The notes: generated from the sequence alone by a model not told the origin. DNA of 64,000 nt from Sphingomonas bacterium (GCA_028292925.1 JAQGLK010000001.1:4557-68556), one strand, 5' to 3'. Numbered from the stretch's first letter, positions 1 through 64,000 are shown. A program made the numbers and translations.

Positions 1-368
1 TGCAGCCGCGCCAGTTCTCCGGCGGGCACATCCCAGCCGGGCTTCAGATCCAGCGCGCGGCGGTAGGAGCGCGCCGCCTCGTCGATCCGCCCGGCGGTCT
101 TGTGGAAATGGCCGAGTTGCAGCGCCAGATCGCCGTCGTCCGGCAGCGCCTGCTGCGCGGCATGGTAGTGATCGCTGGCCTGCGCCAGATGGCCGGCCTC
201 CTTGCGCATGTGGCCGCACTGGATCCGCAGGCGCGCATCGTCCGGGCGAAGCCGCAGCACCTCTTCATAGAGCAAGGCGGCCTCGGGATAGCGCCCCGCC
301 TCCCGCTCGGCGCGGGCACGGGCCAGCAGGTGCGTCGCGATACCTGCTTCCCGAAGTCGGTTTATCAT
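1..368 (-). CDS. TPR-repeat protein, N-terminal part (gene runs off the left edge); probable paralog of the TPR-GT9 protein at 4475-6457
   Basis: Absent from the ORF track because it is open at the window edge. Reverse-strand translation from ATG at 368 gives MINRLREAGIATHLLARARAEREAGRYPEAALLYEEVLRLRPDDARLRIQCGHMRKEAGHLAQASDHYHAAQQALPDDGDLALQLGHFHKTAGRIDEAARSYRRALDLKPGW. This shows 34-residue TPR periodicity, GC-rich third positions, and the same N-terminal layout as 4475-6457. Confidence 0.6.
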   Translation of the reverse strand, partial: MINRLREAGIATHLLARARAEREAGRYPEAALLYEEVLRLRPDDARLRIQCGHMRKEAGHLAQASDHYHAAQQALPDDGDLALQLGHFHKTAGRIDEAARSYRRALDLKPGWDVPAGELARL

Positions 369-558
369 CAAGGAACCCAATGCATTGCCCCCGGCCGGCA
401 CGGTCGGTTCCGCTCCAGGCTTCCTATCGCGCGGTCCTTGCGAAGCCAAGCCGACTCGCAGGTTTCCCGGTCCGCCCTACGGGCGCCAGCCGCCGCAGCT
501 ATCTCGACGGGACACCGACCCTTTGATAAGCGCGGATCATAACCAGGCGGGGGGAGGC

Positions 559-2058
559 GTGTTGCAGGAAGAGTTGGGGGCCGCACCGGGCGTCGAGCCG
601 CATCCGGCGAGCCCTGCCCGGCCCCTCCGGTTCTACCAGTCGCAGGCGCCCCGTCACGACGTGGCGATCGGCGGCGCCGGCACTGCCGATGTCGCGCCGG
701 CAAGCCAGCAGGTGGTGGTCGTCGAGAACGTCCTGCAAAGCGTGGTGGAATATCGCGGCGCCATCCGGGAATGGTTCGGGCTGGTCCGCGAGGGCGGCTT
801 CCTTGTCCTCACCGTGCCCAGCAGCTTCCTGTTCGAGCGCAAGCTGATGCTGCCGGCGACATGGACGGCCGATCAGCGGCGGCTCTACACGCCCGGATCG
901 CTCCTCGCCGAGGTCGAGGAGGCACTCGTTCCGAACACGTACCGCGTTCGCCATCTGGCCGAAGACGATACCGGCTATGACTATGCCCGCGATACAGAGG
1001 AGCGACCGGTCGGCAAGTCCGACCTGACGCTGGTGATCGAGCGGATCGCGCCGCCCGCCTGGACGCTTGCCGGCCGGCCCGCGCCGCCGCCGACCGCCCC
1101 GATGCCGCTGTTCGAGCCCGTGCGCGACCGCGTCGAGCGGACGCGGTCTGGCGCCTCGCACCGCATCCTCGTCCTCAAGCTCGACCATCTCGGCGATTTC
1201 ATCATGGGGATCGCCGCGCTGGAGCGGCTGCGGGAGACGTTCCCCGCTGCCGCGATCACCCTGGTCGTCGGCAGCTGGAACCGCGATCTGGCCGCGGGGC
1301 TGGGCATCGCCGATACGATCCTGAGCTTCGACATCTATCCGCGCAACTCGTCCGAGGAAAAGGTCGACGTAGTCGGCAAGACTTCCGCGTTTCAGGGGCT
1401 CGTCACCGGAAAGTACGACATCGCGATCGATCTGCGCACGGATGGCGATACCCGCTTCCTGCTCCAGTCGGTCGATGCCGATCTGCGTTGCGGGCTGGGC
1501 ACGAAGGCGCAGTTCCGGCACCTGGATATCTTCCTGCCGATCGATACCGTGCGCCACGAGCCGGAAACCGCGCGCGACGACAGTCTCGCGCCCGGTGATT
1601 TTCAGGGGCAGGGCTATACGCGCCGGACGCGCCATCGGTTCGCGGTGCCGGCCGACCGGGAGCGGCATGACGCTGCCATCATCTGGGGCCCCTACTGGAA
1701 CCTGCGGCCCGGCCGCTATGTGTTCGAGCCCTATCTGGAAATCGATCCGGGGACGCCGGGATTCCTGTTCCTCGACATTGCGATCTCGCTGGATCGCGTC
1801 GCCAGCAGGGTGGTCAGCGCGGGCGACCCGTTGCGGTTCGAGTTCGATGTCGAGAAGCCCGGCAGCGTTTTCGAATTCCGGGTCTATGACGACGGCGGAG
1901 ACCGGCGGCCGGCGTTCGACTTCTTCGGCGGTCGCCTGATGCGGCAGGGGGCGAGCAGCGTGCTCCACCAGTCGGAATATCTGATCCTCCTGATCGAACT
2001 CATCCGCCTGCGCGTCGAACGGTTCGGCATCCTGTATGAAGGCGACACCGTTTCGTGA
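559..2058 (+). CDS. Multidomain protein: degenerate class-I methyltransferase remnant plus the N-terminal Rossmann half of a GT9 glycosyltransferase carrying a ~150-aa insertion; the GT9 C-terminal half is missing
   Basis: Track ORF 385-2058. The methyltransferase-like stretch VVVVENVLQSVVEYRGAIREWFGLVREGGFLVLTVP has no clear GxGxG SAM motif upstream. The GT9 N-domain is HRILVLKLDHLGDFIMGIAALERLRETFPAAAITLVVG. Third codon positions become GC-rich only after about nt 559 (GTG 559 / TTG 562 behind GGGGAGG), so 385 is probably not the start. The exact start is uncertain. Confidence 0.6.
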   Translation: MLQEELGAAPGVEPHPASPARPLRFYQSQAPRHDVAIGGAGTADVAPASQQVVVVENVLQSVVEYRGAIREWFGLVREGGFLVLTVPSSFLFERKLMLPATWTADQRRLYTPGSLLAEVEEALVPNTYRVRHLAEDDTGYDYARDTEERPVGKSDLTLVIERIAPPAWTLAGRPAPPPTAPMPLFEPVRDRVERTRSGASHRILVLKLDHLGDFIMGIAALERLRETFPAAAITLVVGSWNRDLAAGLGIADTILSFDIYPRNSSEEKVDVVGKTSAFQGLVTGKYDIAIDLRTDGDTRFLLQSVDADLRCGLGTKAQFRHLDIFLPIDTVRHEPETARDDSLAPGDFQGQGYTRRTRHRFAVPADRERHDAAIIWGPYWNLRPGRYVFEPYLEIDPGTPGFLFLDIAISLDRVASRVVSAGDPLRFEFDVEKPGSVFEFRVYDDGGDRRPAFDFFGGRLMRQGASSVLHQSEYLILLIELIRLRVERFGILYEGDTVS

Positions 2059-2597
2059 GCACGTTGCTGGTATCGCCTTTTTCGAACAGCGATATTCGCG
2101 ACTGGCCGGCCGAGAACTTCAGCAGGTTGATCGCCCTCATGCTCGATCGGCCGGAAGCGCCCGCTTTGATCCGCGTCATCGGCACCGCGGGGCAGCGGCA
2201 GCGCGCCAACGGCATCGTGCGGGAGCTGAGATCGGATCGGGTGCGCAACGATTGCGGCACGCTTCCGTGGCCCGATGTCGTGGCGGAGGTGCGCACGGCG
2301 ACTTGCGTGATCGGCAACAATTCCGGCATTTCCCACCTGTCCGCGTATCTTGGCACGCCGACGGTGTGCATCTTCGGCGGATCCCACCAGCGGCTCGAAT
2401 GGCGGCCGCAGGGGCCGGCGGTGCGATTGCTGACGCGCGCGGTCGGCTGTTCGCCGTGCCACCTCGATCATGGCCGATCGTGCGGCTATGCCAAGGCCTG
2501 CCTGCGGGAGCTGGCGCCGGAGGTTGTGGCCGATGCCGTATCGGAGCTGCTGCGCGGCGGCGGCGGGCAAGAGCATAAGCGGGCGGGGGGCATCTGA
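2055..2597 (+). CDS. GT9 glycosyltransferase, C-terminal (sugar-nucleotide binding) Rossmann half only, as a stand-alone ORF
   Basis: STLLVSPFSNSDIRDWPAENFSRLIALML, VIGNNSGISHLSAYLGTPTVCIFG and CSPCHLDHGRSC match the C-terminal half of heptosyltransferase-family enzymes. Compare YAVLHTGARHPINRWPLASF / LVGNDSGPKHLAAVRGVPTVSLH in 4475-6457. The GTG start overlaps the upstream stop (GTGA at 2055-2058). Confidence 0.65.
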   Translation: MSTLLVSPFSNSDIRDWPAENFSRLIALMLDRPEAPALIRVIGTAGQRQRANGIVRELRSDRVRNDCGTLPWPDVVAEVRTATCVIGNNSGISHLSAYLGTPTVCIFGGSHQRLEWRPQGPAVRLLTRAVGCSPCHLDHGRSCGYAKACLRELAPEVVADAVSELLRGGGGQEHKRAGGI

Positions 2598-3083
2598 ATG
2601 GCTTGGCAGTGGATCAAACGCCTGACCGGGCGGAAGGCGTTGCAGCGGCGTATCGACGGCCTGTCCGACGAGATCGCCGGGCTGCGCACGCTGATCGATA
2701 CGATGCGCGCGGAGCATGACCCCGCGCCGGAGCGCGAACAGGCGGCTGCCGCCATCCAGGAAGCGAGGCAGGCGCGGCAGGAAAGTGCCCTCGCCAGAAC
2801 GGAAGCCGCCACGGCGTTGGCCGAGGCGGTTCGCACCGGGGAAGATGCACGGAAAAACGCCGACGATGCCACCGCACTGCGTGACGCCCTCGCCGCGTCG
2901 CAGGACCGCCTCGAGCGGATGATCGAGGATGCCGGCAGGTCGCGGGAGGAATTGGGCATCCTGGTGGACAAGGCGGACAAACAGAATGCCATCGACCATG
3001 CCGAGTTCCGGCGCGTGGATCTCGCTCTGGCCGAGCGGCTTGAGGCAGTGAAACGATCGATCCCGCGCGGCAGCCAGCAATAG
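2598..3083 (+). CDS. Hypothetical coiled-coil protein (161 aa)
   Basis: ATG immediately follows the stop of the preceding ORF. Third positions are GC-rich. The sequence is rich in A/E/R/L heptad-like stretches (LSDEIAGLRTLIDTMRAEH, LRDALAASQDRLERMIEDAG). I recognise no family motif. Confidence 0.5.
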   Translation: MAWQWIKRLTGRKALQRRIDGLSDEIAGLRTLIDTMRAEHDPAPEREQAAAAIQEARQARQESALARTEAATALAEAVRTGEDARKNADDATALRDALAASQDRLERMIEDAGRSREELGILVDKADKQNAIDHAEFRRVDLALAERLEAVKRSIPRGSQQ

Positions 3084-3241
3084 CCGGCGCTCGCCGCCAG
3101 CGCTTCGGCGGCGGTTCGCCTGCTGGGCGATCGGCGCGACAGGTGCGTGGCGCGGCACCCCTTGCGCGCGTTCGTGCGCGCGTGCATCGGGCGGCTCCGC
3201 CTGCGGATGCAGGAACAGGCGTTCGGCGATAAGGTGAAGCG

Positions 3242-4444
3242 GTGATCCTCCTCGATGAAAATGAAGTCGAGCTTGGCCCCTTCGAGTTCGCGCCGGACTG
3301 GTGCAGCCTTGTCGGCGGACTCGGCGGGTCGCAGCAGGGGCCGGACGATCACTATGTGTTCCACACCCCCTATGCCGATTTCGGCCAGGAGGAGGTGCTG
3401 GTCACGCTCCGCTTCGATGGGCTCGTCGCCACCCGCGGCATGATCGTGCTGCGGGTCCACGCTTATTCGTCCCGGCCGGGCGCGGCCGCGTACCAGATCG
3501 CCTATGCCGAAGCGCCGCTGCGGCTGATCGCGGCGGATGGCGGGACGACGACGTTGCGGTTCAGGCCGGCAGCGAACGTGCTGCATGCCGTCCTCGGCCA
3601 TATCTATGACGGGACGGACGCGACGGCGGCCGGGCTGCGCGTCACGGCGCGGCGTCTGTCCGCGGTCGAGGCGGAGGCCGAAGCCGTCACTGACGAGCGG
3701 CGCACCAGCTTCGGCGCGTCCACGATCCGCGCCGTGCCGCAACTGATGAGCGCCGCCGCCCCCAGGCTGGCGACGCCGATCTCGCAGCCCTGTACCCGGC
3801 CCCAGCTCGCCGAGCCGGTCTATGCCGAATGGGCGGCGCGGATGCACGAGGCGCCGGCGCACGATTCCCGGCAATGGGGCCACATCTATATCCTGCAGGC
3901 CCTTCGCAGCTACGGCGTGCTGGAGGCGGGCGCGCAGGCGATCGGATTCGGCCCGGATGCCGGGGCGATCCCCGCCGTGCTGGCCGATATCGGGTGCCAC
4001 GTGACGATGGCCGATCCCGATGCGCTGGGCGTGGAGGTCTGGCGCAATCCGGCCTTGTGCGACGATGCCACGTTCGATCGCAACGTCTTCCACCGGCCGC
4101 TCAACCGTGCGGATCTGCCGGACGATCTCACCGGCTTCGATCTGCTCTGGTCGCAGCGCAGCCCCAACGATCTGTCGACCGTGACGGACACGGTCGACTT
4201 CATTCATCGCTCGCTTGCCTGCCTGAAGCCCGGCGGGATGGCGGTGCACATGGTAAGCTACGATCCGCTGCCCGGTGCCGAGGCGGACGCGGCAGGCAAC
4301 CCGATCCTGCGCCGCGGCGATCTCGATCGGCTGGCGCTTGGCCTGATCGGGCACGGGCACGAGATCGCCCAGTTCACCTATTCGGGCGGCGATCGCGATC
4401 CCACCGCGTTCGGGATCATCGCCAGGCGCGGCCTGCGCACCTGA
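3242..4444 (+). CDS. Two-domain protein: unknown N-terminal domain plus a class-I SAM-dependent methyltransferase-like C-terminal domain
   Basis: The C-terminal half has a methyltransferase-like layout: AIGFGPDAGAIPAVLADIGCHVTMADPD (motif I-like), FDLLWSQRS, and SLACLKPGGMAVHMV (post-II LKPGG). The N-terminal ~190 aa carry no motif I recognise. GTG start at 3242. Confidence 0.55.
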   Translation: MILLDENEVELGPFEFAPDWCSLVGGLGGSQQGPDDHYVFHTPYADFGQEEVLVTLRFDGLVATRGMIVLRVHAYSSRPGAAAYQIAYAEAPLRLIAADGGTTTLRFRPAANVLHAVLGHIYDGTDATAAGLRVTARRLSAVEAEAEAVTDERRTSFGASTIRAVPQLMSAAAPRLATPISQPCTRPQLAEPVYAEWAARMHEAPAHDSRQWGHIYILQALRSYGVLEAGAQAIGFGPDAGAIPAVLADIGCHVTMADPDALGVEVWRNPALCDDATFDRNVFHRPLNRADLPDDLTGFDLLWSQRSPNDLSTVTDTVDFIHRSLACLKPGGMAVHMVSYDPLPGAEADAAGNPILRRGDLDRLALGLIGHGHEIAQFTYSGGDRDPTAFGIIARRGLRT

Positions 4445-4474
4445 GCCCGCGGCGGCGCGCGCCGCCCGGATCGA

Positions 4475-6457
4475 TCACAGCAGCGGCCGGATCGCCGCCA
4501 TCACCTCATCCACCCGGATCGATCGAACGCATACCGCCTCGCGTCCGCAGAGCTGGATGTCGTTCAGCCCGCAGCCGGTGCACGGCACCCGCTTGGACAG
4601 GATCGTGCCCGGCCCGTCCTGCCCCCATTCGCTCCAGTTGAGCCGATCGACGTGCAGGCTGACCGTCGGCACGCCGCGTACCGCCGCCAGATGCTTCGGC
4701 CCCGAGTCGTTGCCGACCAGAAGCCTGGCGCCGGAAACGATCGCGTCGAACGCATCGCCGTCGATCACGTCGAGTATGCGTACGCGGTTTCTGTCGCGGA
4801 GCGCCGGGTGCGCGGCGGCCGAGGGATCCTCGCAGAACAGCACCACCGTCAGATCGGTTTCCGCCAGCAGGCGTTCGGCAACCGACAGGAAACTGGCCAG
4901 CGGCCAGCGGTTGATCGGGTGCCGCGCGCCGGTGTGCAGCACCGCATAGTTCCCCGCGTGCAAGCGATGCGCATCCAGCGCCGGGCGCGAGGGCGCCACG
5001 CGCGGCACGCTCGGCCGGGTCGGCGTCGCCGCGACCGCCAGCGCCTCGACCAGCGTCAGGACGGCGGCGGCATGCGACATCCGCTCCAGCCGGTTGACCT
5101 TGTCCCGCGATTGCAGGCCGATGCCGTGATCGAGAAAGGTGAAGCGATCGGCGTTGAACCCGACCATGTAGGTCGCGCCGGTCAGCAGCAGCAGCGGCCG
5201 CGTCTCGTCGCCGGGGCAGAGATCGATCGCCAGATCGAACTGCGTTTCGGCGAACAGGGCGCGCAATCGCGCCTCCTCCGCATGAGAGAGGTGACGGCGT
5301 TCGGTCACCGGGCTGTAATCCAGCTTGATCGTCTCGACGCGATCGGCCAGCGCCGATGCCTCGACGATCGGCTTGATCCCCGGCTGGACGAGCACGGTGA
5401 TCGCCGCGTCCGGAAAGATCGCGCGCAGCCGGGCGAGCGCGGGCAGCGAGGCGGAGACGTCACCCAGCTGGTCGGCACGCATCGCCAGGATCGATCGCAC
5501 CGGCGCATCGAAGATCGATCGGGCGGCCGGGCGGGCCTGCGCGGCGGCATCGGCGATCCATGCCCCCGGATCGATCCCGTCCGGCGGCGAGGGGACGAAC
5601 GCATCCGCGCTTTCCAGATCGGGCAGCAGATCGGCAGGTTCGGCGACGTTGACGAACAGCCCCGCGCTTGGCGCATGGTTGCCCGCACGGATCGACAGCC
5701 AGTGGCGGCCGGGCGGCAGGGTGGCGCTGTCGATCCAGATGTTCGCCACGTGCAGCCGGATCGGAATCCGCCCCCGCTCGACGAAGTTGACCGGGGAAAC
5801 GGCGACGCGGACTGCCGCGGCCTCCTCGCCGATCCACAATTCCACCGATTCAAGCCGCGCCAGCGAGAAGATGCGCGCGCGTATCGCCACGGTGCCGGCC
5901 AGCAGCGGCTCGCGTGCGCCGTCCCGCGCCAGCGCCATCGAACCGACCTGATCGAACATGATCGAGGGGTAGTTGTTGCCGCGCACCCGCACCGCGTGAT
6001 TGTCTTCCCGCCCCAGCGAGCCGAGCCAGCGCCGCGGCTCCGTCGTCTCGATCAGGATGCGATCCGGCAGGGTGCGGGCGCTTGGCGCCGCGATGGTCGA
6101 TCCGCCCCCGGCGCCCGCCACCAGCTCGGATCGGTCGGCGATCGCGTAGGGCAGGATATCGGCGCGCGCGCGACGGTTGGTGTCGGCCATCTGCTTCAGC
6201 GCCTCGGGCCGCTGCACCCCCGCAGTGACCTGGCTGTAGGCCGTCACCGCGGCACGGTAATCGCCATATTCCTTCAGGCAGTTGCCGATCTGGATGTGCA
6301 GATCCTCGCGCCACGGCAGCCATTCGAGCGCGCGGCGGTAAGCGACCACCGCCTCGATCCACTCGCCCCGATCGCGGTGCGCGTTCGCGCGCTGGACGTG
6401 CGGGCGGCCGACGCGCAGCCGGGCGAGCCTGCCCGCTGTCTTGAGGAGGTTCGCCAA
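4475..6457 (-). CDS. TPR-repeat / GT9-family (heptosyltransferase-fold) glycosyltransferase fusion protein (660 aa)
   Basis: N-terminal TPRs: RANAHRDRGEWIEAVVAYRRALEWLPWREDLHIQIGNCLKEYGDYRAAVTAY. The middle region of ~250 aa is unassigned. A complete GT9 fold follows: ILAMRADQLGDVSASLPALARLRAIFPDAAITVLV, YAVLHTGARHPINRWPLASF, LVGNDSGPKHLAAVRGVPTVSLH, CTGCGLNDIQLCGREAVC. The only possible start is TTG at 6457. Confidence 0.8.
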   Translation of the reverse strand: MANLLKTAGRLARLRVGRPHVQRANAHRDRGEWIEAVVAYRRALEWLPWREDLHIQIGNCLKEYGDYRAAVTAYSQVTAGVQRPEALKQMADTNRRARADILPYAIADRSELVAGAGGGSTIAAPSARTLPDRILIETTEPRRWLGSLGREDNHAVRVRGNNYPSIMFDQVGSMALARDGAREPLLAGTVAIRARIFSLARLESVELWIGEEAAAVRVAVSPVNFVERGRIPIRLHVANIWIDSATLPPGRHWLSIRAGNHAPSAGLFVNVAEPADLLPDLESADAFVPSPPDGIDPGAWIADAAAQARPAARSIFDAPVRSILAMRADQLGDVSASLPALARLRAIFPDAAITVLVQPGIKPIVEASALADRVETIKLDYSPVTERRHLSHAEEARLRALFAETQFDLAIDLCPGDETRPLLLLTGATYMVGFNADRFTFLDHGIGLQSRDKVNRLERMSHAAAVLTLVEALAVAATPTRPSVPRVAPSRPALDAHRLHAGNYAVLHTGARHPINRWPLASFLSVAERLLAETDLTVVLFCEDPSAAAHPALRDRNRVRILDVIDGDAFDAIVSGARLLVGNDSGPKHLAAVRGVPTVSLHVDRLNWSEWGQDGPGTILSKRVPCTGCGLNDIQLCGREAVCVRSIRVDEVMAAIRPLL

Positions 6458-6732
6458 GGCTCTAGCGCGCCCGGCCAGGCGGGCGGTGTCGTGCGGGAAG
6501 AACGGGACTTTGCTGGAACATGACCACTTTCGACGGCGATGCAGCTCTGGAGCGATGCGGCGACCAAAGGACCCGTCGGCAACGATCCGGACGCGAGACC
6601 GCCCCGAGCCGGGCCGCCTCTAACAGAGCTTGGCGGTCCAGGCGAGTAGGTCGGCCGGCCGGAATTCACGCGGCCCGCCCGCCCGTCGGGCCTGCCTGCG
6701 GGCCAGCCGTCAGGCCGGCCCGCGGGCGCCGA

Positions 6733-7878
6733 TCAGCGGGTGATCGCGCGGGCGGTGATGAACGGCGAGAAAAGCTGGTTGATGATGTTGACGAACTTGC
6801 TCGGCTGATTGGCGGCGGCGTTCGCGATGTAGATCACGTCCTTGTCGTGCATCACGAATCGCTGCGACAGGAAATAGCTCTGCGGGTTCATCATGTTCAG
6901 CCGGTAGATGACGGGTGCCTCCGGCGCGTCGGGCGTGCGCGGCGCATCGTAGCGGAACAGGAACACCGCCGACGGATCGGCCGCATTCTCGTTCGGGCCG
7001 CCGGCGCGCGCGATCGCTTCCGCCAGCGAAAGGCTGCTGATTTCGAACGGGATCTGCTGTGCGCGAAGGGTAGCACCGAACACGGTGAACGTGCGCGGCC
7101 GACGAAGAAGCTCGATCCGGTCGCCGGGCGCGAGCACGACGTCTTCCGGGGAGCCCGGCCGGATAAGCCCCAGCCGTTCCTCGACCGAGGTGCCGCCGCG
7201 GGTGAAGCGGATCACCATGTCGTCGGTCGGGCTGACGGTGCCGCCAGCGATCGCGACGGCATCCAGGAGGCGTTCGTGGGTGACCGTCACATCGACGCGG
7301 CCGGGCCTGCGGACTTCGCCCGAAACGAAGACGGTGTTCGAAATATTGGTCCGCACCGCGACCAGCACCTGCGGGCTCTGCGATTTGCCTGCAAGGCCGT
7401 TCTCGATCATCCGTTCCACCTCGGCGGCGGTGCGCCCGGCGACGGCGATACGGCCGACATAGGGCAGCTTGATCGTGCCGTCGGCATCGACGGGGACGTT
7501 GGCCAGCGGTTCGCCGCGCGCCGACGGATCGAAGCCGTCCCCGGCCGAGCGGAGTTGCCCGCCGCCCGAGAACAGCGAAACGCCTACCTCGTAGATGCTG
7601 ACCGCCAGGATATCGCCCGCGCCGATCGTGTCGTTCCGGCTGCCGCCCTGGATCAGGCCGAGCGCCGGGGAGGGCTGCGCCTTATCCCGGCCGACGTCGC
7701 GGATGATCGCGGCATCGACATCGACGATGCGATAACCGAGCACGTTCTGCGACCCGTGGGCACTGCGGAGGACCTGGCGGGCGGTAGGGCCGCTGGAGGG
7801 CAGACTGGCGCAGCCGCCGAGCGAAATCGCCAATGCGGCCGCGGCCGAGAAACGCAGGCCGGGAACGGAAAAAGCCAT
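6733..7878 (-). CDS. Polysaccharide export outer-membrane lipoprotein (OPX family, Wza/CtrA-like)
   Basis: Lipoprotein signal MAFSVPGLRFSAAAALAISLGGC with lipobox LGGC. Poly_export/SLBB-type stretches: IGAGDILAVSIYE, PVDADGTIKLPYVGRIAVAGRTAAEVERMI, VFVSGEVRRPGRV. Size is 381 aa. Confidence 0.85.
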   Translation of the reverse strand: MAFSVPGLRFSAAAALAISLGGCASLPSSGPTARQVLRSAHGSQNVLGYRIVDVDAAIIRDVGRDKAQPSPALGLIQGGSRNDTIGAGDILAVSIYEVGVSLFSGGGQLRSAGDGFDPSARGEPLANVPVDADGTIKLPYVGRIAVAGRTAAEVERMIENGLAGKSQSPQVLVAVRTNISNTVFVSGEVRRPGRVDVTVTHERLLDAVAIAGGTVSPTDDMVIRFTRGGTSVEERLGLIRPGSPEDVVLAPGDRIELLRRPRTFTVFGATLRAQQIPFEISSLSLAEAIARAGGPNENAADPSAVFLFRYDAPRTPDAPEAPVIYRLNMMNPQSYFLSQRFVMHDKDVIYIANAAANQPSKFVNIINQLFSPFITARAITR

Positions 7879-8141
7879 CGGTACGAGCTACCTTGCGCAG
7901 GGTGACGGGTGGCAGAGGAAGGCAGTACGCCGATTCATGCCCTTCGCGGCGCCCCGGCAGATCGCGCCCCGAGCGGGCTGGTCCCACAGCGGCACAGCAT
8001 GCCGCCCGGTTAGCATCGCTGCCGAGAAATTCCAGCCTGATTTGCACCGGCACGTCCCGTCCCGCGACGGTGCGGCTGCGCCATTGCCGCCGCCCCCCGC
8101 GGCGACTAGGCGCGGGACGCGGGCGAACGGAGGCGGGCGGG

Positions 8142-9311
8142 ATGCAGCAGGGCGATGCCGGCCGGGTGTGTATCGACGGCCGAATGCTCGGGCCCGGCGG
8201 CACCGGCGTATCGACCTATGCGCGCGGGCTCCGCGCGGCGCTGCCGCTTGCCGGATACGAACCGCTGGTGCTCGCCGAAACCGCCGGGTGGCTGGAGCGG
8301 AAAGGCTGGCCGGGGCTGGCACGCGCCCGTCGGTGGATCGATGCCGCACGGCCGGGCGCGCGACGCGCGGAACGGGTTGGCGGCAATCCCGCGATCTCGG
8401 CACCCGAAATCTTTCGCATCGCGCAACTCTTCTTCGATGTGCATCGCCGGCTGCTGCCGATACGAACCTCGCAGCCGCCGGGGATCATGCACTGGACCTA
8501 TCCGGTTCCGCTTCGCGTCGAGGGCTGGATCAACGTCTATACGGTGCACGATGCCATCCCGCTCACCGCGCCGGGGCTGAGCCCGATCGATCCCCGCCGC
8601 CACGCCCGCCTGCTCGATCGCATCGCCGCCAGCGCCGGGGCGATCGTCACCGTCTCGGCAGCGGCCAAGGCGGAGATCATCGCCGCGACGGGATGGAGCG
8701 ACGGCTTCGTCACCGATTGTTCGCAGGCGGTGCTGCCGCTCACCCCGGCGCCGACGCTGCCGGCAGGGGTGGAACGTGGCCGTTACTTCCTGTTCTGCGG
8801 ATCGATCGAGCCGCGCAAGAACGTGGAGGCGCTCGTTTCCGCATACCGGGCGAGCGGCGCCGGCATTCCGCTGCTGCTGGCGGGGCCCGATGGCTGGCGG
8901 GCGGATCGGATCGCCCGGCAGATCGGCTATGGGCCAGACGTGCGGCGGCTGGACTATCTGGACCAGGATGCGCTTGCCGGGCTGATCGCGGGGGCGCGGG
9001 CCTTGTTGTTCCCGTCGCTCGCCGAGGGGTTCGGCCTGCCCGTGGCCGAGGCGATGGCGCTCGGCACCCCGGTGATGACGAGCGGAACGGGCGCGCTGGC
9101 GGAAACGGCGGGCGGTGCCGCGCTGCTGGTCGATCCCGCGGATACCGATGGGATGGCGCGGGCGATCGCCCGACTGGCCGGGGACGATGCGCTGTGCCGG
9201 GACCTGCGGGCGAGGGGATTGGCGCGTGCGGGCGCCTTCACCGTCGATCGCTTCGCCGCGCGGCTGGCGCCGTTCTACGCCGGGCTCAGGGCAAAAGGCG
9301 GCGCCCGGTAA
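8142..9311 (+). CDS. Glycosyltransferase family 4 (GT-B, GT1-type domain)
   Basis: C-terminal signature EPRKNVEALV...LLFPSLAEGFGLPVAEAMALGTPVMTS. ATG 8142 is preceded by GGAGG at 8129-8133. The 5' 309 nt of the track ORF (7833-) are Arg/Pro-rich and probably non-coding. Confidence 0.85.
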   Translation: MQQGDAGRVCIDGRMLGPGGTGVSTYARGLRAALPLAGYEPLVLAETAGWLERKGWPGLARARRWIDAARPGARRAERVGGNPAISAPEIFRIAQLFFDVHRRLLPIRTSQPPGIMHWTYPVPLRVEGWINVYTVHDAIPLTAPGLSPIDPRRHARLLDRIAASAGAIVTVSAAAKAEIIAATGWSDGFVTDCSQAVLPLTPAPTLPAGVERGRYFLFCGSIEPRKNVEALVSAYRASGAGIPLLLAGPDGWRADRIARQIGYGPDVRRLDYLDQDALAGLIAGARALLFPSLAEGFGLPVAEAMALGTPVMTSGTGALAETAGGAALLVDPADTDGMARAIARLAGDDALCRDLRARGLARAGAFTVDRFAARLAPFYAGLRAKGGAR

Positions 9312-9325
9312 TCGCCGCTGCGTCG

Positions 9326-10168
9326 TCAGCCGGCCAGGCGGGCGTTGGTGACGTGGGCATCGAGCGCGGCAAGCTCGCGGACCAGCGGCGCCAGCTGATC
9401 GAGCGGCCAGGCATTGGGCCCGTCGGAAAGCGCCTGCGCCGGATCGGGATGGGTCTCCATGAACAGCCCGGCGATGCCCACCGCGACGGCGGCGCGTGAG
9501 AGCACCGGCACGAATTCGCGCTGCCCGCCCGAGCTTCCGCCCAGGCCGCCGGGCAGCTGCACCGAATGCGTGGCATCGAAGATCACCGGGCAGCCGGTAT
9601 CGCGCATGATCACCAGCCCGCGCATGTCGGACACCAGATTGTTGTACCCGAACGACGATCCGCGCTCGGCCACCATCAGCCCCGGTTCGGCGATGCCCGC
9701 GGCGGTTGCCGCGGCGCGGGCCTTGGCGATGACATGCGTCATGTCGTGCGGCGCCATGAACTGGGCCTTCTTGATGTTCGATGGCTTGCCGGATGCGGCC
9801 ACCGCCTCGATCAGATCGGTCTGCCTGGCGAGGAAGGCCGGCGTCTGGAGAACGTCGACCACCTCGGCGCAGGGGCCGACCTGCGACGGTTCGTGGACAT
9901 CGGTGAGGATCGGCAGCCCGGTCGCATCGCGGACCTTGGCGAGGATGCGAAGTCCCTCGTCCATCCCCGGCCCGCGGAACGAGCTTGCCGAGCTACGGTT
10001 CGCCTTGTCGAACGAGCTCTTGAAGATGACCAGCATGCCGGTCTCGTCCGCCAGCGCCCGCAGCCGCTCCGCCACCGCCAGGACGAGCGCCTCGGATTCG
10101 ATGACGCATGGCCCGGCGATCAGGAAAAGCGGACGATCCAGGCCGACATCACGGCCGCACAGCTGCAT
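9326..10168 (-). CDS. kdsA: 3-deoxy-8-phosphooctulonate (KDO8P) synthase
   Basis: [65 protein letters not shown] and ETHPDP are KdsA hallmarks. ATG 10168 lies 12 nt after the kpsE stop. The longer track start (10273) would overlap kpsE. Confidence 0.9.
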
Positions 10169-10179
10169 TCCAATGCCCC

Positions 10180-11352
10180 TCAGGCCGCATGTTCGCGAAC
10201 GCCGGCAACGATCAGCCAACCAACCGCATAGGTGAGCAGCAGCCCGAAGAACACGGTGGCGAGAATCCGCCACCTTTCCGGGAAGAGCGACTTTTCGGGA
10301 ATGTTCGGGGCAACGACGCGGACGAGATAGAGCTGCTGCTTCTGCACCTGATCGCGCGCCTTTTCGAACGCGGCGGCCGCCGTCTCGTAGCGCTTCGCCG
10401 CGAACTGCTGCCGCAGCCGCAGTTCCTCGTAGGCGCCAAGGGACGAGGCGATGTTCTGGCGGTTGCCGCCGCCGGCAAGCCGGCCGGATTGGGCGGAGAC
10501 CTGCCCCTGCAGCGCGTTCACCCGGCGGGAGAGCGCGATATATTGCGGGCTGCTCGTGCTCACCAGGCCGCTCATGGCGCTCAACTGCGCGCGCGCGGCG
10601 GCAAGCTGGGTCTCGAGGGCCGTGACCAGACCGATCTGCGCTTCGCCCGACCCCTGCGGATCGATGTCGCCGCGGGTCTGGCGGAATCCGGTGAGGCGGC
10701 CCTGAATCTGCGCGAGCTGATCCTCGGATTCGCGCAGCAGCCTTCGCGACAGCGCCAGCGCATCCGCCTGGCCGCGCGTGTTGAGCATGTTCACCCGCTG
10801 CTCGCCCATCTGCAGCATCGTGCGGATGATGTCGTAGCTGTCATGCGGCCGGAAGGTGCGGACCTTCACGGTCGTGATCCCGGTTTCGGAATTGTACCGC
10901 ACCGAAACCTGCTTGCGATAATGCTTGAGCAGGGTCTCCGCGGTGGGATCGGCCTTTACCCGGCTCAGCACGTCCGCCTCCGGCCGGCGGAAGCGTTCCA
11001 CCAGCCCGACCCGGCGGTTGAGCGTGTCCACCGCATCGTGCGAGGTCAGATAGTCGGCAACGCTCATCGCGTCGGTCTGCGCGGCCGTGGTGCCACCGGC
11101 CAGGCTCAGCACCTGGCCGAGGCCGGTGCCGACGGTCGGGGTCGACTCGGCGGTGCGGACCATCAGGTGCGCCTCCGACTCATACTGGTCGGCCGCGATC
11201 AGGAAGTAATAGCCGGCCACGAGCAGCGTCGGCAGCACCACCACCAGCAGGAACATGCGCCTACGCCGCAGCCATGCCATGACCCCCTGCAACGGCGTCG
11301 GCCGCTGGTGGCGGGAATCCGCCACGGGGGTGATGATGCCGTGCATGTTCAT
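10180..11352 (-). CDS. kpsE: Capsule polysaccharide export inner-membrane protein (PCP-3 family, KpsE/CtrB-like)
   Basis: N-terminal TM segment followed by [16 protein letters not shown], a long coiled-coil periplasmic region, and a C-terminal TM segment ([21 protein letters not shown]). This is KpsE architecture, and the gene sits next to kpsM. Confidence 0.85.
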
Positions 11353-11412
11353 CGTGTCGTCGCCTCTACTCGGTATCGCGCGGGGTGCCGCAGCGCATAC
11401 GTACCCGAAAAA

Positions 11413-12225
11413 TCAGTGCAAGTGGACCTTGCCGCGGACAATCTTCATCGCCACGAGCCCGATGTAGGAAAGCACGAGGCAGCAGCCGATCAGATACGGA
11501 ACGTGGAAATACGTATCCTTCGCGCTCTGGAAATAACCGTAGCGGCACATCTCGAAAATCTGCGGCAGCGGAAACCATTCCAGATACTGCCGGTACGTTT
11601 CCGGGATCCACTCGACCCGGTAGAACGCGCCGGACAGCGGCATCATGATGTACGAGACCGGATGGACCATGCGGCCGAGCGTGCGATTGTCGTGCGTGAT
11701 GCTGACGATGATCATCGACAGGTTGAACGAAAACCAGAACATGATGAACACGCCGAACATCAGCCACAACGGCCGCGGCGGCCAATCGGCAAGGCCGATC
11801 GAGATGAGCAACGCCGTCAGCACCACCAGGCTCAGCGACGTTCCGACGAGTTCGAGCAGGGCGCGCGAGATCATGATGTCGAAGACGGTGACCATCTTGT
11901 GGTACAGGAGCGGAGCGTTGGCCTCGAGGGCCCCTTCGGCGCGGTTGAACAGGCCGCGGAACATGATGAAGATGCAATAGCCCATCACCGCGAACGGCAC
12001 CGGCGCCATGTCGTTGGCATAGTGGGTCGGCTGCCCGGCATGGATCAGCGCGATCATGCTGGCCAGTGTCAGCGGTTCGCCGATCACCCACAGATAGCCG
12101 ACATTCTCGCGGCCATAGCGGGTGTGCAGTTCGCGCATCAGCAGCGCGCCGATCACGTTGCACTGGAGAGCGAGGCTCTGGAAAAAGGTGGGCCGCGCGC
12201 GGGGCGCGGGGGACATCGTGGCCAT
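11413..12225 (-). CDS. kpsM: Capsule polysaccharide ABC transporter permease (ABC-2 type, KpsM/CtrC-like)
   Basis: MRELHTRYGRENVGYLWVIGEPL plus about six hydrophobic helices. ATG 12225 shares one nt with the upstream stop (TGATG). The track fuses it into a 598-aa ORF whose first 328 aa are an Arg/Pro-rich out-of-frame read-through of the upstream same-strand GT4 gene. GC is visibly lower: 47-55% in three 60-nt samples. Confidence 0.85.
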   Translation of the reverse strand: MATMSPAPRARPTFFQSLALQCNVIGALLMRELHTRYGRENVGYLWVIGEPLTLASMIALIHAGQPTHYANDMAPVPFAVMGYCIFIMFRGLFNRAEGALEANAPLLYHKMVTVFDIMISRALLELVGTSLSLVVLTALLISIGLADWPPRPLWLMFGVFIMFWFSFNLSMIIVSITHDNRTLGRMVHPVSYIMMPLSGAFYRVEWIPETYRQYLEWFPLPQIFEMCRYGYFQSAKDTYFHVPYLIGCCLVLSYIGLVAMKIVRGKVHLH

Positions 12226-13505
12226 CAGGCGGCAACCTCTTCGATCAGATCCAGCAGGCCATCGACATGCGCCTCCCACGTCGGCGGCTTCCACCCCGTC
12301 ATCCGTTCGATCTGGCGGACGCGGCGGGGGGACGGGCTGACGGCATAGTCGCTTACCGCCCGGATCCAGGCGTGACCATCCAGCGGATCGAGGAATTCGG
12401 GCACGTCGCCTCCGGCCTCGCGCAAAGCGGGCAGATCGCTGCAGATGACCGGCACACCGGCGCCGAGCGCCTCTGTGACGGGCATGCCGAACCCTTCCGC
12501 AAAGGACGGCATCAGCAGCGCGCGCGATCCGCGCAGCAACCCGGCGACGGAGCGATCGCGCAGATCGGAATGCTCCTCCACCCGGCCGCGCAGCGCGGGG
12601 CAGCGTTCCAGCATGTCGATGACGTTCTCGTTCTCCCAGCCGCGCCGGCCGATCAGGACGAGCCGCGGGGTGCGATCGGCGCCGCGCACCTCCACCATTC
12701 GCCGCCAGATGTTGAGCAGCAGCAGGTGGTTCTTGCGCGGTTCGATCGTGCCGATGCAGACGAAATAGGGGTCGCTGCCGGCGATGCAGTCCGGCCCGGC
12801 GGGCATGTCGTGCGTGCCGAGGTGGATGACGCGAACCAGCGGCATCGGCCCGCCCCCGCGTGCATTTTCCTCGAACGAAAGGCGTGTCGCATCCGAATTG
12901 GCGACGATCGCGGTGCACATCTCCGCCATGGTGTCGATCCGGGCGCGGTGCAGCGCTGCGCCGCTCGCGCGGCCATATTCGGGATATTCGATGGGGATCA
13001 GATCGTGCAGCAGGCAGATCATCTTCGCCTGCTCGCGCTTCAGGATCGCCGCGACCCGCGCGCGCTTGTGCAGATGATGCGGCGATGCCTGGAGGTAGAT
13101 GCGGGGCCCCTGCGGCCGGGGCGGGGGCAGGATGTGCGGCTGCAGGGCCATGCTGGAAAACAGGGCCTCGGCGCGGTGACGCCAGCGGCCGTGGACGGCA
13201 TCGTCCCACCGCGCCTCCGTCCGATCGAGGAAGCGAAGCACCGCCGCATGATCCAGCCGGCCATAGATGCCCGAGGGATGGACGGCGGAAAAGCGCAGGC
13301 GGTGCGGGATCGCGCGGATCAGGTGCCGCGCATAGGCAAGCTCGACCCGGTCGACCCCGGTCGGCGTCGGGTGCAGCATGCGCGAGAGGAGCCGCGACAG
13401 ATCAAGCACGACCTCCGCCTCGCGCACCCCGGCGCGGGCGCTGGGCGCCTGCCCGGTGCGGGGCGGCACATCGAGCGTACCGCTCAGCCGGGCGACCGCG
13501 CTCAC
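12225..13505 (-). CDS. Glycosyltransferase family 4 (GT-B)
   Basis: FVCIGTIEPRKNHLLLL...ALLMPSFAEGFGMPVTEALGAGVPVICSD is the GT4 signature. The GTG start overlaps the kpsS stop (GTGA at 13502-13505). Confidence 0.8.
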   Translation of the reverse strand: MSAVARLSGTLDVPPRTGQAPSARAGVREAEVVLDLSRLLSRMLHPTPTGVDRVELAYARHLIRAIPHRLRFSAVHPSGIYGRLDHAAVLRFLDRTEARWDDAVHGRWRHRAEALFSSMALQPHILPPPRPQGPRIYLQASPHHLHKRARVAAILKREQAKMICLLHDLIPIEYPEYGRASGAALHRARIDTMAEMCTAIVANSDATRLSFEENARGGGPMPLVRVIHLGTHDMPAGPDCIAGSDPYFVCIGTIEPRKNHLLLLNIWRRMVEVRGADRTPRLVLIGRRGWENENVIDMLERCPALRGRVEEHSDLRDRSVAGLLRGSRALLMPSFAEGFGMPVTEALGAGVPVICSDLPALREAGGDVPEFLDPLDGHAWIRAVSDYAVSPSPRRVRQIERMTGWKPPTWEAHVDGLLDLIEEVAA

Positions 13506-14740
13506 AATGTCTCCGGTGCGAGCAGGCCGACCCGATCGCCGCTCAGCCGGTCCGCGGCGGCACTGACCAGCAGTTCCAGCCCCTCGTCGCTCAGGAAACC
13601 GCCGCGGATCAGGCAGCGGTTCAGGAGGACGCGGCAGAAGGCATCGTACAGTTCGGGCCGGGGTGGGCGCGGCGACTTCCAGAAGGTGTCGAGCGGGCCC
13701 TGATGGGTGATCCCGGCAATGTGGTACACGGCCTGGCCGAGCACCGCGACCGGAACCCCGGCGCTGAGCGCGAGCGTGCCCGTCGTGCTGTTGATGGTGA
13801 CCACGCCGCGCGCGTCGGCGACGATCTTGGCGATATCGCCTTCCTCCAGCAGCAGCACCCGATCGGCGACGCCGTGCGCCTCCGCCGCGGCGGACACCAG
13901 CCGACGCCAGTTGATCAGCCCGTTATCGAGCGGATGTTCCTTCACCAGCAGCTTCACCTCCGCCGGCGCGGCGCGGGCGAAGCTTTCGATCACATATTCC
14001 ACCGCCACCTTCATGCTGCCGAACGGCGAGTGGGTGCGGATCTGGTGATCGGAATTGAGCTGGAGCGGGAAAGCGAAATAAGGCGACGATGCCAGCGCCG
14101 CGAACACGGCGGCCGTGCGCCGCCGGGCTTTTGCGCGGGCCGCCAGCCGCCAGAACCAGCCATAGCTTTCCAGCAGCGCGAACTGGGGACGGTGCGACCG
14201 ATAGTGCGGGAACCGCCAGAATTGCAGCAGGGTCTGCGCGTAATAGGCAAAGGCCTCCTTCGCCCGCCGTTCGAAGCTGGAGGCGACGGGCGGATAGGTG
14301 GGCAGCGGCGGCAGCCCGCGCGCTTCGGCCAGATACCAGTTCGGGTCGCGCGACAGCGTGGAATTGCCGTTCACGCCATCCAGCTCCAGCGTCATCCAGT
14401 CCGGCCGGATATAGCCTTCCTCCATGACGTGGATGCGCAGCTTGCGCAGCGTTGCCATGCCGTGCGCGGCCCGGTGCAGCGGCCGGCAATCGCCGAACAG
14501 GACGAGATCGGTGATGCGTTCGTCGGCGACATAGGAATCGAAGAAGCGCGGCCAATCGGCATCGGTGCCGCGATAATCGATGGCGGGGCCGGGCCACGAT
14601 GCGCGATCGCCGCCGTTGAAGTTGATGCGATGGACGCTGTGGCCGTCCGCTTCCAGCCGCTGCGCCAGCATCCAGAAGAAGGGGCCGGGCGGCCCCTGCA
14701 GGAACAGGAACGTTCGGCGGATCGATGGTTGATGCTTCAC
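13502..14740 (-). CDS. kpsS: Capsule biosynthesis protein KpsS (beta-Kdo transferase initiating the poly-Kdo linker)
   Basis: RRTFLFLQGPPGPFFWMLAQRLEADGHSVHRINFNGGD and HVMEEGYIRPDWMTLELDGVNGNS are typical of KpsS/LipB (Capsule_synth family). GTG 14740 overlaps the kpsC stop (GTGA). The longer track start (14866) lies inside kpsC. Confidence 0.85.
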   Translation of the reverse strand: MKHQPSIRRTFLFLQGPPGPFFWMLAQRLEADGHSVHRINFNGGDRASWPGPAIDYRGTDADWPRFFDSYVADERITDLVLFGDCRPLHRAAHGMATLRKLRIHVMEEGYIRPDWMTLELDGVNGNSTLSRDPNWYLAEARGLPPLPTYPPVASSFERRAKEAFAYYAQTLLQFWRFPHYRSHRPQFALLESYGWFWRLAARAKARRRTAAVFAALASSPYFAFPLQLNSDHQIRTHSPFGSMKVAVEYVIESFARAAPAEVKLLVKEHPLDNGLINWRRLVSAAAEAHGVADRVLLLEEGDIAKIVADARGVVTINSTTGTLALSAGVPVAVLGQAVYHIAGITHQGPLDTFWKSPRPPRPELYDAFCRVLLNRCLIRGGFLSDEGLELLVSAAADRLSGDRVGLLAPETL

Positions 14741-16488
14741 GCCGCGCTCCTGGCCCGACGGCCCGACCGACGCAACCGCCCTTGCATATCGCGAACGCGG
14801 GTGAGCCAGGTCGATCGTGGGCGGGTCTGTTCGGATAAGCGGGCCATCAGCACCTCGGGCGGGCACGGCAAACGTGTCACGGGGTCAAGATACCGCGGAT
14901 ATAGGATTAAAGCGCCCGCAACCAGTTCGGTCAGGCGCAGCTGGCGGGTGCGCCGCGGCAGCGGCCCGGCCAGATCGCGGGTCAGCCCCCAGCCCGCATA
15001 GAAGGGGTGCCCATGCGTGACGACCTCGCGCCCGCGCAGCAGCGCCTCGAACCCGGCGAGCGAGGTGAGCACGTGGACGCAATCGACCGCATCGAGCAGC
15101 GCGGGCATCGCAACGTCGCGCAACACCCGATCCGCATAGGCCAGCGCATCGGCCTCGGCGACGTGGCCCGGCCGCAGCCCTGCCTCCACATCGGGATGCG
15201 GCTTGAAGACGATGAAGGCATCCGGTTCCGCGGCGCGCACCCGGCGCAGCAGATCGAGGTTGCCGGCAACGTCGCCGCCCGCCAGCCGCACCGACAGGTC
15301 GTCCTCCACCTGCCCGGTCACCAGCACCCGCCGCACCCCCGTCGGCAGATCGGCGGCGGCCCCGCGCCCCGCGGCATATTTGGAGATACCCGCGCGCACG
15401 ATGAATGCCGCCAGCGCGGCGGCCCTCTCCGTCAGACCGGGTGAAAAATCCGTGGTGGCCAGGATCGTCTCAAGATCGCTCGGCCCCGTCGGGTCGTAAT
15501 AGATTCCGGTGCGATCGAGCACCACCGACAGCGGCGGGTGGCAGGCGGCGCCCAGCCCGACCGAGCGGACGAAGCCGTCCTCGATCCGGTAGAGTGGAAT
15601 GCCGGCCGCCGCCGCCGCCTCGGTCAGCCCGGGCGGCGCCCGGCTCGGCCAGACGGCGATGCCGCCGCCCTCCGCAACCGCCGCCTGCACCGCCCCGGCC
15701 GCGGTCTGGGCAAAGCGCAGCCGCATATTGCCACCGGGATGGAGCATCCCCTCGACCTCGCGCCGCTTCCACACTGCGATGCCGGCACCGCTGGCGACGC
15801 CGCGATTGGCCTCCAGCGCGCCGCGCCAGAAGATCAGCCGCTCGATCGCGGTTTCCGCCGAGGCATCCGTGCCGGTGAACGGATCGCGGTACTGCGCCTG
15901 ATCCAGCAGCACCGTTGCCGCGAGCGATTCGACGGTCATCGCCGTCTTTTGGAATATTGCGGGATCGTCGGTCGTGAGCCCCAGGCCGGCGAACCGCCCG
16001 TCTCCGTGGCAGCGCACCGCCGCGCCGGAGATCAGCCCCAGAAATGCCAGTTCGTCGTCGCCATCGACGTGCAGCACCGCCGCTGTGGTGAGCAGCGACC
16101 ATGGATCGATCTCGCCTTCCACCACGGCAATGCCCTGCTGGGTCAGCCGCCGCCGGACGGGAGCCACCCAGCTGGCGGCGGGGAGCGAGGCGAGGACTTG
16201 CTCGGCGGGGCAGGTGGCGAGTGCGGCGCGGGCCATTCGCTCCGCCTGACCGGCGTCGGCCGGGCGGAGTATCGCCTGCACATCGCCGAGGTGCGTCGGC
16301 GTGGCCCAGAACGTGCCGCCGATCCGGCCGCGCACCACCGCTGCGATCAGCGTGCGGATCCGCGCCGGATCCACCGCCACGCAGGGGGCCGCACCCGCAA
16401 CCGTCGGCCGCGGGCGGCTCACCGCCGCCTGATCCCTGTGGACGCCGGGGAAGTCCGGCGATCTGAGCACGGGCAATCGCAACCCCAT
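14737..16488 (-). CDS. kpsC: Capsule biosynthesis protein KpsC-like (beta-Kdo transferase), with only one recognisable catalytic module
   Basis: The C-terminal module is LYRIEDGFVRSVGLGAACHPPLSVVLDRTGIYYDPTGPSDLE, VTGQVEDDLSV, IVFKPHPDVEAG, VLTSLAGFEALLRGREVVTHGHPFYAGWGLT. The N-terminal ~260 aa keep only the tail of a module (VLHVDGDDELAFLGLISGAAVRCHGDGRFAGLGLTTDD). Confidence 0.8.
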   Translation of the reverse strand: MGLRLPVLRSPDFPGVHRDQAAVSRPRPTVAGAAPCVAVDPARIRTLIAAVVRGRIGGTFWATPTHLGDVQAILRPADAGQAERMARAALATCPAEQVLASLPAASWVAPVRRRLTQQGIAVVEGEIDPWSLLTTAAVLHVDGDDELAFLGLISGAAVRCHGDGRFAGLGLTTDDPAIFQKTAMTVESLAATVLLDQAQYRDPFTGTDASAETAIERLIFWRGALEANRGVASGAGIAVWKRREVEGMLHPGGNMRLRFAQTAAGAVQAAVAEGGGIAVWPSRAPPGLTEAAAAAGIPLYRIEDGFVRSVGLGAACHPPLSVVLDRTGIYYDPTGPSDLETILATTDFSPGLTERAAALAAFIVRAGISKYAAGRGAAADLPTGVRRVLVTGQVEDDLSVRLAGGDVAGNLDLLRRVRAAEPDAFIVFKPHPDVEAGLRPGHVAEADALAYADRVLRDVAMPALLDAVDCVHVLTSLAGFEALLRGREVVTHGHPFYAGWGLTRDLAGPLPRRTRQLRLTELVAGALILYPRYLDPVTRLPCPPEVLMARLSEQTRPRSTWLTRVRDMQGRLRRSGRRARSAA

Positions 16489-16633
16489 CGGGTGACAACC
16501 CCTTAAACGCGAACATCTTTGCTGGCGGCACTACCGGTAACGCACGCCGTTGGCCAGTTCACCGCTGTGCGCCAATTCGGGCGAGATCATGACAGCGATC
16601 GACCTGGGGCACTTGCCGCCCTGCCGTCGCGGC

Positions 16634-17650
16634 TCAGCCTTCGCCCGGCAGGCGGCGGCCGACATCCTGCCACGGCTGGCCGATCAGGCCGGAAAGCCGG
16701 TCGCGCGCCGCCCAGAGCCACGGGATCCGCCGCTCCGCCAGGCCGGGCCGGCTGAGCGGATCGAACCCCACCCACGGCAGGAACGGGCTGCGCCGCCCAT
16801 AGGCCCAGATCTCGACACGGGTGGAGGGGCGGGTCGCCGGCACGCGGGCGTGGAAGCCGAACGTGTCGGCGACGATCAGCGTGTTCGCGGGCACGGCAAA
16901 CCGCCGCGGCTTCGGCAGGCCGAGATCGGGCAGTTCCGCGGCCGAGATCCGGAACGACCCCCGCGCCGAAAGCCGATCCGCCCCCGCCGCGCGCAGGCTC
17001 ATCGCCTGTTCCCAGGCGATCCGTTCCGGAGTCAGGCGGTGCGAGCCGGGGACATAGGCGAACGGCCCGTCCTCCTCCGCCACGTCGGTCAGGAACAACC
17101 AGGCCTTCACGGTCGGGTGGAAGGTATCGGCATGGAACTGGGTTTGCGGATCGGGCGGCCCATCCCGGCGGTGGGCAAGGATCGTCTGGATGTAGACCAG
17201 CGGTTCCGAATCGAAGCTGCCGACGTAGCGGTTCAGCCCGCGCCAGCGCGGATCGGCCAGCAGCCGCCGGGCATCGGGGATCGCGGTCAACGCCTCCGGG
17301 TCGAACGCGATGCGGCGGGTGATGGTATCGCCCTGCACCATCTCACGCGCCGGGCCGCGATAGGCCATCGCCGCATCGCGCAGACGGGCGAAGACGTCCG
17401 GCGCAAGGAAATCGCGTACCTCGACGAAGCCGTCGCGGTCGAACGCGGCGCGGTCCGCCGGATCGATCAGGCGGGCGAGCCGCGCCCGGCGCGACCAAGC
17501 CAGCCGGTGGGCGAGTCGCACGCGGGCGGCGTGGAGGCCACGCGCGTTCAGCGCGGGCGATCCGATCAGGGGATTATCGCGGAACGACTTGGCGCCGGTT
17601 GCCAGCTGAGCGATCCAGATCGGCGCCATGAGGTACCGGGCCGCGCTCAT
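16634..17650 (-). CDS. Phytanoyl-CoA dioxygenase (PhyH) family Fe(II)/2-oxoglutarate-dependent oxygenase
   Basis: FHADTFHP (HxD), WLFLTDVAEEDGPFAYVPGSHRL, and a distal FGFHAR. The track ORF starts at 17707, but the first 19 codons use rare AT-ending codons (AGA AAA GAT GGT CCA). I therefore prefer ATG 17650 (MSAARYLMAPIW), though the start is uncertain. Confidence 0.7.
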   Translation of the reverse strand: MSAARYLMAPIWIAQLATGAKSFRDNPLIGSPALNARGLHAARVRLAHRLAWSRRARLARLIDPADRAAFDRDGFVEVRDFLAPDVFARLRDAAMAYRGPAREMVQGDTITRRIAFDPEALTAIPDARRLLADPRWRGLNRYVGSFDSEPLVYIQTILAHRRDGPPDPQTQFHADTFHPTVKAWLFLTDVAEEDGPFAYVPGSHRLTPERIAWEQAMSLRAAGADRLSARGSFRISAAELPDLGLPKPRRFAVPANTLIVADTFGFHARVPATRPSTRVEIWAYGRRSPFLPWVGFDPLSRPGLAERRIPWLWAARDRLSGLIGQPWQDVGRRLPGEG

Positions 17651-17734
17651 GCCGGTCTGCTGTTGGCGGATTGGACCATCTTTTCTCAACAGCATGGTAC
17701 GCCCCATGCGGCAAGCGCCTGTTTCGCGGACATG

Positions 17735-17764
17735 AAAAAGCCGGGTGGGACATGTCCCACCCGG
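17735..17764 (-). terminator. Rho-independent terminator of the OMP gene
   Basis: Perfect 10-bp stem CCGGGTGGGA / TCCCACCCGG with a 4-nt loop (17741-17764). On the minus strand it is followed by CTTTTT. It sits 21 nt downstream of the stop at 17785. Confidence 0.75.
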
Positions 17765-17784
17765 CCGTTTCTCGATCCGTCAGA

Positions 17785-18357
17785 TCAGAAGGCGAAAACG
17801 ACGCCCGCGGTCGGACGGATGCTGTGGAAGTCATACGAGGTGACTTCGAAGCGCAGGCGCGGGCCGGCCGGACCGGTCAGGCCGCCAAGGCCGATGTCCT
17901 TGGGGCCGACTTCGACGCCCAGGCCATAGGACCAGTTGTCGTCCTTGCCCTTGTCCTTCGTGTCGACCCAGGTGTAGCCGACCTTGGTGTAGAACAGGCC
18001 GCTGTCACCGGCACGGAAGCCGCTGCGGACATGCGCGCCATATTCCCAGTCGATACCCTTGAAGCCCTTGGCGACGTTACCCTCGACGCCGACGAAGACC
18101 GGCCCGAGCGGAACGTTGATGCCGGCCAGGCCTTCCAGGATCCCACCGTCCGGGCAACCCGAACCGCCGTTGCAACGGGTGGTCAGCGGGCCCTGATTGT
18201 CGCTGTCGAAATCGTGGTAACCGCCCATGATGGCGACATACGGCTCGATGCCGAACGCCGGGCTGCCGTCCGGAGCGGCTTCCTGAGCCATCGCGGTGGC
18301 GGGGAGAAAGGCTGCGGCGGCAAGCGCGGCACCGATGATCGTCTTCTTCATATCCAT
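17785..18357 (-). CDS. Small outer-membrane beta-barrel protein (OmpW/opacity/OmpA-beta-barrel-like)
   Basis: Signal peptide MKKTIIGAALAAAAFLPATAMAQ. Alternating aromatic/Gly beta-strand pattern. C-terminal aromatic residue in ...RPTAGVVFAF. Followed by its own terminator. Confidence 0.8.
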   Translation of the reverse strand: MDMKKTIIGAALAAAAFLPATAMAQEAAPDGSPAFGIEPYVAIMGGYHDFDSDNQGPLTTRCNGGSGCPDGGILEGLAGINVPLGPVFVGVEGNVAKGFKGIDWEYGAHVRSGFRAGDSGLFYTKVGYTWVDTKDKGKDDNWSYGLGVEVGPKDIGLGGLTGPAGPRLRFEVTSYDFHSIRPTAGVVFAF

Positions 18358-18600
18358 TTTCCCTTTTAAGCTGACCTACAATCCCGCCCGCGGCGCAGCC
18401 GACCCGACGGGATCAATCGGCTGGACGAGACAAGCGAGGGCGAAAACCACTAAGATCCAATTGTGTTGCGTAGATGGCGACAAAGAACGGATCTGTTGCA
18501 TCTTGGCAACAAAGGCGGCCTTCCTGGGGCCATTCTCGGGCCCGCACCGCGCCTCGCCGCGCAGGGATGCCGGCCGGCGGCTCGCGCATGCGACTGCCGA

Positions 18601-18804
18601 TCAGGAAATGTCGCCGCCCTTGTCGTCACCGAATCCTGCTCGGCGCATCTCGTCCCTGGCCTTTGCATCTGCCGGATCGGCCTGGCGCGGGCTGACGGAA
18701 TCTTCGGGCCGTGGCGCCACCCCGCCCTTCGCCTGGCCGCCCGGGCGGGCGCTGGCGCCTTGGGAGTCGAAGTCGGCGGACGTGTCCTTGGCATCATCCT
18801 GCAC
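18601..18804 (-). CDS. Small hydrophilic, probably disordered protein (67 aa), candidate stress protein
   Basis: GTG 18804 is preceded by AGGAG (18815-18811) with a 6-nt spacer. Third positions are GC-rich. The product MQDDAKDTSADFDSQGASARPGGQAKGG...DDKGGDIS is charged and Gly-rich with no hydrophobic core. The track start (18870) would overlap nadE. Confidence 0.45.
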   Translation of the reverse strand: MQDDAKDTSADFDSQGASARPGGQAKGGVAPRPEDSVSPRQADPADAKARDEMRRAGFGDDKGGDIS

Positions 18805-18833
18805 GTCAATCTCCTGCTCGGTGGGTCCTTCGC

Positions 18834-20897
18834 TTAACCGGGCAGGCCGCGATCGAGTTCCTCCACCCATGCGTTCGCGCGCGAATCCGATGGCGCCCGC
18901 CAGTCGCCGCGCGGTGACAGCGCGCCCCCGGCCGAGACTTTCGGGCCGTTGGGCATCGCGGATCGCTTGAACTGGCTGGTCTGGAAAAAGCGAACGAGGA
19001 ACGATTCCAGCCAGCGACGAATCGTTGCAAGATCATAAGCGTTGCGCGCGCCTTCCGGGAAATCGATCGGCCAGCTGCCCGCCGCCGCGTCGCGCCATGC
19101 ATGCCACGCCAGGAACGCCACCTTCGACGGCGGCAGCCCGTAGCGCAGCGTGTAATACAGGAAGAAGTCGTTCAGCTCGTACGGGCCGATCTTGTCCTGC
19201 GTGCTCTGCATCTCGCCCGTTTCATCGGCGGGGACGAGCTCGGGCGAGATCTCGGTGTTCAGGATCGCGGTCAGGATCGCGCCGGTGGCCTCGTCGAACT
19301 GCCCGGTCTTCACCGTCCAGCGGATGAGATATTGCATCAGCGTCTTCGGCACGCCCGAATTGACGCCGTAATGGCTCATCTGATCGCCGACGCCGTAGGT
19401 ACACCAGCCGAGCGCGAGTTCGGAAAGATCGCCCGTGCCGATCACGAAACCGCCGCGCTGGTTGGCCAGGCGGAACAGGTAATCGGTGCGCAGCCCCGCC
19501 TGCACGTTTTCGAACGCGATGTCGTACACCGGCTCGCCGCGCCCGAACGGATGGCCCATGTCGCTGAGCATCTGGCGGGCGGCGGGGCGGATGTCGATCT
19601 CCTCCGCGGTGATCCCGATGGCCCGCATCAGCGCCCAGGCATTCGATCTGGTGCCCTCGCTCGTCGCGAAGCCGGGCATGGTGAAGCCCAGGATCGTCGA
19701 TCGCGGCAGGCCAAGCCGGTCGCATGCCTTGGCCGCGACGATCAGGGCGTGGGTGGAATCGAGCCCGCCGGAGACGCCGATCACCATCGTCTTCGCCCCT
19801 GTCGAGGTGAAGCGCTTGGTCAGCGCGTGGACCTGGATGTTGAACGCTTCGTAGCAATCCTGATCGAGCTGGTCGGGCCGGTTGGGCACGTAGGGGAAGC
19901 GCCGCACCGATCGCTTGAGCCCCGCATCGCGGCCGTGCGGCCGGTGATCGAAGCCGATCCGGCGGAACCGCGTCTCCGGGTGGCCGGCGATGGTTGCGGC
20001 GTCGTTGAACGTCGGCGTGCGCATCCGCTCCAGCCGGATCTTCTCGACATCGACGTCGACCGTGCAGAGCTGCGCTTCGTCCGCGAACCGTTCCGATCCG
20101 ATCAGCTGGTCGCCCAGTTCGTGAACCATGCCCTGCCCGTCCCACGACAGGTCCGTCGTGCTTTCTCCCGGCCCGGCGGCGGAATAGACGTAGGCGGCGA
20201 TCGCCCGCGCGGATTGCGACGCGCACAGCATCGCGCGCTCCGCCGCCTTGCCGACGACGATGTTCGATGCCGAAAGGTTGCACAGAATCAGTGCCCCGGC
20301 GAGCGCCCCTTCCGTCGATGGCGGGATCGGCGACCAGTAATCCTCGCAGATTTCGATGTGGAAGATGAAGTCGGGCAGATCCTCTGCGGCGAACAGCAGG
20401 TCGATGCCGAACGGCACCCGTTGCCCGCACAGATCGATTTCCATCCCGCGCATCTGGGCGCCGGACGCGAACCAGCGTTTCTCGTAATATTCGCGGTAGT
20501 TCGGCAGGAACAGCTTGGGCACCACGCCCAGGATGCGCCCGCGCGATATGGCGACGGCGCAATTGTACAGCCGCCCGTTGCGGCGGATCGGCGCGCCGAC
20601 GAGCAGGACGGGGGCGAGAGACGCGCTGGCCTCCACCACCCGGCCAAGGGCGGCGACGACGCCATCGAGCAGCGCGTCCTGCAGGTGAAGATCGTCGATC
20701 GCGTAGGAGGAGATGCCGAGTTCGGGATAGACGATCAGGTCCACCCCGTCCGCATCGCCCTGCCGGGCCAGCGCGATCGTCGCGGCGGCATTGGTCAGCG
20801 GATCGGCGGTGGCGACGATCGGGGTTGCCGCGGCGACGCGCACGAAGCCGTGATTGTGGAAGGCGGCGAAACCGCCCCGATCGATGCTGTCCGTCAT
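18834..20897 (-). CDS. nadE: Glutamine-dependent NAD+ synthetase (N-terminal CN-hydrolase domain plus NAD synthetase domain)
   Basis: PP-loop VIGVSGGLDSTHALIVAA. Nitrilase-type N-domain: VRVAAATPIVATADPLTNA, IEICEDYWSP. About 690 aa, the large NadE type. Start is either ATG 20897 (MTDSIDRGGF) or ATG 20927. Confidence 0.9.
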   Translation of the reverse strand: MTDSIDRGGFAAFHNHGFVRVAAATPIVATADPLTNAAATIALARQGDADGVDLIVYPELGISSYAIDDLHLQDALLDGVVAALGRVVEASASLAPVLLVGAPIRRNGRLYNCAVAISRGRILGVVPKLFLPNYREYYEKRWFASGAQMRGMEIDLCGQRVPFGIDLLFAAEDLPDFIFHIEICEDYWSPIPPSTEGALAGALILCNLSASNIVVGKAAERAMLCASQSARAIAAYVYSAAGPGESTTDLSWDGQGMVHELGDQLIGSERFADEAQLCTVDVDVEKIRLERMRTPTFNDAATIAGHPETRFRRIGFDHRPHGRDAGLKRSVRRFPYVPNRPDQLDQDCYEAFNIQVHALTKRFTSTGAKTMVIGVSGGLDSTHALIVAAKACDRLGLPRSTILGFTMPGFATSEGTRSNAWALMRAIGITAEEIDIRPAARQMLSDMGHPFGRGEPVYDIAFENVQAGLRTDYLFRLANQRGGFVIGTGDLSELALGWCTYGVGDQMSHYGVNSGVPKTLMQYLIRWTVKTGQFDEATGAILTAILNTEISPELVPADETGEMQSTQDKIGPYELNDFFLYYTLRYGLPPSKVAFLAWHAWRDAAAGSWPIDFPEGARNAYDLATIRRWLESFLVRFFQTSQFKRSAMPNGPKVSAGGALSPRGDWRAPSDSRANAWVEELDRGLPG
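18836..18861 (-). promoter_or_regulatory. Candidate EcfG-type (general stress sigma) promoter, GGAAC-N17-GGTT
   Basis: The minus strand reads GGAAC (18861-18857), a 17-nt spacer, then GGTT (18839-18836). It lies inside the last codons of nadE, about 30 nt upstream of the small ORF start. Confidence 0.3.
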
Positions 20898-21022
20898 TCG
20901 TCGCCTGTCCTGCCTGTGCGCATCCACGAACGCGCCTGTTCATGGTCGGTTGCCAGCGGCCGCCTTGCCGTGGGATGCAGCGGCACGCGCCGCCGTTAAT
21001 GCGGGCTAAGCCAGGAGCCGGG

Positions 21023-22195
21023 ATGCAGCAACCGCCGGAACGCACCTTCGGCGCCTACAACATCGCCGATCTTCGGACGCGCGCGCGATCCCGGCTGCCG
21101 CGCGGCATCTACGACTATGTCGAGCGCGGCGCCGAGGATGAGATCGGGCTGGCGGCGAACCGCGCCGCCGCCTCCCTCCCCAAGCTGCTGCCGCGGATAG
21201 GGCGGGACGTTTCGCGGATCGACACGCGCACCACCCTGTTCGGGCACGAGATCGCGATGCCGATGGCGATCGCGCCGACGGGGGGCGCGGGCCTGGTCTG
21301 GCACGATGGCGACGTGGCGATCGCCCGGGCGGCCGCCGCGGCGGGAATTCCCTTTACCGCCTCCAGCGCGGCGACGATGAACATCGAGGAGATCGCCGCG
21401 GCCGGGGGGCGGCAGTGGTTCCAGCTGTATCTGTGGGCCGATCGCGCGCTTTCGCACGCGGCGATCGATCGGGCCTGGGCCGCGGGGTGCGAGGTGCTGA
21501 TGGTCACCGTGGACATAGCGGTGCCACCCAACCGCGAATATAATCTGCGCAATGGCTTCGGCACGCCGTTCCGGATCGGCCGCAGGAACGCGATCGACAT
21601 CCTGTCCCACCCGCGCTGGCTGGCGGGGGTGATGGGGCGCTATGCCGTGGGCGGGGGCATGCCGCGGCAGGCGAACCTGCCCGGCGGACTGCGCAGCGCC
21701 GTCACCGCGCCGGCCCCGATCGGCGCCGCGTTCAAGGGTGACAACCTGACGTGGGAGGAAATTGCGGAGCTGCGTTCCCGCTGGAAGGGCATCTTCGTCC
21801 TGAAGGGCGTGCTGCGGACAGAGGATGCCGCGCGCGCAATCGATCTGGGGGCGGACGGGGTGGTCGTATCGAATCATGGCGGGCGCAGCCTGGATGGCGC
21901 GCTGCCCTCCTTCGCCGCGCTGCCGCGCATTGCCGACGCGATCGGCCACCGCGCCACGGTGCTGGTCGATGGCGGGGTGATGCGCGGCGAGCAGGTGGTG
22001 CGTGCGCTGGCTCTCGGCGCCAAGGCGGCGCTGGTCGGCCGCGCGCCGCTCTACGGCCTCGCGATCGGCGGCGAGGCGGGGGTGATCCGGGCACTCGCCC
22101 TTCTCGCGCAGGAGTTCCGGCGGACGATGGCCCTCGCCGGCTGCCGGAACGTCGCCGAAATCGACGGTGGCCTGCTGGCGGAGGCGGGCCTGTGA
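21023..22195 (+). CDS. FMN-dependent alpha-hydroxy acid dehydrogenase/oxidase (L-lactate dehydrogenase LldD-like)
   Basis: YNIADLRTRARSRLPRGIYDYVERGAEDE, WFQLYLW, VTVDIAVPPNRE, VLKGVLRTEDA, VVSNHGGRSLDG, VDGGVMRGEQV. ATG 21023 is preceded by AGGAG. Confidence 0.85.
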   Translation: MQQPPERTFGAYNIADLRTRARSRLPRGIYDYVERGAEDEIGLAANRAAASLPKLLPRIGRDVSRIDTRTTLFGHEIAMPMAIAPTGGAGLVWHDGDVAIARAAAAAGIPFTASSAATMNIEEIAAAGGRQWFQLYLWADRALSHAAIDRAWAAGCEVLMVTVDIAVPPNREYNLRNGFGTPFRIGRRNAIDILSHPRWLAGVMGRYAVGGGMPRQANLPGGLRSAVTAPAPIGAAFKGDNLTWEEIAELRSRWKGIFVLKGVLRTEDAARAIDLGADGVVVSNHGGRSLDGALPSFAALPRIADAIGHRATVLVDGGVMRGEQVVRALALGAKAALVGRAPLYGLAIGGEAGVIRALALLAQEFRRTMALAGCRNVAEIDGGLLAEAGL

Positions 22196-22893
22196 TCCGC
22201 CCCGCGCTCCTGCTCCTGCTCGTGGCCGCGCCTGCCGCGCCGGCCGCGGCGGCGACGCGGACGTACAGCGTGACGAGCTTCGACAAGGTGCGGGTCGAGG
22301 GGCCCTATTCCGTGACGCTGAAGGTCGGCCCGGGCGGAACGGCGGTGGCTACCGGGGATGTCCGCGCGATCGACCGATTGTCGGTGGAGGTGAACAACCG
22401 CGTGTTGATCGTGCGCACCAGCCAGTCGGCCTGGGGCGGATGGTCGGCGGAGAATGCGGGCACGCTCGTCCTCTCGGTCACCACCCCCAACCTTGTCGCC
22501 GCAACGGTCGCGGGTTCGGGGTCGATCGCGATCGACCGGGCCAAGGCGCAGCGTTTCGATCTGGCGGTCGCCGGTTCGGGATCTGCCCGGATCGCCGCGC
22601 TGGAGGCGGATCGCGCGATTCTGTCGCTGGTCGGTGCGGGATCGATCGACGTCGCGGGTAAGGCATCGCAGGTCCGCGCCACGCTGCAGGGCAGCGGCAC
22701 GATCGATGCAGCCAGGCTCGCCGCGGACGATCTGGAACTGGGCGCGAGCGGATCGGGCGGCGCCCGTTTCGCCGCCCGCCGCGCGGCCAGGGTCTCGGCC
22801 AGCGGATCGGGCGTGGTGACCGTCACCGGCAACCCCGCCTGCACCGTGGCCACGGCCGGATCGGGCGTGGTGCGCTGCGGCCGCGGCGACTAG
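22192..22893 (+). CDS. DUF2807 / head-GIN-domain (putative auto-transporter adhesin head) secreted protein
   Basis: Signal peptide IRPALLLLLVAAPAAPAAAA, then repeated GSGS-I/V beta-solenoid-like units (VAGSGSIAI, VAGSGSARI, VGAGSIDV, LQGSGTIDA, ASGSGGARF, ASGSGVVTV). The GTG start overlaps the upstream stop (GTGA). Confidence 0.7.
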   Translation: MIRPALLLLLVAAPAAPAAAATRTYSVTSFDKVRVEGPYSVTLKVGPGGTAVATGDVRAIDRLSVEVNNRVLIVRTSQSAWGGWSAENAGTLVLSVTTPNLVAATVAGSGSIAIDRAKAQRFDLAVAGSGSARIAALEADRAILSLVGAGSIDVAGKASQVRATLQGSGTIDAARLAADDLELGASGSGGARFAARRAARVSASGSGVVTVTGNPACTVATAGSGVVRCGRGD

Positions 22894-23762
22894 CGCGTCG
22901 GCACCGGCTCCGGCCCGGAATAATCGTAGAAACCGCGCTTGGTCTTGCGCCCCAGCCACCCGGCCTCGACATATTTTACCAGCAGCGGGGCGGGGCGGAA
23001 CTTGGGATCTCCCGTGCCCTGATGCAGCACGCGGGCGATCTCCAGGCAGGTATCCAGCCCGATGAAGTCCGCCAGCGTCAGCGGCCCCATCGGATGATTG
23101 AGCCCCAGCTTCACCGCGGTGTCGATGTCGCGCACGTTCGCCACCCCTTCGCCGAGCGCGAAGCACGCCTCGTTGATCATCGGCAGCAGGATGCGGTTGA
23201 CGATGAATCCCGGCGCGTCGTTGGCGTGAACCACCGCCTTGCCAAGCGCGCGCGCAAAGGCCTCGACGGCGGCGACGGTGGCGTCCGACGTGGCGAGGCC
23301 GCGGATCAGCTCCACCAGCCCCATCACCGGCACCGGATTGAAGAAGTGGACGCCCACGAACCTTTGGGGATCGGGGGAGCCCTGCGCCAGCCGGGTGATC
23401 GGGATCGACGAGGTGTTCGACGCCAGGATCGCCTGCGGCCCCAGCACCTTGCCGACATCGGCGAAGATTGCGCGCTTGATGTCCTCACGCTCGGTCGCCG
23501 CCTCGATCACGATCGCCGCTTCGGCCATCGCCTCCAGCGAGCCGACCGGATCGATCAGCGCGATCGCCGCGTCGCGATCGGCGGCGGACAGCTTCTCCTT
23601 CTCGACCAGCCGGCCGAGTGCCTTGGCGACGCCGTCGCGGCCCCTGGCCGCCGCGTCGACCGATACGTCGGACAGCAGCACGCGGTAGCCCGCCTGCGCG
23701 GAGACCTGCGCGATCCCCGCACCCATCTGCCCCGCACCGATGACGCCGATGATCCCGTTCAT
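22890..23762 (-). CDS. hbd: 3-hydroxybutyryl-CoA / 3-hydroxyacyl-CoA dehydrogenase
   Basis: NAD-binding motif IGVIGAGQMGAGIAQV. Also ASNTSSIPIT, HFFNPVPVMGLVELI, PGFIVNRILLPMINEA, HPMGPLTLADFIGLD. GGGAGA lies upstream of ATG 23762. Confidence 0.9.
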   Translation of the reverse strand: MNGIIGVIGAGQMGAGIAQVSAQAGYRVLLSDVSVDAAARGRDGVAKALGRLVEKEKLSAADRDAAIALIDPVGSLEAMAEAAIVIEAATEREDIKRAIFADVGKVLGPQAILASNTSSIPITRLAQGSPDPQRFVGVHFFNPVPVMGLVELIRGLATSDATVAAVEAFARALGKAVVHANDAPGFIVNRILLPMINEACFALGEGVANVRDIDTAVKLGLNHPMGPLTLADFIGLDTCLEIARVLHQGTGDPKFRPAPLLVKYVEAGWLGRKTKRGFYDYSGPEPVPTR

Positions 23763-23824
23763 GCCTGTCTCCCGTAATCTCCTCCCCCTAGCAGCAAGCG
23801 GGGCCGAAGCGGGAGGGGGTGCGA

Positions 23825-24799
23825 TCAGGGTGCCGTGCCGGCGGGGCGGGCCTCGGCCAGGATCAACGCGAAGCGATCCTCGGCATCGGTCCACTCGGCA
23901 ATCGGCGTCCACGCCCCGGCACGGAGCAGCAGGCGGGCATCGCGTGGCCCGTATTTGTGGCTGTTTTCGGTATGGATGGTCTCGCCGGCGGTCATCGCGA
24001 ACCCCTCCCCGTCCACGGTGAAGGCGATGTCGCGCGTCGCCGCCAGGTGCATCTCGATACGCGCGTCCGCATCGTTCCAGATCGCGCGGTGGCGGAATGC
24101 GTCGATCGGCATGTCGCCGCCAAGCTCCCGGTTGATGCGGGTGAGCAGGTTCAGGTTGAACCGTGCCGTCACCCCCGCTGCATCGTCATAGGCGGGGATC
24201 AGCACGTCCGTACTCTTGATCCGGTCTATCCCGATCAGCAGCATCGCGCCTTCGCCCAGCGTCTCGACCATCGCGCGCAGCAGGTTGACGGCGGTACGGG
24301 GCACCATGTTGCCGATCGTCGATCCCGGAAAGAAGCCGAGCTTCGGCAGCCGGGCGATCCCTTCCGGCGGATCTATCGGGTGCATGAAATCCGCCTCGAT
24401 CGGCTGGATAGGCAGCTTGGGGAAATCCGCTGCCAGTGCAGCCGCAGAGGCGCGCAGGAAATCCCCCGAAATGTCGATCGGCACATAGGCGGAGGGATCG
24501 ACCGCGGCGAGAAGATGCGGCGTCTTGGCCGACGATCCCGATCCGAACTCGACCACGGCGCGGCCGCGGCCGACCAGCGCCGCCACCGCGTCGCAATGCG
24601 CCGCCAGCAGGGCGGTTTCGACCCGCGTCGGGTAATATTCGGGCAGGTCGGTGATCGCCTCGAACAGCGCCGATCCCTTGCGATCGTAGAGCCACCGCGC
24701 CGGAATGGCGCGGGGCCGCGCCGCCAGCCCGGCCAGCACGTCAATCCGGAAGGCGGGGTCCGGGTCGATGTGGGCGGGGGGAGCGACGAGCATTGTCAC
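23825..24799 (-). CDS. egtD: L-histidine N(alpha)-methyltransferase (ergothioneine biosynthesis)
   Basis: IPARWLYDRKGSALFEAITDLPEYYPTR, VVEFGSGSSAKT, YVPIDISGDFL, FFPGSTIGN, LIGIDRIK, AYDDAAGVTARFNLNLL and ETIHTENSHKY are EgtD hallmarks. The GTG start overlaps the egtB stop. Confidence 0.85.
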   Translation of the reverse strand: MTMLVAPPAHIDPDPAFRIDVLAGLAARPRAIPARWLYDRKGSALFEAITDLPEYYPTRVETALLAAHCDAVAALVGRGRAVVEFGSGSSAKTPHLLAAVDPSAYVPIDISGDFLRASAAALAADFPKLPIQPIEADFMHPIDPPEGIARLPKLGFFPGSTIGNMVPRTAVNLLRAMVETLGEGAMLLIGIDRIKSTDVLIPAYDDAAGVTARFNLNLLTRINRELGGDMPIDAFRHRAIWNDADARIEMHLAATRDIAFTVDGEGFAMTAGETIHTENSHKYGPRDARLLLRAGAWTPIAEWTDAEDRFALILAEARPAGTAP

Positions 24800-26082
24800 A
24801 GATCTTTGGCCAGCCGGATGCCGGTGAACTGCCAGCGTTGGTGGGGGTAGAAGAAATTGCGGTACGATGCCCGCACGTGGCCGCGCGGGGTGGCGCAGCT
24901 GCCGCCCTTCAGCACGAACTGGCCGGACATGAACTTGCCGTTATATTCCCCGACTGCCCCGGCGGCGGGGCGGAAGCCGGGATAGGGCAGGTAGGCGCTG
25001 CTGGTCCATTCCCACACGTCGCCGAACATCTGGTGCGGGGCATCGCTGCGGCTGGCCGCGCGCGGACGCACCACGAACCGGGCATCGCCTCCGGCGGCAT
25101 CGAGCTGGTTGCCGCGCATCGGGTCCATCCCGGCGGCGGCGGCCTCCCATTCCCCCTCGGTCGGCAGGCGCGCGCCGGCCCAGTGCGCATAGGCGTCCGC
25201 CTCATAATGATTGACGTGCGTCACCGGTGCGCCGGGATGAACCGGGTGGCGGCCGTCGAGATCGAAGCTGGTCCACCCGCCGCCCGCCTCGCGCCGCCAG
25301 TAGAGCGGTGCCTCCACCGCGTTCGCCTTCACCCATGCCCAGCCGTCCGCCAGCCAGTGGGCCGGCCGGGCATAGCCGCCATCGGCGATGAAGGCGGCAT
25401 ATTCGGCGTTCGTGATCGCGCGGTCGGCAATGGCGTGGGGGTGGAGCAGGGCAGGGTGGCGCGGACCTTCGCAGTCGAAAGCGAAGCCGCCGCCGTCATG
25501 GCCGATCTTTACGATTCCGGCGGCCCCCTCGATCCATCGGATCGGGCCGGGGGACGGCGCGGGAGCAGGCCGGGCGGCCGGCCAGACGGCGGGCTCCAGC
25601 GGGTTCTGCGCAAACAGGTGGAGAATGTCGGTCAGCAGCAATTCCTGATGCTGTTGTTCGTGATGCAGCCCCAGTTCGACCAGATCCCGCGCCTCGGCGG
25701 ACAGGCCGGGCAGCGCCGCGGCCACCGCATCGTCGACGTGAGCGCGCCAGTTCAGGATCTCGTCCAGCGTCGGCCGGGTCAGCAGGCCGCGGCGGGCGCG
25801 GGCGTGGCGCTGCCCCTCCGCCTCGTAATAGCTGTTGAACAGGAAGGCATAGCGGGGATCGAACGTGCGGTAGCCGGGCACGTGATCGCGCAGCAGGAAC
25901 GTCTCGAAGAACCAGGTGACGTGGGCCAGGTGCCACTTGGCGGGCGAGGCATCGTCCATCGACTGGACCGTCGCATCGGCATCCGACAAGCTAGCCGAGA
26001 GTTCGACCGTCAGCCCGCGCACGGCACGCAGGCGATCGGCCAGCGGCGCGCTCTCCTCCGGCGTCTTTACTGACGTTGCCAT
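24796..26082 (-). CDS. egtB: Ergothioneine biosynthesis protein EgtB (hercynine sulfoxide synthase; DinB-like plus FGE-sulfatase domains)
   Basis: DASPAKWHLAHVTWFFETFLL (DinB-type metal site), LGLHHEQQHQELLLTD, FGDVWEWTSSAYLPYPGF, YNGKFMSGQFVLKGGSCATPRGH. I prefer ATG 26082 (MATSVKTPEE) over the Arg-rich track extension. Confidence 0.85.
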   Translation of the reverse strand: MATSVKTPEESAPLADRLRAVRGLTVELSASLSDADATVQSMDDASPAKWHLAHVTWFFETFLLRDHVPGYRTFDPRYAFLFNSYYEAEGQRHARARRGLLTRPTLDEILNWRAHVDDAVAAALPGLSAEARDLVELGLHHEQQHQELLLTDILHLFAQNPLEPAVWPAARPAPAPSPGPIRWIEGAAGIVKIGHDGGGFAFDCEGPRHPALLHPHAIADRAITNAEYAAFIADGGYARPAHWLADGWAWVKANAVEAPLYWRREAGGGWTSFDLDGRHPVHPGAPVTHVNHYEADAYAHWAGARLPTEGEWEAAAAGMDPMRGNQLDAAGGDARFVVRPRAASRSDAPHQMFGDVWEWTSSAYLPYPGFRPAAGAVGEYNGKFMSGQFVLKGGSCATPRGHVRASYRNFFYPHQRWQFTGIRLAKDL

Positions 26083-26146
26083 TGCACTGCGCCCCCTCAA
26101 GCTGCGCTCAACCGACAGCGCCGCTTCGAGTTGCCTCCGGTCGGTG

Positions 26147-26725
26147 TCAGCCCCGTGTCGCGCCCGGCGTCCAGAGCGGATCGCCGCGCTGGCGGTTGAT
26201 CCACCGGGCGAGGACGAACAGGTGATCCGACAAGCGGTTGAGGTAGATAAGCGCCAGCGGATTGAGCGATACCTCCTGCGCCGCGGCAACCGCGTTGCGT
26301 TCCGCCCGGCGGGCGATGGCACGGGCGAGGTGGAGGTGTGCGGCCGCGGGATCGCCACCCGGCAGGATGAAGCTGGCCAGCGGTGTCAGATCGTCGTTCA
26401 TCGCATCGATCTCCCGCTCGAGCCGGGCGATCTGGGCAGGCACGATCCGCAGGCGCATCTCGGACGGCGCGAAATCATCGCCCGGGGTGGCGAGATCGGC
26501 GCCGAGATCGAACAGCTCGTTCTGGATACGGCCCAGCATCCCGCGCGCCGGTTCGTGGGCGACGCCGGTCAACGCCGCAATGGCCACGCCGATCGCCGAA
26601 TTGGCTTCGTCGACATCGCCGATCGCGACGATACGGGGGTGGTTCTTCGCGAGGCGCGAACCATCGACCAGCCCGGTATCGCCGCCGTCCCCGGTGCGGG
26701 TGTAGATCTTGTTGAGCTTGACCAG
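26147..26725 (-). CDS. ATP:cob(I)alamin adenosyltransferase, PduO/MMAB type; probable non-canonical CTG start
   Basis: The track ORF begins at GTG 26587. The conserved N-terminus VKLNKIYTRTGDGGDTGLVDGSRLAKNHPRIVAIGDVDEANSAIG is encoded in frame upstream, up to an in-frame TGA at 26732-26734. Only CCT-GCG-CTG lie between that TGA and GTC AAG. C-terminal motifs are FILPGG and LHLARAIARRAER. Confidence 0.8.
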   Translation of the reverse strand: MVKLNKIYTRTGDGGDTGLVDGSRLAKNHPRIVAIGDVDEANSAIGVAIAALTGVAHEPARGMLGRIQNELFDLGADLATPGDDFAPSEMRLRIVPAQIARLEREIDAMNDDLTPLASFILPGGDPAAAHLHLARAIARRAERNAVAAAQEVSLNPLALIYLNRLSDHLFVLARWINRQRGDPLWTPGATRG

Positions 26726-26731
26726 CGCAGG

Positions 26732-26962
26732 TCAGCCGCTGGCGCGGCCGAGCATCAGGAACAGCACGACCAGAATGACCGCCAGCGCCTGGAACTGCAC
26801 CCGCCGCCACATCATCTTGTTCTGTTTCAGCCCGGATACGCTCGGCCCGGTCCCGTGCACGTCGGCAGCCGACGTCCGCAGGAAGATCACGATACCGCGG
26901 ACGAGCGATACGAGCGCCCCGATCGCCGCGAGGATGATGAGGACGAGCAGGAAGGTTTGCAT
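26732..26962 (-). CDS. Twin transmembrane helix small protein (HIG1-domain family)
   Basis: 76 aa with two hydrophobic helices (LLVLIILAAIGALVSLV and ALAVILVVLFLML) flanking NKMMWRRVQFQ. This fits the HIG_1_N pattern common in alphaproteobacteria. Confidence 0.7.
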   Translation of the reverse strand: MQTFLLVLIILAAIGALVSLVRGIVIFLRTSAADVHGTGPSVSGLKQNKMMWRRVQFQALAVILVVLFLMLGRASG

Positions 26963-26971
26963 GCCCCCTAT

Positions 26972-27835
26972 CTAGGCAGTCGCCCAGCCAAAGCCAATGG
27001 GGAGCGCCCCGTGCCGCAGCGATTCGGCAAGCGCCGGCCCCTCCACCCCTGCCGCGCGCAACCGATCGATTCCGGCAGCGGCATCGCGCTTGGCCAGCCG
27101 CCGTCCGTCCGCGCCGGCGATCAGCCGGTGATGGTGGTAGGTCGGCGTCGGCAGGCCGAGCACCGCCTGCAGGATCCGCTGGACGTGGGTGGAGGCGAAC
27201 AGGTCCATCCCCCTGACCACCAGGGTGATGCCGGCCTCCGCATCGTCGACCACCACGGCGAGGTGATAGCTTGCCGGCCGATCGCGGCCCTTCACGATGA
27301 TGTCGCCCAGCGCGACGGGGTCGGCCGCCACCGTGCCGGCGCGTTCGTCATGCCAGGCAAGCGGACCCGTGAGGCGGATCGCCGCGGCCACGTCCAGCCG
27401 CCAGCTGTGCGGATCTGTTGCGGCGCGCGCGATCGCCGCCCGCCTCGGCAGGGCGCGGCAGGTGCCGGGATAGAGCGGCCCGTCCGCCCCGTGCGGCGCG
27501 GACAGGCTGCCGGCCACTTCGCGGGCGATGTCGGCGCGCGAGCAGAAGCACGGATAGGCCAGCCCGGCGGCGATCATCCGGTCGAGCGCGGCGGCGTAGG
27601 CGCCAAGCCGCATCGATTGCACGACGGCCGGGCCGTCCCAGCCGATCCCCAGCCAGGCCAGATCGTCGAATATCGCCCGGGCGAATTCCGGCCGGCACCG
27701 CGCCGGATCGATATCCTCGATGCGCAGCCGGAACGCGCCGGCGGCGGCACGGGCGCGATCGTGCGCCGTCACCGCCGACAGCGCATGGCCGAGGTGGAGC
27801 CGCCCGGTCGGGCTCGGCGCGAAGCGGGTGATCAT
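26972..27835 (-). CDS. gluQ: Glutamyl-Q tRNA(Asp) synthetase
   Basis: ITRFAPSPTGRLHLGHA (HIGH-type motif), RIEDID, CFCSRADI, YPGTCR, DIIVKGRDRPASYHLAVVVDD, LSKR-like RRLAKRD. About 287 aa with no anticodon-binding domain. Confidence 0.85.
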   Translation of the reverse strand: MITRFAPSPTGRLHLGHALSAVTAHDRARAAAGAFRLRIEDIDPARCRPEFARAIFDDLAWLGIGWDGPAVVQSMRLGAYAAALDRMIAAGLAYPCFCSRADIAREVAGSLSAPHGADGPLYPGTCRALPRRAAIARAATDPHSWRLDVAAAIRLTGPLAWHDERAGTVAADPVALGDIIVKGRDRPASYHLAVVVDDAEAGITLVVRGMDLFASTHVQRILQAVLGLPTPTYHHHRLIAGADGRRLAKRDAAAGIDRLRAAGVEGPALAESLRHGALPIGFGWATA

Positions 27836-28044
27836 CGCCGCCACCCTATCGCCAGTATCGCGCCGATCTTGCCGCGGCGGGCTTGACGGGCGGCCATGCA
27901 AAATGGTGTCATACCGCCGTCACGCGCCACGCTTAGGTGCGGGGCGACGGAGGCGCGGCCGCTCGGCAATCGCGTCCCGAGTGCGACGGGAAACGAGGGC
28001 AACGGCCACGCTTGCGGACGCATGCGGGAGGCTTTGCCGGTTCC

Positions 28045-28611
28045 ATGTATCATCCCGACCTCATCCGACATCCGGACAGTTGCCCGGCGCTGGTGCTGAA
28101 TGCGGATTATACCCCGCTCAGTTATTATCCGCTCAGCCTCTGGCCGTGGCAGACCGCGGTCAAGGCGGTGTTCCTCGAACGGGTCGATATCGTCGATCAT
28201 TACCAGCGCGAAGTGCGCAGCCCGCAACGATCGATGCAGCTCCCCTCCGTGATCGCGCTGCGCCAATATGTCCGCCCGTCGCAGCATCCCGCGTTCACCC
28301 GCTTCAACCTGTTCCTGCGCGATCGCTTCGTCTGCCAATATTGCGGCACCCCGGCCGAGCTGACCTTCGATCATGTCATCCCGCGCGCGCAGGGCGGGCG
28401 GACGACGTGGGAGAATGTCGCGACCGCCTGTGCGCCGTGCAACCTGCGGAAAGGCGGGCGGACGCCGCGGCAGGCGGGGATGGCGCTGGCCGTCACGCCG
28501 ATCCGCCCGACCACCTGGCAGTTGCAGGAACATGGCCGCAGCTTTCCGCCCAACTACCTGCACCAGAGCTGGCGCGACTGGCTGTACTGGGATGTCGAGC
28601 TGGACGCCTGA
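28045..28611 (+). CDS. HNH endonuclease family protein (188 aa)
   Basis: CQYCGTPAELTFDHVIPRAQGGRTTWENVATACAPCNLRKG is the HNH/CCHH motif. The N-terminal domain is ALVLNADYTPLSYYPLSLWPWQTAVKAVFLERV. ATG 28045. Confidence 0.8.
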   Translation: MYHPDLIRHPDSCPALVLNADYTPLSYYPLSLWPWQTAVKAVFLERVDIVDHYQREVRSPQRSMQLPSVIALRQYVRPSQHPAFTRFNLFLRDRFVCQYCGTPAELTFDHVIPRAQGGRTTWENVATACAPCNLRKGGRTPRQAGMALAVTPIRPTTWQLQEHGRSFPPNYLHQSWRDWLYWDVELDA

Positions 28612-28638
28612 CGGCACGGTGGCAACCTGCGCGCAGCG

Positions 28639-28663
28639 GGAACGAACGTTCCGGAAGCAGGTT
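28639..28663 (+). promoter_or_regulatory. Candidate EcfG-type (general stress) promoter, GGAAC-N16-GGTT
   Basis: GGAAC at 28639-28643, a 16-nt spacer, then GGTT at 28660-28663. It lies 34 nt upstream of the ATG of a general-stress-protein-26-like gene. Confidence 0.3.
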
Positions 28664-28697
28664 GGATGGCCGACCAAGGCCAACGAGAGGAACAACC

Positions 28698-29180
28698 ATG
28701 CCCAGCGAAAACGAGATCGAGGCGAAGTTCTGGAAGGAACTGAAAGCCAGCCCGTTCATGATGCTCGGCCTGAACGGTTCGCAGGAAGCGCACGGCCAGC
28801 CGATGACTGCGCAGTTGGAAGGCGACAAGGGGCCGATCTGGTTCTTCGCCACCAAGACGAACACCTTGGTCGCGGCGATGCGCGAGTCGCACGATGCGAT
28901 CGCCACCTACACCTCGAAGGGGCACGATCTGTTCGCGGCGGTGCGCGGCAGGCTGTCGGTGGATACCGATCGGGCCAACCTCGATCGCTTGTGGAACAGC
29001 CACGTCGCGTCCTGGTACGAGGGCGGCAAGGACGATCCGACCCTCGCACTGCTCCGGCTGGATACGGAAAGTGCGCAATTGTGGCTCGGCGGCAGCAGCA
29101 TCGGCGCAGCGGTCCTCAGCCTGCTCGGCCGCGATCCGAAGCAGGATTACAAGGACAACATGGCCGAGGTGAAGCTGTAG
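28698..29180 (+). CDS. Pyridoxamine 5'-phosphate oxidase-like / general stress protein 26 family protein
   Basis: EAKFWKELKASPFMMLGL, PMTAQLEGDKGPIWFFATK, AAVRGRLSVDTDRANLDRLWN, WYEGGKDDPTLALLRLD, AQLW. ATG 28698 follows GAGAGGAA. Confidence 0.75.
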   Translation: MPSENEIEAKFWKELKASPFMMLGLNGSQEAHGQPMTAQLEGDKGPIWFFATKTNTLVAAMRESHDAIATYTSKGHDLFAAVRGRLSVDTDRANLDRLWNSHVASWYEGGKDDPTLALLRLDTESAQLWLGGSSIGAAVLSLLGRDPKQDYKDNMAEVKL

Positions 29181-29205
29181 GCCGCGCGCCGCTCGGGGCG
29201 CCGGC

Positions 29206-31923
29206 ATGACGATTGACCCCGATGCTGCTGCAATGCAGCATCAGGATATGGCGTCCGCATCGATCACCCAGAATCCCGACATCCGCTATCTCGGCCGCGT
29301 TCTGGGGGATGTGATCCGCGAAATGGGTGGCGAGGCGCTGTTCCGGCGCATCGAATATATACGCTCCACCTCGGTCGATCGTGCGCGGGGCATCGGCGAT
29401 GCCGCCGCGATCGATCCGGGGCTGGGTGCGCTGACGCTCGACGATACGCTGGCCTTCACCCGCGGGTTCATGCTGTTTTCGATGCTCGCCAATCTGGCCG
29501 AGGACAGACAGGGGATCGCTGCTGAGCCGGGGGCCGACATGGCGCAGGCCATCGCCCGGCTGGATGCGGAGGGGATCGGCCGCGATGCGGTGATGGCGCT
29601 GCTCGATTCCGCTTTGATCGTGCCGGTGCTGACGGCGCACCCCACCGAGGTCCGCCGCAAGAGCATCATCGACCACCGCAACAGGATTGCGGAACTGATG
29701 CTGCTGAAGGATGCCGGCCGTACCGAGACGGACGACGGCGACCTCGTCGACGCCGCGATCCACCGCCAGATCGCGCTGCTCTGGCAGACGCGTCCGCTGC
29801 GGCGGGAGCGGCTGTATGTGGCCGACGAGGTGGATACCGCCTTGGCCTATCTGCGCGACGTGTTCCTGCCGGTGCTGCCGGCGCTCTACGCCCGGTGGGA
29901 GCGCGTTCTCGGTGCCCGCCCGCCGAGCTTCCTGCGCGCGGGCAGCTGGATCGGTGGCGATCGCGACGGCAACCCCTTCGTCAACGCCGAGTCGCTGCGC
30001 CTCGCGCTCGCCCGGTCCGGGCAGGCGGTGGTCGGCTATTACCTCGATTCGCTGCACGCTTTGGGTGCGGAACTCTCGATATCGTCCGAGTTGGCGGAAA
30101 CCACGCCGGAACTCGACCGGCTGGCGGAGGCGAGTGGCGATACCAACGCCGCGCGCGCCGACGAGCCCTATCGCCGCGCGATTACCGGCATCTATGCGCG
30201 TCTCGCCGCGACCTATCAGGTGCTTGCCGGACAGCCGCCGGCGCGTGCCCCCGCGCGGATGGGCGAACCCTATCCGGACCCGGCGGCGTTCCGTGCCGAC
30301 CTGATCGAGATCGCGCATGCAATCGGTCACGGCGGCGGCGGCGGCGGGCAGGGCGGAAGCGGCGCGCTCGGCCGCCTGATCCGCGCGGTCGAGACGTTCG
30401 GATTCCACCTCGCGACGCTCGATCTGCGCCAGAATGCGGACGTGCACGAGCGGGTGGTGGCGGAGCTGCTCAAGGTTGCCGGAGTCGAGCCGGATTATCT
30501 GGGGCTGGACGAGGCCGCGCGGGTTGCGCTGCTGCGGCGCGAACTGGCGTCGGGGCGGCTGCTTTCGATTCCCTATGCCGATTATTCGGAGGAGACCGCG
30601 TCCGAACTGGCGATCGTCCGCGCCGCGGCGGAGGCACATGCCCGCTACGGCCCCGAATGCATCACCACCTACAACATTTCCAAGGCGGCGAGCGTGTCCG
30701 ACATGCTCGAGGTGCACATGATGCTGAAGGAGGCCGGGCTCTACCGTCCGGGCGATCCGCCCCGCGCCGCGATCATGGCGGTGCCGCTGTTCGAGACGAT
30801 CGGCGATCTGGAAAACGCACCGGAGGTGATGGCAGGCTGGTTCGCGCTGCCGGAGGTGGCGGCAATCGTCGCGGCGCGCGGCCATCAGGAGGTGATGGTC
30901 GGCTATTCGGATTCGAACAAGGATGGTGGCTACCTGACATCGGTGTGGAGCCTGCATCAGGCCAGCCGGGCGCTGGCCCCGGTCTTTGCCGAAGCAGGCG
31001 CGGCGATGCAGCTGTTCCACGGCCGCGGCGGCGCGGTCGGCCGGGGTGGAGGATCGTCGTTCGCCGCGATCCGCGCCCAGCCGCCGGGCACTGTTTCCGG
31101 CCGGATCCGCATCACCGAACAGGGCGAGGTGATCGCCGCCAAATACGGCACGGCGGCGAGCGCGGCGGTAAACCTGGAGGCGATGGCCTCCGCCACCCTG
31201 CTCGCCTCGATCGAACCGCCGCAGCTGAATGCGCAGGATTATGCCCGCTACGCCGCTTCGATGGAGGATATTTCGGGCGCGGCGTTCCGCGAGTATCGCG
31301 ATCTCGTCTACGGCACGGAGGGGTTCAAGACCTTCTTCCGCCAGCTGACCCCGATCGCCGAAATCGCCGATCTCAAGATCGGATCGCGCCCGGCCAGCCG
31401 CACCAAATCCGACCGGATCGAGGATCTGCGGGCGATCCCGTGGGTGTTCAGCTGGGCGCAGGCGCGGGTGATGCTGCCGGGCTGGTACGGCGTCGGCAAG
31501 GCGCTCCGCGGCTTCGGCGATCAGGCGCTGCTGGGGGAAATGGCGGAGGCGTGGCCGTTCTTCCGATCGACCCTCGCCAACCTGGAGATGGTGCTCGCCA
31601 AGTCGGACATGGCGATTGCCGGCCATTACCTCGCGCTGGTCGAGGATCAGGCGGCGGGCCGTGCGATCTTCGATCGGATCGTGGATAGCTGGAAAACCAC
31701 GCGCGACTGCCTGCTCGAGATTACCGGCCAGGCCCGGCTGCTGGAAAAGAGCCCGGCGCTGGAGCAATCGATCCGGCTGCGGCTGCCGTATATCGAGCCG
31801 CTCAACTTCCTCCAGATCGAACTCCTCAAGCGCCACCGCGCCGGCGAAACCGATCCCCGCATCCGCGAGGGCATCCAGCTATCGATCAACGCAGTGGCGA
31901 CGGCACTCCGCAACAGCGGGTGA
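29206..31923 (+). CDS. ppc: Phosphoenolpyruvate carboxylase
   Basis: VPVLTAHPTEVRRKSI, GSWIGGDRDGNP, VMVGYSDSNKDGGYL, FHGRGGAVGRGGG and LRAIPWVFSWAQ, with a C-terminal TALRNSG. All are PEPC hallmarks. Confidence 0.95.
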   Translation: MTIDPDAAAMQHQDMASASITQNPDIRYLGRVLGDVIREMGGEALFRRIEYIRSTSVDRARGIGDAAAIDPGLGALTLDDTLAFTRGFMLFSMLANLAEDRQGIAAEPGADMAQAIARLDAEGIGRDAVMALLDSALIVPVLTAHPTEVRRKSIIDHRNRIAELMLLKDAGRTETDDGDLVDAAIHRQIALLWQTRPLRRERLYVADEVDTALAYLRDVFLPVLPALYARWERVLGARPPSFLRAGSWIGGDRDGNPFVNAESLRLALARSGQAVVGYYLDSLHALGAELSISSELAETTPELDRLAEASGDTNAARADEPYRRAITGIYARLAATYQVLAGQPPARAPARMGEPYPDPAAFRADLIEIAHAIGHGGGGGGQGGSGALGRLIRAVETFGFHLATLDLRQNADVHERVVAELLKVAGVEPDYLGLDEAARVALLRRELASGRLLSIPYADYSEETASELAIVRAAAEAHARYGPECITTYNISKAASVSDMLEVHMMLKEAGLYRPGDPPRAAIMAVPLFETIGDLENAPEVMAGWFALPEVAAIVAARGHQEVMVGYSDSNKDGGYLTSVWSLHQASRALAPVFAEAGAAMQLFHGRGGAVGRGGGSSFAAIRAQPPGTVSGRIRITEQGEVIAAKYGTAASAAVNLEAMASATLLASIEPPQLNAQDYARYAASMEDISGAAFREYRDLVYGTEGFKTFFRQLTPIAEIADLKIGSRPASRTKSDRIEDLRAIPWVFSWAQARVMLPGWYGVGKALRGFGDQALLGEMAEAWPFFRSTLANLEMVLAKSDMAIAGHYLALVEDQAAGRAIFDRIVDSWKTTRDCLLEITGQARLLEKSPALEQSIRLRLPYIEPLNFLQIELLKRHRAGETDPRIREGIQLSINAVATALRNSG

Positions 31924-32133
31924 GGCGCGCGCCGGATAGTCGGCCGTCGGATGCCCGGTATTCGCGGGCTCCCGCCGCGGAGCATTCGACGCCCGGCGAA
32001 CGCCAGCCTCCATCGGACCCAGGGCAGCGCCATGCGGGGATGAATCCCGGCATTCGGAAGCGGGGGATGGGGCAAGAACAAGGAGGAGCGGCGAGGTCCA
32101 CCGGTGGATTTCGATCCCGCCGGGTCCGGCCGA

Positions 32134-32156
32134 GGCCGGCCCTGATCGGGCCGGCC
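32134..32156 (-). terminator. GC-rich hairpin downstream of tRNA-Leu (possible terminator)
   Basis: GGCCGGCCC-TGATC-GGGCCGGCC forms a 9-bp perfect stem 8 nt beyond the tRNA 3' end. No clear U-tract follows, so its function is uncertain. Confidence 0.3.
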
Positions 32157-32163
32157 AGAATGA

Positions 32164-32250
32164 TGGTGCGGTCGAGAAGACTCGAACTTCCACGGCCTTT
32201 CGGCCACAACGACCTCAACGTTGCGCGTCTACCAGTTCCGCCACGACCGC
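32164..32250 (-). tRNA. tRNA-Leu (anticodon GAG), type II with long variable arm, CCA encoded
   Basis: Reverse strand: GCGGTCGTGGCGGAACTGGTAGACGCGCAACGTTGAGGTCGTTGTGGCCGAAAGGCCGTGGAAGTTCGAGTCTTCTCGACCGCACCA. Acceptor stem is 7 bp (GCGGTCG/CGACCGC). Anticodon stem is CAACG/CGTTG with loop TTGAGGT. Variable-arm hairpin is GGCCGAAAGGCC. T-loop is TTCGAGT. Confidence 0.9.
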
Positions 32251-32356
32251 ACATCGTGAATTCCCCGGGCAAGCCGGGGAGCCGGTAGGCGGGTGCCTCT
32301 AGCAAGGCCGTTCGCCCGGCGCAATGCTCCTGTCACCACGATTGCACCGATGCTCC

Positions 32357-33457
32357 TCAATAGAGGAACATCGGCATCCCCTCGATCCGCATCAGCTTGG
32401 CGCGATAGCGGTCGGCATCGTAAAGGCCGTGGACGTCGACCGACTTCACGCCCTGCATCAGGGTGTCGGCGGGAACGTGGCCGTATTTGCCGTCGTGCAG
32501 CGTCACCATCCGCCCGGTTCGGCCCGACTGGATCAACTGTACCGCAAGCCCGCCGAACGCGAAGCCCACCATCCGGTCCATCGCATCCGGTTCGCCCGCG
32601 CGCATCAGATAGGCGAGTTCCTGCACCACAGTGCCCTGCCGGGTCCGCTCCTCGATCGCGCGCGCCAGCACGTGGCCGACGCTCACGTCGTTGCGCTGCG
32701 TGGCGGGCTTGGCGATGTCGCCGTCGCCCTGCGCGCCGCCGACGATCTTGGCGCCTTCCGAGATGACGCACACGGCGTAGTTGGACGGGCGCGATCTCTT
32801 GTCCTCGATCAGCAGCGGCAGCAGCCGATCGAGATCGGCGGGCACTTCGGAGATCACCGTGCGATCCACCTGCGCGAGGAAGCCGGACAGCAACGCCGTC
32901 TCGCCGCTGCGCCGCCCGAACAATTCGATCACGCCGATCCGTTCGTGGCTTTCGATCGTGGTGCGCAGCGCGTTGATCGCCTCGACCGATCGACTCACCG
33001 CCGTTGAAAAACCGATGCAGTAATCGGTGCCGAAAACGTCGTTGTCCATCGTCTTGGGAATCGAGACGATCGGGAAGCCCAGGCTCGCCAGATGCGCGGA
33101 AAAGCGCAGCGTGCCATCCCCGCCCAGCGTGATCATCGCGTCGATCTTCAACGCCTGGAGCACCGCCAGCACATGTTCGGTGCGATCGCCCTCCTTCACG
33201 GTGCGCGGATCTGTGCGCGAGGTGTGGAGCACCGTGCCGCCCATGCGATCGATGTTGCGCACCGCATCCCGGTCCAGCCGATAGCTGTTGGCAACCACCG
33301 TGGAAGGATCGTCGGGATCGATCTTGAGGAAACCGGCCCAGCCCCGCCTGAACCCGACGATTTCCCAGCCGAGATCGATCGCCGACAGCACGACCGACCG
33401 GATACAGGGGTTGAGGCCGGGAACGTCGCCGCCGCCGGTCAGGATTCCGATGCGCAT
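32357..33457 (-). CDS. pfk: 6-phosphofructokinase (PfkA family; phosphoryl donor ATP or PPi not resolvable)
   Basis: MRIGILTGGGDVPGLNPCIR, ITLGGDGTLRF, SIPKTMDNDV, VIELFGRRSGE. Confidence 0.85.
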   Translation of the reverse strand: MRIGILTGGGDVPGLNPCIRSVVLSAIDLGWEIVGFRRGWAGFLKIDPDDPSTVVANSYRLDRDAVRNIDRMGGTVLHTSRTDPRTVKEGDRTEHVLAVLQALKIDAMITLGGDGTLRFSAHLASLGFPIVSIPKTMDNDVFGTDYCIGFSTAVSRSVEAINALRTTIESHERIGVIELFGRRSGETALLSGFLAQVDRTVISEVPADLDRLLPLLIEDKRSRPSNYAVCVISEGAKIVGGAQGDGDIAKPATQRNDVSVGHVLARAIEERTRQGTVVQELAYLMRAGEPDAMDRMVGFAFGGLAVQLIQSGRTGRMVTLHDGKYGHVPADTLMQGVKSVDVHGLYDADRYRAKLMRIEGMPMFLY

Positions 33458-33505
33458 GCCACCCCCGGTATGAAACTGTACCGCGACCCTCTATCCGACG
33501 CGTCC

Positions 33506-34873
33506 ATGCGCCTCAACGTTCAAGAAATCCGCGCCGAGGCCGGTCGCATCCTGCGGCTGGCCTGGCCGGTGATGCTGACCAGCCTCAACTGGACCTTGAT
33601 GCACCTGATCGACGTCGCGGTGGTCGGCCATGCCGGCACCGGCGAGCTTGGGGCGCTGGCGGCGGGCCGAACGCTGACGTTCGTCACCATCGTCATGGGG
33701 CTGGCCGGCATGTCGGGGGTGCTGGTGTTCACGTCGCGTGCCGACGGCGCGGGCGATCTGCGCGCGACGGGCGAGTATCTGCGCAGCGGCCTGCTGCTCG
33801 GGCTGGGGCTCGGGTTGCCGGCGATGGCGATCCTGCTCGTCTGGTCGGAACCGATGATCCGCGCTGCCGGCGTGGCACCCGATCTGGTCGCCGGGGGCAC
33901 GGCGGTCGTCCGGGCAATGGCCTTCTCCTACCCGTTCCAGTTCGTTCTCGCCGCCACCGGCTATTTCCTGGAGGCGGTCAGCCGGCCGCGGCGCGTGGCG
34001 ATCGTCAACCTCGTCATGCTGCCGTTGAACGCGATACTCGCCTGGGCGTGGGTCGGCGGGCATTTCGGGCTGCCGGCGCGCGGCGCGGTGGGTGCGGTGC
34101 TGGCGACGGCGCTGGTCTCCGCGCTCGGCTCGGCGGCGATGCTGGCGGCCGCCTGGCTGCTGCCGGAGGCGCGGGCGCGCGGGGTGCGCGATCTTTCTGC
34201 GGTGGCCTGGTTGCGGGCGTTGCGCGGGGTGCCGCGGCTGATCCACTTCGGCATCGTCCCCTCGCTCACCTCCGGGCTGGAGCTGGCCGGCTTTTCCTAC
34301 CTGATCGTGCTGTCGACGCAGCTCGGCGCGACTGCGGCGGCGGCGTGCCAGACGGTCTTGTCCCTCCATAATTTCGCGGTCGCGATCGGGCTGGGGTTCG
34401 GATCGGCGGCGGGTGTCCGCGCCGGCAATGCGGTAGGCGAGGGCAGGCCGCTGGCGGCGGTGCGGCGCGCGCTGATCGCGGCGGCGCTGGCGAGCGTCGC
34501 GATGGCCGCGCTGGGCGCGCTCTATGCGCTGGGGGCGGCACCGCTGATGCGCCCGTTCAGCGAAGATCCGGCGATGCTGACGATGGGTGCGGCGATGCTG
34601 GCGATGCTGGCCCCGTTCATGTTCTTCGACGGGATCCAGATCGTTCTGGTCTACACGCTGCGCTCGCTCGGCGATCAGGTTGCGGCCGGGCTGTTCGGGG
34701 TGGTCGCTTTTTTCGGGGTGACCGGCGGCCTGGGCTGGGCGCTGGTGCGCGGCGGCGTCGGCCCGATGGCGCTGATCTATGCGTCCGGGGCCGGGATGGT
34801 TGCGGCCGCGCTGCTGCAGGGCACGCGGATGGCGGTGATCAGTTCGCGCCTGCGCCGGCAAAGCTCAGGTTGA
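33506..34873 (+). CDS. MATE family efflux transporter
   Basis: [30 protein letters not shown] is a typical MATE N-terminus. About 12 hydrophobic helices over 455 aa. ATG 33506; the track ORF starts further upstream inside pfk antisense sequence. Confidence 0.8.
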
Positions 34874-35678
34874 GCGCGCGGGCGGCGCGCGGCACGTCGA
34901 GCGCGGCGCTGTCGAACTCGGCAGTGCCGCCCGGCGGCAGCTTGGCGACGGGGCGTGCGATCGTCCAGCTATAGACGACCCGCGATCGCGAATCGAGCAA
35001 CTGGGCGCGGATGTTCGGCACGTTCTGCGTCGTCTCGCTCGGGTTGACGATGCGGCCGGTGACGGAGAACAGCTCGTTGCCGCTCTCCATCGGCCGCCGC
35101 TCGGGCTTCTGCGTCACCTCGATGGTCAGCGCGCCGCCCGTATCGGCCGCAAGCCCCAGCCGCGCGGCCAGCGCCGGCGGGCCGAACGTCACGATCGCGC
35201 CCACCGCGCTCAGCATCAGCAACGCCGCGAGGACGGCGACGGCCGTCCACAGCCGCGCCGGATTGCGGCGCAGGCGGGCGCCCCAGCCCGTCCCTCGCAC
35301 CCGCGTGGCGATCGCGGGAAGATGCATGCTCGGTGGCGGGGCGGAACCAGCATCCTCATCCGCCGGCGTTTCGGCAACCGCCGCGACGATCGCCTCGGGC
35401 GGCGGCGACGCCGGCTTTGCGGCAACCGGATCGACGGTGGGGGCGGGGGCCATTTCGGGCGCCACCTCGGGCACGACTTCCGGCGCTACCTCGGCCGGTG
35501 GTGCGGGTTCGACGGCGGACTGGTCCGCAGGCGGATATTCGCCGTCCGCCGTGGGTTCGCGAGGCGTCTCGAACCAGCTTTCCCGGCAGGAGGCGCAGCG
35601 CACCTGGCGGCCTTCCGGCCCGATAGCGGTATCCGGGACGACATAACGGGTCTGGCAGGCGGGGCAGGAAAGTATCAT
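34839..35678 (-). CDS. MJ0042-type zinc-ribbon domain protein (DUF3426-like C-terminus)
   Basis: [36 protein letters not shown] is the zinc ribbon, followed by a Pro/Ala-rich linker, one TM segment ([21 protein letters not shown]) and a C-terminal beta-rich domain. It is divergent from ftsE, as is common in alphaproteobacteria. Confidence 0.7.
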
Positions 35679-35845
35679 CGGTCCGGAACGCTGAGGGTGG
35701 CGGGCAGGGTTTGCGGCGCGTCGGCGATCTAAACACCGTGGGCAGGACGCTGGCAAGCGTGCCATCGCAGTCGGTGCGGTGAGGGTGTCGCGGCTTTACG
35801 CGCGGCGCAGGCCTGTGCCATGGGCGGGCATGCTGCCTGTACCGG

Positions 35846-36589
35846 GTGGCGACGGGCGACAACGGAGGCGTGGGTAGCGCGGTGGCGGGCATCGTGCAGT
35901 TCGAGAATGTCGGCCTGCGCTACGGCACGGGCGCGGAAACGCTGTCCGACATCAGCTTCACCCTGGAAACCGGGGCCTTCTATTTTCTCACCGGCCCGTC
36001 GGGCGCGGGCAAGACATCGCTGCTGCGGATGCTCTATCTGGCGCAGCGGCCGAGCCGTGGGATGATCCACCTGTTCGACGAGGATGTCGTCACCCTGCCC
36101 CGCGCGAGGATGCCGGGCTTTCGCCGTCGCATCGGCGTGGTGTTCCAGGATTTCCGGCTTGTCCCCTATCTCTCGGCGTTCGACAATATCGCGTTGCCGC
36201 TGCGCGTGGCGGGGGTGGCCGAGGACGAGATCGAGACCCCTGTGCGCGAGATGCTGCAGTGGGTGGGCCTCGCCAAACGGGCCGAGTCGCGCCCGGCGAC
36301 GCTTTCCGGCGGCGAGCAGCAGCGCGTTGCGATAGCCCGCGCGGTCATCACCCGGCCGGATATCCTGGTGGCCGACGAGCCGACCGGCAACGTCGATCCG
36401 GCGATGGCCGGGCGGCTGCTCCACCTGTTTTCGGCGCTCAACACGCTCGGCACGACGATCGTCGTCGCCACCCACGACGTCCACCTCCTGTCGCGCATCT
36501 CCCACGCCGAGACGCTGCGGCTGGAAGAAGGGCGGATCGTCGATCCGACGGGCGCGGTGCGCAATCCGCCAGGCCGGACCGCTTCGTGA
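35846..36589 (+). CDS. ftsE: Cell division ATP-binding protein FtsE
   Basis: Walker A GPSGAGKTS, signature LSGGEQQRVAIARA, Walker B ILVADEPTGNVD. Followed by ftsX. The start is ambiguous: ATG 35846 or in-frame GTG 35882 / 35894 behind GGAGG at 35864-35868. Confidence 0.85.
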   Translation: MATGDNGGVGSAVAGIVQFENVGLRYGTGAETLSDISFTLETGAFYFLTGPSGAGKTSLLRMLYLAQRPSRGMIHLFDEDVVTLPRARMPGFRRRIGVVFQDFRLVPYLSAFDNIALPLRVAGVAEDEIETPVREMLQWVGLAKRAESRPATLSGGEQQRVAIARAVITRPDILVADEPTGNVDPAMAGRLLHLFSALNTLGTTIVVATHDVHLLSRISHAETLRLEEGRIVDPTGAVRNPPGRTAS

Positions 36590-36611
36590 TCTTCGGGCCA
36601 GGATCCAGGGC

Positions 36612-37529
36612 ATGATCGGGGGTGTCGTCGAAGCTGTCACCGGCACGCTGCGGGTCCCCCCGGCCGAGCGGCGGCTGCTGCCGGAGGGGCGCGTTGCCGG
36701 GCCGATGCCGTGGGTGATCGCGATCATGATGTTCCTGACGGTGCTCACCGCGGCGGGTGGGCTGGCCATGCGCCACGCCGCAGCGACGATCGGCGCGGAC
36801 CTTGCCGATCGCTTCACCGTCCAGATCGTCGAGGCCGATCCCGCCGCCCGCGAGGCGCAGGCGCAGGCGGCAATCGCCTATCTGCGCCGGGATCGCCGGA
36901 TCGCCTCGCTCCGCAGGGTGCCGACGGCCGAGATGAAGTCCCTGCTCGAGCCGTGGCTCGGCGACGGCGGGATGGGCGACGAACTGCCGCTGCCGGTGCT
37001 GATCGATGCCGTTCTCGCCGCTGATGGCGATCGCGACGTGGCTGCGCTGCGATCCGCGCTGGCCCGCGCCGCGCCGGCCGCGCGGATCGACGAACATGGC
37101 CAGGTGCTCGCCCCGCTGGCGGGCTTGATCGCGGCGCTGAAATGGCTCGCGCTCGCGCTCGTCGTGCTGATGAGCATCGCGGCGGCGGCAACGGTGACGC
37201 TGGCAGCGCGGGCCGCGCTCGATACCCACCGGGCCGCGATCGATGTGATGCACCTGCTCGGTGCGACGGACGTGCAGATCGCCCGGCTGTTTCAGCGGCG
37301 GCTGGCGCTGGACGCGCTGTTCGGCGGGCTGGTCGGGCTGGCCGGCGCAGGGGCCGTCATCCTGCTGATCGGGCAGCGCATCGGCGGGCTCGGATCGGAG
37401 CTGCTGGGTTCGCTGACTCTGCCGGTCGGGGCATGGCTTCTCCTGCTGATGCTGCCGGTGCTCGGCGCGGTGCTGGCGATGCTGGCGGCGCGTTTCACCG
37501 TGCTTTCCGCGCTTCGGCGGATCCTGTGA
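36612..37529 (+). CDS. ftsX: Cell division permease-like protein FtsX
   Basis: Four TM helices and a periplasmic domain between TM1 and TM2. The C-terminal half is ALKWLALALVVLMSIAAAATV...MHLLGATDVQIARLF. Located directly after ftsE. Confidence 0.8.
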   Translation: MIGGVVEAVTGTLRVPPAERRLLPEGRVAGPMPWVIAIMMFLTVLTAAGGLAMRHAAATIGADLADRFTVQIVEADPAAREAQAQAAIAYLRRDRRIASLRRVPTAEMKSLLEPWLGDGGMGDELPLPVLIDAVLAADGDRDVAALRSALARAAPAARIDEHGQVLAPLAGLIAALKWLALALVVLMSIAAAATVTLAARAALDTHRAAIDVMHLLGATDVQIARLFQRRLALDALFGGLVGLAGAGAVILLIGQRIGGLGSELLGSLTLPVGAWLLLLMLPVLGAVLAMLAARFTVLSALRRIL

Positions 37530-37542
37530 AGCGTTCCGGCCG

Positions 37543-38073
37543 GTGATCGTCCGCCTCGCCTCGGCGCTGTTGCTGGCGTGGATGCTGGGCTTCGCCTGGT
37601 TCGCCGTCGGCCTGCCCGGCCCGGCGGACGACCGGGTGACGGACGCAATCGTCGTGCCTACCGGGGGCACCGGGCGGGTGAAGCGCGGCATCGACCTGCT
37701 GGCGCGGCACCGGGCACGGCGGGTGCTGCTCTCCGGGGTAGACCGGCGCGTCCGCCCGAGCGAGATTGCGGAGACGTTCGGGGCCTCGCCCGCACTCGTC
37801 GCGTGCTGCATCGATCTGGGGCGCGAGGCGGTGGATACGCGGTCGAACGGCGCGGAAACCGCCGCCTGGATCCGCGCCCATGGCTACCGGACGGTGCGGC
37901 TGGTGACGACCGACTGGCACATGGCCCGCGCGCGTTTCGAACTGGCCCGGCTGCTCGGCCCGGAGGTGGTGCTGATCGCGGACGGCGTACCCAGCGAGCC
38001 GGGGTTCCGGGTGTTGCTGACGGAATATAACAAGTATCTGCTGCGCCGCCTGAGCGGGCCGTTCGGGCTGTGA
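37543..38073 (+). CDS. YdcF/DUF218 (ElyC/SanA-like) family protein
   Basis: N-terminal TM segment, then DAIVVPTGGTGRVKRGIDLL, VLLSGVD, DTRSNGAETAAW, VRLVTTDWHMARA. Confidence 0.75.
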   Translation: MIVRLASALLLAWMLGFAWFAVGLPGPADDRVTDAIVVPTGGTGRVKRGIDLLARHRARRVLLSGVDRRVRPSEIAETFGASPALVACCIDLGREAVDTRSNGAETAAWIRAHGYRTVRLVTTDWHMARARFELARLLGPEVVLIADGVPSEPGFRVLLTEYNKYLLRRLSGPFGL

Positions 38074-38807
38074 GCGCCCCCGCCCCCGCCCCCGCGACCC
38101 GTGCGGACGTCGCGCGATCGGTGCTGTTCGCGATCGTCTTCTATGGCGGCACGATCGGCGCGGTGCTGCTGGCGCCGGTGATGGCGCTGCTCGGCCCGCG
38201 GGTGATTCTCTGGTGGGGCACGGACTGGCTGCTTTTCCACGGCTGGTGCGCCCGGGTGCTGCTGCGGATCGAGCGGCGGGTGGAAGGGGTGATCCCGGAC
38301 CGCCCTGTTCTCTACGCCGCCAAGCACCAATCGATGTACGAAACGATCGAGCTGGCCGCGATGCTCGGTTCCCCGGCCGTGCTGGTGAAGCGCGAACTGG
38401 CCCGGATCCCGGCCTGGGGGTGGGCGGCGAAACGGTGGGGCGTGATCCCCGTCGATCGCGAAGGATCGGCAGCGGCACTGCGCGAGATGCTGCGCGCCGG
38501 ACGCGCGGCGATCGACGGCGGCCGCGCGCTGCTGATCTTTCCCGAGGGAACCCGCGTCCCGACCGGCGAGACGCCGCCGCTCCGCTCCGGCTTTGCCGGG
38601 CTGTACCGGATGCTTGCCGTCGATGTCGTGCCGATCGCGCTGGATGCCGGGCGGCTGTGGCCTCGGCGCAGCTTCGTCAAGCGGGCGGGGGTGGTGACGT
38701 TCCGTTTCGGCGAGACCGTGCCCGCCGGGCTGCCGCGCCGCGTTGCGGAGGCGCGGGTCCACGCGGCGATCAACGCACTGGAAAACGACGCGGAGAAGCC
38801 CGCTTAA
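38070..38807 (+). CDS. plsC: 1-acyl-sn-glycerol-3-phosphate acyltransferase
   Basis: YAAKHQSMYETI (HX4-acidic motif), LLIFPEGTRVP, IVPIALD. The GTG start overlaps the upstream stop (GTGA). Confidence 0.85.
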   Translation: MSAPAPAPATRADVARSVLFAIVFYGGTIGAVLLAPVMALLGPRVILWWGTDWLLFHGWCARVLLRIERRVEGVIPDRPVLYAAKHQSMYETIELAAMLGSPAVLVKRELARIPAWGWAAKRWGVIPVDREGSAAALREMLRAGRAAIDGGRALLIFPEGTRVPTGETPPLRSGFAGLYRMLAVDVVPIALDAGRLWPRRSFVKRAGVVTFRFGETVPAGLPRRVAEARVHAAINALENDAEKPA

Positions 38808-39712
38808 TCGTGGACCCGGCCGAAATCGGGGCGGGCGTCGTCCTGCCCCTGTTCGATGATGCTGCGGCGGATCGCGCGGGTGCGGGTGAACAGATCGAAC
38901 AAGGCATCGCCGTCGCCCCAGCGGATCGCCCGCTGAAGGGCGGTGAGATCCTCGGAGAAACGCTGCAGCATCTCCAGCACCGCGCCCTTGTTGGCCAGGA
39001 ACACGTCGCGCCACATCGTCGGGTCGGATGCGGCGATGCGGGTGAAATCGCGGAAGCCGCCCGCCGAATATTTGATCACCTCGTGCTGCGTCACCTCCTC
39101 CAGATCGCTGGCGGTGCCGACGATGGTGTAGGCGATCAGGTGCGGCAGGTGGCTGGTCACCGCCAGCACCAGATCGTGGTGGGCGGCATCCATGATGTCC
39201 ACCCGCGCCCCGATCCTCTCCCAGAAGGTCGAGACGCGCATGACCGCCGCCGGATCGGCGTCGCCGGCCGGGGTGAGGATGCACCAGCGGCCGTTGAACA
39301 GGCTGGCGAAGCCGGCGTCCGGCCCGCTATTCTCGGTGCCCGCCACCGGGTGTGCCGGCACGATGGCTATTCCCGGCAGCGCCTCCGCCAGCGCCTTGGC
39401 CACGCCCGCCTTGGACGAGCCGACATCGGAGACGATCGCGTCGGCGGGCAGGTCGGCGGCGATCGATGCCGCCACCGCCCCCATCGCGCCGACCGGCACG
39501 CACAGGATGACGAAATCGGCGTCCATCACCGCCGCGCCGGGTGTATCGGTAAGCTCGTCCACCAGGTCGAGCTCGACGGCGCGGGCGCGCACCGCAGGAT
39601 CGGCATCGTAGCCGGAAAGGTGCACCGTCGGCATCGACTGGCGCACGGCGCGGGCGATCGAGGACCCGATCAGCCCCAGCCCCAGGATCGCGACGCGCGC
39701 GAAGGGCAGCAT
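38804..39712 (-). CDS. tyrC: Prephenate/arogenate dehydrogenase
   Basis: VAILGLGLIGSSIARA (NAD fold), VSDVGSSK, VPAHPVAGTE, HDLVLAVTSHLPHLIAY, GFRDFTRIAASDPTMWRD. ATG 39712 overlaps the hisC stop (ATGA). The track fuses it to a 687-aa ORF. Confidence 0.85.
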   Translation of the reverse strand: MLPFARVAILGLGLIGSSIARAVRQSMPTVHLSGYDADPAVRARAVELDLVDELTDTPGAAVMDADFVILCVPVGAMGAVAASIAADLPADAIVSDVGSSKAGVAKALAEALPGIAIVPAHPVAGTENSGPDAGFASLFNGRWCILTPAGDADPAAVMRVSTFWERIGARVDIMDAAHHDLVLAVTSHLPHLIAYTIVGTASDLEEVTQHEVIKYSAGGFRDFTRIAASDPTMWRDVFLANKGAVLEMLQRFSEDLTALQRAIRWGDGDALFDLFTRTRAIRRSIIEQGQDDARPDFGRVHD

Positions 39713-40821
39713 CAGAGCGCCGACCCGACCATTTCGCGGAGCGCCGCCACCAGCCGCTGCATCTCGTCCTCGGTGCCGATGGTGATGCGCAGGCCGTGCG
39801 GCAGCTGCTGGCCGGGTAGCCAGCGGGTGATGAAGCCGCGCTCCATCAGGCCGGCAAAGGCGCGCTCGCCGGTCAGCTTCCCCTCGAACAGCACCAGCAC
39901 GAAGTTCGCCTTGGAGGGTACGGTGCGCAGCCCGGCATTGCCCATCCCTGCGATCTGCGCCTCCAGCCAGGTCCGCAGGCGGGCATTGTGGGCCCGGCTC
40001 GCCTCGACGAAGCCATCGTCCGCCAGCGCCGCCACTGCCGCGGCCTGGCCCGCCGTCGTCACGTTGAACGGCGCGCGGATGCGGTGCAGTGCGGTCACCA
40101 CCTCGGCCGAGCCATAGCCCCAGCCGATCCGTTCCGCGGCGAGCCCGTGGATCTTGGAAAAGGTGCGGGTGACGAGGACGTTCGGGGCGGTCCTGGCCAG
40201 ATCGAAGCCGCCATCGTCCTCGGCCGCGTCGACATATTCGTAATAAGCCTGGTCGATGACGAACAGGCAGTCGGCGGGCAGCGCACCGTGCAGCCGCAGC
40301 AGCTCGTCCCGCGGCAGGAAGGTGCCGGTGGGATTGTTCGGATTGGCCAGGAAGACGACGCGGGTGCGTTCCGTAACGCAGGCGAGCAGCGCATCGACGT
40401 CGGTGGCGTAATCCCGGTCCGGCGCCTCGACCGGGGTTGCCCCCACCCTGCGCGTGGCGATCGGATAAACCGAAAAGCCATAACGGACGAACAGGATCTC
40501 GTCGCCCACACCGGCAAAGGCGCCCGCCGCGAGGTGGAGGATCTCGTCCGATCCGGTGCCGTAGATCACCCGCGCCGGATCCAGATCGAACCGCGCCGCG
40601 ATCGCCTCGCGCAGCGCGGTGGCGGAGCCGTCGGGGTAGCGGCCGAGCGTGGCGGCCGCGGCGGCGAACGCCTCGCGCGCAGCCGGGCTGGTGCCGAGCG
40701 GATTCTCGTTGGCGGAAAGCTTGGCCGAGACGATGCCGGAATCGCTGCTCGACCGGCCCGGCACGTAGGGCGCGATGGCATCGATCCAGGGTTTCGGGCG
40801 GGGGGCGGCGGGGGAAGACAT
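39712..40821 (-). CDS. hisC: Histidinol-phosphate aminotransferase
   Basis: [33 protein letters not shown], and [15 protein letters not shown] (PLP lysine motif). Confidence 0.9.
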
Positions 40822-40978
40822 GGGAAGCGATCGTCCGGACTGAAGGGCGGCACCACGGTTGCGGCACGCCGCTCTAGTGCGCGTTTCGCCCGCGCGAAAG
40901 CGGATAGCGCGAGTGGCCCGCCCGCAACCACGGCGGCAACCGTTGACAAGCCCTCGCCCGCGGCCATAGCGCGCCCGA

Positions 40979-42097
40979 ATGTCCGACGACCTGCGCTTCG
41001 GCCTGGCCCGCCACGTCTCGCTTCCCGGCCCACTCCTGCTCGACGGCGGATCGGTGCTGGCGCCGGTCGAGATCGGCTATGAAACCTATGGCCGGCTCAA
41101 TGCCGACGGATCGAACGCGATCCTGATCTGCCACGCGCTGACCGGGGATCAGCACGTCGCCTCCGCCCATCCGATCACCGGCAAGCCCGGCTGGTGGACG
41201 CGGATGGTGGGGGCGGGGCAGCCGATCGATCCGGCGCGGCACTTCATCATCTGCGCAAACGTGCTGGGCAGCTGCATGGGATCGTCCGGCCCGCCGACGA
41301 TCGATCCGGCGACGGGTGCGCCCTATGCGATGCGCTACCCCGTCATCACCATCCGCGACATGGTGCGCGCGCAAGCCTTGCTGATCGATCATCTCGGCAT
41401 CGCCACCCTGCAGGCGGTCGTCGGCGGATCGATGGGCGGGATGCAGGTGCTCGAATGGGCCGCCACCTTCCCCGATCGCGTCCGGTCCGCGGTCGTGATC
41501 GCCTCGGCGGCGCGGCATTCGGCGCAGAACATCGCCTTCCACGAGGTCGGCCGGCAGGCGATCATGGCCGATCCGCGCTGGCGCGACGGCGATTATTACG
41601 GCGAGAACGATCCCCCCGCCTCCGGCCTCGCGGTGGCGCGGATGGCGGCGCACATCACGTACCTCTCCGAAAGCGGGCTGACCGAGAAGTTCGGCCGGCG
41701 GCTCCAGGCCAAGGACGCCAAGGGGTTCGGCTTCGATGCCGATTTCCAGGTGGAGAGCTATCTGCGCCACCAGGGGATCAGCTTCGTCGACCGGTTCGAT
41801 GCCAATTCGTACCTCTACATCACCCGCGCGACGGATTATTTCGATCTGGCCGAGGAACATGGCGGGCTGCTGGCCAACGCCTTCCGCGGCGCCCGCACGC
41901 GATTCTGCGTGGTGTCGTTCGATTCCGACTGGCTGTACCCGACGCGGGAGGCGCGGCTGATCGTCCACGCGCTGAACGCGGCGGGGGCGGCGGTCAGCTT
42001 CGTCGAGCTGTCCAGCCCGTTCGGGCACGATGCCTTCCTGCTCGACGTGCCGGAGCTGAACCGCGTCGTCGATGGCTTCCTGAGGGCCGGGGAATGA
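40979..42097 (+). CDS. metX: Homoserine O-acetyltransferase
   Basis: [55 protein letters not shown] (nucleophile elbow), [18 protein letters not shown]. Confidence 0.9.
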
Positions 42098-42681
42098 GCC
42101 TGCGCCCCGATCTGGCGATCATCGCCGATCACGTCGCCAAAGGCGCCCGCGTGCTGGACGTGGGCTGCGGCGATGGCGAGCTGATGGCCGAACTGCGCGA
42201 TCGCAGCGGCGTGGATGCGCGCGGGATCGAGATCGACGCCGCCAACGTCTCCGCCGCGGTCGGCCGCGGGCTGTCGGTGGTGCAGGGCGATGCCGATACC
42301 GATCTGCCTTATTATGCCGATCAGGCCTACGATTACGCGATCCTGAGCCAGACGTTGCAGACCACCCGCGCGCCCGACAAGGTGCTGGAGGAACTGCTCC
42401 GCATCGGCCGCCGCGCGTTCGTCTCGTTCCCGAACTTCGCCTTCTGGCGAGTGCGCTGGTCGCTATTGTGGGGCGGGCGGATGCCGGTGACGCCGGCGCT
42501 GCCGGTCAGCTGGTACGCGACCGAGAACATCCACCAGCTGACCGTGGACGATTTCCGCGCCTTCGTGGCGCAGCGCGGCATCGTGGTGGAGGATGCCTGG
42601 TTCCTCAACGGCGACCGGCGGACCAGTGCGGCGGCGGCCAACTTCCGTGCCGAACATGCGGTGTTCCTGCTCCGCCGCTAG
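42094..42681 (+). CDS. metW: Methionine biosynthesis protein MetW
   Basis: [68 protein letters not shown] overlaps the metX stop (ATGA). Confidence 0.9.
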
Positions 42682-42720
42682 ACGGCCGCCCCCCGGCCAT
42701 CTGGCGGCGGCCGGCTTGGC

Positions 42721-43242
42721 CTACTTGATGACGGCGCAGCCGATGCGATCACCGGCACCGCCGATCGGCTGCGTCCGGTAATCGTCGGCATTGGCGTGGA
42801 CGACGACTGCCGAGCCGTCCGCATCCGTCAGCGCCAGCCGTCCCGCGCCGCCCTTCATCGATACCAAAGTCGAAAACATCTCGGCCTTGGCGGTGCCGTC
42901 GGCGGCGACGAAGAAGTTGGGCAGATCGCCATTATCCTTGCGCGCCGGGTTCAGCAGGCCGTGGACGGGCGGCGCCTTGCCGGCATGGACGTGCGCGCCC
43001 GCGGCCTTGAAGCCGGCATCTGCGCACGTGCCCTTTTCATGGAAATGGATGGCGTGCCAGCCGGGGGTGAGCCCGGTCGCCTCGACCCGGAGCAGCACCC
43101 CGCCCGGCGCCTCCGTCACCTGCACGGTGCCGAGCTGGGCATTGTTCGCCCCGGCCAGCGGGGCTGTGATCGGGCCGGCCGCCAGCGCCGGGACGGCGAT
43201 GGCGGTGGCGGCAAGCGTGGCGATGCGGGCGAGGCGGTTCAT
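42721..43242 (-). CDS. sodC: Periplasmic Cu/Zn superoxide dismutase
   Basis: Signal peptide MNRLARIATLAATAIAVPALA. Also HAIHFHEKGTC, GAHVH, GDLPNF, VVVHANADDYRTQPIGGAGDRIGCAVI. Confidence 0.9.
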   Translation of the reverse strand: MNRLARIATLAATAIAVPALAAGPITAPLAGANNAQLGTVQVTEAPGGVLLRVEATGLTPGWHAIHFHEKGTCADAGFKAAGAHVHAGKAPPVHGLLNPARKDNGDLPNFFVAADGTAKAEMFSTLVSMKGGAGRLALTDADGSAVVVHANADDYRTQPIGGAGDRIGCAVIK

Positions 43243-43266
43243 GGGGGGGCTCCTGGTTGATCTGGG

Positions 43267-45393
43267 TCAACGTCGCGAACGGGCAGCGACCTTCTCCGTT
43301 CCCAACGTCGCATCCAGGTAGGTGGTGATCAGCGCGGCACGATAGGCGTCCTCGCGCCGGTCCGCCCCTGCCGCATGGCCGCCCTCCAGCGCCTCGTAAT
43401 AATGAAACGGGCTGCCGAGATCCTGCAGCCTGGCGGCGAACTTGCGGGCATGGGCGGGGTGGACCCGGTCATCCTTGGTGGAGGTGTAGATGAACGGGGC
43501 GGGGTAGCGGACGCCTGCCTTCAGCGCCTGATAGGGCGAGTAGCGGCTGATGAACGCCCAGTCCTCCGGCTTGTCGGGATCGCCATATTCGCCCATCCAC
43601 GACGCGCCGGCGAGGAGGTGGGAATAACGCTTCATGTCGGTCAGCGGCGATCCCATGACGATCGCCCCGAACATATCCGGCCGCTGCGTCATCGCCGCCG
43701 CGACGAGCAGCCCGCCGTTCGACCGCCCCGATGCCGCGATCCGGCCCCTGGCGCTGACCCCGGTGCGGACCAGATCCTCGGCCACCGCATAGAAATCGTC
43801 GAACGCATTCTGGTGTTTCTCGCGCACCGTCGCGTCGTGCCAGGCCGGGCCATATTCGCTGCCGCCGCGAATGTTGGCCAGCACGTAGGCATTGCCTTCC
43901 TCGACCCAGAACAGGCCCGTCGGCCCGGCGCGATAGGGCTCTCCGGTCAGGTAGGTCGGGGTCTGGGCGTTGCGAAACCCCCCATAAGCGTGGATCAGAG
44001 CCGGCACCGGGCCGGCCACCCCCTTCCTGCGGACGAGGAAATAGGGGATGCGGGTGCCGTCCTTCGAGGTGGCGAAGCGTTGCTCGACCTGCATCGCCGT
44101 TGCGTCGAACCGCTTGGGCAGCGCCTGCACCACCCGCGGTGGCGCGCCGGGTGTCAGGGCATAGAGGGTCGGCGGCAGAAGCATGCCCTGCACGGTCGCA
44201 AAGGCGATGTCGCGCGATCCGGCGGCGGCCTCGAGGTGGACGGTGGCGCTGGCGGGCAGCGTTGCCGCGCTCTGCGCCCAGCGCCCGTCCGCACCCCGGC
44301 GCAGCGAGACGAGCTTGCCCGAGACGTCGTCGAGCAGCTTGACCCATAGCACCGACCTGCCGGCGGCGACCTCCTCGATGGATTGGCTCGCGGTCGGCAC
44401 CATCACCTGCTCGATCGCCGGCGCGCGGCCGGCGAGCACGTCGGCAAGCTCGTACGCCACCAGCGAGCCGGCCGGCATCCCGCGCCACGTGCCGTTGAGC
44501 TGCGCCACGACCCGGCCATTCAGTATGTCGTGAATATCCGCATCCACCGGCAGCGGCGATCGCACGAGCCTGCCGTCTGCGGCGATGTGCGACACTTCGT
44601 GGCGGTAGAAATCGATCGCGCGCGTCGCGATCGGCCAGGCGGTATCGCCGTCGCCGATGGTGGAGACCGAGAGTTCGACATCGTCCGCAGCGATCTCGGC
44701 GATCTGCCGCGCGGCCGAGAGCGGCGTCCCCCGCCGCCACAGCTTCAGGCGTCGCGCATAGCCCGAACTGGTCAGGCTGCCGGGCCCGAAGTCGGTCGCG
44801 ACGTAGAGCGCGTCCGGCCCCGCCCACGCGACCTCCGTCTTGGCCTCCGGCACGACGAACCCGCCATCCACGAAGCGCCGGCGGGCGACGTCGAACTCGC
44901 GTTCCACCACGGCATCGGTGCCGCCGTCCGCCAGCGCGACCATGCAGCGATCATAGGCGGGCGTGCGGCACTTCGCGCCGTGCCAGACCCAGCTCCTGCC
45001 CTCGGCCTTGCCCAGCGCGTCGATGTCGATCAGCACCGTCCATGCCGGCTTGCCTGCGGCGAAGCCCGCGAGATCGGCGATCCGCCACAGCCCGCGGGGG
45101 TTCTTCGCGTCGTGCCACACGTTCAGCACGCGCTTCCCGATCACCCGCTCGGGCTCGGCAAGCTGCGCGTCGTTCACCAGCAGCGCCTCGGCACGGCGGC
45201 GATAGCCGGCGAAGCGCGGCTGCGCGGTCAGCGTCGCTTCTGTCCGGGCATTCCAGCGTTTCACCGCGGCGATGGCCTCGGCCCCCTCCACCTGCTCGAG
45301 GAAGGCGTGGGGATCGACCGGCGCCGGCTGCGGCACGGCGGCGGAAGGCAGCGCGGCGGCAGCCAGGATGGCGAGGAAGCGGGGGAGTTTCAT
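43267..45393 (-). CDS. Prolyl oligopeptidase family (S9) serine peptidase, secreted
   Basis: Signal peptide MKLPRFLAILAAAALPSAA. A beta-propeller-sized N-terminal region. Catalytic GRSNGGLLV (GxSxGG), TSTKDDRVHPAHARKF, EGGHA. Confidence 0.85.
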   Translation of the reverse strand: MKLPRFLAILAAAALPSAAVPQPAPVDPHAFLEQVEGAEAIAAVKRWNARTEATLTAQPRFAGYRRRAEALLVNDAQLAEPERVIGKRVLNVWHDAKNPRGLWRIADLAGFAAGKPAWTVLIDIDALGKAEGRSWVWHGAKCRTPAYDRCMVALADGGTDAVVEREFDVARRRFVDGGFVVPEAKTEVAWAGPDALYVATDFGPGSLTSSGYARRLKLWRRGTPLSAARQIAEIAADDVELSVSTIGDGDTAWPIATRAIDFYRHEVSHIAADGRLVRSPLPVDADIHDILNGRVVAQLNGTWRGMPAGSLVAYELADVLAGRAPAIEQVMVPTASQSIEEVAAGRSVLWVKLLDDVSGKLVSLRRGADGRWAQSAATLPASATVHLEAAAGSRDIAFATVQGMLLPPTLYALTPGAPPRVVQALPKRFDATAMQVEQRFATSKDGTRIPYFLVRRKGVAGPVPALIHAYGGFRNAQTPTYLTGEPYRAGPTGLFWVEEGNAYVLANIRGGSEYGPAWHDATVREKHQNAFDDFYAVAEDLVRTGVSARGRIAASGRSNGGLLVAAAMTQRPDMFGAIVMGSPLTDMKRYSHLLAGASWMGEYGDPDKPEDWAFISRYSPYQALKAGVRYPAPFIYTSTKDDRVHPAHARKFAARLQDLGSPFHYYEALEGGHAAGADRREDAYRAALITTYLDATLGTEKVAARSRR

Positions 45394-45508
45394 CCGGGCT
45401 GTTTACCGCGCGTCCGGCGTGCGCGCAAAAGCCGGCGGGCTCGGCGAAGTGCGGGCTTCGGGCAGAACCGGCTAGGCGCGTCCGCGTCGGATTGGCTATG
45501 CCGGCCGG

Positions 45509-46117
45509 ATGCACCGCACCTCGATGTTTCTCACCCGTCTCCTCGCGCTCCTGGCGCTGCTGCTTACCGTCGATGCACCGGCGGCGCCGCGCGCAGGCGG
45601 CCTCGTCCGCGTGCGGCTGGAGACCAGCGCCGGGCCGATCGTCGTGGCGGTCGATGTCAGGCGGGCGCCGATCACCGCCGGCAATTTCCTGCGCTACGTC
45701 GATGAGAAGAGGCTGGACGGCACCACGTTCTACCGCGCCGCCCGCAGCCGCAACAATCCCAAATCGGGGCTCGTCCAGGGCGGCAACAACCACAAGGTCA
45801 GCCGATCGCTCGCCCCGATCGCCCACGAACCGACCAGCCGCACCGGGCTGCGCCACGTCGACGGCACATTGTCGATGGCGCGCAATGCACCCGGCAGCGC
45901 GATGGGCGATTTCTTCATCACCGTCGGCGCGGCGAAGTATCTCGACGCCCGGCCCGGCTATCCCGGCTACGCCGCGTTCGGGCACGTCGTCTCCGGCATG
46001 GACGTGGTCGGCCGTATCCTGGCGCTGCCCACCTATCCCGGCGGCTATTCGATCGAGACGATGGGGCAGAGCATTCGTCGGCCGGTGCGGATCGTCGCGG
46101 CGCGGCGCGTGCGGTGA
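45509..46117 (+). CDS. Cyclophilin-type peptidyl-prolyl cis-trans isomerase, periplasmic
   Basis: Signal peptide, then VRLETSAGPIVVAVDVRRAPITAGNFLRYV, GTLSMAR, FFITVG, AFGHVVSGMDVV. Confidence 0.85.
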   Translation: MHRTSMFLTRLLALLALLLTVDAPAAPRAGGLVRVRLETSAGPIVVAVDVRRAPITAGNFLRYVDEKRLDGTTFYRAARSRNNPKSGLVQGGNNHKVSRSLAPIAHEPTSRTGLRHVDGTLSMARNAPGSAMGDFFITVGAAKYLDARPGYPGYAAFGHVVSGMDVVGRILALPTYPGGYSIETMGQSIRRPVRIVAARRVR

Positions 46118-46212
46118 GCGGTGTTCCGCGTTAACACTCGCCCCCAGGCCCGTCCCGCCGGGGGACAAGCGGAATTACGCGCTGGCTTGACCGCGCCAAC
46201 ACGGTAAGCACC

Positions 46213-46905
46213 ATGGAAAGGTTTTCCCGGAGTCCATCGATGGCCAGATCGTTCAAGGCCGCAATCGCCCGCAAGCTCGCCACCGGGGCCGTGATCGCGC
46301 TGCTCGTCGGCGTCGGCGTCCGGATGGGCGTGGTGCCGCAGCCCGCGTCCGCCCCCGTCACGCCGGCCAGGCCCGCCGCGGTGACGCCGAAGCCCGCACC
46401 GTTCGCCGGATTGCCGTTCAAGCCGCTCACCGCCGCCGACGAGCCGTTCGTCATCAAGCGCATCCTCGATGTGCCGACGCCGTTCCGCCACGGCGACTAT
46501 GCCTGGGACGACGAAGGCGTACCCGCCGGGCCGCTGGTGATCACCGTCGATCTCGCCGCGCAAGTGCTCTCGGTGTTTCGCGGCGGGTATGAGATCGGCG
46601 CGGCGGTGATCCTCTACGGCGCTACCGACAAGCCGACGCCGCTCGGCGTATTCCCGATCACGCAGAAGGATGCGACCCACGTCTCCAACCTGTACGACGC
46701 ACCGATGCCCTACATGCTGCGGCTGACCAACGACGGCGTGGCGATCCACGGCAGCGAGGTCGACTGGAACTACGCCACGCACGGCTGCATCGGCGTGCCG
46801 GTAAAGTTCGCCAAGATGCTGTTCGCGCAGGCAAAGCTCGGCGATCGGGTGATCATCACCAACGGCGAGCGGCTGAACATGGGGCAGCGCATCCCCGCCG
46901 CCTGA
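46213..46905 (+). CDS. L,D-transpeptidase (YkuD domain)
   Basis: ITVDLAAQVLSVFRGG, TPLGVFPI, GVAIHGS...ATHGCIGV (catalytic His/Cys). An N-terminal TM/signal segment is present. An alternative start is ATG 46240. Confidence 0.85.
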   Translation: MERFSRSPSMARSFKAAIARKLATGAVIALLVGVGVRMGVVPQPASAPVTPARPAAVTPKPAPFAGLPFKPLTAADEPFVIKRILDVPTPFRHGDYAWDDEGVPAGPLVITVDLAAQVLSVFRGGYEIGAAVILYGATDKPTPLGVFPITQKDATHVSNLYDAPMPYMLRLTNDGVAIHGSEVDWNYATHGCIGVPVKFAKMLFAQAKLGDRVIITNGERLNMGQRIPAA

Positions 46906-46970
46906 GCGAAGCAGCCGCCTGCCGCCCCGCCCCTAGCGAAACCGCCTCCGCTGCCTTACGTGCTTGGGAG

Positions 46971-49727
46971 ATGGCGACACGGATCGAAACGTTGACCAAC
47001 CGCCGCGCGATCGTCGATCGCCGCGCCGTTGCGGATGCGTTGGCGGGAATCGAGGGCGAGCGCGCCGCCTTGCGCAGCGAGGCCAACCGCATCCTGAAGG
47101 CCGCGCTGGAGCAGGGCCGGGCCGAGATCGCCCGCCGCCTGGGTGCCGCGCCGCAGCGGGGCACGGAGACGAGCACCGCCTACGCCTTCCTCACCGATCA
47201 GTTGTTGCGGCTGATCCACGATTTCACCGTCCAGCGCCTCTACCCGCTCGGCAGCCCGACCGCCGCCAACCGGCTGACGCTGATCGCCGTCGGCGGCTAT
47301 GGGCGCGGCGAGATGGCGCCGTTCTCGGACATCGACATCGCCTTCATCACCCCGCTGCGCCAGTCCGCCTGGGGCGAGCAGGTGATCGAATCGATGCTGT
47401 ATCAGCTGTGGGATCTTGGGCTGAAGATCGGCCATTCCAGCCGGTCGCTGGACGATATGGTGCGGATGGCGAAGGCCGATCTGACGATCCGCACCGCCTT
47501 TCTGGAAGGGCGCTACGTCTGGGGCGATCAGGCACTGTACGACGAAGCGTCGCAGCGTTTCCGCCGCGAGGTGATGGAGGGCAATGCGCGCAGCTTCATC
47601 ACCGAAAAGCTGGCCGAGCGGAACGATCGCCACAAGAGGATGGGCGACAGCCGCTACGTCGTCGAACCCAACCTCAAGGAGGGCAAGGGCGGCCTGCGCG
47701 ATCTCCATACCCTGTTCTGGATCGGCAAGTACGTCCACCAGGTGCGATCGGTGGACGAACTGGTCGGCAAGGGGCTGATGTCCCCCGCCGAGTTGCGCCG
47801 TTTCCAGAAATCGGAAAACTTCCTGTGGGCGGTGCGCTGCCACCTCCACCTGATCGCGGGGCGCGCCGAGGAGCGGCTGACCTTCGACGTTCAGCGCCAG
47901 GTGGCGCAGCGCATGGGCTATGCCGATCGCCCCGGCCGTTCGGCGGTCGAGCGGTTCATGCGCTTCTACTTCCGCACGGCCAAGGAGGTGGGCGATCTGA
48001 CCGGGCTGTTCCTGGCCCACCTGGACGAAAGCTTCGCCGCGCGCGGCCACCGCTTCGGGCTGCCGAAGCTGCGCCGATCCCCGCGCAACCTGAACGGCTT
48101 CGTCACCGATCGCGGCCGGATCGCGATGCCCTCCGACGATTTCTTCGCGGCCGAGCCGGTGCGGCTGATCGAGCTGTTCGCGCTGGCCGAACGGCACCAG
48201 ATGGAAATCCATCCGCAGACGATGCGTCAGGCGGGGCGCGATGCCCGCCTGATCGACCGCCACGTCCGCGCCGATCCCCGTGCCAATGCGCTGTTCCTCG
48301 ACGTGCTGACCAGCCGCCACGATCCGGAGCCGGTGCTCCGCTGGATGAACGAGGCGGGGGTGTTCGGCCGGTTCGTTCCCGATTTCGGCCGCGTCGTCGC
48401 GCAGATGCAGTTCGACATGTACCACCATTATACGGTGGACGAACATTCGATCCGCGCGCTGGGGCTGGTCAGCCAGATCGAGCATGGCGCGCTGGAGGGG
48501 GATCATCCGCTCGCCACCGGAATCTTCCCGCAGATCGTGTCGCGCCGGGTGCTCTACGTTGCCGTGCTGCTGCACGATATCGCCAAGGGCAGGGGCGGCG
48601 ATCACAGCATACTGGGTGCCGAGGTGGCGGAAAAGCTTTGCCCGCGCTTCGGGCTTACCGCGGCGGAGACGGAGACGGTCGCCTGGCTCGTCCGCTTCCA
48701 CCTGCTGATGTCCGCCACCGCGTTCAAGCGCGATCTTTCCGATTTCAAGACGGTGCTCGACTTCGCCGAAGCGGTGCAGAGCCCGGAGCGGCTGCGCCTG
48801 CTGCTGGTGCTGACGGTGGTCGATATCCGCGCTGTCGGGCCGGGTGTGTGGAACAGCTGGAAGCGGCAGCTCCTGTCCGACCTTTACGACGCGACGGAGG
48901 AGGTGCTGCGGCTCGGCCACAAGCAGAAGGGCCGGCGCGAGCGGGTGGAGAGCAAGCAGCGCGCCGTCGCCGACGCGCTCGGCTGGGCGGGCGATCGTTT
49001 CGACGTGCTCGCCCGTCGCCTGCCCGAGGCCTATTGGGTGGCCGAGGCGCCGGACATATTGGAGCGCAACTTTCGCCAGATCGCCGCCGCCGATGCCGCG
49101 GGCAAGCCGCTGTCGATCGCCGCGCAGGCGGATCCGGAACGCGGCGCGACGCTCGTCACCATCTATGCCAGCGATCATCCCGGCCTGTTCTTCCGCGTCG
49201 CCGGGGCGATCCACCTGGCGGGCGGCAACATCATCGACGCCCGCATCCACACCACCCGCGACGGCATGGCGCTGGACAATCTGCTGGTGCAGGATCCGTT
49301 CGGGCGTCCGTTCGACGATGTCGATCGTCTTGGCCGGCTGCGGATCGGCATCGAGGACGCGCTGGCGAACCGCAACAAGATGATGGCCCGGCTGGCGGCA
49401 AAGCCCGCGCCGCGGACGCGCGCCGAGGCGTTCGACATCGAGCCGGTCGTCCTCACCGACAACAAGGCGTCCAATCGCTACACGGTGGTGGAGATCAACG
49501 CGCGCGATCGCCCGGCTTTGCTCAACAGCCTGGCCTATGCGCTCTTCCAGTCGAAGGTGACGATCCACTCCGCGCATATCGCCACCTATGGCGCGCGCGC
49601 GGTGGACGTTTTCTACCTGACCGATCTTCTGGGCGACAAGATCACCGGCCCGGCGCGCGTGAAGGCGCTGGAGCGCCGGCTGCTGGAGGCGGCGGGCGGG
49701 GCGGCGGAAGAGACGCTCGCCGCCTAG
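46971..49727 (+). CDS. glnD: Bifunctional [protein-PII] uridylyltransferase / uridylyl-removing enzyme
   Basis: Nucleotidyltransferase motif AVGGYGRGEMAPFSDIDI. HD domain YHHYTVDEHS...LLHDIAKG. Two C-terminal ACT domains. GGGAG lies before ATG 46971. Confidence 0.95.
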   Translation: MATRIETLTNRRAIVDRRAVADALAGIEGERAALRSEANRILKAALEQGRAEIARRLGAAPQRGTETSTAYAFLTDQLLRLIHDFTVQRLYPLGSPTAANRLTLIAVGGYGRGEMAPFSDIDIAFITPLRQSAWGEQVIESMLYQLWDLGLKIGHSSRSLDDMVRMAKADLTIRTAFLEGRYVWGDQALYDEASQRFRREVMEGNARSFITEKLAERNDRHKRMGDSRYVVEPNLKEGKGGLRDLHTLFWIGKYVHQVRSVDELVGKGLMSPAELRRFQKSENFLWAVRCHLHLIAGRAEERLTFDVQRQVAQRMGYADRPGRSAVERFMRFYFRTAKEVGDLTGLFLAHLDESFAARGHRFGLPKLRRSPRNLNGFVTDRGRIAMPSDDFFAAEPVRLIELFALAERHQMEIHPQTMRQAGRDARLIDRHVRADPRANALFLDVLTSRHDPEPVLRWMNEAGVFGRFVPDFGRVVAQMQFDMYHHYTVDEHSIRALGLVSQIEHGALEGDHPLATGIFPQIVSRRVLYVAVLLHDIAKGRGGDHSILGAEVAEKLCPRFGLTAAETETVAWLVRFHLLMSATAFKRDLSDFKTVLDFAEAVQSPERLRLLLVLTVVDIRAVGPGVWNSWKRQLLSDLYDATEEVLRLGHKQKGRRERVESKQRAVADALGWAGDRFDVLARRLPEAYWVAEAPDILERNFRQIAAADAAGKPLSIAAQADPERGATLVTIYASDHPGLFFRVAGAIHLAGGNIIDARIHTTRDGMALDNLLVQDPFGRPFDDVDRLGRLRIGIEDALANRNKMMARLAAKPAPRTRAEAFDIEPVVLTDNKASNRYTVVEINARDRPALLNSLAYALFQSKVTIHSAHIATYGARAVDVFYLTDLLGDKITGPARVKALERRLLEAAGGAAEETLAA

Positions 49728-49740
49728 AGCCCCCTTGCCG

Positions 49741-52575
49741 CTAGAATTTCGTGCGCGCCGTCACCCCGAAGGTCCGCGGCTCGGCCAGGAAGGCGCTGTA
49801 AAGCCGCGTGGCGCTCGGCTGCTGCCCGGTCTGCACCGCGCGGGTCTCGCCGCCACCCTGCAGCGGGGTGTTGAAGCCGATCTGGGTGTAATCGGCGTCG
49901 AGCAGGTTCTGCGCCCAGAACTCCAGCGCCCATTCCGCCGCGCGCTCCCCGCCGCGCAGGCCGATCCGCGCGTTGACGACGACGAACCCCTTCTGATCCT
50001 TCTCGAGGTTCAGGTCGGATCCGGTGCCGATCTCGCTCTGGTAGCGGAAATCGACATAGGCCAGTCCGCGCAGGCCGGTGCTGCCGATCGGCGGCGTCCA
50101 CCCGGCCGATCCGGTCGCGACATATTCCGGCGCATTGGACAGGCGGCGCCCCGGCAACTGGAACAGCGAGGTCGGCAGCGGCTGCCCGAACCGTCCGGAC
50201 AGATCTTTCTTGTACCGCGTGTCCGCCAGCGTGAAGCCCAGGTTGACGCTGACATCGGTGATCGGCTGGGCGAACGCCTCGATCTCCACGCCGCGGCTGC
50301 GCACTCCGGGGCTGGTCTTGCCCGTGCACGCGCCGCTTGCGCCGGCTGCGGCGTCGGCCGCCGATCCGCCGACGCCAACGTCGCTGTCCGCGCCCGATCC
50401 ACCGGCCAGCGCGCCGCAGCTGTTGATGTTGTCGACGATGAAGGTCAGCCCCTGGAAATTATTCAGCTGGAAGTTACGGAATTCCTGCCAGAAACCGGCG
50501 ACGTTGATGTCGATGCCGCGCCCGTTCCACTTCATGCCGACCTCGTACGCGTCGACCTTTTCCGGCTCGAACTGAAACTGGGCGGCGCTGGGCGCGGCAA
50601 GGTTGAGCACCGATCGCTCCAGGTTGAACCCGCCTGCCTTGTAGCCGCGCGAGTAGCTGGCATAGGCCAGCACCCCTGAAACCGGCTTCCAGCCGAGCAC
50701 CGCGGTGCCGCTCCACTCGCCTTCCTTGCGGCGGGATGCGAGCACTCCGTCATAGGCGCTGAGCACCGAGAACAGTGCCCCCGGCGAGGCGGCCAGCCCA
50801 ACGCTGTTGCCGATGCCGGTGCCGCGCAGCTGGACGATCGCCGCATTGGCCAGCGCGGCGCGCACCGGATTGCTCGCGCTGTTGGCGGTGGCGAAGCGTT
50901 GCAGGTTGGCGATGTTCGTTGCGAACGCGGCGGAGTTGGCCGGCGTGTCCGAGCGCAGATCGGCCGACAGCCGCTTGGTCTCGCGGGTGTAGCGCGCGCC
51001 GAGCGTAAGCGAGAGCGTGTCGGTCAGCGCCAGCACGTTGTGGGTGAACAGCGCGTAATTGCGGCTGCGCTGGCGGTAGCGATCATCCTCCCCGGTATTC
51101 GCCGCCGGCAGGATCGGCGCGGAGACATTGGCGGCGACGGCCAGTGCATCGGCCGGGCTTGCCCCGCCGGTGACGAGCGCGTCGGCGATCGCCGACGGGA
51201 GTGCGGCGAACCCCGGAAAGGCGGGGTTGCCGATCCGCACCAGCGCCGTGAGATAGCGATCGAAATCCGCGCCGTAGGAAAGCCGTGCCCGCACGTCGAG
51301 TTTCTCGTTGGCGAAGTAGCCGCCGACCAGCCAGTCGAGCCGGTCGCCGAATGCGTTTCCGCGCAGCCGCAATTCCTGGGTCAGGGTCCGGAAGCGGATG
51401 AAGTCGCTGCCGTCGTTCGGGCGGTAGAGAATATCGAGATTGTTGAAGTCGCTATCCTGCCCGCGGACGAAGCGATTGTCGCGGTACGCGGTGATCGAGG
51501 TGAGAGTGGTGCCACCCAGTTCCCAGTTGGCCTCGCCCGATATGCCCCAGTCGCGCACGTCCTGGGCGAAGTCGCGGCCCGGCGACACGGCGACACGCCG
51601 GGCATAGGGATCGACGTCGATCGCGCCGCCCAGGCCCTGGATGGCGGTGACCACCGGGTTGGCGCTGCGCGTCAGCGTACCGTCCGGCGCCCGGCGGATC
51701 AGGTCGGTCGCGACATAGGGGCCGGTGCAGCATTGCTCGTCGCGATCGGCATAGTCGCCGATCAGCCGGAACGAGAAGGTTTCCGCCGGCTTGAACAGAA
51801 GCTGGCCGCGCAGCAGCCAGCGGTTCCGATCCTGGAAGCGGCGGCCGGTGCTGCCGGCATAATTGTCCGCCTCGCGCAGGAAACCGTCGCGCTTCGTATA
51901 GGCGCCGTCCAGGCGGTAGGCGATCGTGTCACCGACGATCGGCCCGGTGAGCCCCAGCACGATGCGGCGATAATCGTAATTGCCGTAGCTGAGTTCGGCG
52001 GTGCCGCCTTCCTCGAAGCTCGGTCGCGCGGTGATGACGCTGATCAGCCCGGCCGATGCGTTGCGGCCGAACAAGGTGCCCTGCGGCCCGCGCAGCACCT
52101 CGATCCTGTCCACCGCGCCGAGTTCGGTGAGCGCCGTGGCCGAGCGGGATCGATAGACGCCGTCGACGAACACGGCGACCGAGCTTTCCAGCCCCGGATT
52201 GTCGCCGACGGTGCCGATGCCGCGGATCCTGGCGACGCCGCCGGCCGCCTCCGACGAGCTGGAGGAGACGAGCAAGGAGGGCGAAAGCTGGTTGAGCTGG
52301 CGAATGTCGGTGGCGCCGCTGTTGGCGAGCGACGCGGCGGTGACCGCGGACACGGCGAGCGGCACGTCCGACAAGGCGGCGTTGCGGCGCGTCGCGGTGA
52401 CGACGATGTCTCCGGCGGTGATCGGGTCTCCGGCGGTGATCGGCTGGTTCGCGCTGGCGTCTGCCCCAGCACCGGAGGGCGGTGCATCCGGCGAGACTGC
52501 CGACGCATCCTGCGCATGGCCTGGCCCTGCCGCCGCCAACAAGGCGAACGGCAGCAGCCGGATTGCCGATTTCAT
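49741..52575 (-). CDS. TonB-dependent outer-membrane receptor (944 aa)
   Basis: Signal peptide MKSAIRLLPFALLAAAGPGHAQ. TonB-box region GDIVVTATR. Plug domain IEVLRGPQGTLFGRNASAGLI. C-terminal ...FGVTARTKF ends in an aromatic residue. The track ORF (to 53301) runs into purU antisense sequence. Confidence 0.9.
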   Translation of the reverse strand: MKSAIRLLPFALLAAAGPGHAQDASAVSPDAPPSGAGADASANQPITAGDPITAGDIVVTATRRNAALSDVPLAVSAVTAASLANSGATDIRQLNQLSPSLLVSSSSSEAAGGVARIRGIGTVGDNPGLESSVAVFVDGVYRSRSATALTELGAVDRIEVLRGPQGTLFGRNASAGLISVITARPSFEEGGTAELSYGNYDYRRIVLGLTGPIVGDTIAYRLDGAYTKRDGFLREADNYAGSTGRRFQDRNRWLLRGQLLFKPAETFSFRLIGDYADRDEQCCTGPYVATDLIRRAPDGTLTRSANPVVTAIQGLGGAIDVDPYARRVAVSPGRDFAQDVRDWGISGEANWELGGTTLTSITAYRDNRFVRGQDSDFNNLDILYRPNDGSDFIRFRTLTQELRLRGNAFGDRLDWLVGGYFANEKLDVRARLSYGADFDRYLTALVRIGNPAFPGFAALPSAIADALVTGGASPADALAVAANVSAPILPAANTGEDDRYRQRSRNYALFTHNVLALTDTLSLTLGARYTRETKRLSADLRSDTPANSAAFATNIANLQRFATANSASNPVRAALANAAIVQLRGTGIGNSVGLAASPGALFSVLSAYDGVLASRRKEGEWSGTAVLGWKPVSGVLAYASYSRGYKAGGFNLERSVLNLAAPSAAQFQFEPEKVDAYEVGMKWNGRGIDINVAGFWQEFRNFQLNNFQGLTFIVDNINSCGALAGGSGADSDVGVGGSAADAAAGASGACTGKTSPGVRSRGVEIEAFAQPITDVSVNLGFTLADTRYKKDLSGRFGQPLPTSLFQLPGRRLSNAPEYVATGSAGWTPPIGSTGLRGLAYVDFRYQSEIGTGSDLNLEKDQKGFVVVNARIGLRGGERAAEWALEFWAQNLLDADYTQIGFNTPLQGGGETRAVQTGQQPSATRLYSAFLAEPRTFGVTARTKF
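52408..52443 (-). repeat. Perfect 18-bp in-frame tandem duplication inside the receptor gene
   Basis: GTCTCCGGCGGTGATCGG occurs twice (52408-52425 and 52426-52443). It encodes PITAGD-PITAGD immediately N-terminal to the TonB box. Confidence 0.9.
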
Positions 52576-52679
52576 TACGATCGCTCCCGCGGGTCTGTTC
52601 TGTTTCCCGGCGGCAGCGTTAAGTCGTCCGATCCGGCGATTCCAGCAAAAGATGCCGGACCGGACGAGGGCTGTGGGCC

Positions 52680-53537
52680 TTAACGGAAGACGATCGTGCG
52701 ATTGCCCCAGATCAGCACGCGGCGTTCGGCATGCCACGTGACGGCCCGGCCCAGCACGATCGATTCGATGTCGCGCCCTGCGGCGACCATCTGGTTGGCG
52801 CTCATCGAATGGGTCACGCGCTGCGCGTCCTGCTCGATGATCGGGCCCTCGTCGAGGTCGGCGGTGACGTAGTGGCCGGTGGCGCCGATCATCTTCACGC
52901 CGCGGGCGTGCGCCTGATGGTAGGGCTTGGCGCCCTTGAAGCTCGGCAGGAAGCTGTGGTGGATGTTGATGATGTGGCCGTGCAGCTTGGTGCTCAGATC
53001 GTCGGAGATGACCTGCATGTAGCGGGCCAGCACGACGAGTTCGCAATTTTCGGCATGGTAGAGATCGAGCAGCTTGGCTTCCGCTTCCGCCTTGCCGCCC
53101 TTGGGCACGGGGATGTGGTGGAACGGGATGCCGCGCATCTCCGCCATCTTCTGGAAGTCGGTATGGTTGGAGACGATCGCCACGATATCGAGCGGGAGCT
53201 CGCCGATGTCGTTGCGGAACAGCAGATCGTTCAGCGCATGGCCGAAGCGGGAGACCATCAGGATGGTGCGCGCCTTGGCGTGCGCATCGTAGATCTTCCA
53301 TTCTGCCCCGAAGCGTTCGACGGCGGCGCCGAATCCGGTGCGCAGCGCATCGAGATCCTTGCTGCCCTCACTCGTGAACACCACGCGCATGAAGAAGCGC
53401 TTGGCGTCGACCGAATGGAATTCGGACGACTCGGTAATGTTGCATTCCTGTTCGAGCAGGAAGTTCGCGACCGCCGCGACGACGCCGCGCTCGTCCGGGC
53501 AGTGCAGGGTGAGGATGAAACGATCGCTGGTGGACAT
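52680..53537 (-). CDS. purU: Formyltetrahydrofolate deformylase
   Basis: N-terminal ACT domain (FILTLHCPDERGVVAAVANFL). Formyl-transferase core: ILMVSRFGHALNDLL, VVLARYMQV, IINIHHSFLPSFKGAKPY, GHYVTADLDEGPII. Confidence 0.9.
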   Translation of the reverse strand: MSTSDRFILTLHCPDERGVVAAVANFLLEQECNITESSEFHSVDAKRFFMRVVFTSEGSKDLDALRTGFGAAVERFGAEWKIYDAHAKARTILMVSRFGHALNDLLFRNDIGELPLDIVAIVSNHTDFQKMAEMRGIPFHHIPVPKGGKAEAEAKLLDLYHAENCELVVLARYMQVISDDLSTKLHGHIINIHHSFLPSFKGAKPYHQAHARGVKMIGATGHYVTADLDEGPIIEQDAQRVTHSMSANQMVAAGRDIESIVLGRAVTWHAERRVLIWGNRTIVFR

Positions 53538-53586
53538 GTCGCGGCTCTCTCTCCGGCAGGTTCGTGGCTTCACGCGGTTGCTTCTG

Positions 53587-53618
53587 GTGAAGCCGATTGA
53601 TTAGTCAACCGGCTTCAC
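53587..53618. promoter_or_regulatory. 32-nt near-perfect palindrome in the purU upstream region (operator or RNA hairpin); a third half-site copy lies at 53566-53573
   Basis: GTGAAGCCGATTGA-TTAG-TCAACCGGCTTCAC gives 13 of 14 arm positions complementary. GGCTTCAC recurs at 53566-53573 and could pair with 53587-53594 instead. Confidence 0.4.
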
Positions 53619-53660
53619 GAGCATTCTTCCGCGAATGTCGCTGGTTCGGGCGCGCCCGGC

Positions 53661-54212
53661 TTATTTGGGCGCCAGCACCATCAGCATCTGCCGGCCTTCC
53701 ATGCGGGGAAACTGCTCGACCTTGGCGATCTCCGCCGTGTCGGCCTGCACCCGCTGGAGCACCATCATGCCGAGCTGGCCGTGGGCAAGTTCGCGCCCGC
53801 GGAAGCGGAGCGTGCACTTCACCTTGTCGCCCTCGGCGATGAACTCGTTGATCTTGCGCATCTTCACATCGTAATCGTGATCATCGATGTTCGGACGCAT
53901 CTTGATCTCCTTGATCTCCTGCGTCTTCTGGCTCTTGCGCGCGAGATTCGCCTTCTTCTGCGTCTCGTACTTGAACTTGCCGACGTCCAGGAACTTGGCG
54001 ACCGGCGGATCTGCGTTGGGCGAGACCTCGACCAGATCCAGGCCCGATGCGTTGGCCTGCTCCATCGCCTCGCGCGTATACATCACGCCCAGATTTTCGC
54101 CGTTCTCATCGATCACGCGCACCTTCGGCACGGTGATGAACTCGTTGAATCGCGGACCGTTGAGCGGCAGCGGCGTCGGGCCCAGCGGGCGACGCATCAT
54201 TGGCGGACGTAT
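53661..54212 (-). CDS. infC: Translation initiation factor IF-3; probable non-canonical ATA start
   Basis: [80 protein letters not shown]. The track start is ATG 54200. An in-frame ATA at 54212-54210 lies 8 nt behind AGGAG (54225-54221), whereas the ATG is 20 nt from it. Confidence 0.9.
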
Positions 54213-54309
54213 GGCACTTTCTCCTGTGGACTCGCAAATCGGTCCACCGGATATAGGGTAATCGACAGAAAAGTGAAAGGACGGACGCGAAGCGCTGCGC
54301 CGATGCCGA

Positions 54310-56304
54310 TCAGCGCAGGTCTGGCGGCACCGCCTCCGCTTTCAGCCGGGCGATCGCATCCTCCAGCGACAGGACCGACTGGCCGCCCTCGGCACCCAGC
54401 GTCCGCAGCGCGATCGTTCCCTCCTCGGCCTCGCGCTTGCCGACGACGAGCAGGTTCGGCACCTTGGCGAGGCTGTGCTCGCGCACCTTGTAGTTGATCT
54501 TCTCGTTCCGCAGATCGGTTTCCACGCGCAGCCCCGCCGCGGCCAGCCGGGCCGCCACGTCGCGGGCATAATCGTCCGCGTCGGATACGATTGTCGCGAC
54601 CACCGCCTGCACCGGCGCCAGCCACAGCGGGAAGCGGCCGGCATGATGCTCGATCAGGATACCCAGGAAGCGTTCGAACGTGCCCAGGATCGCGCGGTGG
54701 AGCATCACCGGCCGGTGCTTGGCGCCGTCTTCGCCCACATAGCTCGCGTCCAGCCGCTCGGGCAGGACGTAATCGAGCTGAAGCGTGCCGCACTGCCATG
54801 TCCGCCCGATCGCATCGGTCAGGTGGAACTCCAGCTTCGGGCCGTAGAAGGCGCCCTCGTTGGGCAGCTCCTCATAGCCATAGTCGTCGGACAGGCGCCC
54901 GGCGGAGCGGAGCGCCTCCCGCAGGCCGCCCTCGGCCGCGTCCCACAGATCGTCGGTGCCGGCGCGGTTGTCGGGGCGCAGCGCCAGCTTGATCGCGTAG
55001 CGTTCGAAGCCGAGATCGCGGTACACCGCGTCCAGCAGATCGCAGAAGGCGCGCGTCTCGGCGACGATCTGGTCCTCCCGGCAGAAGATGTGCGCATCGT
55101 CCTGCGTGAACTGGCGGACGCGCATGATGCCGTGCAGCGCGCCGTGCGCCTCGTTACGGTGGCAGCAGCCGAACTCGGCCAGCCGCAGCGGCAGATCGCG
55201 ATACGATTTCAGCCCCTGGCGAAAGACCTGGACGTGCGCCGGGCAGTTCATCGGCTTCAGCGCCATCAGGTCGCCCGCCCCGGTCAGCACCGGCTTGTCG
55301 GGATCGATGCCGGGCACCTCGTCGGGCACGACGAACATGTTCTCGCGGAACTTGCCCCAGTGGCCGGACGCTTCCCACAGCCGCGCGTCCATCAGCTGCG
55401 GCGTCTTGATCTCGGCATAGCCGGCGGCGTCCAGCTTGCGGCGCATATAGGCCTCCAGCTGGCGCCACATCGTCCACCCCTTGGGGTGCCAAAAGACCGA
55501 TCCCTGCGCTTCGGCCTGGAGGTGGAACAGGTCCATCTCGGCGGCGATCCGGCGGTGGTCGCGCTTGGCGGCCTCCTCCAGCCGGGTCAGGTGCTGGTCG
55601 AGCTGCTTCTTGTTGAGCCAGCCGGTGCCGTAGATCCGGCTGAGCATCGCGTTCTTCTGGTCGCCGCGCCAGTAGGCGCCGGAGACGCGGGTCAGCTTGA
55701 AAGCCTGCGGATCGAGCTTGCCGGTGGAGGCCAGGTGGGGGCCGCGGCACATGTCCAGCCAGTCGCCCGAACGGTAGACCGTCAGCTCCTCGCCCTCGGT
55801 CAGCTCGGCCGCCCATTCCGCCTTGAAGCTCTCGCCCTGGTGCTGCCAGCGGGCGATCAGGTCGGCGCGGCTCCACACCTCGCGGACCAGTGGCTCGTCG
55901 CGCGCGATGATGCGGCGCATCTCGGCCTCGATCGCGGGCAGATCCTCGTCGGTGAACGGGCGATCCCTGGGCGCGAAGTCGTAATAGAAGCCATCGTCCG
56001 TTGCCGGGCCGAAGGTGATCTGGGTGGCCGGAAACAGGTTCTGCACCGCCTCTGCCAGGACGTGCGCGAAATCGTGGCGGGCAAGCTCCAGTGCGTCCGC
56101 CTCGTCGCGCGCGGTCACCAGCGCCAGCGTCGCATCGTTCTCCAGCGGACGGGTGATATCGAAAAGCTGACCATCCACCCGCGCCGCGATTGCCGCCTTG
56201 GCGAGGCCCGGGCCGATCGCCGCGGCGATGTCGCCCGGCGTGGTGCCGCGCGGCACTTCGCGCACCGAACCATCGGGCAGCGTGATCGAGAGAAGGTCGT
56301 TCAT
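54310..56304 (-). CDS. thrS: Threonyl-tRNA synthetase
   Basis: TGS domain ([11 protein letters not shown]), editing domain [12 protein letters not shown], class II motifs (FRHE-like [35 protein letters not shown]) and an anticodon-binding C-terminus. Adjacent to infC. Confidence 0.95.
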
Positions 56305-56550
56305 CGGGCGGGTTCCTGGGCGGAGGTCGGAAGGATGGGGGCCGCAGGGGTCCGGGGTCGGCCGCCCGCGGGGTGGGGCGGCTGGCGTGTCGTCCGCGTC
56401 AGGCGCGGGCCAGCCGACCCCGGAACCCCGGATCGGTGCTAGTCTTTGCGGGGGCCGGCAGCGTGGACATGGCGCCTTGCGCGTTATCGTAATCGGGTTG
56501 CCAAGTCATCCCCGAAGCGCCAGCACCGGGGGAATGCCGGGGGAGTGGCG

Positions 56551-57645
56551 ATGACCGACGACGACAAGGCGGGCGACGCAAGCGACGCGTTCGTCTTTTC
56601 CGGCACGTGGCGCGATTACCTGCCGATCGCACTTGCCAACCTGGCGCTGACGATCGTCACCCTCGGTATCTACCGGTTCTGGGCCAAGGCGCGCGAGCGG
56701 CGCTATTTGTGGAGCCGCACCCGCTTCATCGACGACCGGCTGGAGTGGACCGGCACCGGCACGGAGATGTTCGTCGGCTTCCTGATCGCCGTGGCCCTGT
56801 TCACCCCCTTGTTCCTGGTGCTCCGCTTCGGCGCGCAGGCGATGGTGCTGCGCGGGCAGACCGGGCCGGCGGCGCTGCTTTCACTGCTGCTCTATCTCTT
56901 GCTGGCGTTCGCGTTCGGGTTCGCGCGGTTCCGGGCGCTCCGCTACCGGCTGAGCCGTAGCTACTGGCACGGCATTCGCGGCGGCAGTGACGATCCCGGC
57001 CTGCGCTACGGCCTGTCGGCGACGTGGAAGACGGCGGTCGGCTGGCTCGCCTTTGCCCTGCTCGTGCCCTGGGCCATGACGCGGTTGTGGAACGAGCAGT
57101 GGAGCGCGATGAGCTTCGGCCCGTACCGTTTCCGCGCGGACGTGCAGGCGCGGCCGCTGATGGGGCGGTGGCTGGCGCTGCTCTTTAGCCCGCTGCTGCT
57201 GGTCGTTGCAGGCAGCCTGGCGGGTTTCGGCATCGCCGCATCGGTGGCGGGCGGCATCGATGCCTCGCCGAACGCGGTGGCCGGGGCGATCCTCATCGCC
57301 GTGCTCACGCTGTTGGGCATATACCTCCTCTTCGGGCTGATCGGGCTGTTCTATTATGCGGCGTTCCAGCGCGCCGCGATCGGCAGCCTGTCGCTCGGCG
57401 GTATCGATTTCCGCTTCACCGCCCGGTCGCGGGATTGGCTGCTGCTGTTCCTGGGCGATATCGCGCTGGTGATCGGTACGCTGGGCCTCGGCATCTGCTT
57501 CCTCGGCTACCGCCACTGGTCGTTCCTGATCCGCCACCTCGGCGCGGTGGGCGAGGTCGACCCGAGCGAGGTGACCCAGTCCGCCACGCATGCCCCGCGC
57601 GAGGCGGAAGGGTTCGCCGATGCCTTCGACCTCGGCGCGATCTGA
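56551..57645 (+). CDS. DUF898 (YjgN) family inner-membrane protein
   Basis: FVFSGTWRDYLPIALANLALTIVTLGIYRFWAKARERRYLWSRTRF and a repeated half RYRLSRSYWHGIRG...WNEQWSAMSFGPYRF, with about 8 TM helices. ATG 56551 follows GGGGGAG. Confidence 0.8.
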   Translation: MTDDDKAGDASDAFVFSGTWRDYLPIALANLALTIVTLGIYRFWAKARERRYLWSRTRFIDDRLEWTGTGTEMFVGFLIAVALFTPLFLVLRFGAQAMVLRGQTGPAALLSLLLYLLLAFAFGFARFRALRYRLSRSYWHGIRGGSDDPGLRYGLSATWKTAVGWLAFALLVPWAMTRLWNEQWSAMSFGPYRFRADVQARPLMGRWLALLFSPLLLVVAGSLAGFGIAASVAGGIDASPNAVAGAILIAVLTLLGIYLLFGLIGLFYYAAFQRAAIGSLSLGGIDFRFTARSRDWLLLFLGDIALVIGTLGLGICFLGYRHWSFLIRHLGAVGEVDPSEVTQSATHAPREAEGFADAFDLGAI

Positions 57646-58702
57646 GCGCGGAGCCGTGCCCGGATCCATCCCCGCCTGGCATTATGACGGCCGCACTGCC
57701 GCGCGGCGCAACGTCACCCTAGCCCAGGACGGGGCAGACCTGCTGATCCTCGAAACGGGCGAGCGGATCGCGTTCGTGGCGCTGAAGGCGATGGGGCACC
57801 GCGGCGCGCCGGTGTTCGGCCGCAAAGGCCTGGAGGGCTGGCGGATCGGGCTGGCCGAACCCGTGTCCGCCGAATGGGCCGCGCTCCTGCCGCCGCAGGA
57901 ACACCATGGCGGCCTGCTCGATCGGATCGGGGTGGCGCCGGCCTTGCTCGGCGGGGCGGCGCTGGCGGCACTGTTCGTGTTCGGGCTGACCCGCGGCACC
58001 GAAGTCGTCGCGCGGCTGGTGCCGGAACGGTGGGAGCTGGCGTTCGGCGATGCGATGGCGGGGGATCTGGGCGGGCGGGTGTGCACGGCACCGGAGGGGC
58101 AGCGCGCGCTCGATCGGCTGGCTGCGCGATTGTCGGCAGGCAAGGGCCGGGCACGGGTGCGTGTGGTCGATATGGGGCTCGTCAATGCGGTCACCCTGCC
58201 GGGCCGGCAGGTGGTGCTGTTCCGCGGGTTGATCGGCGCGGCGCGGTCGCCGGACGAGATTGCCGGCGTGCTCGGCCACGAACTCGGCCATGTCGACAAT
58301 CGCGACGTGATGACCGGGCTGATCCGCGATTTCGGCATCGGCCTGCTGATCGGCGGCGCAGACGGTGGCCGAATCGCGCAGACCCTGCTTTCCAGCCGCT
58401 ACGGCCGTGGTGCCGAACGCGCCGCCGACGCCCATGCGCTTGCCGCGCTGGACCGGGCGGACGTGTCGCCAGCAGACACCGCCGCCTTGTTCGACCGGCT
58501 CGGCAAGCAGGAGCCGGCCACGCGCGCGGCCCGCCTGCTGACTTACGTCTCCAGCCACCCTCTCTCCCTCGAACGGCGCCAGGCGTTCGTCGCGGCGACG
58601 CGGGCGCGGCACCCTTATCGCCCGGCGATGAGCGCGGCCGAGTGGCAGGCGCTGCGTGCGATCTGCGGCGCGGCGGGCACTGCGGCGGCCAAGCCGCGTT
58701 GA
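57620..58702 (+). CDS. M48 family zinc metallopeptidase with an N-terminal extra domain
   Basis: HELGHVDNRD (HExxH) and a distal SRYGRGAERAADAHAL (third-ligand Glu region). One TM segment (APALLGGAALAALFVFGL). N-terminal domain WHYDGRTAARRNVTL. The start is uncertain: ATG 57590 or 57620 (both overlapping the DUF898 gene end), or GTG 57656. Confidence 0.8.
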   Translation: MPSTSARSERGAVPGSIPAWHYDGRTAARRNVTLAQDGADLLILETGERIAFVALKAMGHRGAPVFGRKGLEGWRIGLAEPVSAEWAALLPPQEHHGGLLDRIGVAPALLGGAALAALFVFGLTRGTEVVARLVPERWELAFGDAMAGDLGGRVCTAPEGQRALDRLAARLSAGKGRARVRVVDMGLVNAVTLPGRQVVLFRGLIGAARSPDEIAGVLGHELGHVDNRDVMTGLIRDFGIGLLIGGADGGRIAQTLLSSRYGRGAERAADAHALAALDRADVSPADTAALFDRLGKQEPATRAARLLTYVSSHPLSLERRQAFVAATRARHPYRPAMSAAEWQALRAICGAAGTAAAKPR

Positions 58703-58713
58703 GGCCGCACGCG

Positions 58714-59490
58714 ATGGATACCGACTTGCCCCCGCCCGACTATGTGACCCGAGCAGACGGGGTGCGCCTGGCGTACCGTTACCGGCCGGGGCGCGGGCCG
58801 ACGATCCTGTTCCTGCCCGGCTACATGTCCGACATGACAGGCGGCAAGGCGGCGGCGCTGGATGCCTGGGCCGCCGCGCAGGGCCGGGCGATGCTGCGGC
58901 TGGATTATTCGGGCTGCGGGGCCAGCAGCGGGGCGTTCGAGGCGGGAACGCTGGATGTCTGGCGCGACGACGTGTTGGCGGTGATCGATGCCGTTGCAGG
59001 CGACGATTCAGTCGGGCCAGTCGGCCCGATCGTGCCGATCGGATCGTCGATGGGCGGATGGCTGATGCTGCTCGTCGCGCTGGCCCGGCCAGCCCAGGTG
59101 GCGGGGCTGATCGGCATCGCTGCGGCGCCGGACTTCACCGAATGGGGCTATAGCGACGCCGAGAAGCACCGGCTGGCCGAGGAGGGGCGGATCTCCGTCC
59201 CCTCGATCTATGGCGGCGCGCCCTATGTGACGACCGCCGGCTTCTGGCGGAGCGGCGCCGCCAACCTGCTGCTGGAGGGCACGGTGCCGATCCGCTGTCC
59301 GGTCCGCCTGCTCCACGGCCGGGCGGATGCGGACGTGCCTTTCGATATATCGCTGCGCCTCGCCGCTGCGGTCGAGTCGAGCGATGTCGATCTGCTGCTG
59401 ATCAAGGACGGCGATCACCGGCTGTCCCGCCCCGCCGATATCGCTAAGCTGATCGATGTGACCCACCGCCTGCTGGAGAGCCTGCCATGA
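58714..59490 (+). CDS. Alpha/beta hydrolase fold protein
   Basis: ILFLPGYMSD, nucleophile elbow GSSMGG, LLHGRADADVP, DGDHRL (catalytic His region). Confidence 0.8.
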   Translation: MDTDLPPPDYVTRADGVRLAYRYRPGRGPTILFLPGYMSDMTGGKAAALDAWAAAQGRAMLRLDYSGCGASSGAFEAGTLDVWRDDVLAVIDAVAGDDSVGPVGPIVPIGSSMGGWLMLLVALARPAQVAGLIGIAAAPDFTEWGYSDAEKHRLAEEGRISVPSIYGGAPYVTTAGFWRSGAANLLLEGTVPIRCPVRLLHGRADADVPFDISLRLAAAVESSDVDLLLIKDGDHRLSRPADIAKLIDVTHRLLESLP

Positions 59491-60320
59491 TCCTGCTTAT
59501 GTTCGGCTTGCTTCAGGCGGCTGCTCCAGCCCCCGCAGCCACACCGGCTCCCGCAACGGCCGCCGCCGCCCGCCCGGCTGCGGCGGGCACCCGGTTCGAG
59601 ACGTGCGTCGCGCTCGCCAAGACCGATCCGGCCAGGGCGGCGGCACAGGCGGAGGCGTGGCGCGTCGTCGGCGGCGGGCTGCCGGCGCGGGAGTGCCTGG
59701 GCATCGCGCTTGCCGCGCAGGAACGCTGGGCCCCCGCCAACATCGCCTTCGAGCAGGCCGCAGTCGATGCAGAGATCCAGCGCGACGGCCGCGCCGCCAA
59801 TCTATGGGTGCAGGCGGGCAATGCCGCGCTGGCCGGCGACGATCCGTCCAAGGCGAGGGCGGCGTTCGATCGCGCGCTCAAGCTGCCGGTGTTGAGCGAT
59901 GCGATGCGGGGCGAGGCGCATCTCGATCGCGCCCGCGCCGCGGTCGAGCTGAACGATCTGCGCGCGGCCCGCGCCGATATCGATCAGTCGCTGAAGCTGG
60001 TGCCCGCCGATCCGCTCGCCTGGCTGCTATCCGCCACGCTGGCACGCCGCCAGAAGGACAAGGATCGTGCCGGCACCGACATCGCGCACGCCGCCCAACT
60101 CGCCCCGGACGATCCTGCGGTGATCTTCGAAACCGGCAACATCGCCGAGTTGCGCGGGGATCGTACCGCCGCGCAGGCGGCGTGGGCGCGCGCCGCCGAG
60201 AAGGATCCCGAGGGCCCGGCGGGGAAGGCGGCGATGGCCGCGCTGACCCCCCGGCTGGACAAGCAGGGCCAGGATCAGCCTAAGAGCGAACCCGCCTCCA
60301 CCCCACCCGCCAACCGCTAG
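59487..60320 (+). CDS. Secreted TPR-like repeat protein
   Basis: N-terminal signal-like segment MILLMFGLLQAAAPAPA, Ala-rich helical repeats (DPSKARAAFDRALKL, LRAARADIDQSLKLVPADP, AGTDIAHAAQLAPDDP) and a Pro/Gln-rich tail. ATG overlaps the upstream stop (ATGA). Confidence 0.65.
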   Translation: MILLMFGLLQAAAPAPAATPAPATAAAARPAAAGTRFETCVALAKTDPARAAAQAEAWRVVGGGLPARECLGIALAAQERWAPANIAFEQAAVDAEIQRDGRAANLWVQAGNAALAGDDPSKARAAFDRALKLPVLSDAMRGEAHLDRARAAVELNDLRAARADIDQSLKLVPADPLAWLLSATLARRQKDKDRAGTDIAHAAQLAPDDPAVIFETGNIAELRGDRTAAQAAWARAAEKDPEGPAGKAAMAALTPRLDKQGQDQPKSEPASTPPANR

Positions 60321-60332
60321 AGTTCTGTCCCG

Positions 60333-60749
60333 ATGAAATATCTCCACACCATGATCCGCGTTTCCGATCCGGCCGCCACGATCGCCTTTTTCGAACTGCT
60401 CGGCCTGCGGCAGGTCCGCCGGATGGATAACGAGCAGGGCCGTTTCTCGCTCATCTTCCTCGCCGCGCCGGGCGATGACGACGCGCAGGTCGAGCTTACC
60501 CACAATTGGGACGAGGCCGGCTATCAAGGGGGCCGCAATTTCGGCCACCTCGCCTACCGGGTCGATGATATCTACGCGACGTGCCAGAGGCTGATGGATG
60601 GCGGCGTGACGATCAATCGCCCGCCCCGCGACGGACACATGGCGTTCGTCCGCACCCCCGACGACATTTCGATCGAGCTGTTGCAGGGGGGCGATCGGCT
60701 GCCGCCGCAGGAGCCCTGGGCATCGATGCCGAATACCGGCGTCTGGTAA
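60333..60749 (+). CDS. gloA: Lactoylglutathione lyase (glyoxalase I, VOC family)
   Basis: MKYLHTMIRVSDPAATIAFFELLG, VELTHNWD, FGHLAYRVDDI, FVRTPDDISIELLQ. Confidence 0.85.
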   Translation: MKYLHTMIRVSDPAATIAFFELLGLRQVRRMDNEQGRFSLIFLAAPGDDDAQVELTHNWDEAGYQGGRNFGHLAYRVDDIYATCQRLMDGGVTINRPPRDGHMAFVRTPDDISIELLQGGDRLPPQEPWASMPNTGVW

Positions 60750-60750
60750 C

Positions 60751-61488
60751 ATGGCCGCCGTCCCTCTGCGGATCGAGCGGATCCCGGTGCTGTCGGACAA
60801 TTACGTCTGGCTGATGCACGATGCCGAGAGCGGCGAAACCGTGGTGATCGATCCCGGTGTCGCCGATCCGGTGCTGGCCGCGGCGGAGGCGCTGGGCTGG
60901 CGGATCACGCAGATCTGGAACACCCACTGGCATGCCGATCACACCGGCGGCAACGCCGCGATCAAGGCGGCGACGGGGTGCACGATCACCGGCCCGGACG
61001 AGAATGGCCGTATCCCCACGCTCGACCGGATCGTCGCGGAGGGCGATACGGTGACGATCGGCGGGCATGTGGCGGACGTGATCGCGGTTCCGGCGCACAC
61101 CGCCGGCCACATCGCGCTGCATCTCGCCGCAGATGGCATCGTCTTCGTGGGGGATACGCTGTTCGCGATGGGCTGCGGCCGGCTGTTCGAGGGGACGGCT
61201 GCGCAGATGTTCGATGCCATGACCCGGCTGAGGGCCATGCCGCCGGAGACGATCGTGTACTGCGCCCACGAATATACCCAGTCGAACGGCCGCTACGCCC
61301 TCGTCGCCGAGCCCGGCAATGCGGCGATCGTGGCACGGATGCGCGATGTCGATGCCGCGCGGGCGGCGGGCCGGGCCACGGTGCCGACGACGATTGCACT
61401 GGAGCGCGAGACCAACCCGTTCCTGCGCGCGGCCGATGCCGAAGAACTGGCGCGGCGGCGCGCGGAAAAGGATGCGTTCCGGGGCTGA
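60751..61488 (+). CDS. gloB: Hydroxyacylglutathione hydrolase (glyoxalase II)
   Basis: DNYVWLMHD, NTHWHADHTGGN (THxHxDH), PAHTAGHI, GDTLFAMGCGR, CAHEYTQSN, NPFLRA. Confidence 0.9.
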   Translation: MAAVPLRIERIPVLSDNYVWLMHDAESGETVVIDPGVADPVLAAAEALGWRITQIWNTHWHADHTGGNAAIKAATGCTITGPDENGRIPTLDRIVAEGDTVTIGGHVADVIAVPAHTAGHIALHLAADGIVFVGDTLFAMGCGRLFEGTAAQMFDAMTRLRAMPPETIVYCAHEYTQSNGRYALVAEPGNAAIVARMRDVDAARAAGRATVPTTIALERETNPFLRAADAEELARRRAEKDAFRG

Positions 61489-61554
61489 GCCCTTGCAATC
61501 GCGCGACGGCTTCGCACGTCAGGGGAAGCACGCCCGATCGAGGATGGATTTCCC

Positions 61555-61950
61555 ATGCGATTTTCTGCTCTTGCCGCCGCTGCTCTGATCGCTGGCATCG
61601 GGGTTTCCGCCCCGGCGCGGACGCCGTCTGCCGCCGAGCTCTCCCCAAAGGTCGCCGCCGCGCTCGCCGGGCGCACCGCGGGCAAGCCGCGGAGCTGCGT
61701 TCCGCTGCGTTCGGTCCGCTCGACCGAGATCGTCGACGAGACGGCGATCATCTACAAGCTGGACAGGAAACGCTGGCTGGTCAATTTCCCGGAAGGCGGC
61801 TGCGCCTCGCTCCGGCCGGACCGGGTGCTCGTCACCAGCACGCCATCGACCAACCTGTGCCGGGGCGACATCGCCCGTATCATCGATCCGCCGACGCCGA
61901 TCGAATATGGATCGTGCGGGCTCGGCGACTTCGTGCCCTACACGCGCTGA
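61555..61950 (+). CDS. Hypothetical secreted protein (131 aa, four Cys)
   Basis: Signal peptide MRFSALAAAALIAGIGVSAPA. Third positions are GC-rich. I recognise no family motif. Confidence 0.55.
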   Translation: MRFSALAAAALIAGIGVSAPARTPSAAELSPKVAAALAGRTAGKPRSCVPLRSVRSTEIVDETAIIYKLDRKRWLVNFPEGGCASLRPDRVLVTSTPSTNLCRGDIARIIDPPTPIEYGSCGLGDFVPYTR

Positions 61951-61954
61951 GCGA

Positions 61955-63739
61955 TCATCTGCCGTAGAGCGCGTCCAGCTGCTCGCCATATGCGGCGCGC
62001 ACGACGTGGCGACGGACCTTGAGCGACGGGGTCAACTGCTCGTTGTCGATCGAGAAGGGCGCATCGGCGATCAGGAAACCGCGCACCTTTTCGATCACGG
62101 AAAGATGTGCGTTCACCCGGTCGATCGCGGCTCCGATCGCCTTCTGGAACGTCGGATCGTCGCGCAGCGCAGCGGGATCGTAGCGGATCCCCGCCGCCGC
62201 CGCCCAGCCGCGCGCCCATTCCGGATCGGGCACGATCAGCCCGACGAGATGCGGGCGGCGATCCCCGGCGACCATGGCCTGCACGATCTCCGGCTCGAGC
62301 ATCAGCATCCCCTCGACCCGCTGGGGCGCGATATTGTCCCCCTTGTCGGTGACGATCAGGTCCTTCTTGCGATCGGTGATGACCAGCCGCCCGGCTTCGT
62401 CCAGGTGGCCGATGTCGCCGGTGTGCAGCCAGCCATCGTGTAGCACCCGTGCGGTCTCGGCGTCGTTCCGCCAGTAACCGTGCATGACGAGTTCGTCGCG
62501 GACCAGGATTTCGCCGTCGTCGGCGATCCGCACCTCCGTAGCCGCGAGCGGCGGGCCGACCGTGTCCATGCGGATGCCGGCGCGGGGCCGGTTGCACGAG
62601 ATGACCGGGCCGGACTCGGTTTGGCCATAGCCCTGGAGCAGGGTGAGGCCGAGCGAGTGGAAGAAAAGCCCGACCTCGGGATTGAGCGGTGCGCCACCCG
62701 ACACCATCGCCTTCAGCCGCCCGCCGAACCGCGCCTGCACCTTCGGGCGGAGCGTGCGGGCGATCACAGCCGCCATCGGCAGGTCGCGCCACCGCGCCCG
62801 ACCTTCATAGCGCGCCGCGCCGATCGACAGCGCCTTGCCGAGCAGGAAGCGGGAGAGGCGGCCCTGCTTTTCGACTGCCTTGAGCAGCCGGGCGCGCAAC
62901 ACCTCGAACAGTCGCGGCACCACGACCATGATCGTCGGGCGCACCTCCTCGATGTTGGCGGCCAGTTTCTCCAGCCCCTCGGCATAGTAGATCTGGCCAC
63001 CAAGGGCGATCGGCAGGAACTGGCCGCCGGTATGTTCATAAGCGTGGCTGGCCGGCAGGAAGCTGAGAAACACCTCGTCCCCCCAGCCGAAATCCTCCGA
63101 GATGATCCCGACGCAACCGGCGACATTGTGCAGGATCGCGCCGTGATGGTGGCGCACGCCGCGCGGGGTGCCGCCGGTGCCGCTGGTGTAGATCAGGCAG
63201 GCAAGATCGGTCCGCGCGAAACTTGCCCGGGCCGCACAGGCGGCGATGTCGGCGGCGTGCGCGGCCAGCAGCGCGTTCCAGTCATGGCATCGCACCGCCG
63301 CCTTGCCGGACGCGAGCGGCTCGATCCCGATCAGCGTGCCGCATCCGGCGCGCACCAGTGCCGGCATCAGCGTGCGTGCGAGCTTTGCCGTGGAGACGAT
63401 CGCGGCCTTCGCGCCGCTGTCCTGCAGGATGTGATCGTGATCGCGTTCGGTGTTGGTGGTGTAGGCGGGAACGGTGACGCAGCCGGCGGCCATGATCGCC
63501 AGATCGGCGATGCACCATTCCGGGCGGTTTTCCGCCACCAGCATCACCCGGTCGCCGGGCGTCAGGCGGAGCGTGCGCAGCGCGGCGGCCAGGCTGGCAA
63601 CCTGTTCGGCGGCGGCGCGCCAGCTGATCGACGTCCAGGTGCCGCCCTGCTTGGTCCAAAGGAACGGCGCATCGCCCTTTTCCGCGGCGCGGGCGAAGAA
63701 CATGGCAACTAGGTTAGGGAAATATTCGAGCTGGCGCAT
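61955..63739 (-). CDS. Long-chain-fatty-acid--CoA ligase (AMP-dependent synthetase family)
   Basis: AMP-binding motif LIYTSGTGGTPRGV. Also QGYGQTESGP, WLHTGDIG, ITDRKKDLI, PSLKVRR. Confidence 0.85.
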   Translation of the reverse strand: MRQLEYFPNLVAMFFARAAEKGDAPFLWTKQGGTWTSISWRAAAEQVASLAAALRTLRLTPGDRVMLVAENRPEWCIADLAIMAAGCVTVPAYTTNTERDHDHILQDSGAKAAIVSTAKLARTLMPALVRAGCGTLIGIEPLASGKAAVRCHDWNALLAAHAADIAACAARASFARTDLACLIYTSGTGGTPRGVRHHHGAILHNVAGCVGIISEDFGWGDEVFLSFLPASHAYEHTGGQFLPIALGGQIYYAEGLEKLAANIEEVRPTIMVVVPRLFEVLRARLLKAVEKQGRLSRFLLGKALSIGAARYEGRARWRDLPMAAVIARTLRPKVQARFGGRLKAMVSGGAPLNPEVGLFFHSLGLTLLQGYGQTESGPVISCNRPRAGIRMDTVGPPLAATEVRIADDGEILVRDELVMHGYWRNDAETARVLHDGWLHTGDIGHLDEAGRLVITDRKKDLIVTDKGDNIAPQRVEGMLMLEPEIVQAMVAGDRRPHLVGLIVPDPEWARGWAAAAGIRYDPAALRDDPTFQKAIGAAIDRVNAHLSVIEKVRGFLIADAPFSIDNEQLTPSLKVRRHVVRAAYGEQLDALYGR

Positions 63740-63895
63740 GTTTCTCCTGCCGGGCCGAGCGCCCCCGCATCGCGGCCTTCGCAGCCGCGTCTGCCGGCCT
63801 GACTAGCCGCTGACGAGGAAACGTCCAACCGGGGACAGACGTGGACGCAGCGGCTTTCTCTGCTATCGTTTCGCTGCACTGCGGGGAAATGGCGC

Positions 63896-64000
63896 ATGAA
63901 GTTGGTCGGTTCGGTCTGGGCGATCCTTTGTGCGGTGGCGCTGGCAAGTTGCGCGACAACCCCCGCCCGGCAGCCTTCGGCTACCTCGCAGCCTTCGGCT
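63896..64000 (+). CDS. Putative lipoprotein, N-terminal fragment (runs off the right edge)
   Basis: ATG 63896 gives MKLVGSVWAILCAVALASCATTPARQPSATSQPSA, with lipobox LASC. Absent from the track because it is open at the edge. Confidence 0.5.
   Translation, partial: MKLVGSVWAILCAVALASCATTPARQPSATSQPSA

Follow-up and report, generated by a model that had tools for sequence, protein, structure and literature searches.

What do GT9 (heptosyltransferase-fold) proteins do in a capsule locus of a bacterium expected to lack LPS? The question is raised by a 64,000-nucleotide stretch of DNA (the window), in which an initial annotation described three paralogous TPR + GT9 genes inside a capsule island. 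It offered two functions, namely protein-directed glycosylation or the decoration or extension of the β-Kdo linker made next door, and held that the second would matter most in a sphingomonad host lacking classical LPS. The host is a Sphingomonas, a genus known to lack LPS. Genomic context was surveyed in 63 related loci, mostly alphaproteobacterial, from a one-genome-per-species collection using a 10-kb radius.

Architecture and Family Assignment of the TPR-GT9 Proteins

One paralog is a 660-aa protein encoded at 4475–6457 on the minus strand, a real gene with a GC3 of 0.86. It had been read as N-terminal TPRs, an unassigned middle region, and a complete GT9 fold, and both Pfam and AlphaFold support this layout. 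TPR_1/TPR_2 match residues 20–48, and Glyco_transf_9 matches residues 404–602 (44.9 bits; cut-off 22). The AlphaFold model (pLDDT 81) comprises helices (2–97), a disordered segment (98–161), a β-sandwich within the middle region (165–271), and a GT-B domain (322–660) that carries a four-Cys cluster near the C-terminus. Foldseek searches of the Protein Data Bank returned GT9 structures as the top matches (3tov, 1e-13; WaaC, 4e-13; WaaF, 2e-12), followed lower down by TibC (3e-9) and a Xanthomonas OGT homolog (2e-8). Near full-length homologs (n = 66) occur in Sphingomonadaceae and Acetobacteraceae, with the Acetobacteraceae orthologs lacking the TPR; Asp333, Asp584, His589, and Cys626/629/637/643 are invariant. 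The middle domain is restricted to the TPR-GT9 family, accounting for 15 representative clusters among 1.84 billion proteins.

A second paralog is cut by the left window edge, where 3–368 (minus strand) holds the initial 122 codons of the gene for a 709-aa protein with TPR, β-sandwich, and GT9 parts. This edge gene, annotated as 1–368, was said to share the TPR layout of the 660-aa gene, and it indeed matches TPR_2 (7e-12) and other TPR models. The full gene on a near-identical Logan contig (L002:1787–3916, minus strand) shows TPR, middle, and GT9 matches, and its product shares 33% identity with the 660-aa paralog across the full length (E 2e-80). The TPR in this family is short, at about 2.5 to 3 repeats. 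At least one additional TPR-GT9 paralog (at least 596 aa) lies to the left of the window. The annotated count of three TPR-GT9 genes becomes two, one of them present as 122 codons only, plus one split GT9, because the presumed third gene (559–2597) consists of two ORFs, with no TPR found in either.

Profile and fold searches agree on placing the C-terminal domains in GT9; the 660-aa protein exceeds the PF01075 threshold, as does C180 (the small subunit of the split enzyme). When aligned with WaaC, Asp13 corresponds to the invariant Asp333, and Asp261/His266 correspond to the invariant Asp584/His589 within 'DSGPKH'. The position of WaaC Lys192, which contacts O5/O6 of heptose, is never Lys; the 660-aa protein has Asn there, the 709-aa and 596-aa paralogs have Ser, and C180 has Arg. 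Published D,D-heptosyltransferases carry the same kind of substitution (PMC3559599). The heptosyltransferase catalytic Asp is kept in the paralogs, and the published signature D(T/S)(G/A)XXH (PMC3559599) is intact in the TPR forms.

The family shares with WaaC, WaaF, and WaaQ its Pfam family, GT-B fold, and catalytic Asp, to which the TPR forms add the signature, as well as genomic linkage to ADP-heptose pathway genes in relatives. It differs in that its proteins are twice as long owing to added TPR and β-sandwich domains, in the replacement of Lys192, in its location in a kps capsule locus rather than a waa core locus, and in having one paralog made of two polypeptides. As the annotation anticipated, these are not ordinary LPS-core heptosyltransferases; against the NCBIfam models of heptosyltransferases I, II, III, and RfaQ, they score 56, 32, 42, and 30 bits, far short of the respective equivalog cut-offs of 185, 135, 170, and 467. 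A sequence search at E ≤ 10 gave no match to TibC. The annotation knew of no characterized TPR-GT9 fusion, and our literature search found no paper describing this family.

A GT9 Enzyme Encoded by Two Genes

The region 559–2597 (plus strand) had been annotated as carrying the two GT9 halves. Both lobes are present, but on two ORFs: N499 (559–2058; 499 aa), the large subunit, and C180 (2055–2597; 180 aa), which supplies the C-lobe, or nucleotide-sugar-binding half. The ORFs occupy different frames and share four nucleotides (GTGA). Pfam detected GT9 only in C180 (PF01075, 5e-13, 49.3 bits, profile positions 108–237), which aligned to WaaF residues 195–310, and gave no match for N499. The N-lobe was recognized in N499 by BLASTP against the corresponding lobe of the 660-aa protein (4e-9) and by Foldseek matches to GT9 N-lobes (3tov, 5e-6). 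In the AlphaFold model of N499 (pLDDT 83), a class-I methyltransferase-like fold that is truncated in the model (~20–165) precedes the GT9 N-lobe (~200–330; catalytic Asp in 'LGD'), a CBM-like β-sandwich (~340–465), and a C-terminal helix; Foldseek matched CBM6/22/36/4 and SAM methyltransferases at ~1e-4. C180 has NSGISH where D(T/S)(G/A)XXH is expected, with Asn replacing the signature Asp. The 'GNNSG' motif is kept in nearly all C180 orthologs, and the Cys cluster is down to three Cys in many of them.

Given that the source is a metagenome-assembled genome, and that the halves lie in different frames with a 4-nt overlap, the split could reflect a frameshifted pseudogene or an assembly error in a decaying paralog array. 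We regard this as extremely improbable. In 17 further distinct loci, drawn from other genomes at 46–54% identity, the two ORFs meet at an ATGA/GTGA junction with their relative frame unchanged (18 of 18 counting the window), which effectively rules out this reading and marks the split as real. Moreover, nearly all of the about 290 N499 homologs are about 500 aa long, both halves show a strong GC3 coding signal and conserved motifs, and the N499 gene is found unchanged in an independent Logan assembly. Eukaryotic Alg13/Alg14, a two-subunit GT-B glycosyltransferase, likewise has the N-lobe and C-lobe encoded as separate polypeptides. It differs in belonging to another GT family, whereas N499 adds methyltransferase-like and CBM-like domains and the genes here are translationally coupled.

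Directly past the C180 stop codon begins CC161 (2598–3083, plus strand; GC3 0.80), a small Ala/Glu/Arg-rich protein. Its annotation as a coiled coil is probable, resting on weak matches to coiled-coil families (ZapB, TMF). Twelve of the 17 other split loci (13 of 18 including the window) have a comparable Ala/Glu/Arg-rich ORF of 91–183 aa after the C-half gene, usually overlapping its stop codon. CC161 showed no sequence similarity to its positional counterpart in L006. The next ORF, MT400 (3242–4444, plus strand), combines an unplaced N-terminal domain with a divergent C-terminal half (~225–340) for which the annotated class-I methyltransferase-like character is suggested by sub-threshold matches. 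Methyltransf_23 aligned over the same profile region in MT400 (E 0.034) and an ortholog (E 0.0016), both below threshold, and the top matches of a profile search against the Protein Data Bank were all SAM methyltransferases (E 0.04–0.4). MT400 homologs occur in 15 loci of the related set, window included.

The Capsule Island and Its Relatives

Pfam confirmed the annotated proximity of the GT9 genes to kpsS, kpsC, and kdsA, and kpsD-, kpsE-, and kpsM-like genes can be added, so that these six genes and two GT4 genes lie within 12 kb. The export components are a KpsD/Wza-like outer-membrane polysaccharide export protein (6733–7878, minus strand; Poly_export 4e-17, SLBB_2 3e-19), a KpsE-like (Wzz-family) inner-membrane adaptor (10180–11352, minus strand; Wzz 5e-5, slightly under the gathering score), and a KpsM-like ABC-2 permease (11419–12216, minus strand). 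Homologs of the KpsE-like protein (51–59% identity) adjoin kpsM in related Sphingomonas loci. The KpsM-like coordinates give the extent of a tblastn match to G. liquefaciens KpsM (31% over 266 aa, E 2e-39), with a stop codon at 11413. Linker genes encode a KdsA-like Kdo-8-phosphate synthase (9326–10273, minus strand; DAHP_synth_1 6e-65) and the β-Kdo transferases KpsS (13502–14866, minus strand; Capsule_synth PF05159, 9e-81) and KpsC (14737–16488, minus strand; two Capsule_synth stretches, PF05159, 1e-48), both assigned by likeness. One GT4 glycosyltransferase lies at 8139–9311 (plus strand; Glyco_trans_1_4 5e-21, Glycos_transf_1 3e-20), its start inferred as the first Met ahead of the domain within ORF 7833–9311, and the other at 12225–13505 (minus strand; Glyco_trans_1_4 9e-15). 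A PhyH-family dioxygenase (16634–17707, minus strand; PhyH 1e-12) sits at the island edge; homologs are present in L010 and L037 too. We found no kpsT in the 64-kb window, no hldE, gmhB, or hldD in the window or the available left flank, no autotransporter or other candidate protein substrate in the island, and no TagF-like domain by Pfam.

Related loci contain one to four GT9 paralogs. The association with kps genes recurs in 31 of the 63 loci, which have export or linker genes within 10 kb, and ADP-heptose pathway genes (hldE, gmhB-like, hldD) are equally close in 32. One or the other is found in 44 loci (28 of the 37 that are at least 20 kb long), and neither in 19 (9/37 full 20-kb loci and 10/26 shorter contigs). 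The Sphingomonas profundi ortholog (69% identity) adjoins a GT4, HldE, an AGE-family enzyme, and a GmhB-like HAD phosphatase, with no kps genes nearby. In an 84%-identical relative, HldD, a HAD phosphatase, and an AGE-family gene come after the same set of GT9 genes, and in G. liquefaciens the ortholog stands immediately after kpsD, kpsE, kpsM, and kpsT. HldE beside orthologs passes TIGR02198 (351 vs 345) and TIGR02199 (181.8 vs 181.5) of NCBIfam, and HldD passes TIGR02197 (384 vs 275). Heptose-pathway genes are the most consistent sugar-activation neighbors of the family. The annotation had proposed the ADP-heptose pathway as a check on a heptose donor, and related genomes carry its genes; for the genome of the window, we infer the pathway from them because the window and left flank lack its genes. 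The family also occurs in Acetobacteraceae and Pararobbsia, which are known as makers of LPS rather than glycosphingolipid.

Possible Functions of the GT9 Paralogs

We consider it probable, at roughly 60%, that the GT9 paralogs are serotype-specific ('region 2') glycosyltransferases of a Kps-type, ABC-transporter-dependent, heptose-containing capsule in Sphingomonas. Of the two functions first proposed, building on the β-Kdo linker fits the genomic context, given the kps and ADP-heptose genes counted above. Several observations run against the heptose capsule reading: the never-Lys position and the Asn of C180, the missing kpsT and heptose genes in the window, the 19 loci with neither gene set within 10 kb, and the S. 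profundi ortholog.

It is possible, if doubtful, that these enzymes use a donor other than ADP-heptose or another lipid-linked acceptor, such as the glycosphingolipid that replaces LPS in sphingomonads, with the heptose genes serving another enzyme of the locus. The Lys192 and signature Asp replacements, the family-confined middle domain, the GT4 enzymes in the loci, and the related loci without heptose genes within 10 kb would suit this alternative. It is opposed by the intact signature and catalytic Asp of the TPR forms, by the consistency of the heptose-pathway neighbors, and by the presence of the family in the LPS makers Acetobacteraceae and Pararobbsia.

Protein O-heptosylation akin to TibC/Aah or OGT/FlmG, with the TPR and β-sandwich gripping an adhesin, flagellin, or S-layer protein, is unlikely. 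Its appeal lies in the Pfam-supported TPR N-termini, in the Foldseek matches to TibC and the OGT homolog, and in the order of β-sandwich, GT9, and four invariant Cys, since TibC/Aah also have a β-rich domain ahead of a GT9-like catalytic domain with four conserved Cys in the C-lobe (PMC4358343). However, the Cys spacing is C-x2-C-x7-C-x5-C here versus C339/342/358/370 in TibC (PMC4358343), and many C180 orthologs have three Cys only. TibC lacks a TPR, is a weaker fold match than 3tov, WaaC, and WaaF, and is absent by sequence at E ≤ 10. In many lineages the genes have kps and nucleotide-heptose genes around them, no autotransporter or other candidate substrate lies in the island, the Acetobacteraceae orthologs dispense with the TPR, and the β-sandwich of the split paralog resembles carbohydrate-binding modules. 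The protein-directed proposal leaned mainly on the TPRs, which do not point to protein substrates because TPR-fused group 2 capsule polymerases are already known: Cps3D, Cps7D, and the transition transferase Cps7C carry TPRs needed to elongate from the linker (PMC11666461).

Those proteins also offer a parallel to the capsule reading that we favor, with a TPR fused to a GT-B catalytic domain, a place in the variable region of a kps-type locus beside kpsS/kpsC, and several dedicated enzymes acting after the poly-Kdo linker (PMC11666461). They differ in having catalytic domains of TagF-like phosphotransferases and of glycosyltransferases outside GT9, with teichoic-acid-like polymers as products, whereas the GT9 family has short TPRs and an extra β-sandwich. 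A second parallel is provided by WbdD and WbbB, which PMC11231755 cites as coiled-coil chain terminators or rulers of ABC-transporter-dependent O-antigen assembly. The N499-C180-CC161-MT400 set likewise brings together a glycosyltransferase, methyltransferase-like folds, and a coiled coil in an ABC-transporter-dependent glycan pathway. Here a separate small protein, purely putative in its role, would supply the coiled coil, the N499 model shows a truncated methyltransferase-like fold, and the MT400 assignment is sub-threshold.

For the proposed heptose-containing capsule, KpsS and KpsC would build a β-Kdo oligomer on a lipid anchor, with Kdo supplied via KdsA. The GT9 enzymes would then start and extend the polymer on this linker, probably together with the two GT4 proteins, using ADP-heptose made by HldE, the GmhB-like phosphatase, and, in some loci, HldD. 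The N-terminal TPRs may mediate assembly with other biosynthetic proteins or linker hand-over, as in TPR-bearing capsule polymerases, and the CBM-like β-sandwich may hold the growing glycan. Export would proceed through KpsM, KpsE, and KpsD, with KpsT presumably encoded elsewhere. The split paralog would act as a two-subunit GT-B enzyme whose lobes are translated from two coupled genes that overlap, with a small coiled-coil partner encoded next, and this module, together with MT400, may modify or cap the capsule chains.

Results

The window has a G+C content of 69%, and ORF lists are therefore full of spurious frames. The genes of its left end were accordingly chosen by a GC3 frame test combined with translations. 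They begin with a TPR-GT9 edge gene (3-368, minus strand) that is matched by TPR models in Pfam and continues past the left edge. There follow N499 (559-2058, plus strand) and the 180-aa C180 (2055-2597, plus strand; Glyco_transf_9 in Pfam), the two subunits of a split GT9 enzyme, and then a coiled-coil ORF, CC161 (2598-3083, plus strand), and a 400-aa methyltransferase-like ORF, MT400 (3242-4444, plus strand). N499, CC161, and MT400 were assigned from GC3 and translation. The last gene of the array encodes a 660-aa protein (4475-6457, minus strand) with Pfam matches to TPR_1/TPR_2 at residues 20-48 and to Glyco_transf_9 at residues 404-602.

A near-identical Logan contig, L002, prolongs the window leftwards and completes the edge gene, whose product has 709 aa comprising TPRs, a middle region, and GT9; it aligns with the 660-aa protein over the full length at 33% identity (E 2e-80). 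Further left, another paralog (596 aa or more) shows the same arrangement, which brings the array to a minimum of four GT9 units, of which two lie mainly or entirely beyond the window. Metagenome contigs were scanned for exact matches that would extend the contig leftwards; none was found, so the heptose genes of the window's genome are not seen. In L006, a locus from an 84%-identical relative, positions 120-10409 carry the same gene set as window positions 1-6457 in another order and orientation: the 660-type gene and MT400 stand upstream of the split gene, with two TPR-GT9 genes downstream. The array has thus been rearranged between close relatives.

A capsule island follows. It encodes a KpsD/Wza-like exporter (6733-7878), a GT4 enzyme (about 8139-9311), KdsA (9326-10273), a KpsE-like protein (10180-11352; Wzz, 23.9 bits against a cut-off of 25.5), KpsM (11419-12216, minus strand; tblastn 2e-39), a second GT4 enzyme (12225-13505), and the beta-Kdo transferases KpsS (13502-14866; PF05159, 9e-81) and KpsC (14737-16488; PF05159, 1e-48, in two stretches). 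The kpsM gene is concealed within a long ORF at 11413-13209, and an ORF at 11366-12235 was rejected as a gene, being an Arg/Pro-rich nonsense translation in the wrong frame. No kpsT was found anywhere in the 64 kb window, and our tblastn survey detected KpsT in 18 loci; in related loci the gene adjoins kpsD or kpsM. Directly adjoining kpsC, a PhyH-family (Fe/2-oxoglutarate) dioxygenase (16634-17707, minus strand) with homologs in two related loci (L010 and L037) may hydroxylate sugars or lipids for the capsule. From about 18 kb onward the window holds housekeeping genes (NAD synthase, PEP carboxylase, PFK, ThrRS, GlnD, and others), with no heptose or lpx genes between 18 and 64 kb. Unrelated to the GT9 finding, a protein encoded at 24796-26385 (minus strand) joins DinB_2 and FGE-sulfatase domains, a pair typical of EgtB-type sulfoxide synthases of the ergothioneine pathway.

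The initial annotation had placed the C-terminal domains in GT9 and regarded them as distinct from ordinary LPS-core heptosyltransferases, and both views stood. With a PF01075 cut-off of 22 bits, the 660-aa protein scored 44.9 and C180 scored 49.3, while the partial sequence of the 596-aa paralog gave 20.7. The AlphaFold model of the 660-aa protein (pLDDT 81) shows five helices at residues 2-97, a disordered linker, a beta-sandwich at 165-271, and a GT-B fold at 322-660, and its closest Foldseek matches are solved GT9 enzymes: 3tov (1e-13), WaaC (4e-13), and WaaF (2e-12), followed by the autotransporter heptosyltransferase TibC (3e-9) and the bacterial OGT homolog XcOGT (2e-8). WaaC D13 aligns with D333 in an LGD motif, and the 709-aa and 596-aa paralogs as well as N499 have this Asp too. 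WaaC D261 and H266 align with D584 and H589 of a DSGPKH motif, which recurs in the 709-aa protein and fits the heptosyltransferase signature D(T/S)(G/A)XXH (PMC3559599). D333, D584, and H589 are invariant in 39 homologs of the 660-aa protein. On this domain evidence, the paralogs are predicted to be heptosyltransferase-type GT9 enzymes. Their NCBIfam scores lie below every equivalog cut-off (heptosyltransferase I, 56.4 against 185.3; II, 32.4 against 134.6; III, 42.0 against 170.2; RfaQ, 29.7 against 467), and by this measure they would not be orthologs of WaaC, WaaF, or WaaQ. WaaC K192 contacts heptose O5/O6 in L,D-heptosyltransferases. Its equivalent in the array is never Lys: the 660-aa protein has an invariant Asn (N516), the 709-aa and 596-aa proteins have Ser, and C180 has Arg. 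D,D-heptosyltransferases are reported to carry Arg or Asn there (PMC3559599).

The region 559-2597, initially read as one gene, is in fact two genes whose stop and start codons overlap in a GTGA. A sequencing error was discounted, as the same junction occurs elsewhere: 17 of 17 further distinct loci with an N499 homolog (46-54% identity) encode the GT9 C-lobe in an ORF of its own, in the same relative frame and joined through ATGA or GTGA. N499/C180 is thus a conserved, translationally coupled pair of genes; rare fused forms occur (P0177, 703 aa). A protein identical to N499 is recorded from a Sphingomonas metagenome-assembled genome. Nearly all of about 290 N499 homologs are close to 500 aa long, and none has a Pfam match. 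The AlphaFold model of N499 (pLDDT 83) matches known folds in four parts, namely a class-I methyltransferase-like fold, a GT9 N-lobe (3tov, Foldseek 5e-6, rmsd 3.4 Å), a jelly-roll beta-sandwich resembling CBM6/22/36/4, and a terminal helix. In our reading of the model and the family consensus, the methyltransferase-like fold appears to lack the strands after motif I. C180 carries the signature NSGISH, and NSGxxH replaces DSGxxH in all 18 orthologs, nearly every one of which retains the GNNSG motif that contains this Asn; the WahF group, with Ser in place of Asp, consists of active enzymes (PMC3559599).

In 13 of 18 loci, including the window, a small Ala/Glu/Arg-rich ORF lies 3′ of the C-lobe gene and usually overlaps its stop codon. 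CC161 has no similarity to its positional counterpart in L006, and no sequence conservation was detected between them. For MT400, methyltransferase signals were consistent but sub-threshold: the single sequence gave only chance ankyrin matches in the PDB, and a profile retrieved methyltransferases at E 0.04 or worse.

To survey the family, we took one genome per species, which gave 63 loci, and identified neighbors within 10 kb by tblastn. For the 660-aa protein, 66 relatives of near full length were recovered, none of them characterized, from Sphingomonas (S. profundi, 69%), Sphingobium, and Acetobacteraceae. The loci belong to Sphingomonadaceae, Acetobacteraceae, Methylobacteriaceae/Lichenihabitans, Caulobacteraceae MAGs, Inquilinus, Roseiarcus, Pararobbsia, and a Legionellales MAG, and they hold one to four GT9 paralogs each. 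Many are metagenome-assembled genomes with metawrap/CONCOCT bin names, including a Lichenihabitans bin (L009, L013, L025, L026, L028, L047-L054, L056, L060, and L068). These carriers hint at a system widespread among surface-attached or symbiotic alphaproteobacteria. A search of 1.84 billion proteins with the middle region of the 660-aa protein (residues 140-322; window 5492-6040, minus strand) recovered only 15 representative clusters (E ≤ 1e-3). All 15 are orthologs, and the window's own paralogs were missed, so the middle domain is either fast-evolving or very narrowly distributed; since every match falls within the family, the search gave no functional lead.

In the survey, 31 of the 63 loci have kps genes within 10 kb. 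Genes of the ADP-heptose pathway (hldE, gmhB-like, and hldD) adjoin the orthologs in 32 of 63 loci, and none occurs within the window. Either kind of gene is present in 44/63 loci, and in 28/37 of those at least 20 kb long. Flanking the S. profundi ortholog are genes for GT4 and HldE, together with those for an AGE-family protein and a GmhB-like HAD phosphatase; after the GT9 set of the 84%-identical relative come genes for a 441-aa protein, HldD, a HAD phosphatase, and an AGE-family member; and in G. liquefaciens, kpsD, kpsE, kpsM, and kpsT precede the ortholog. HldE passed both NCBIfam domain equivalogs and HldD scored 384 against a cut-off of 275, while the HAD phosphatase is GmhB-like but under the NCBIfam cut-off. 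The 441-aa protein (L006:10477-11802) is assigned to no family, has a weak C-terminal TPR signal, and is the commonest neighbor of the GT9 paralogs (28 loci). It probably belongs to the core of the system, and in the window's genome its gene may lie left of the contig end.

An AGE-family gene (GlcNAc 2-epimerase/mannose isomerase-like) stands beside HldE and the GmhB-like phosphatase in 21 loci (L001:5948-7075; L007, L010, L015, L018, L020, L021, L026, L029, L035, L036, L040, L041, L044, and others). SIS-type GmhA was found in none of 69 loci by tblastn with an approximate E. coli GmhA sequence as query. The AGE protein may substitute for GmhA as a sedoheptulose-7-phosphate isomerase, or its product may be another epimer of heptose.

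Discussion

GT9 enzymes are known as LPS-core and autotransporter heptosyltransferases, and Sphingomonas lacks LPS. The genomic context favors a capsule pathway of the Kps type, in many loci with an ADP-heptose supply nearby, and ADP-heptose is the putative donor for the GT9 paralogs. In the simplest model, these paralogs and the GT4 enzymes would start and extend a heptose-containing polymer on the Kdo linker made by KpsS and KpsC. The CBM-like beta-sandwich, as modeled, would fit glycan binding.

Alternatively, the TPR-GT9 proteins might heptosylate proteins, a reading that keeps some weight because of their TibC-like layout and Cys4 cluster, although any contextual support is absent. Four Cys near the C-terminus (C626, C629, C637, and C643) are invariant in homologs of the 660-aa protein, and the C-lobe of TibC holds a Cys4 iron finger (C339/342/358/370; PMC4358343); the spacing of the Cys differs between the two proteins. 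The third Cys of the cluster is often Ser in C180 orthologs. Short-query PDB searches for the cluster on a solved GT9 enzyme gave no alignment through that region, and the E. coli WaaF alignment stops where the region starts. By sequence, TibC gave no phmmer match to the 660-aa protein at E ≤ 10, and in the Foldseek ranking TibC stands behind WaaC, WaaF, and 3tov. No autotransporter substrate is encoded beside the GT9 genes of the window, all neighbors within 1-18 kb being polysaccharide genes or a small beta-barrel OMP.

Matches to OGT in the PDB cover only TPR residues 20-76 of the 660-aa protein, the Foldseek match to XcOGT is weaker than those to the GT9 enzymes, and Pfam detected no GT41 domain in the TPR-GT9 proteins. 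Only TPR and GT9 families were found by Pfam, a TagF-like phosphotransferase domain being absent. The likeness to Cps3D/Cps7D-type polymerases, TPR plus GT-B in a kps locus, is one of architecture and not of membership. TPR-fused capsule polymerases and transition transferases are documented, the TPR being required for elongation from the linker (PMC11666461). Acetobacteraceae matches begin at about residue 166 of the 660-aa protein, so these members are without TPR. By analogy, the TPRs would offer no argument for protein substrates, because such capsule polymerases are known and the Acetobacteraceae members can dispense with the domain. The split GT9 enzyme with its coiled-coil partner and methyltransferase-like neighbors recalls, at least in outline, the coiled-coil terminators of ABC-transporter-dependent O-antigen assembly (PMC11231755), and a chain-terminator-like role for this module is speculative.

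Returning to the capsule, we assign a probability of roughly 0.2 to the full proposal that a Kps capsule rich in heptose and dependent on ADP-heptose is made by LPS-less sphingomonads and by several other alphaproteobacteria. Its GT9 set would supply transition transferases and polymerases, one of them an obligate split GT-B heptosyltransferase; its coiled-coil partner, in one module with the methyltransferase-like domains, would cap chains or set their length; and an AGE isomerase would replace GmhA. The literature on TPR-GT9 proteins, heptose Kps capsules, and Sphingomonas heptose polysaccharides yielded no description of this GT9 family; apparent GT9 papers dealt with GT99, and the paper on Sphingomonas promonan concerns an unrelated Wzy pathway. 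As far as we found, these would be capsule "region 2" glycosyltransferases from a GT family not earlier tied to Kps capsules. The type of system is familiar and current models are not overturned, with the conserved split GT-B enzyme an unusual extra. The carriers S. gellani, S. prati, S. profundi, and G. liquefaciens are in culture, so the prediction is directly testable.

ADP-heptose is an innate-immune agonist, and its production by LPS-less environmental, plant- or lichen-associated bacteria would therefore be of some wider interest. The family also offers candidate enzymes for heptose polymers, of use in glycoengineering, and, in the naturally split GT-B enzyme, a model for the cooperation of two lobes. 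Together, a multidomain GT9 clade in capsule loci with ADP-heptose genes implies a third role for GT9, building a capsule polymer on a Kdo-lipid anchor, which would explain why a genus without LPS has kept its Kdo and heptose genes.
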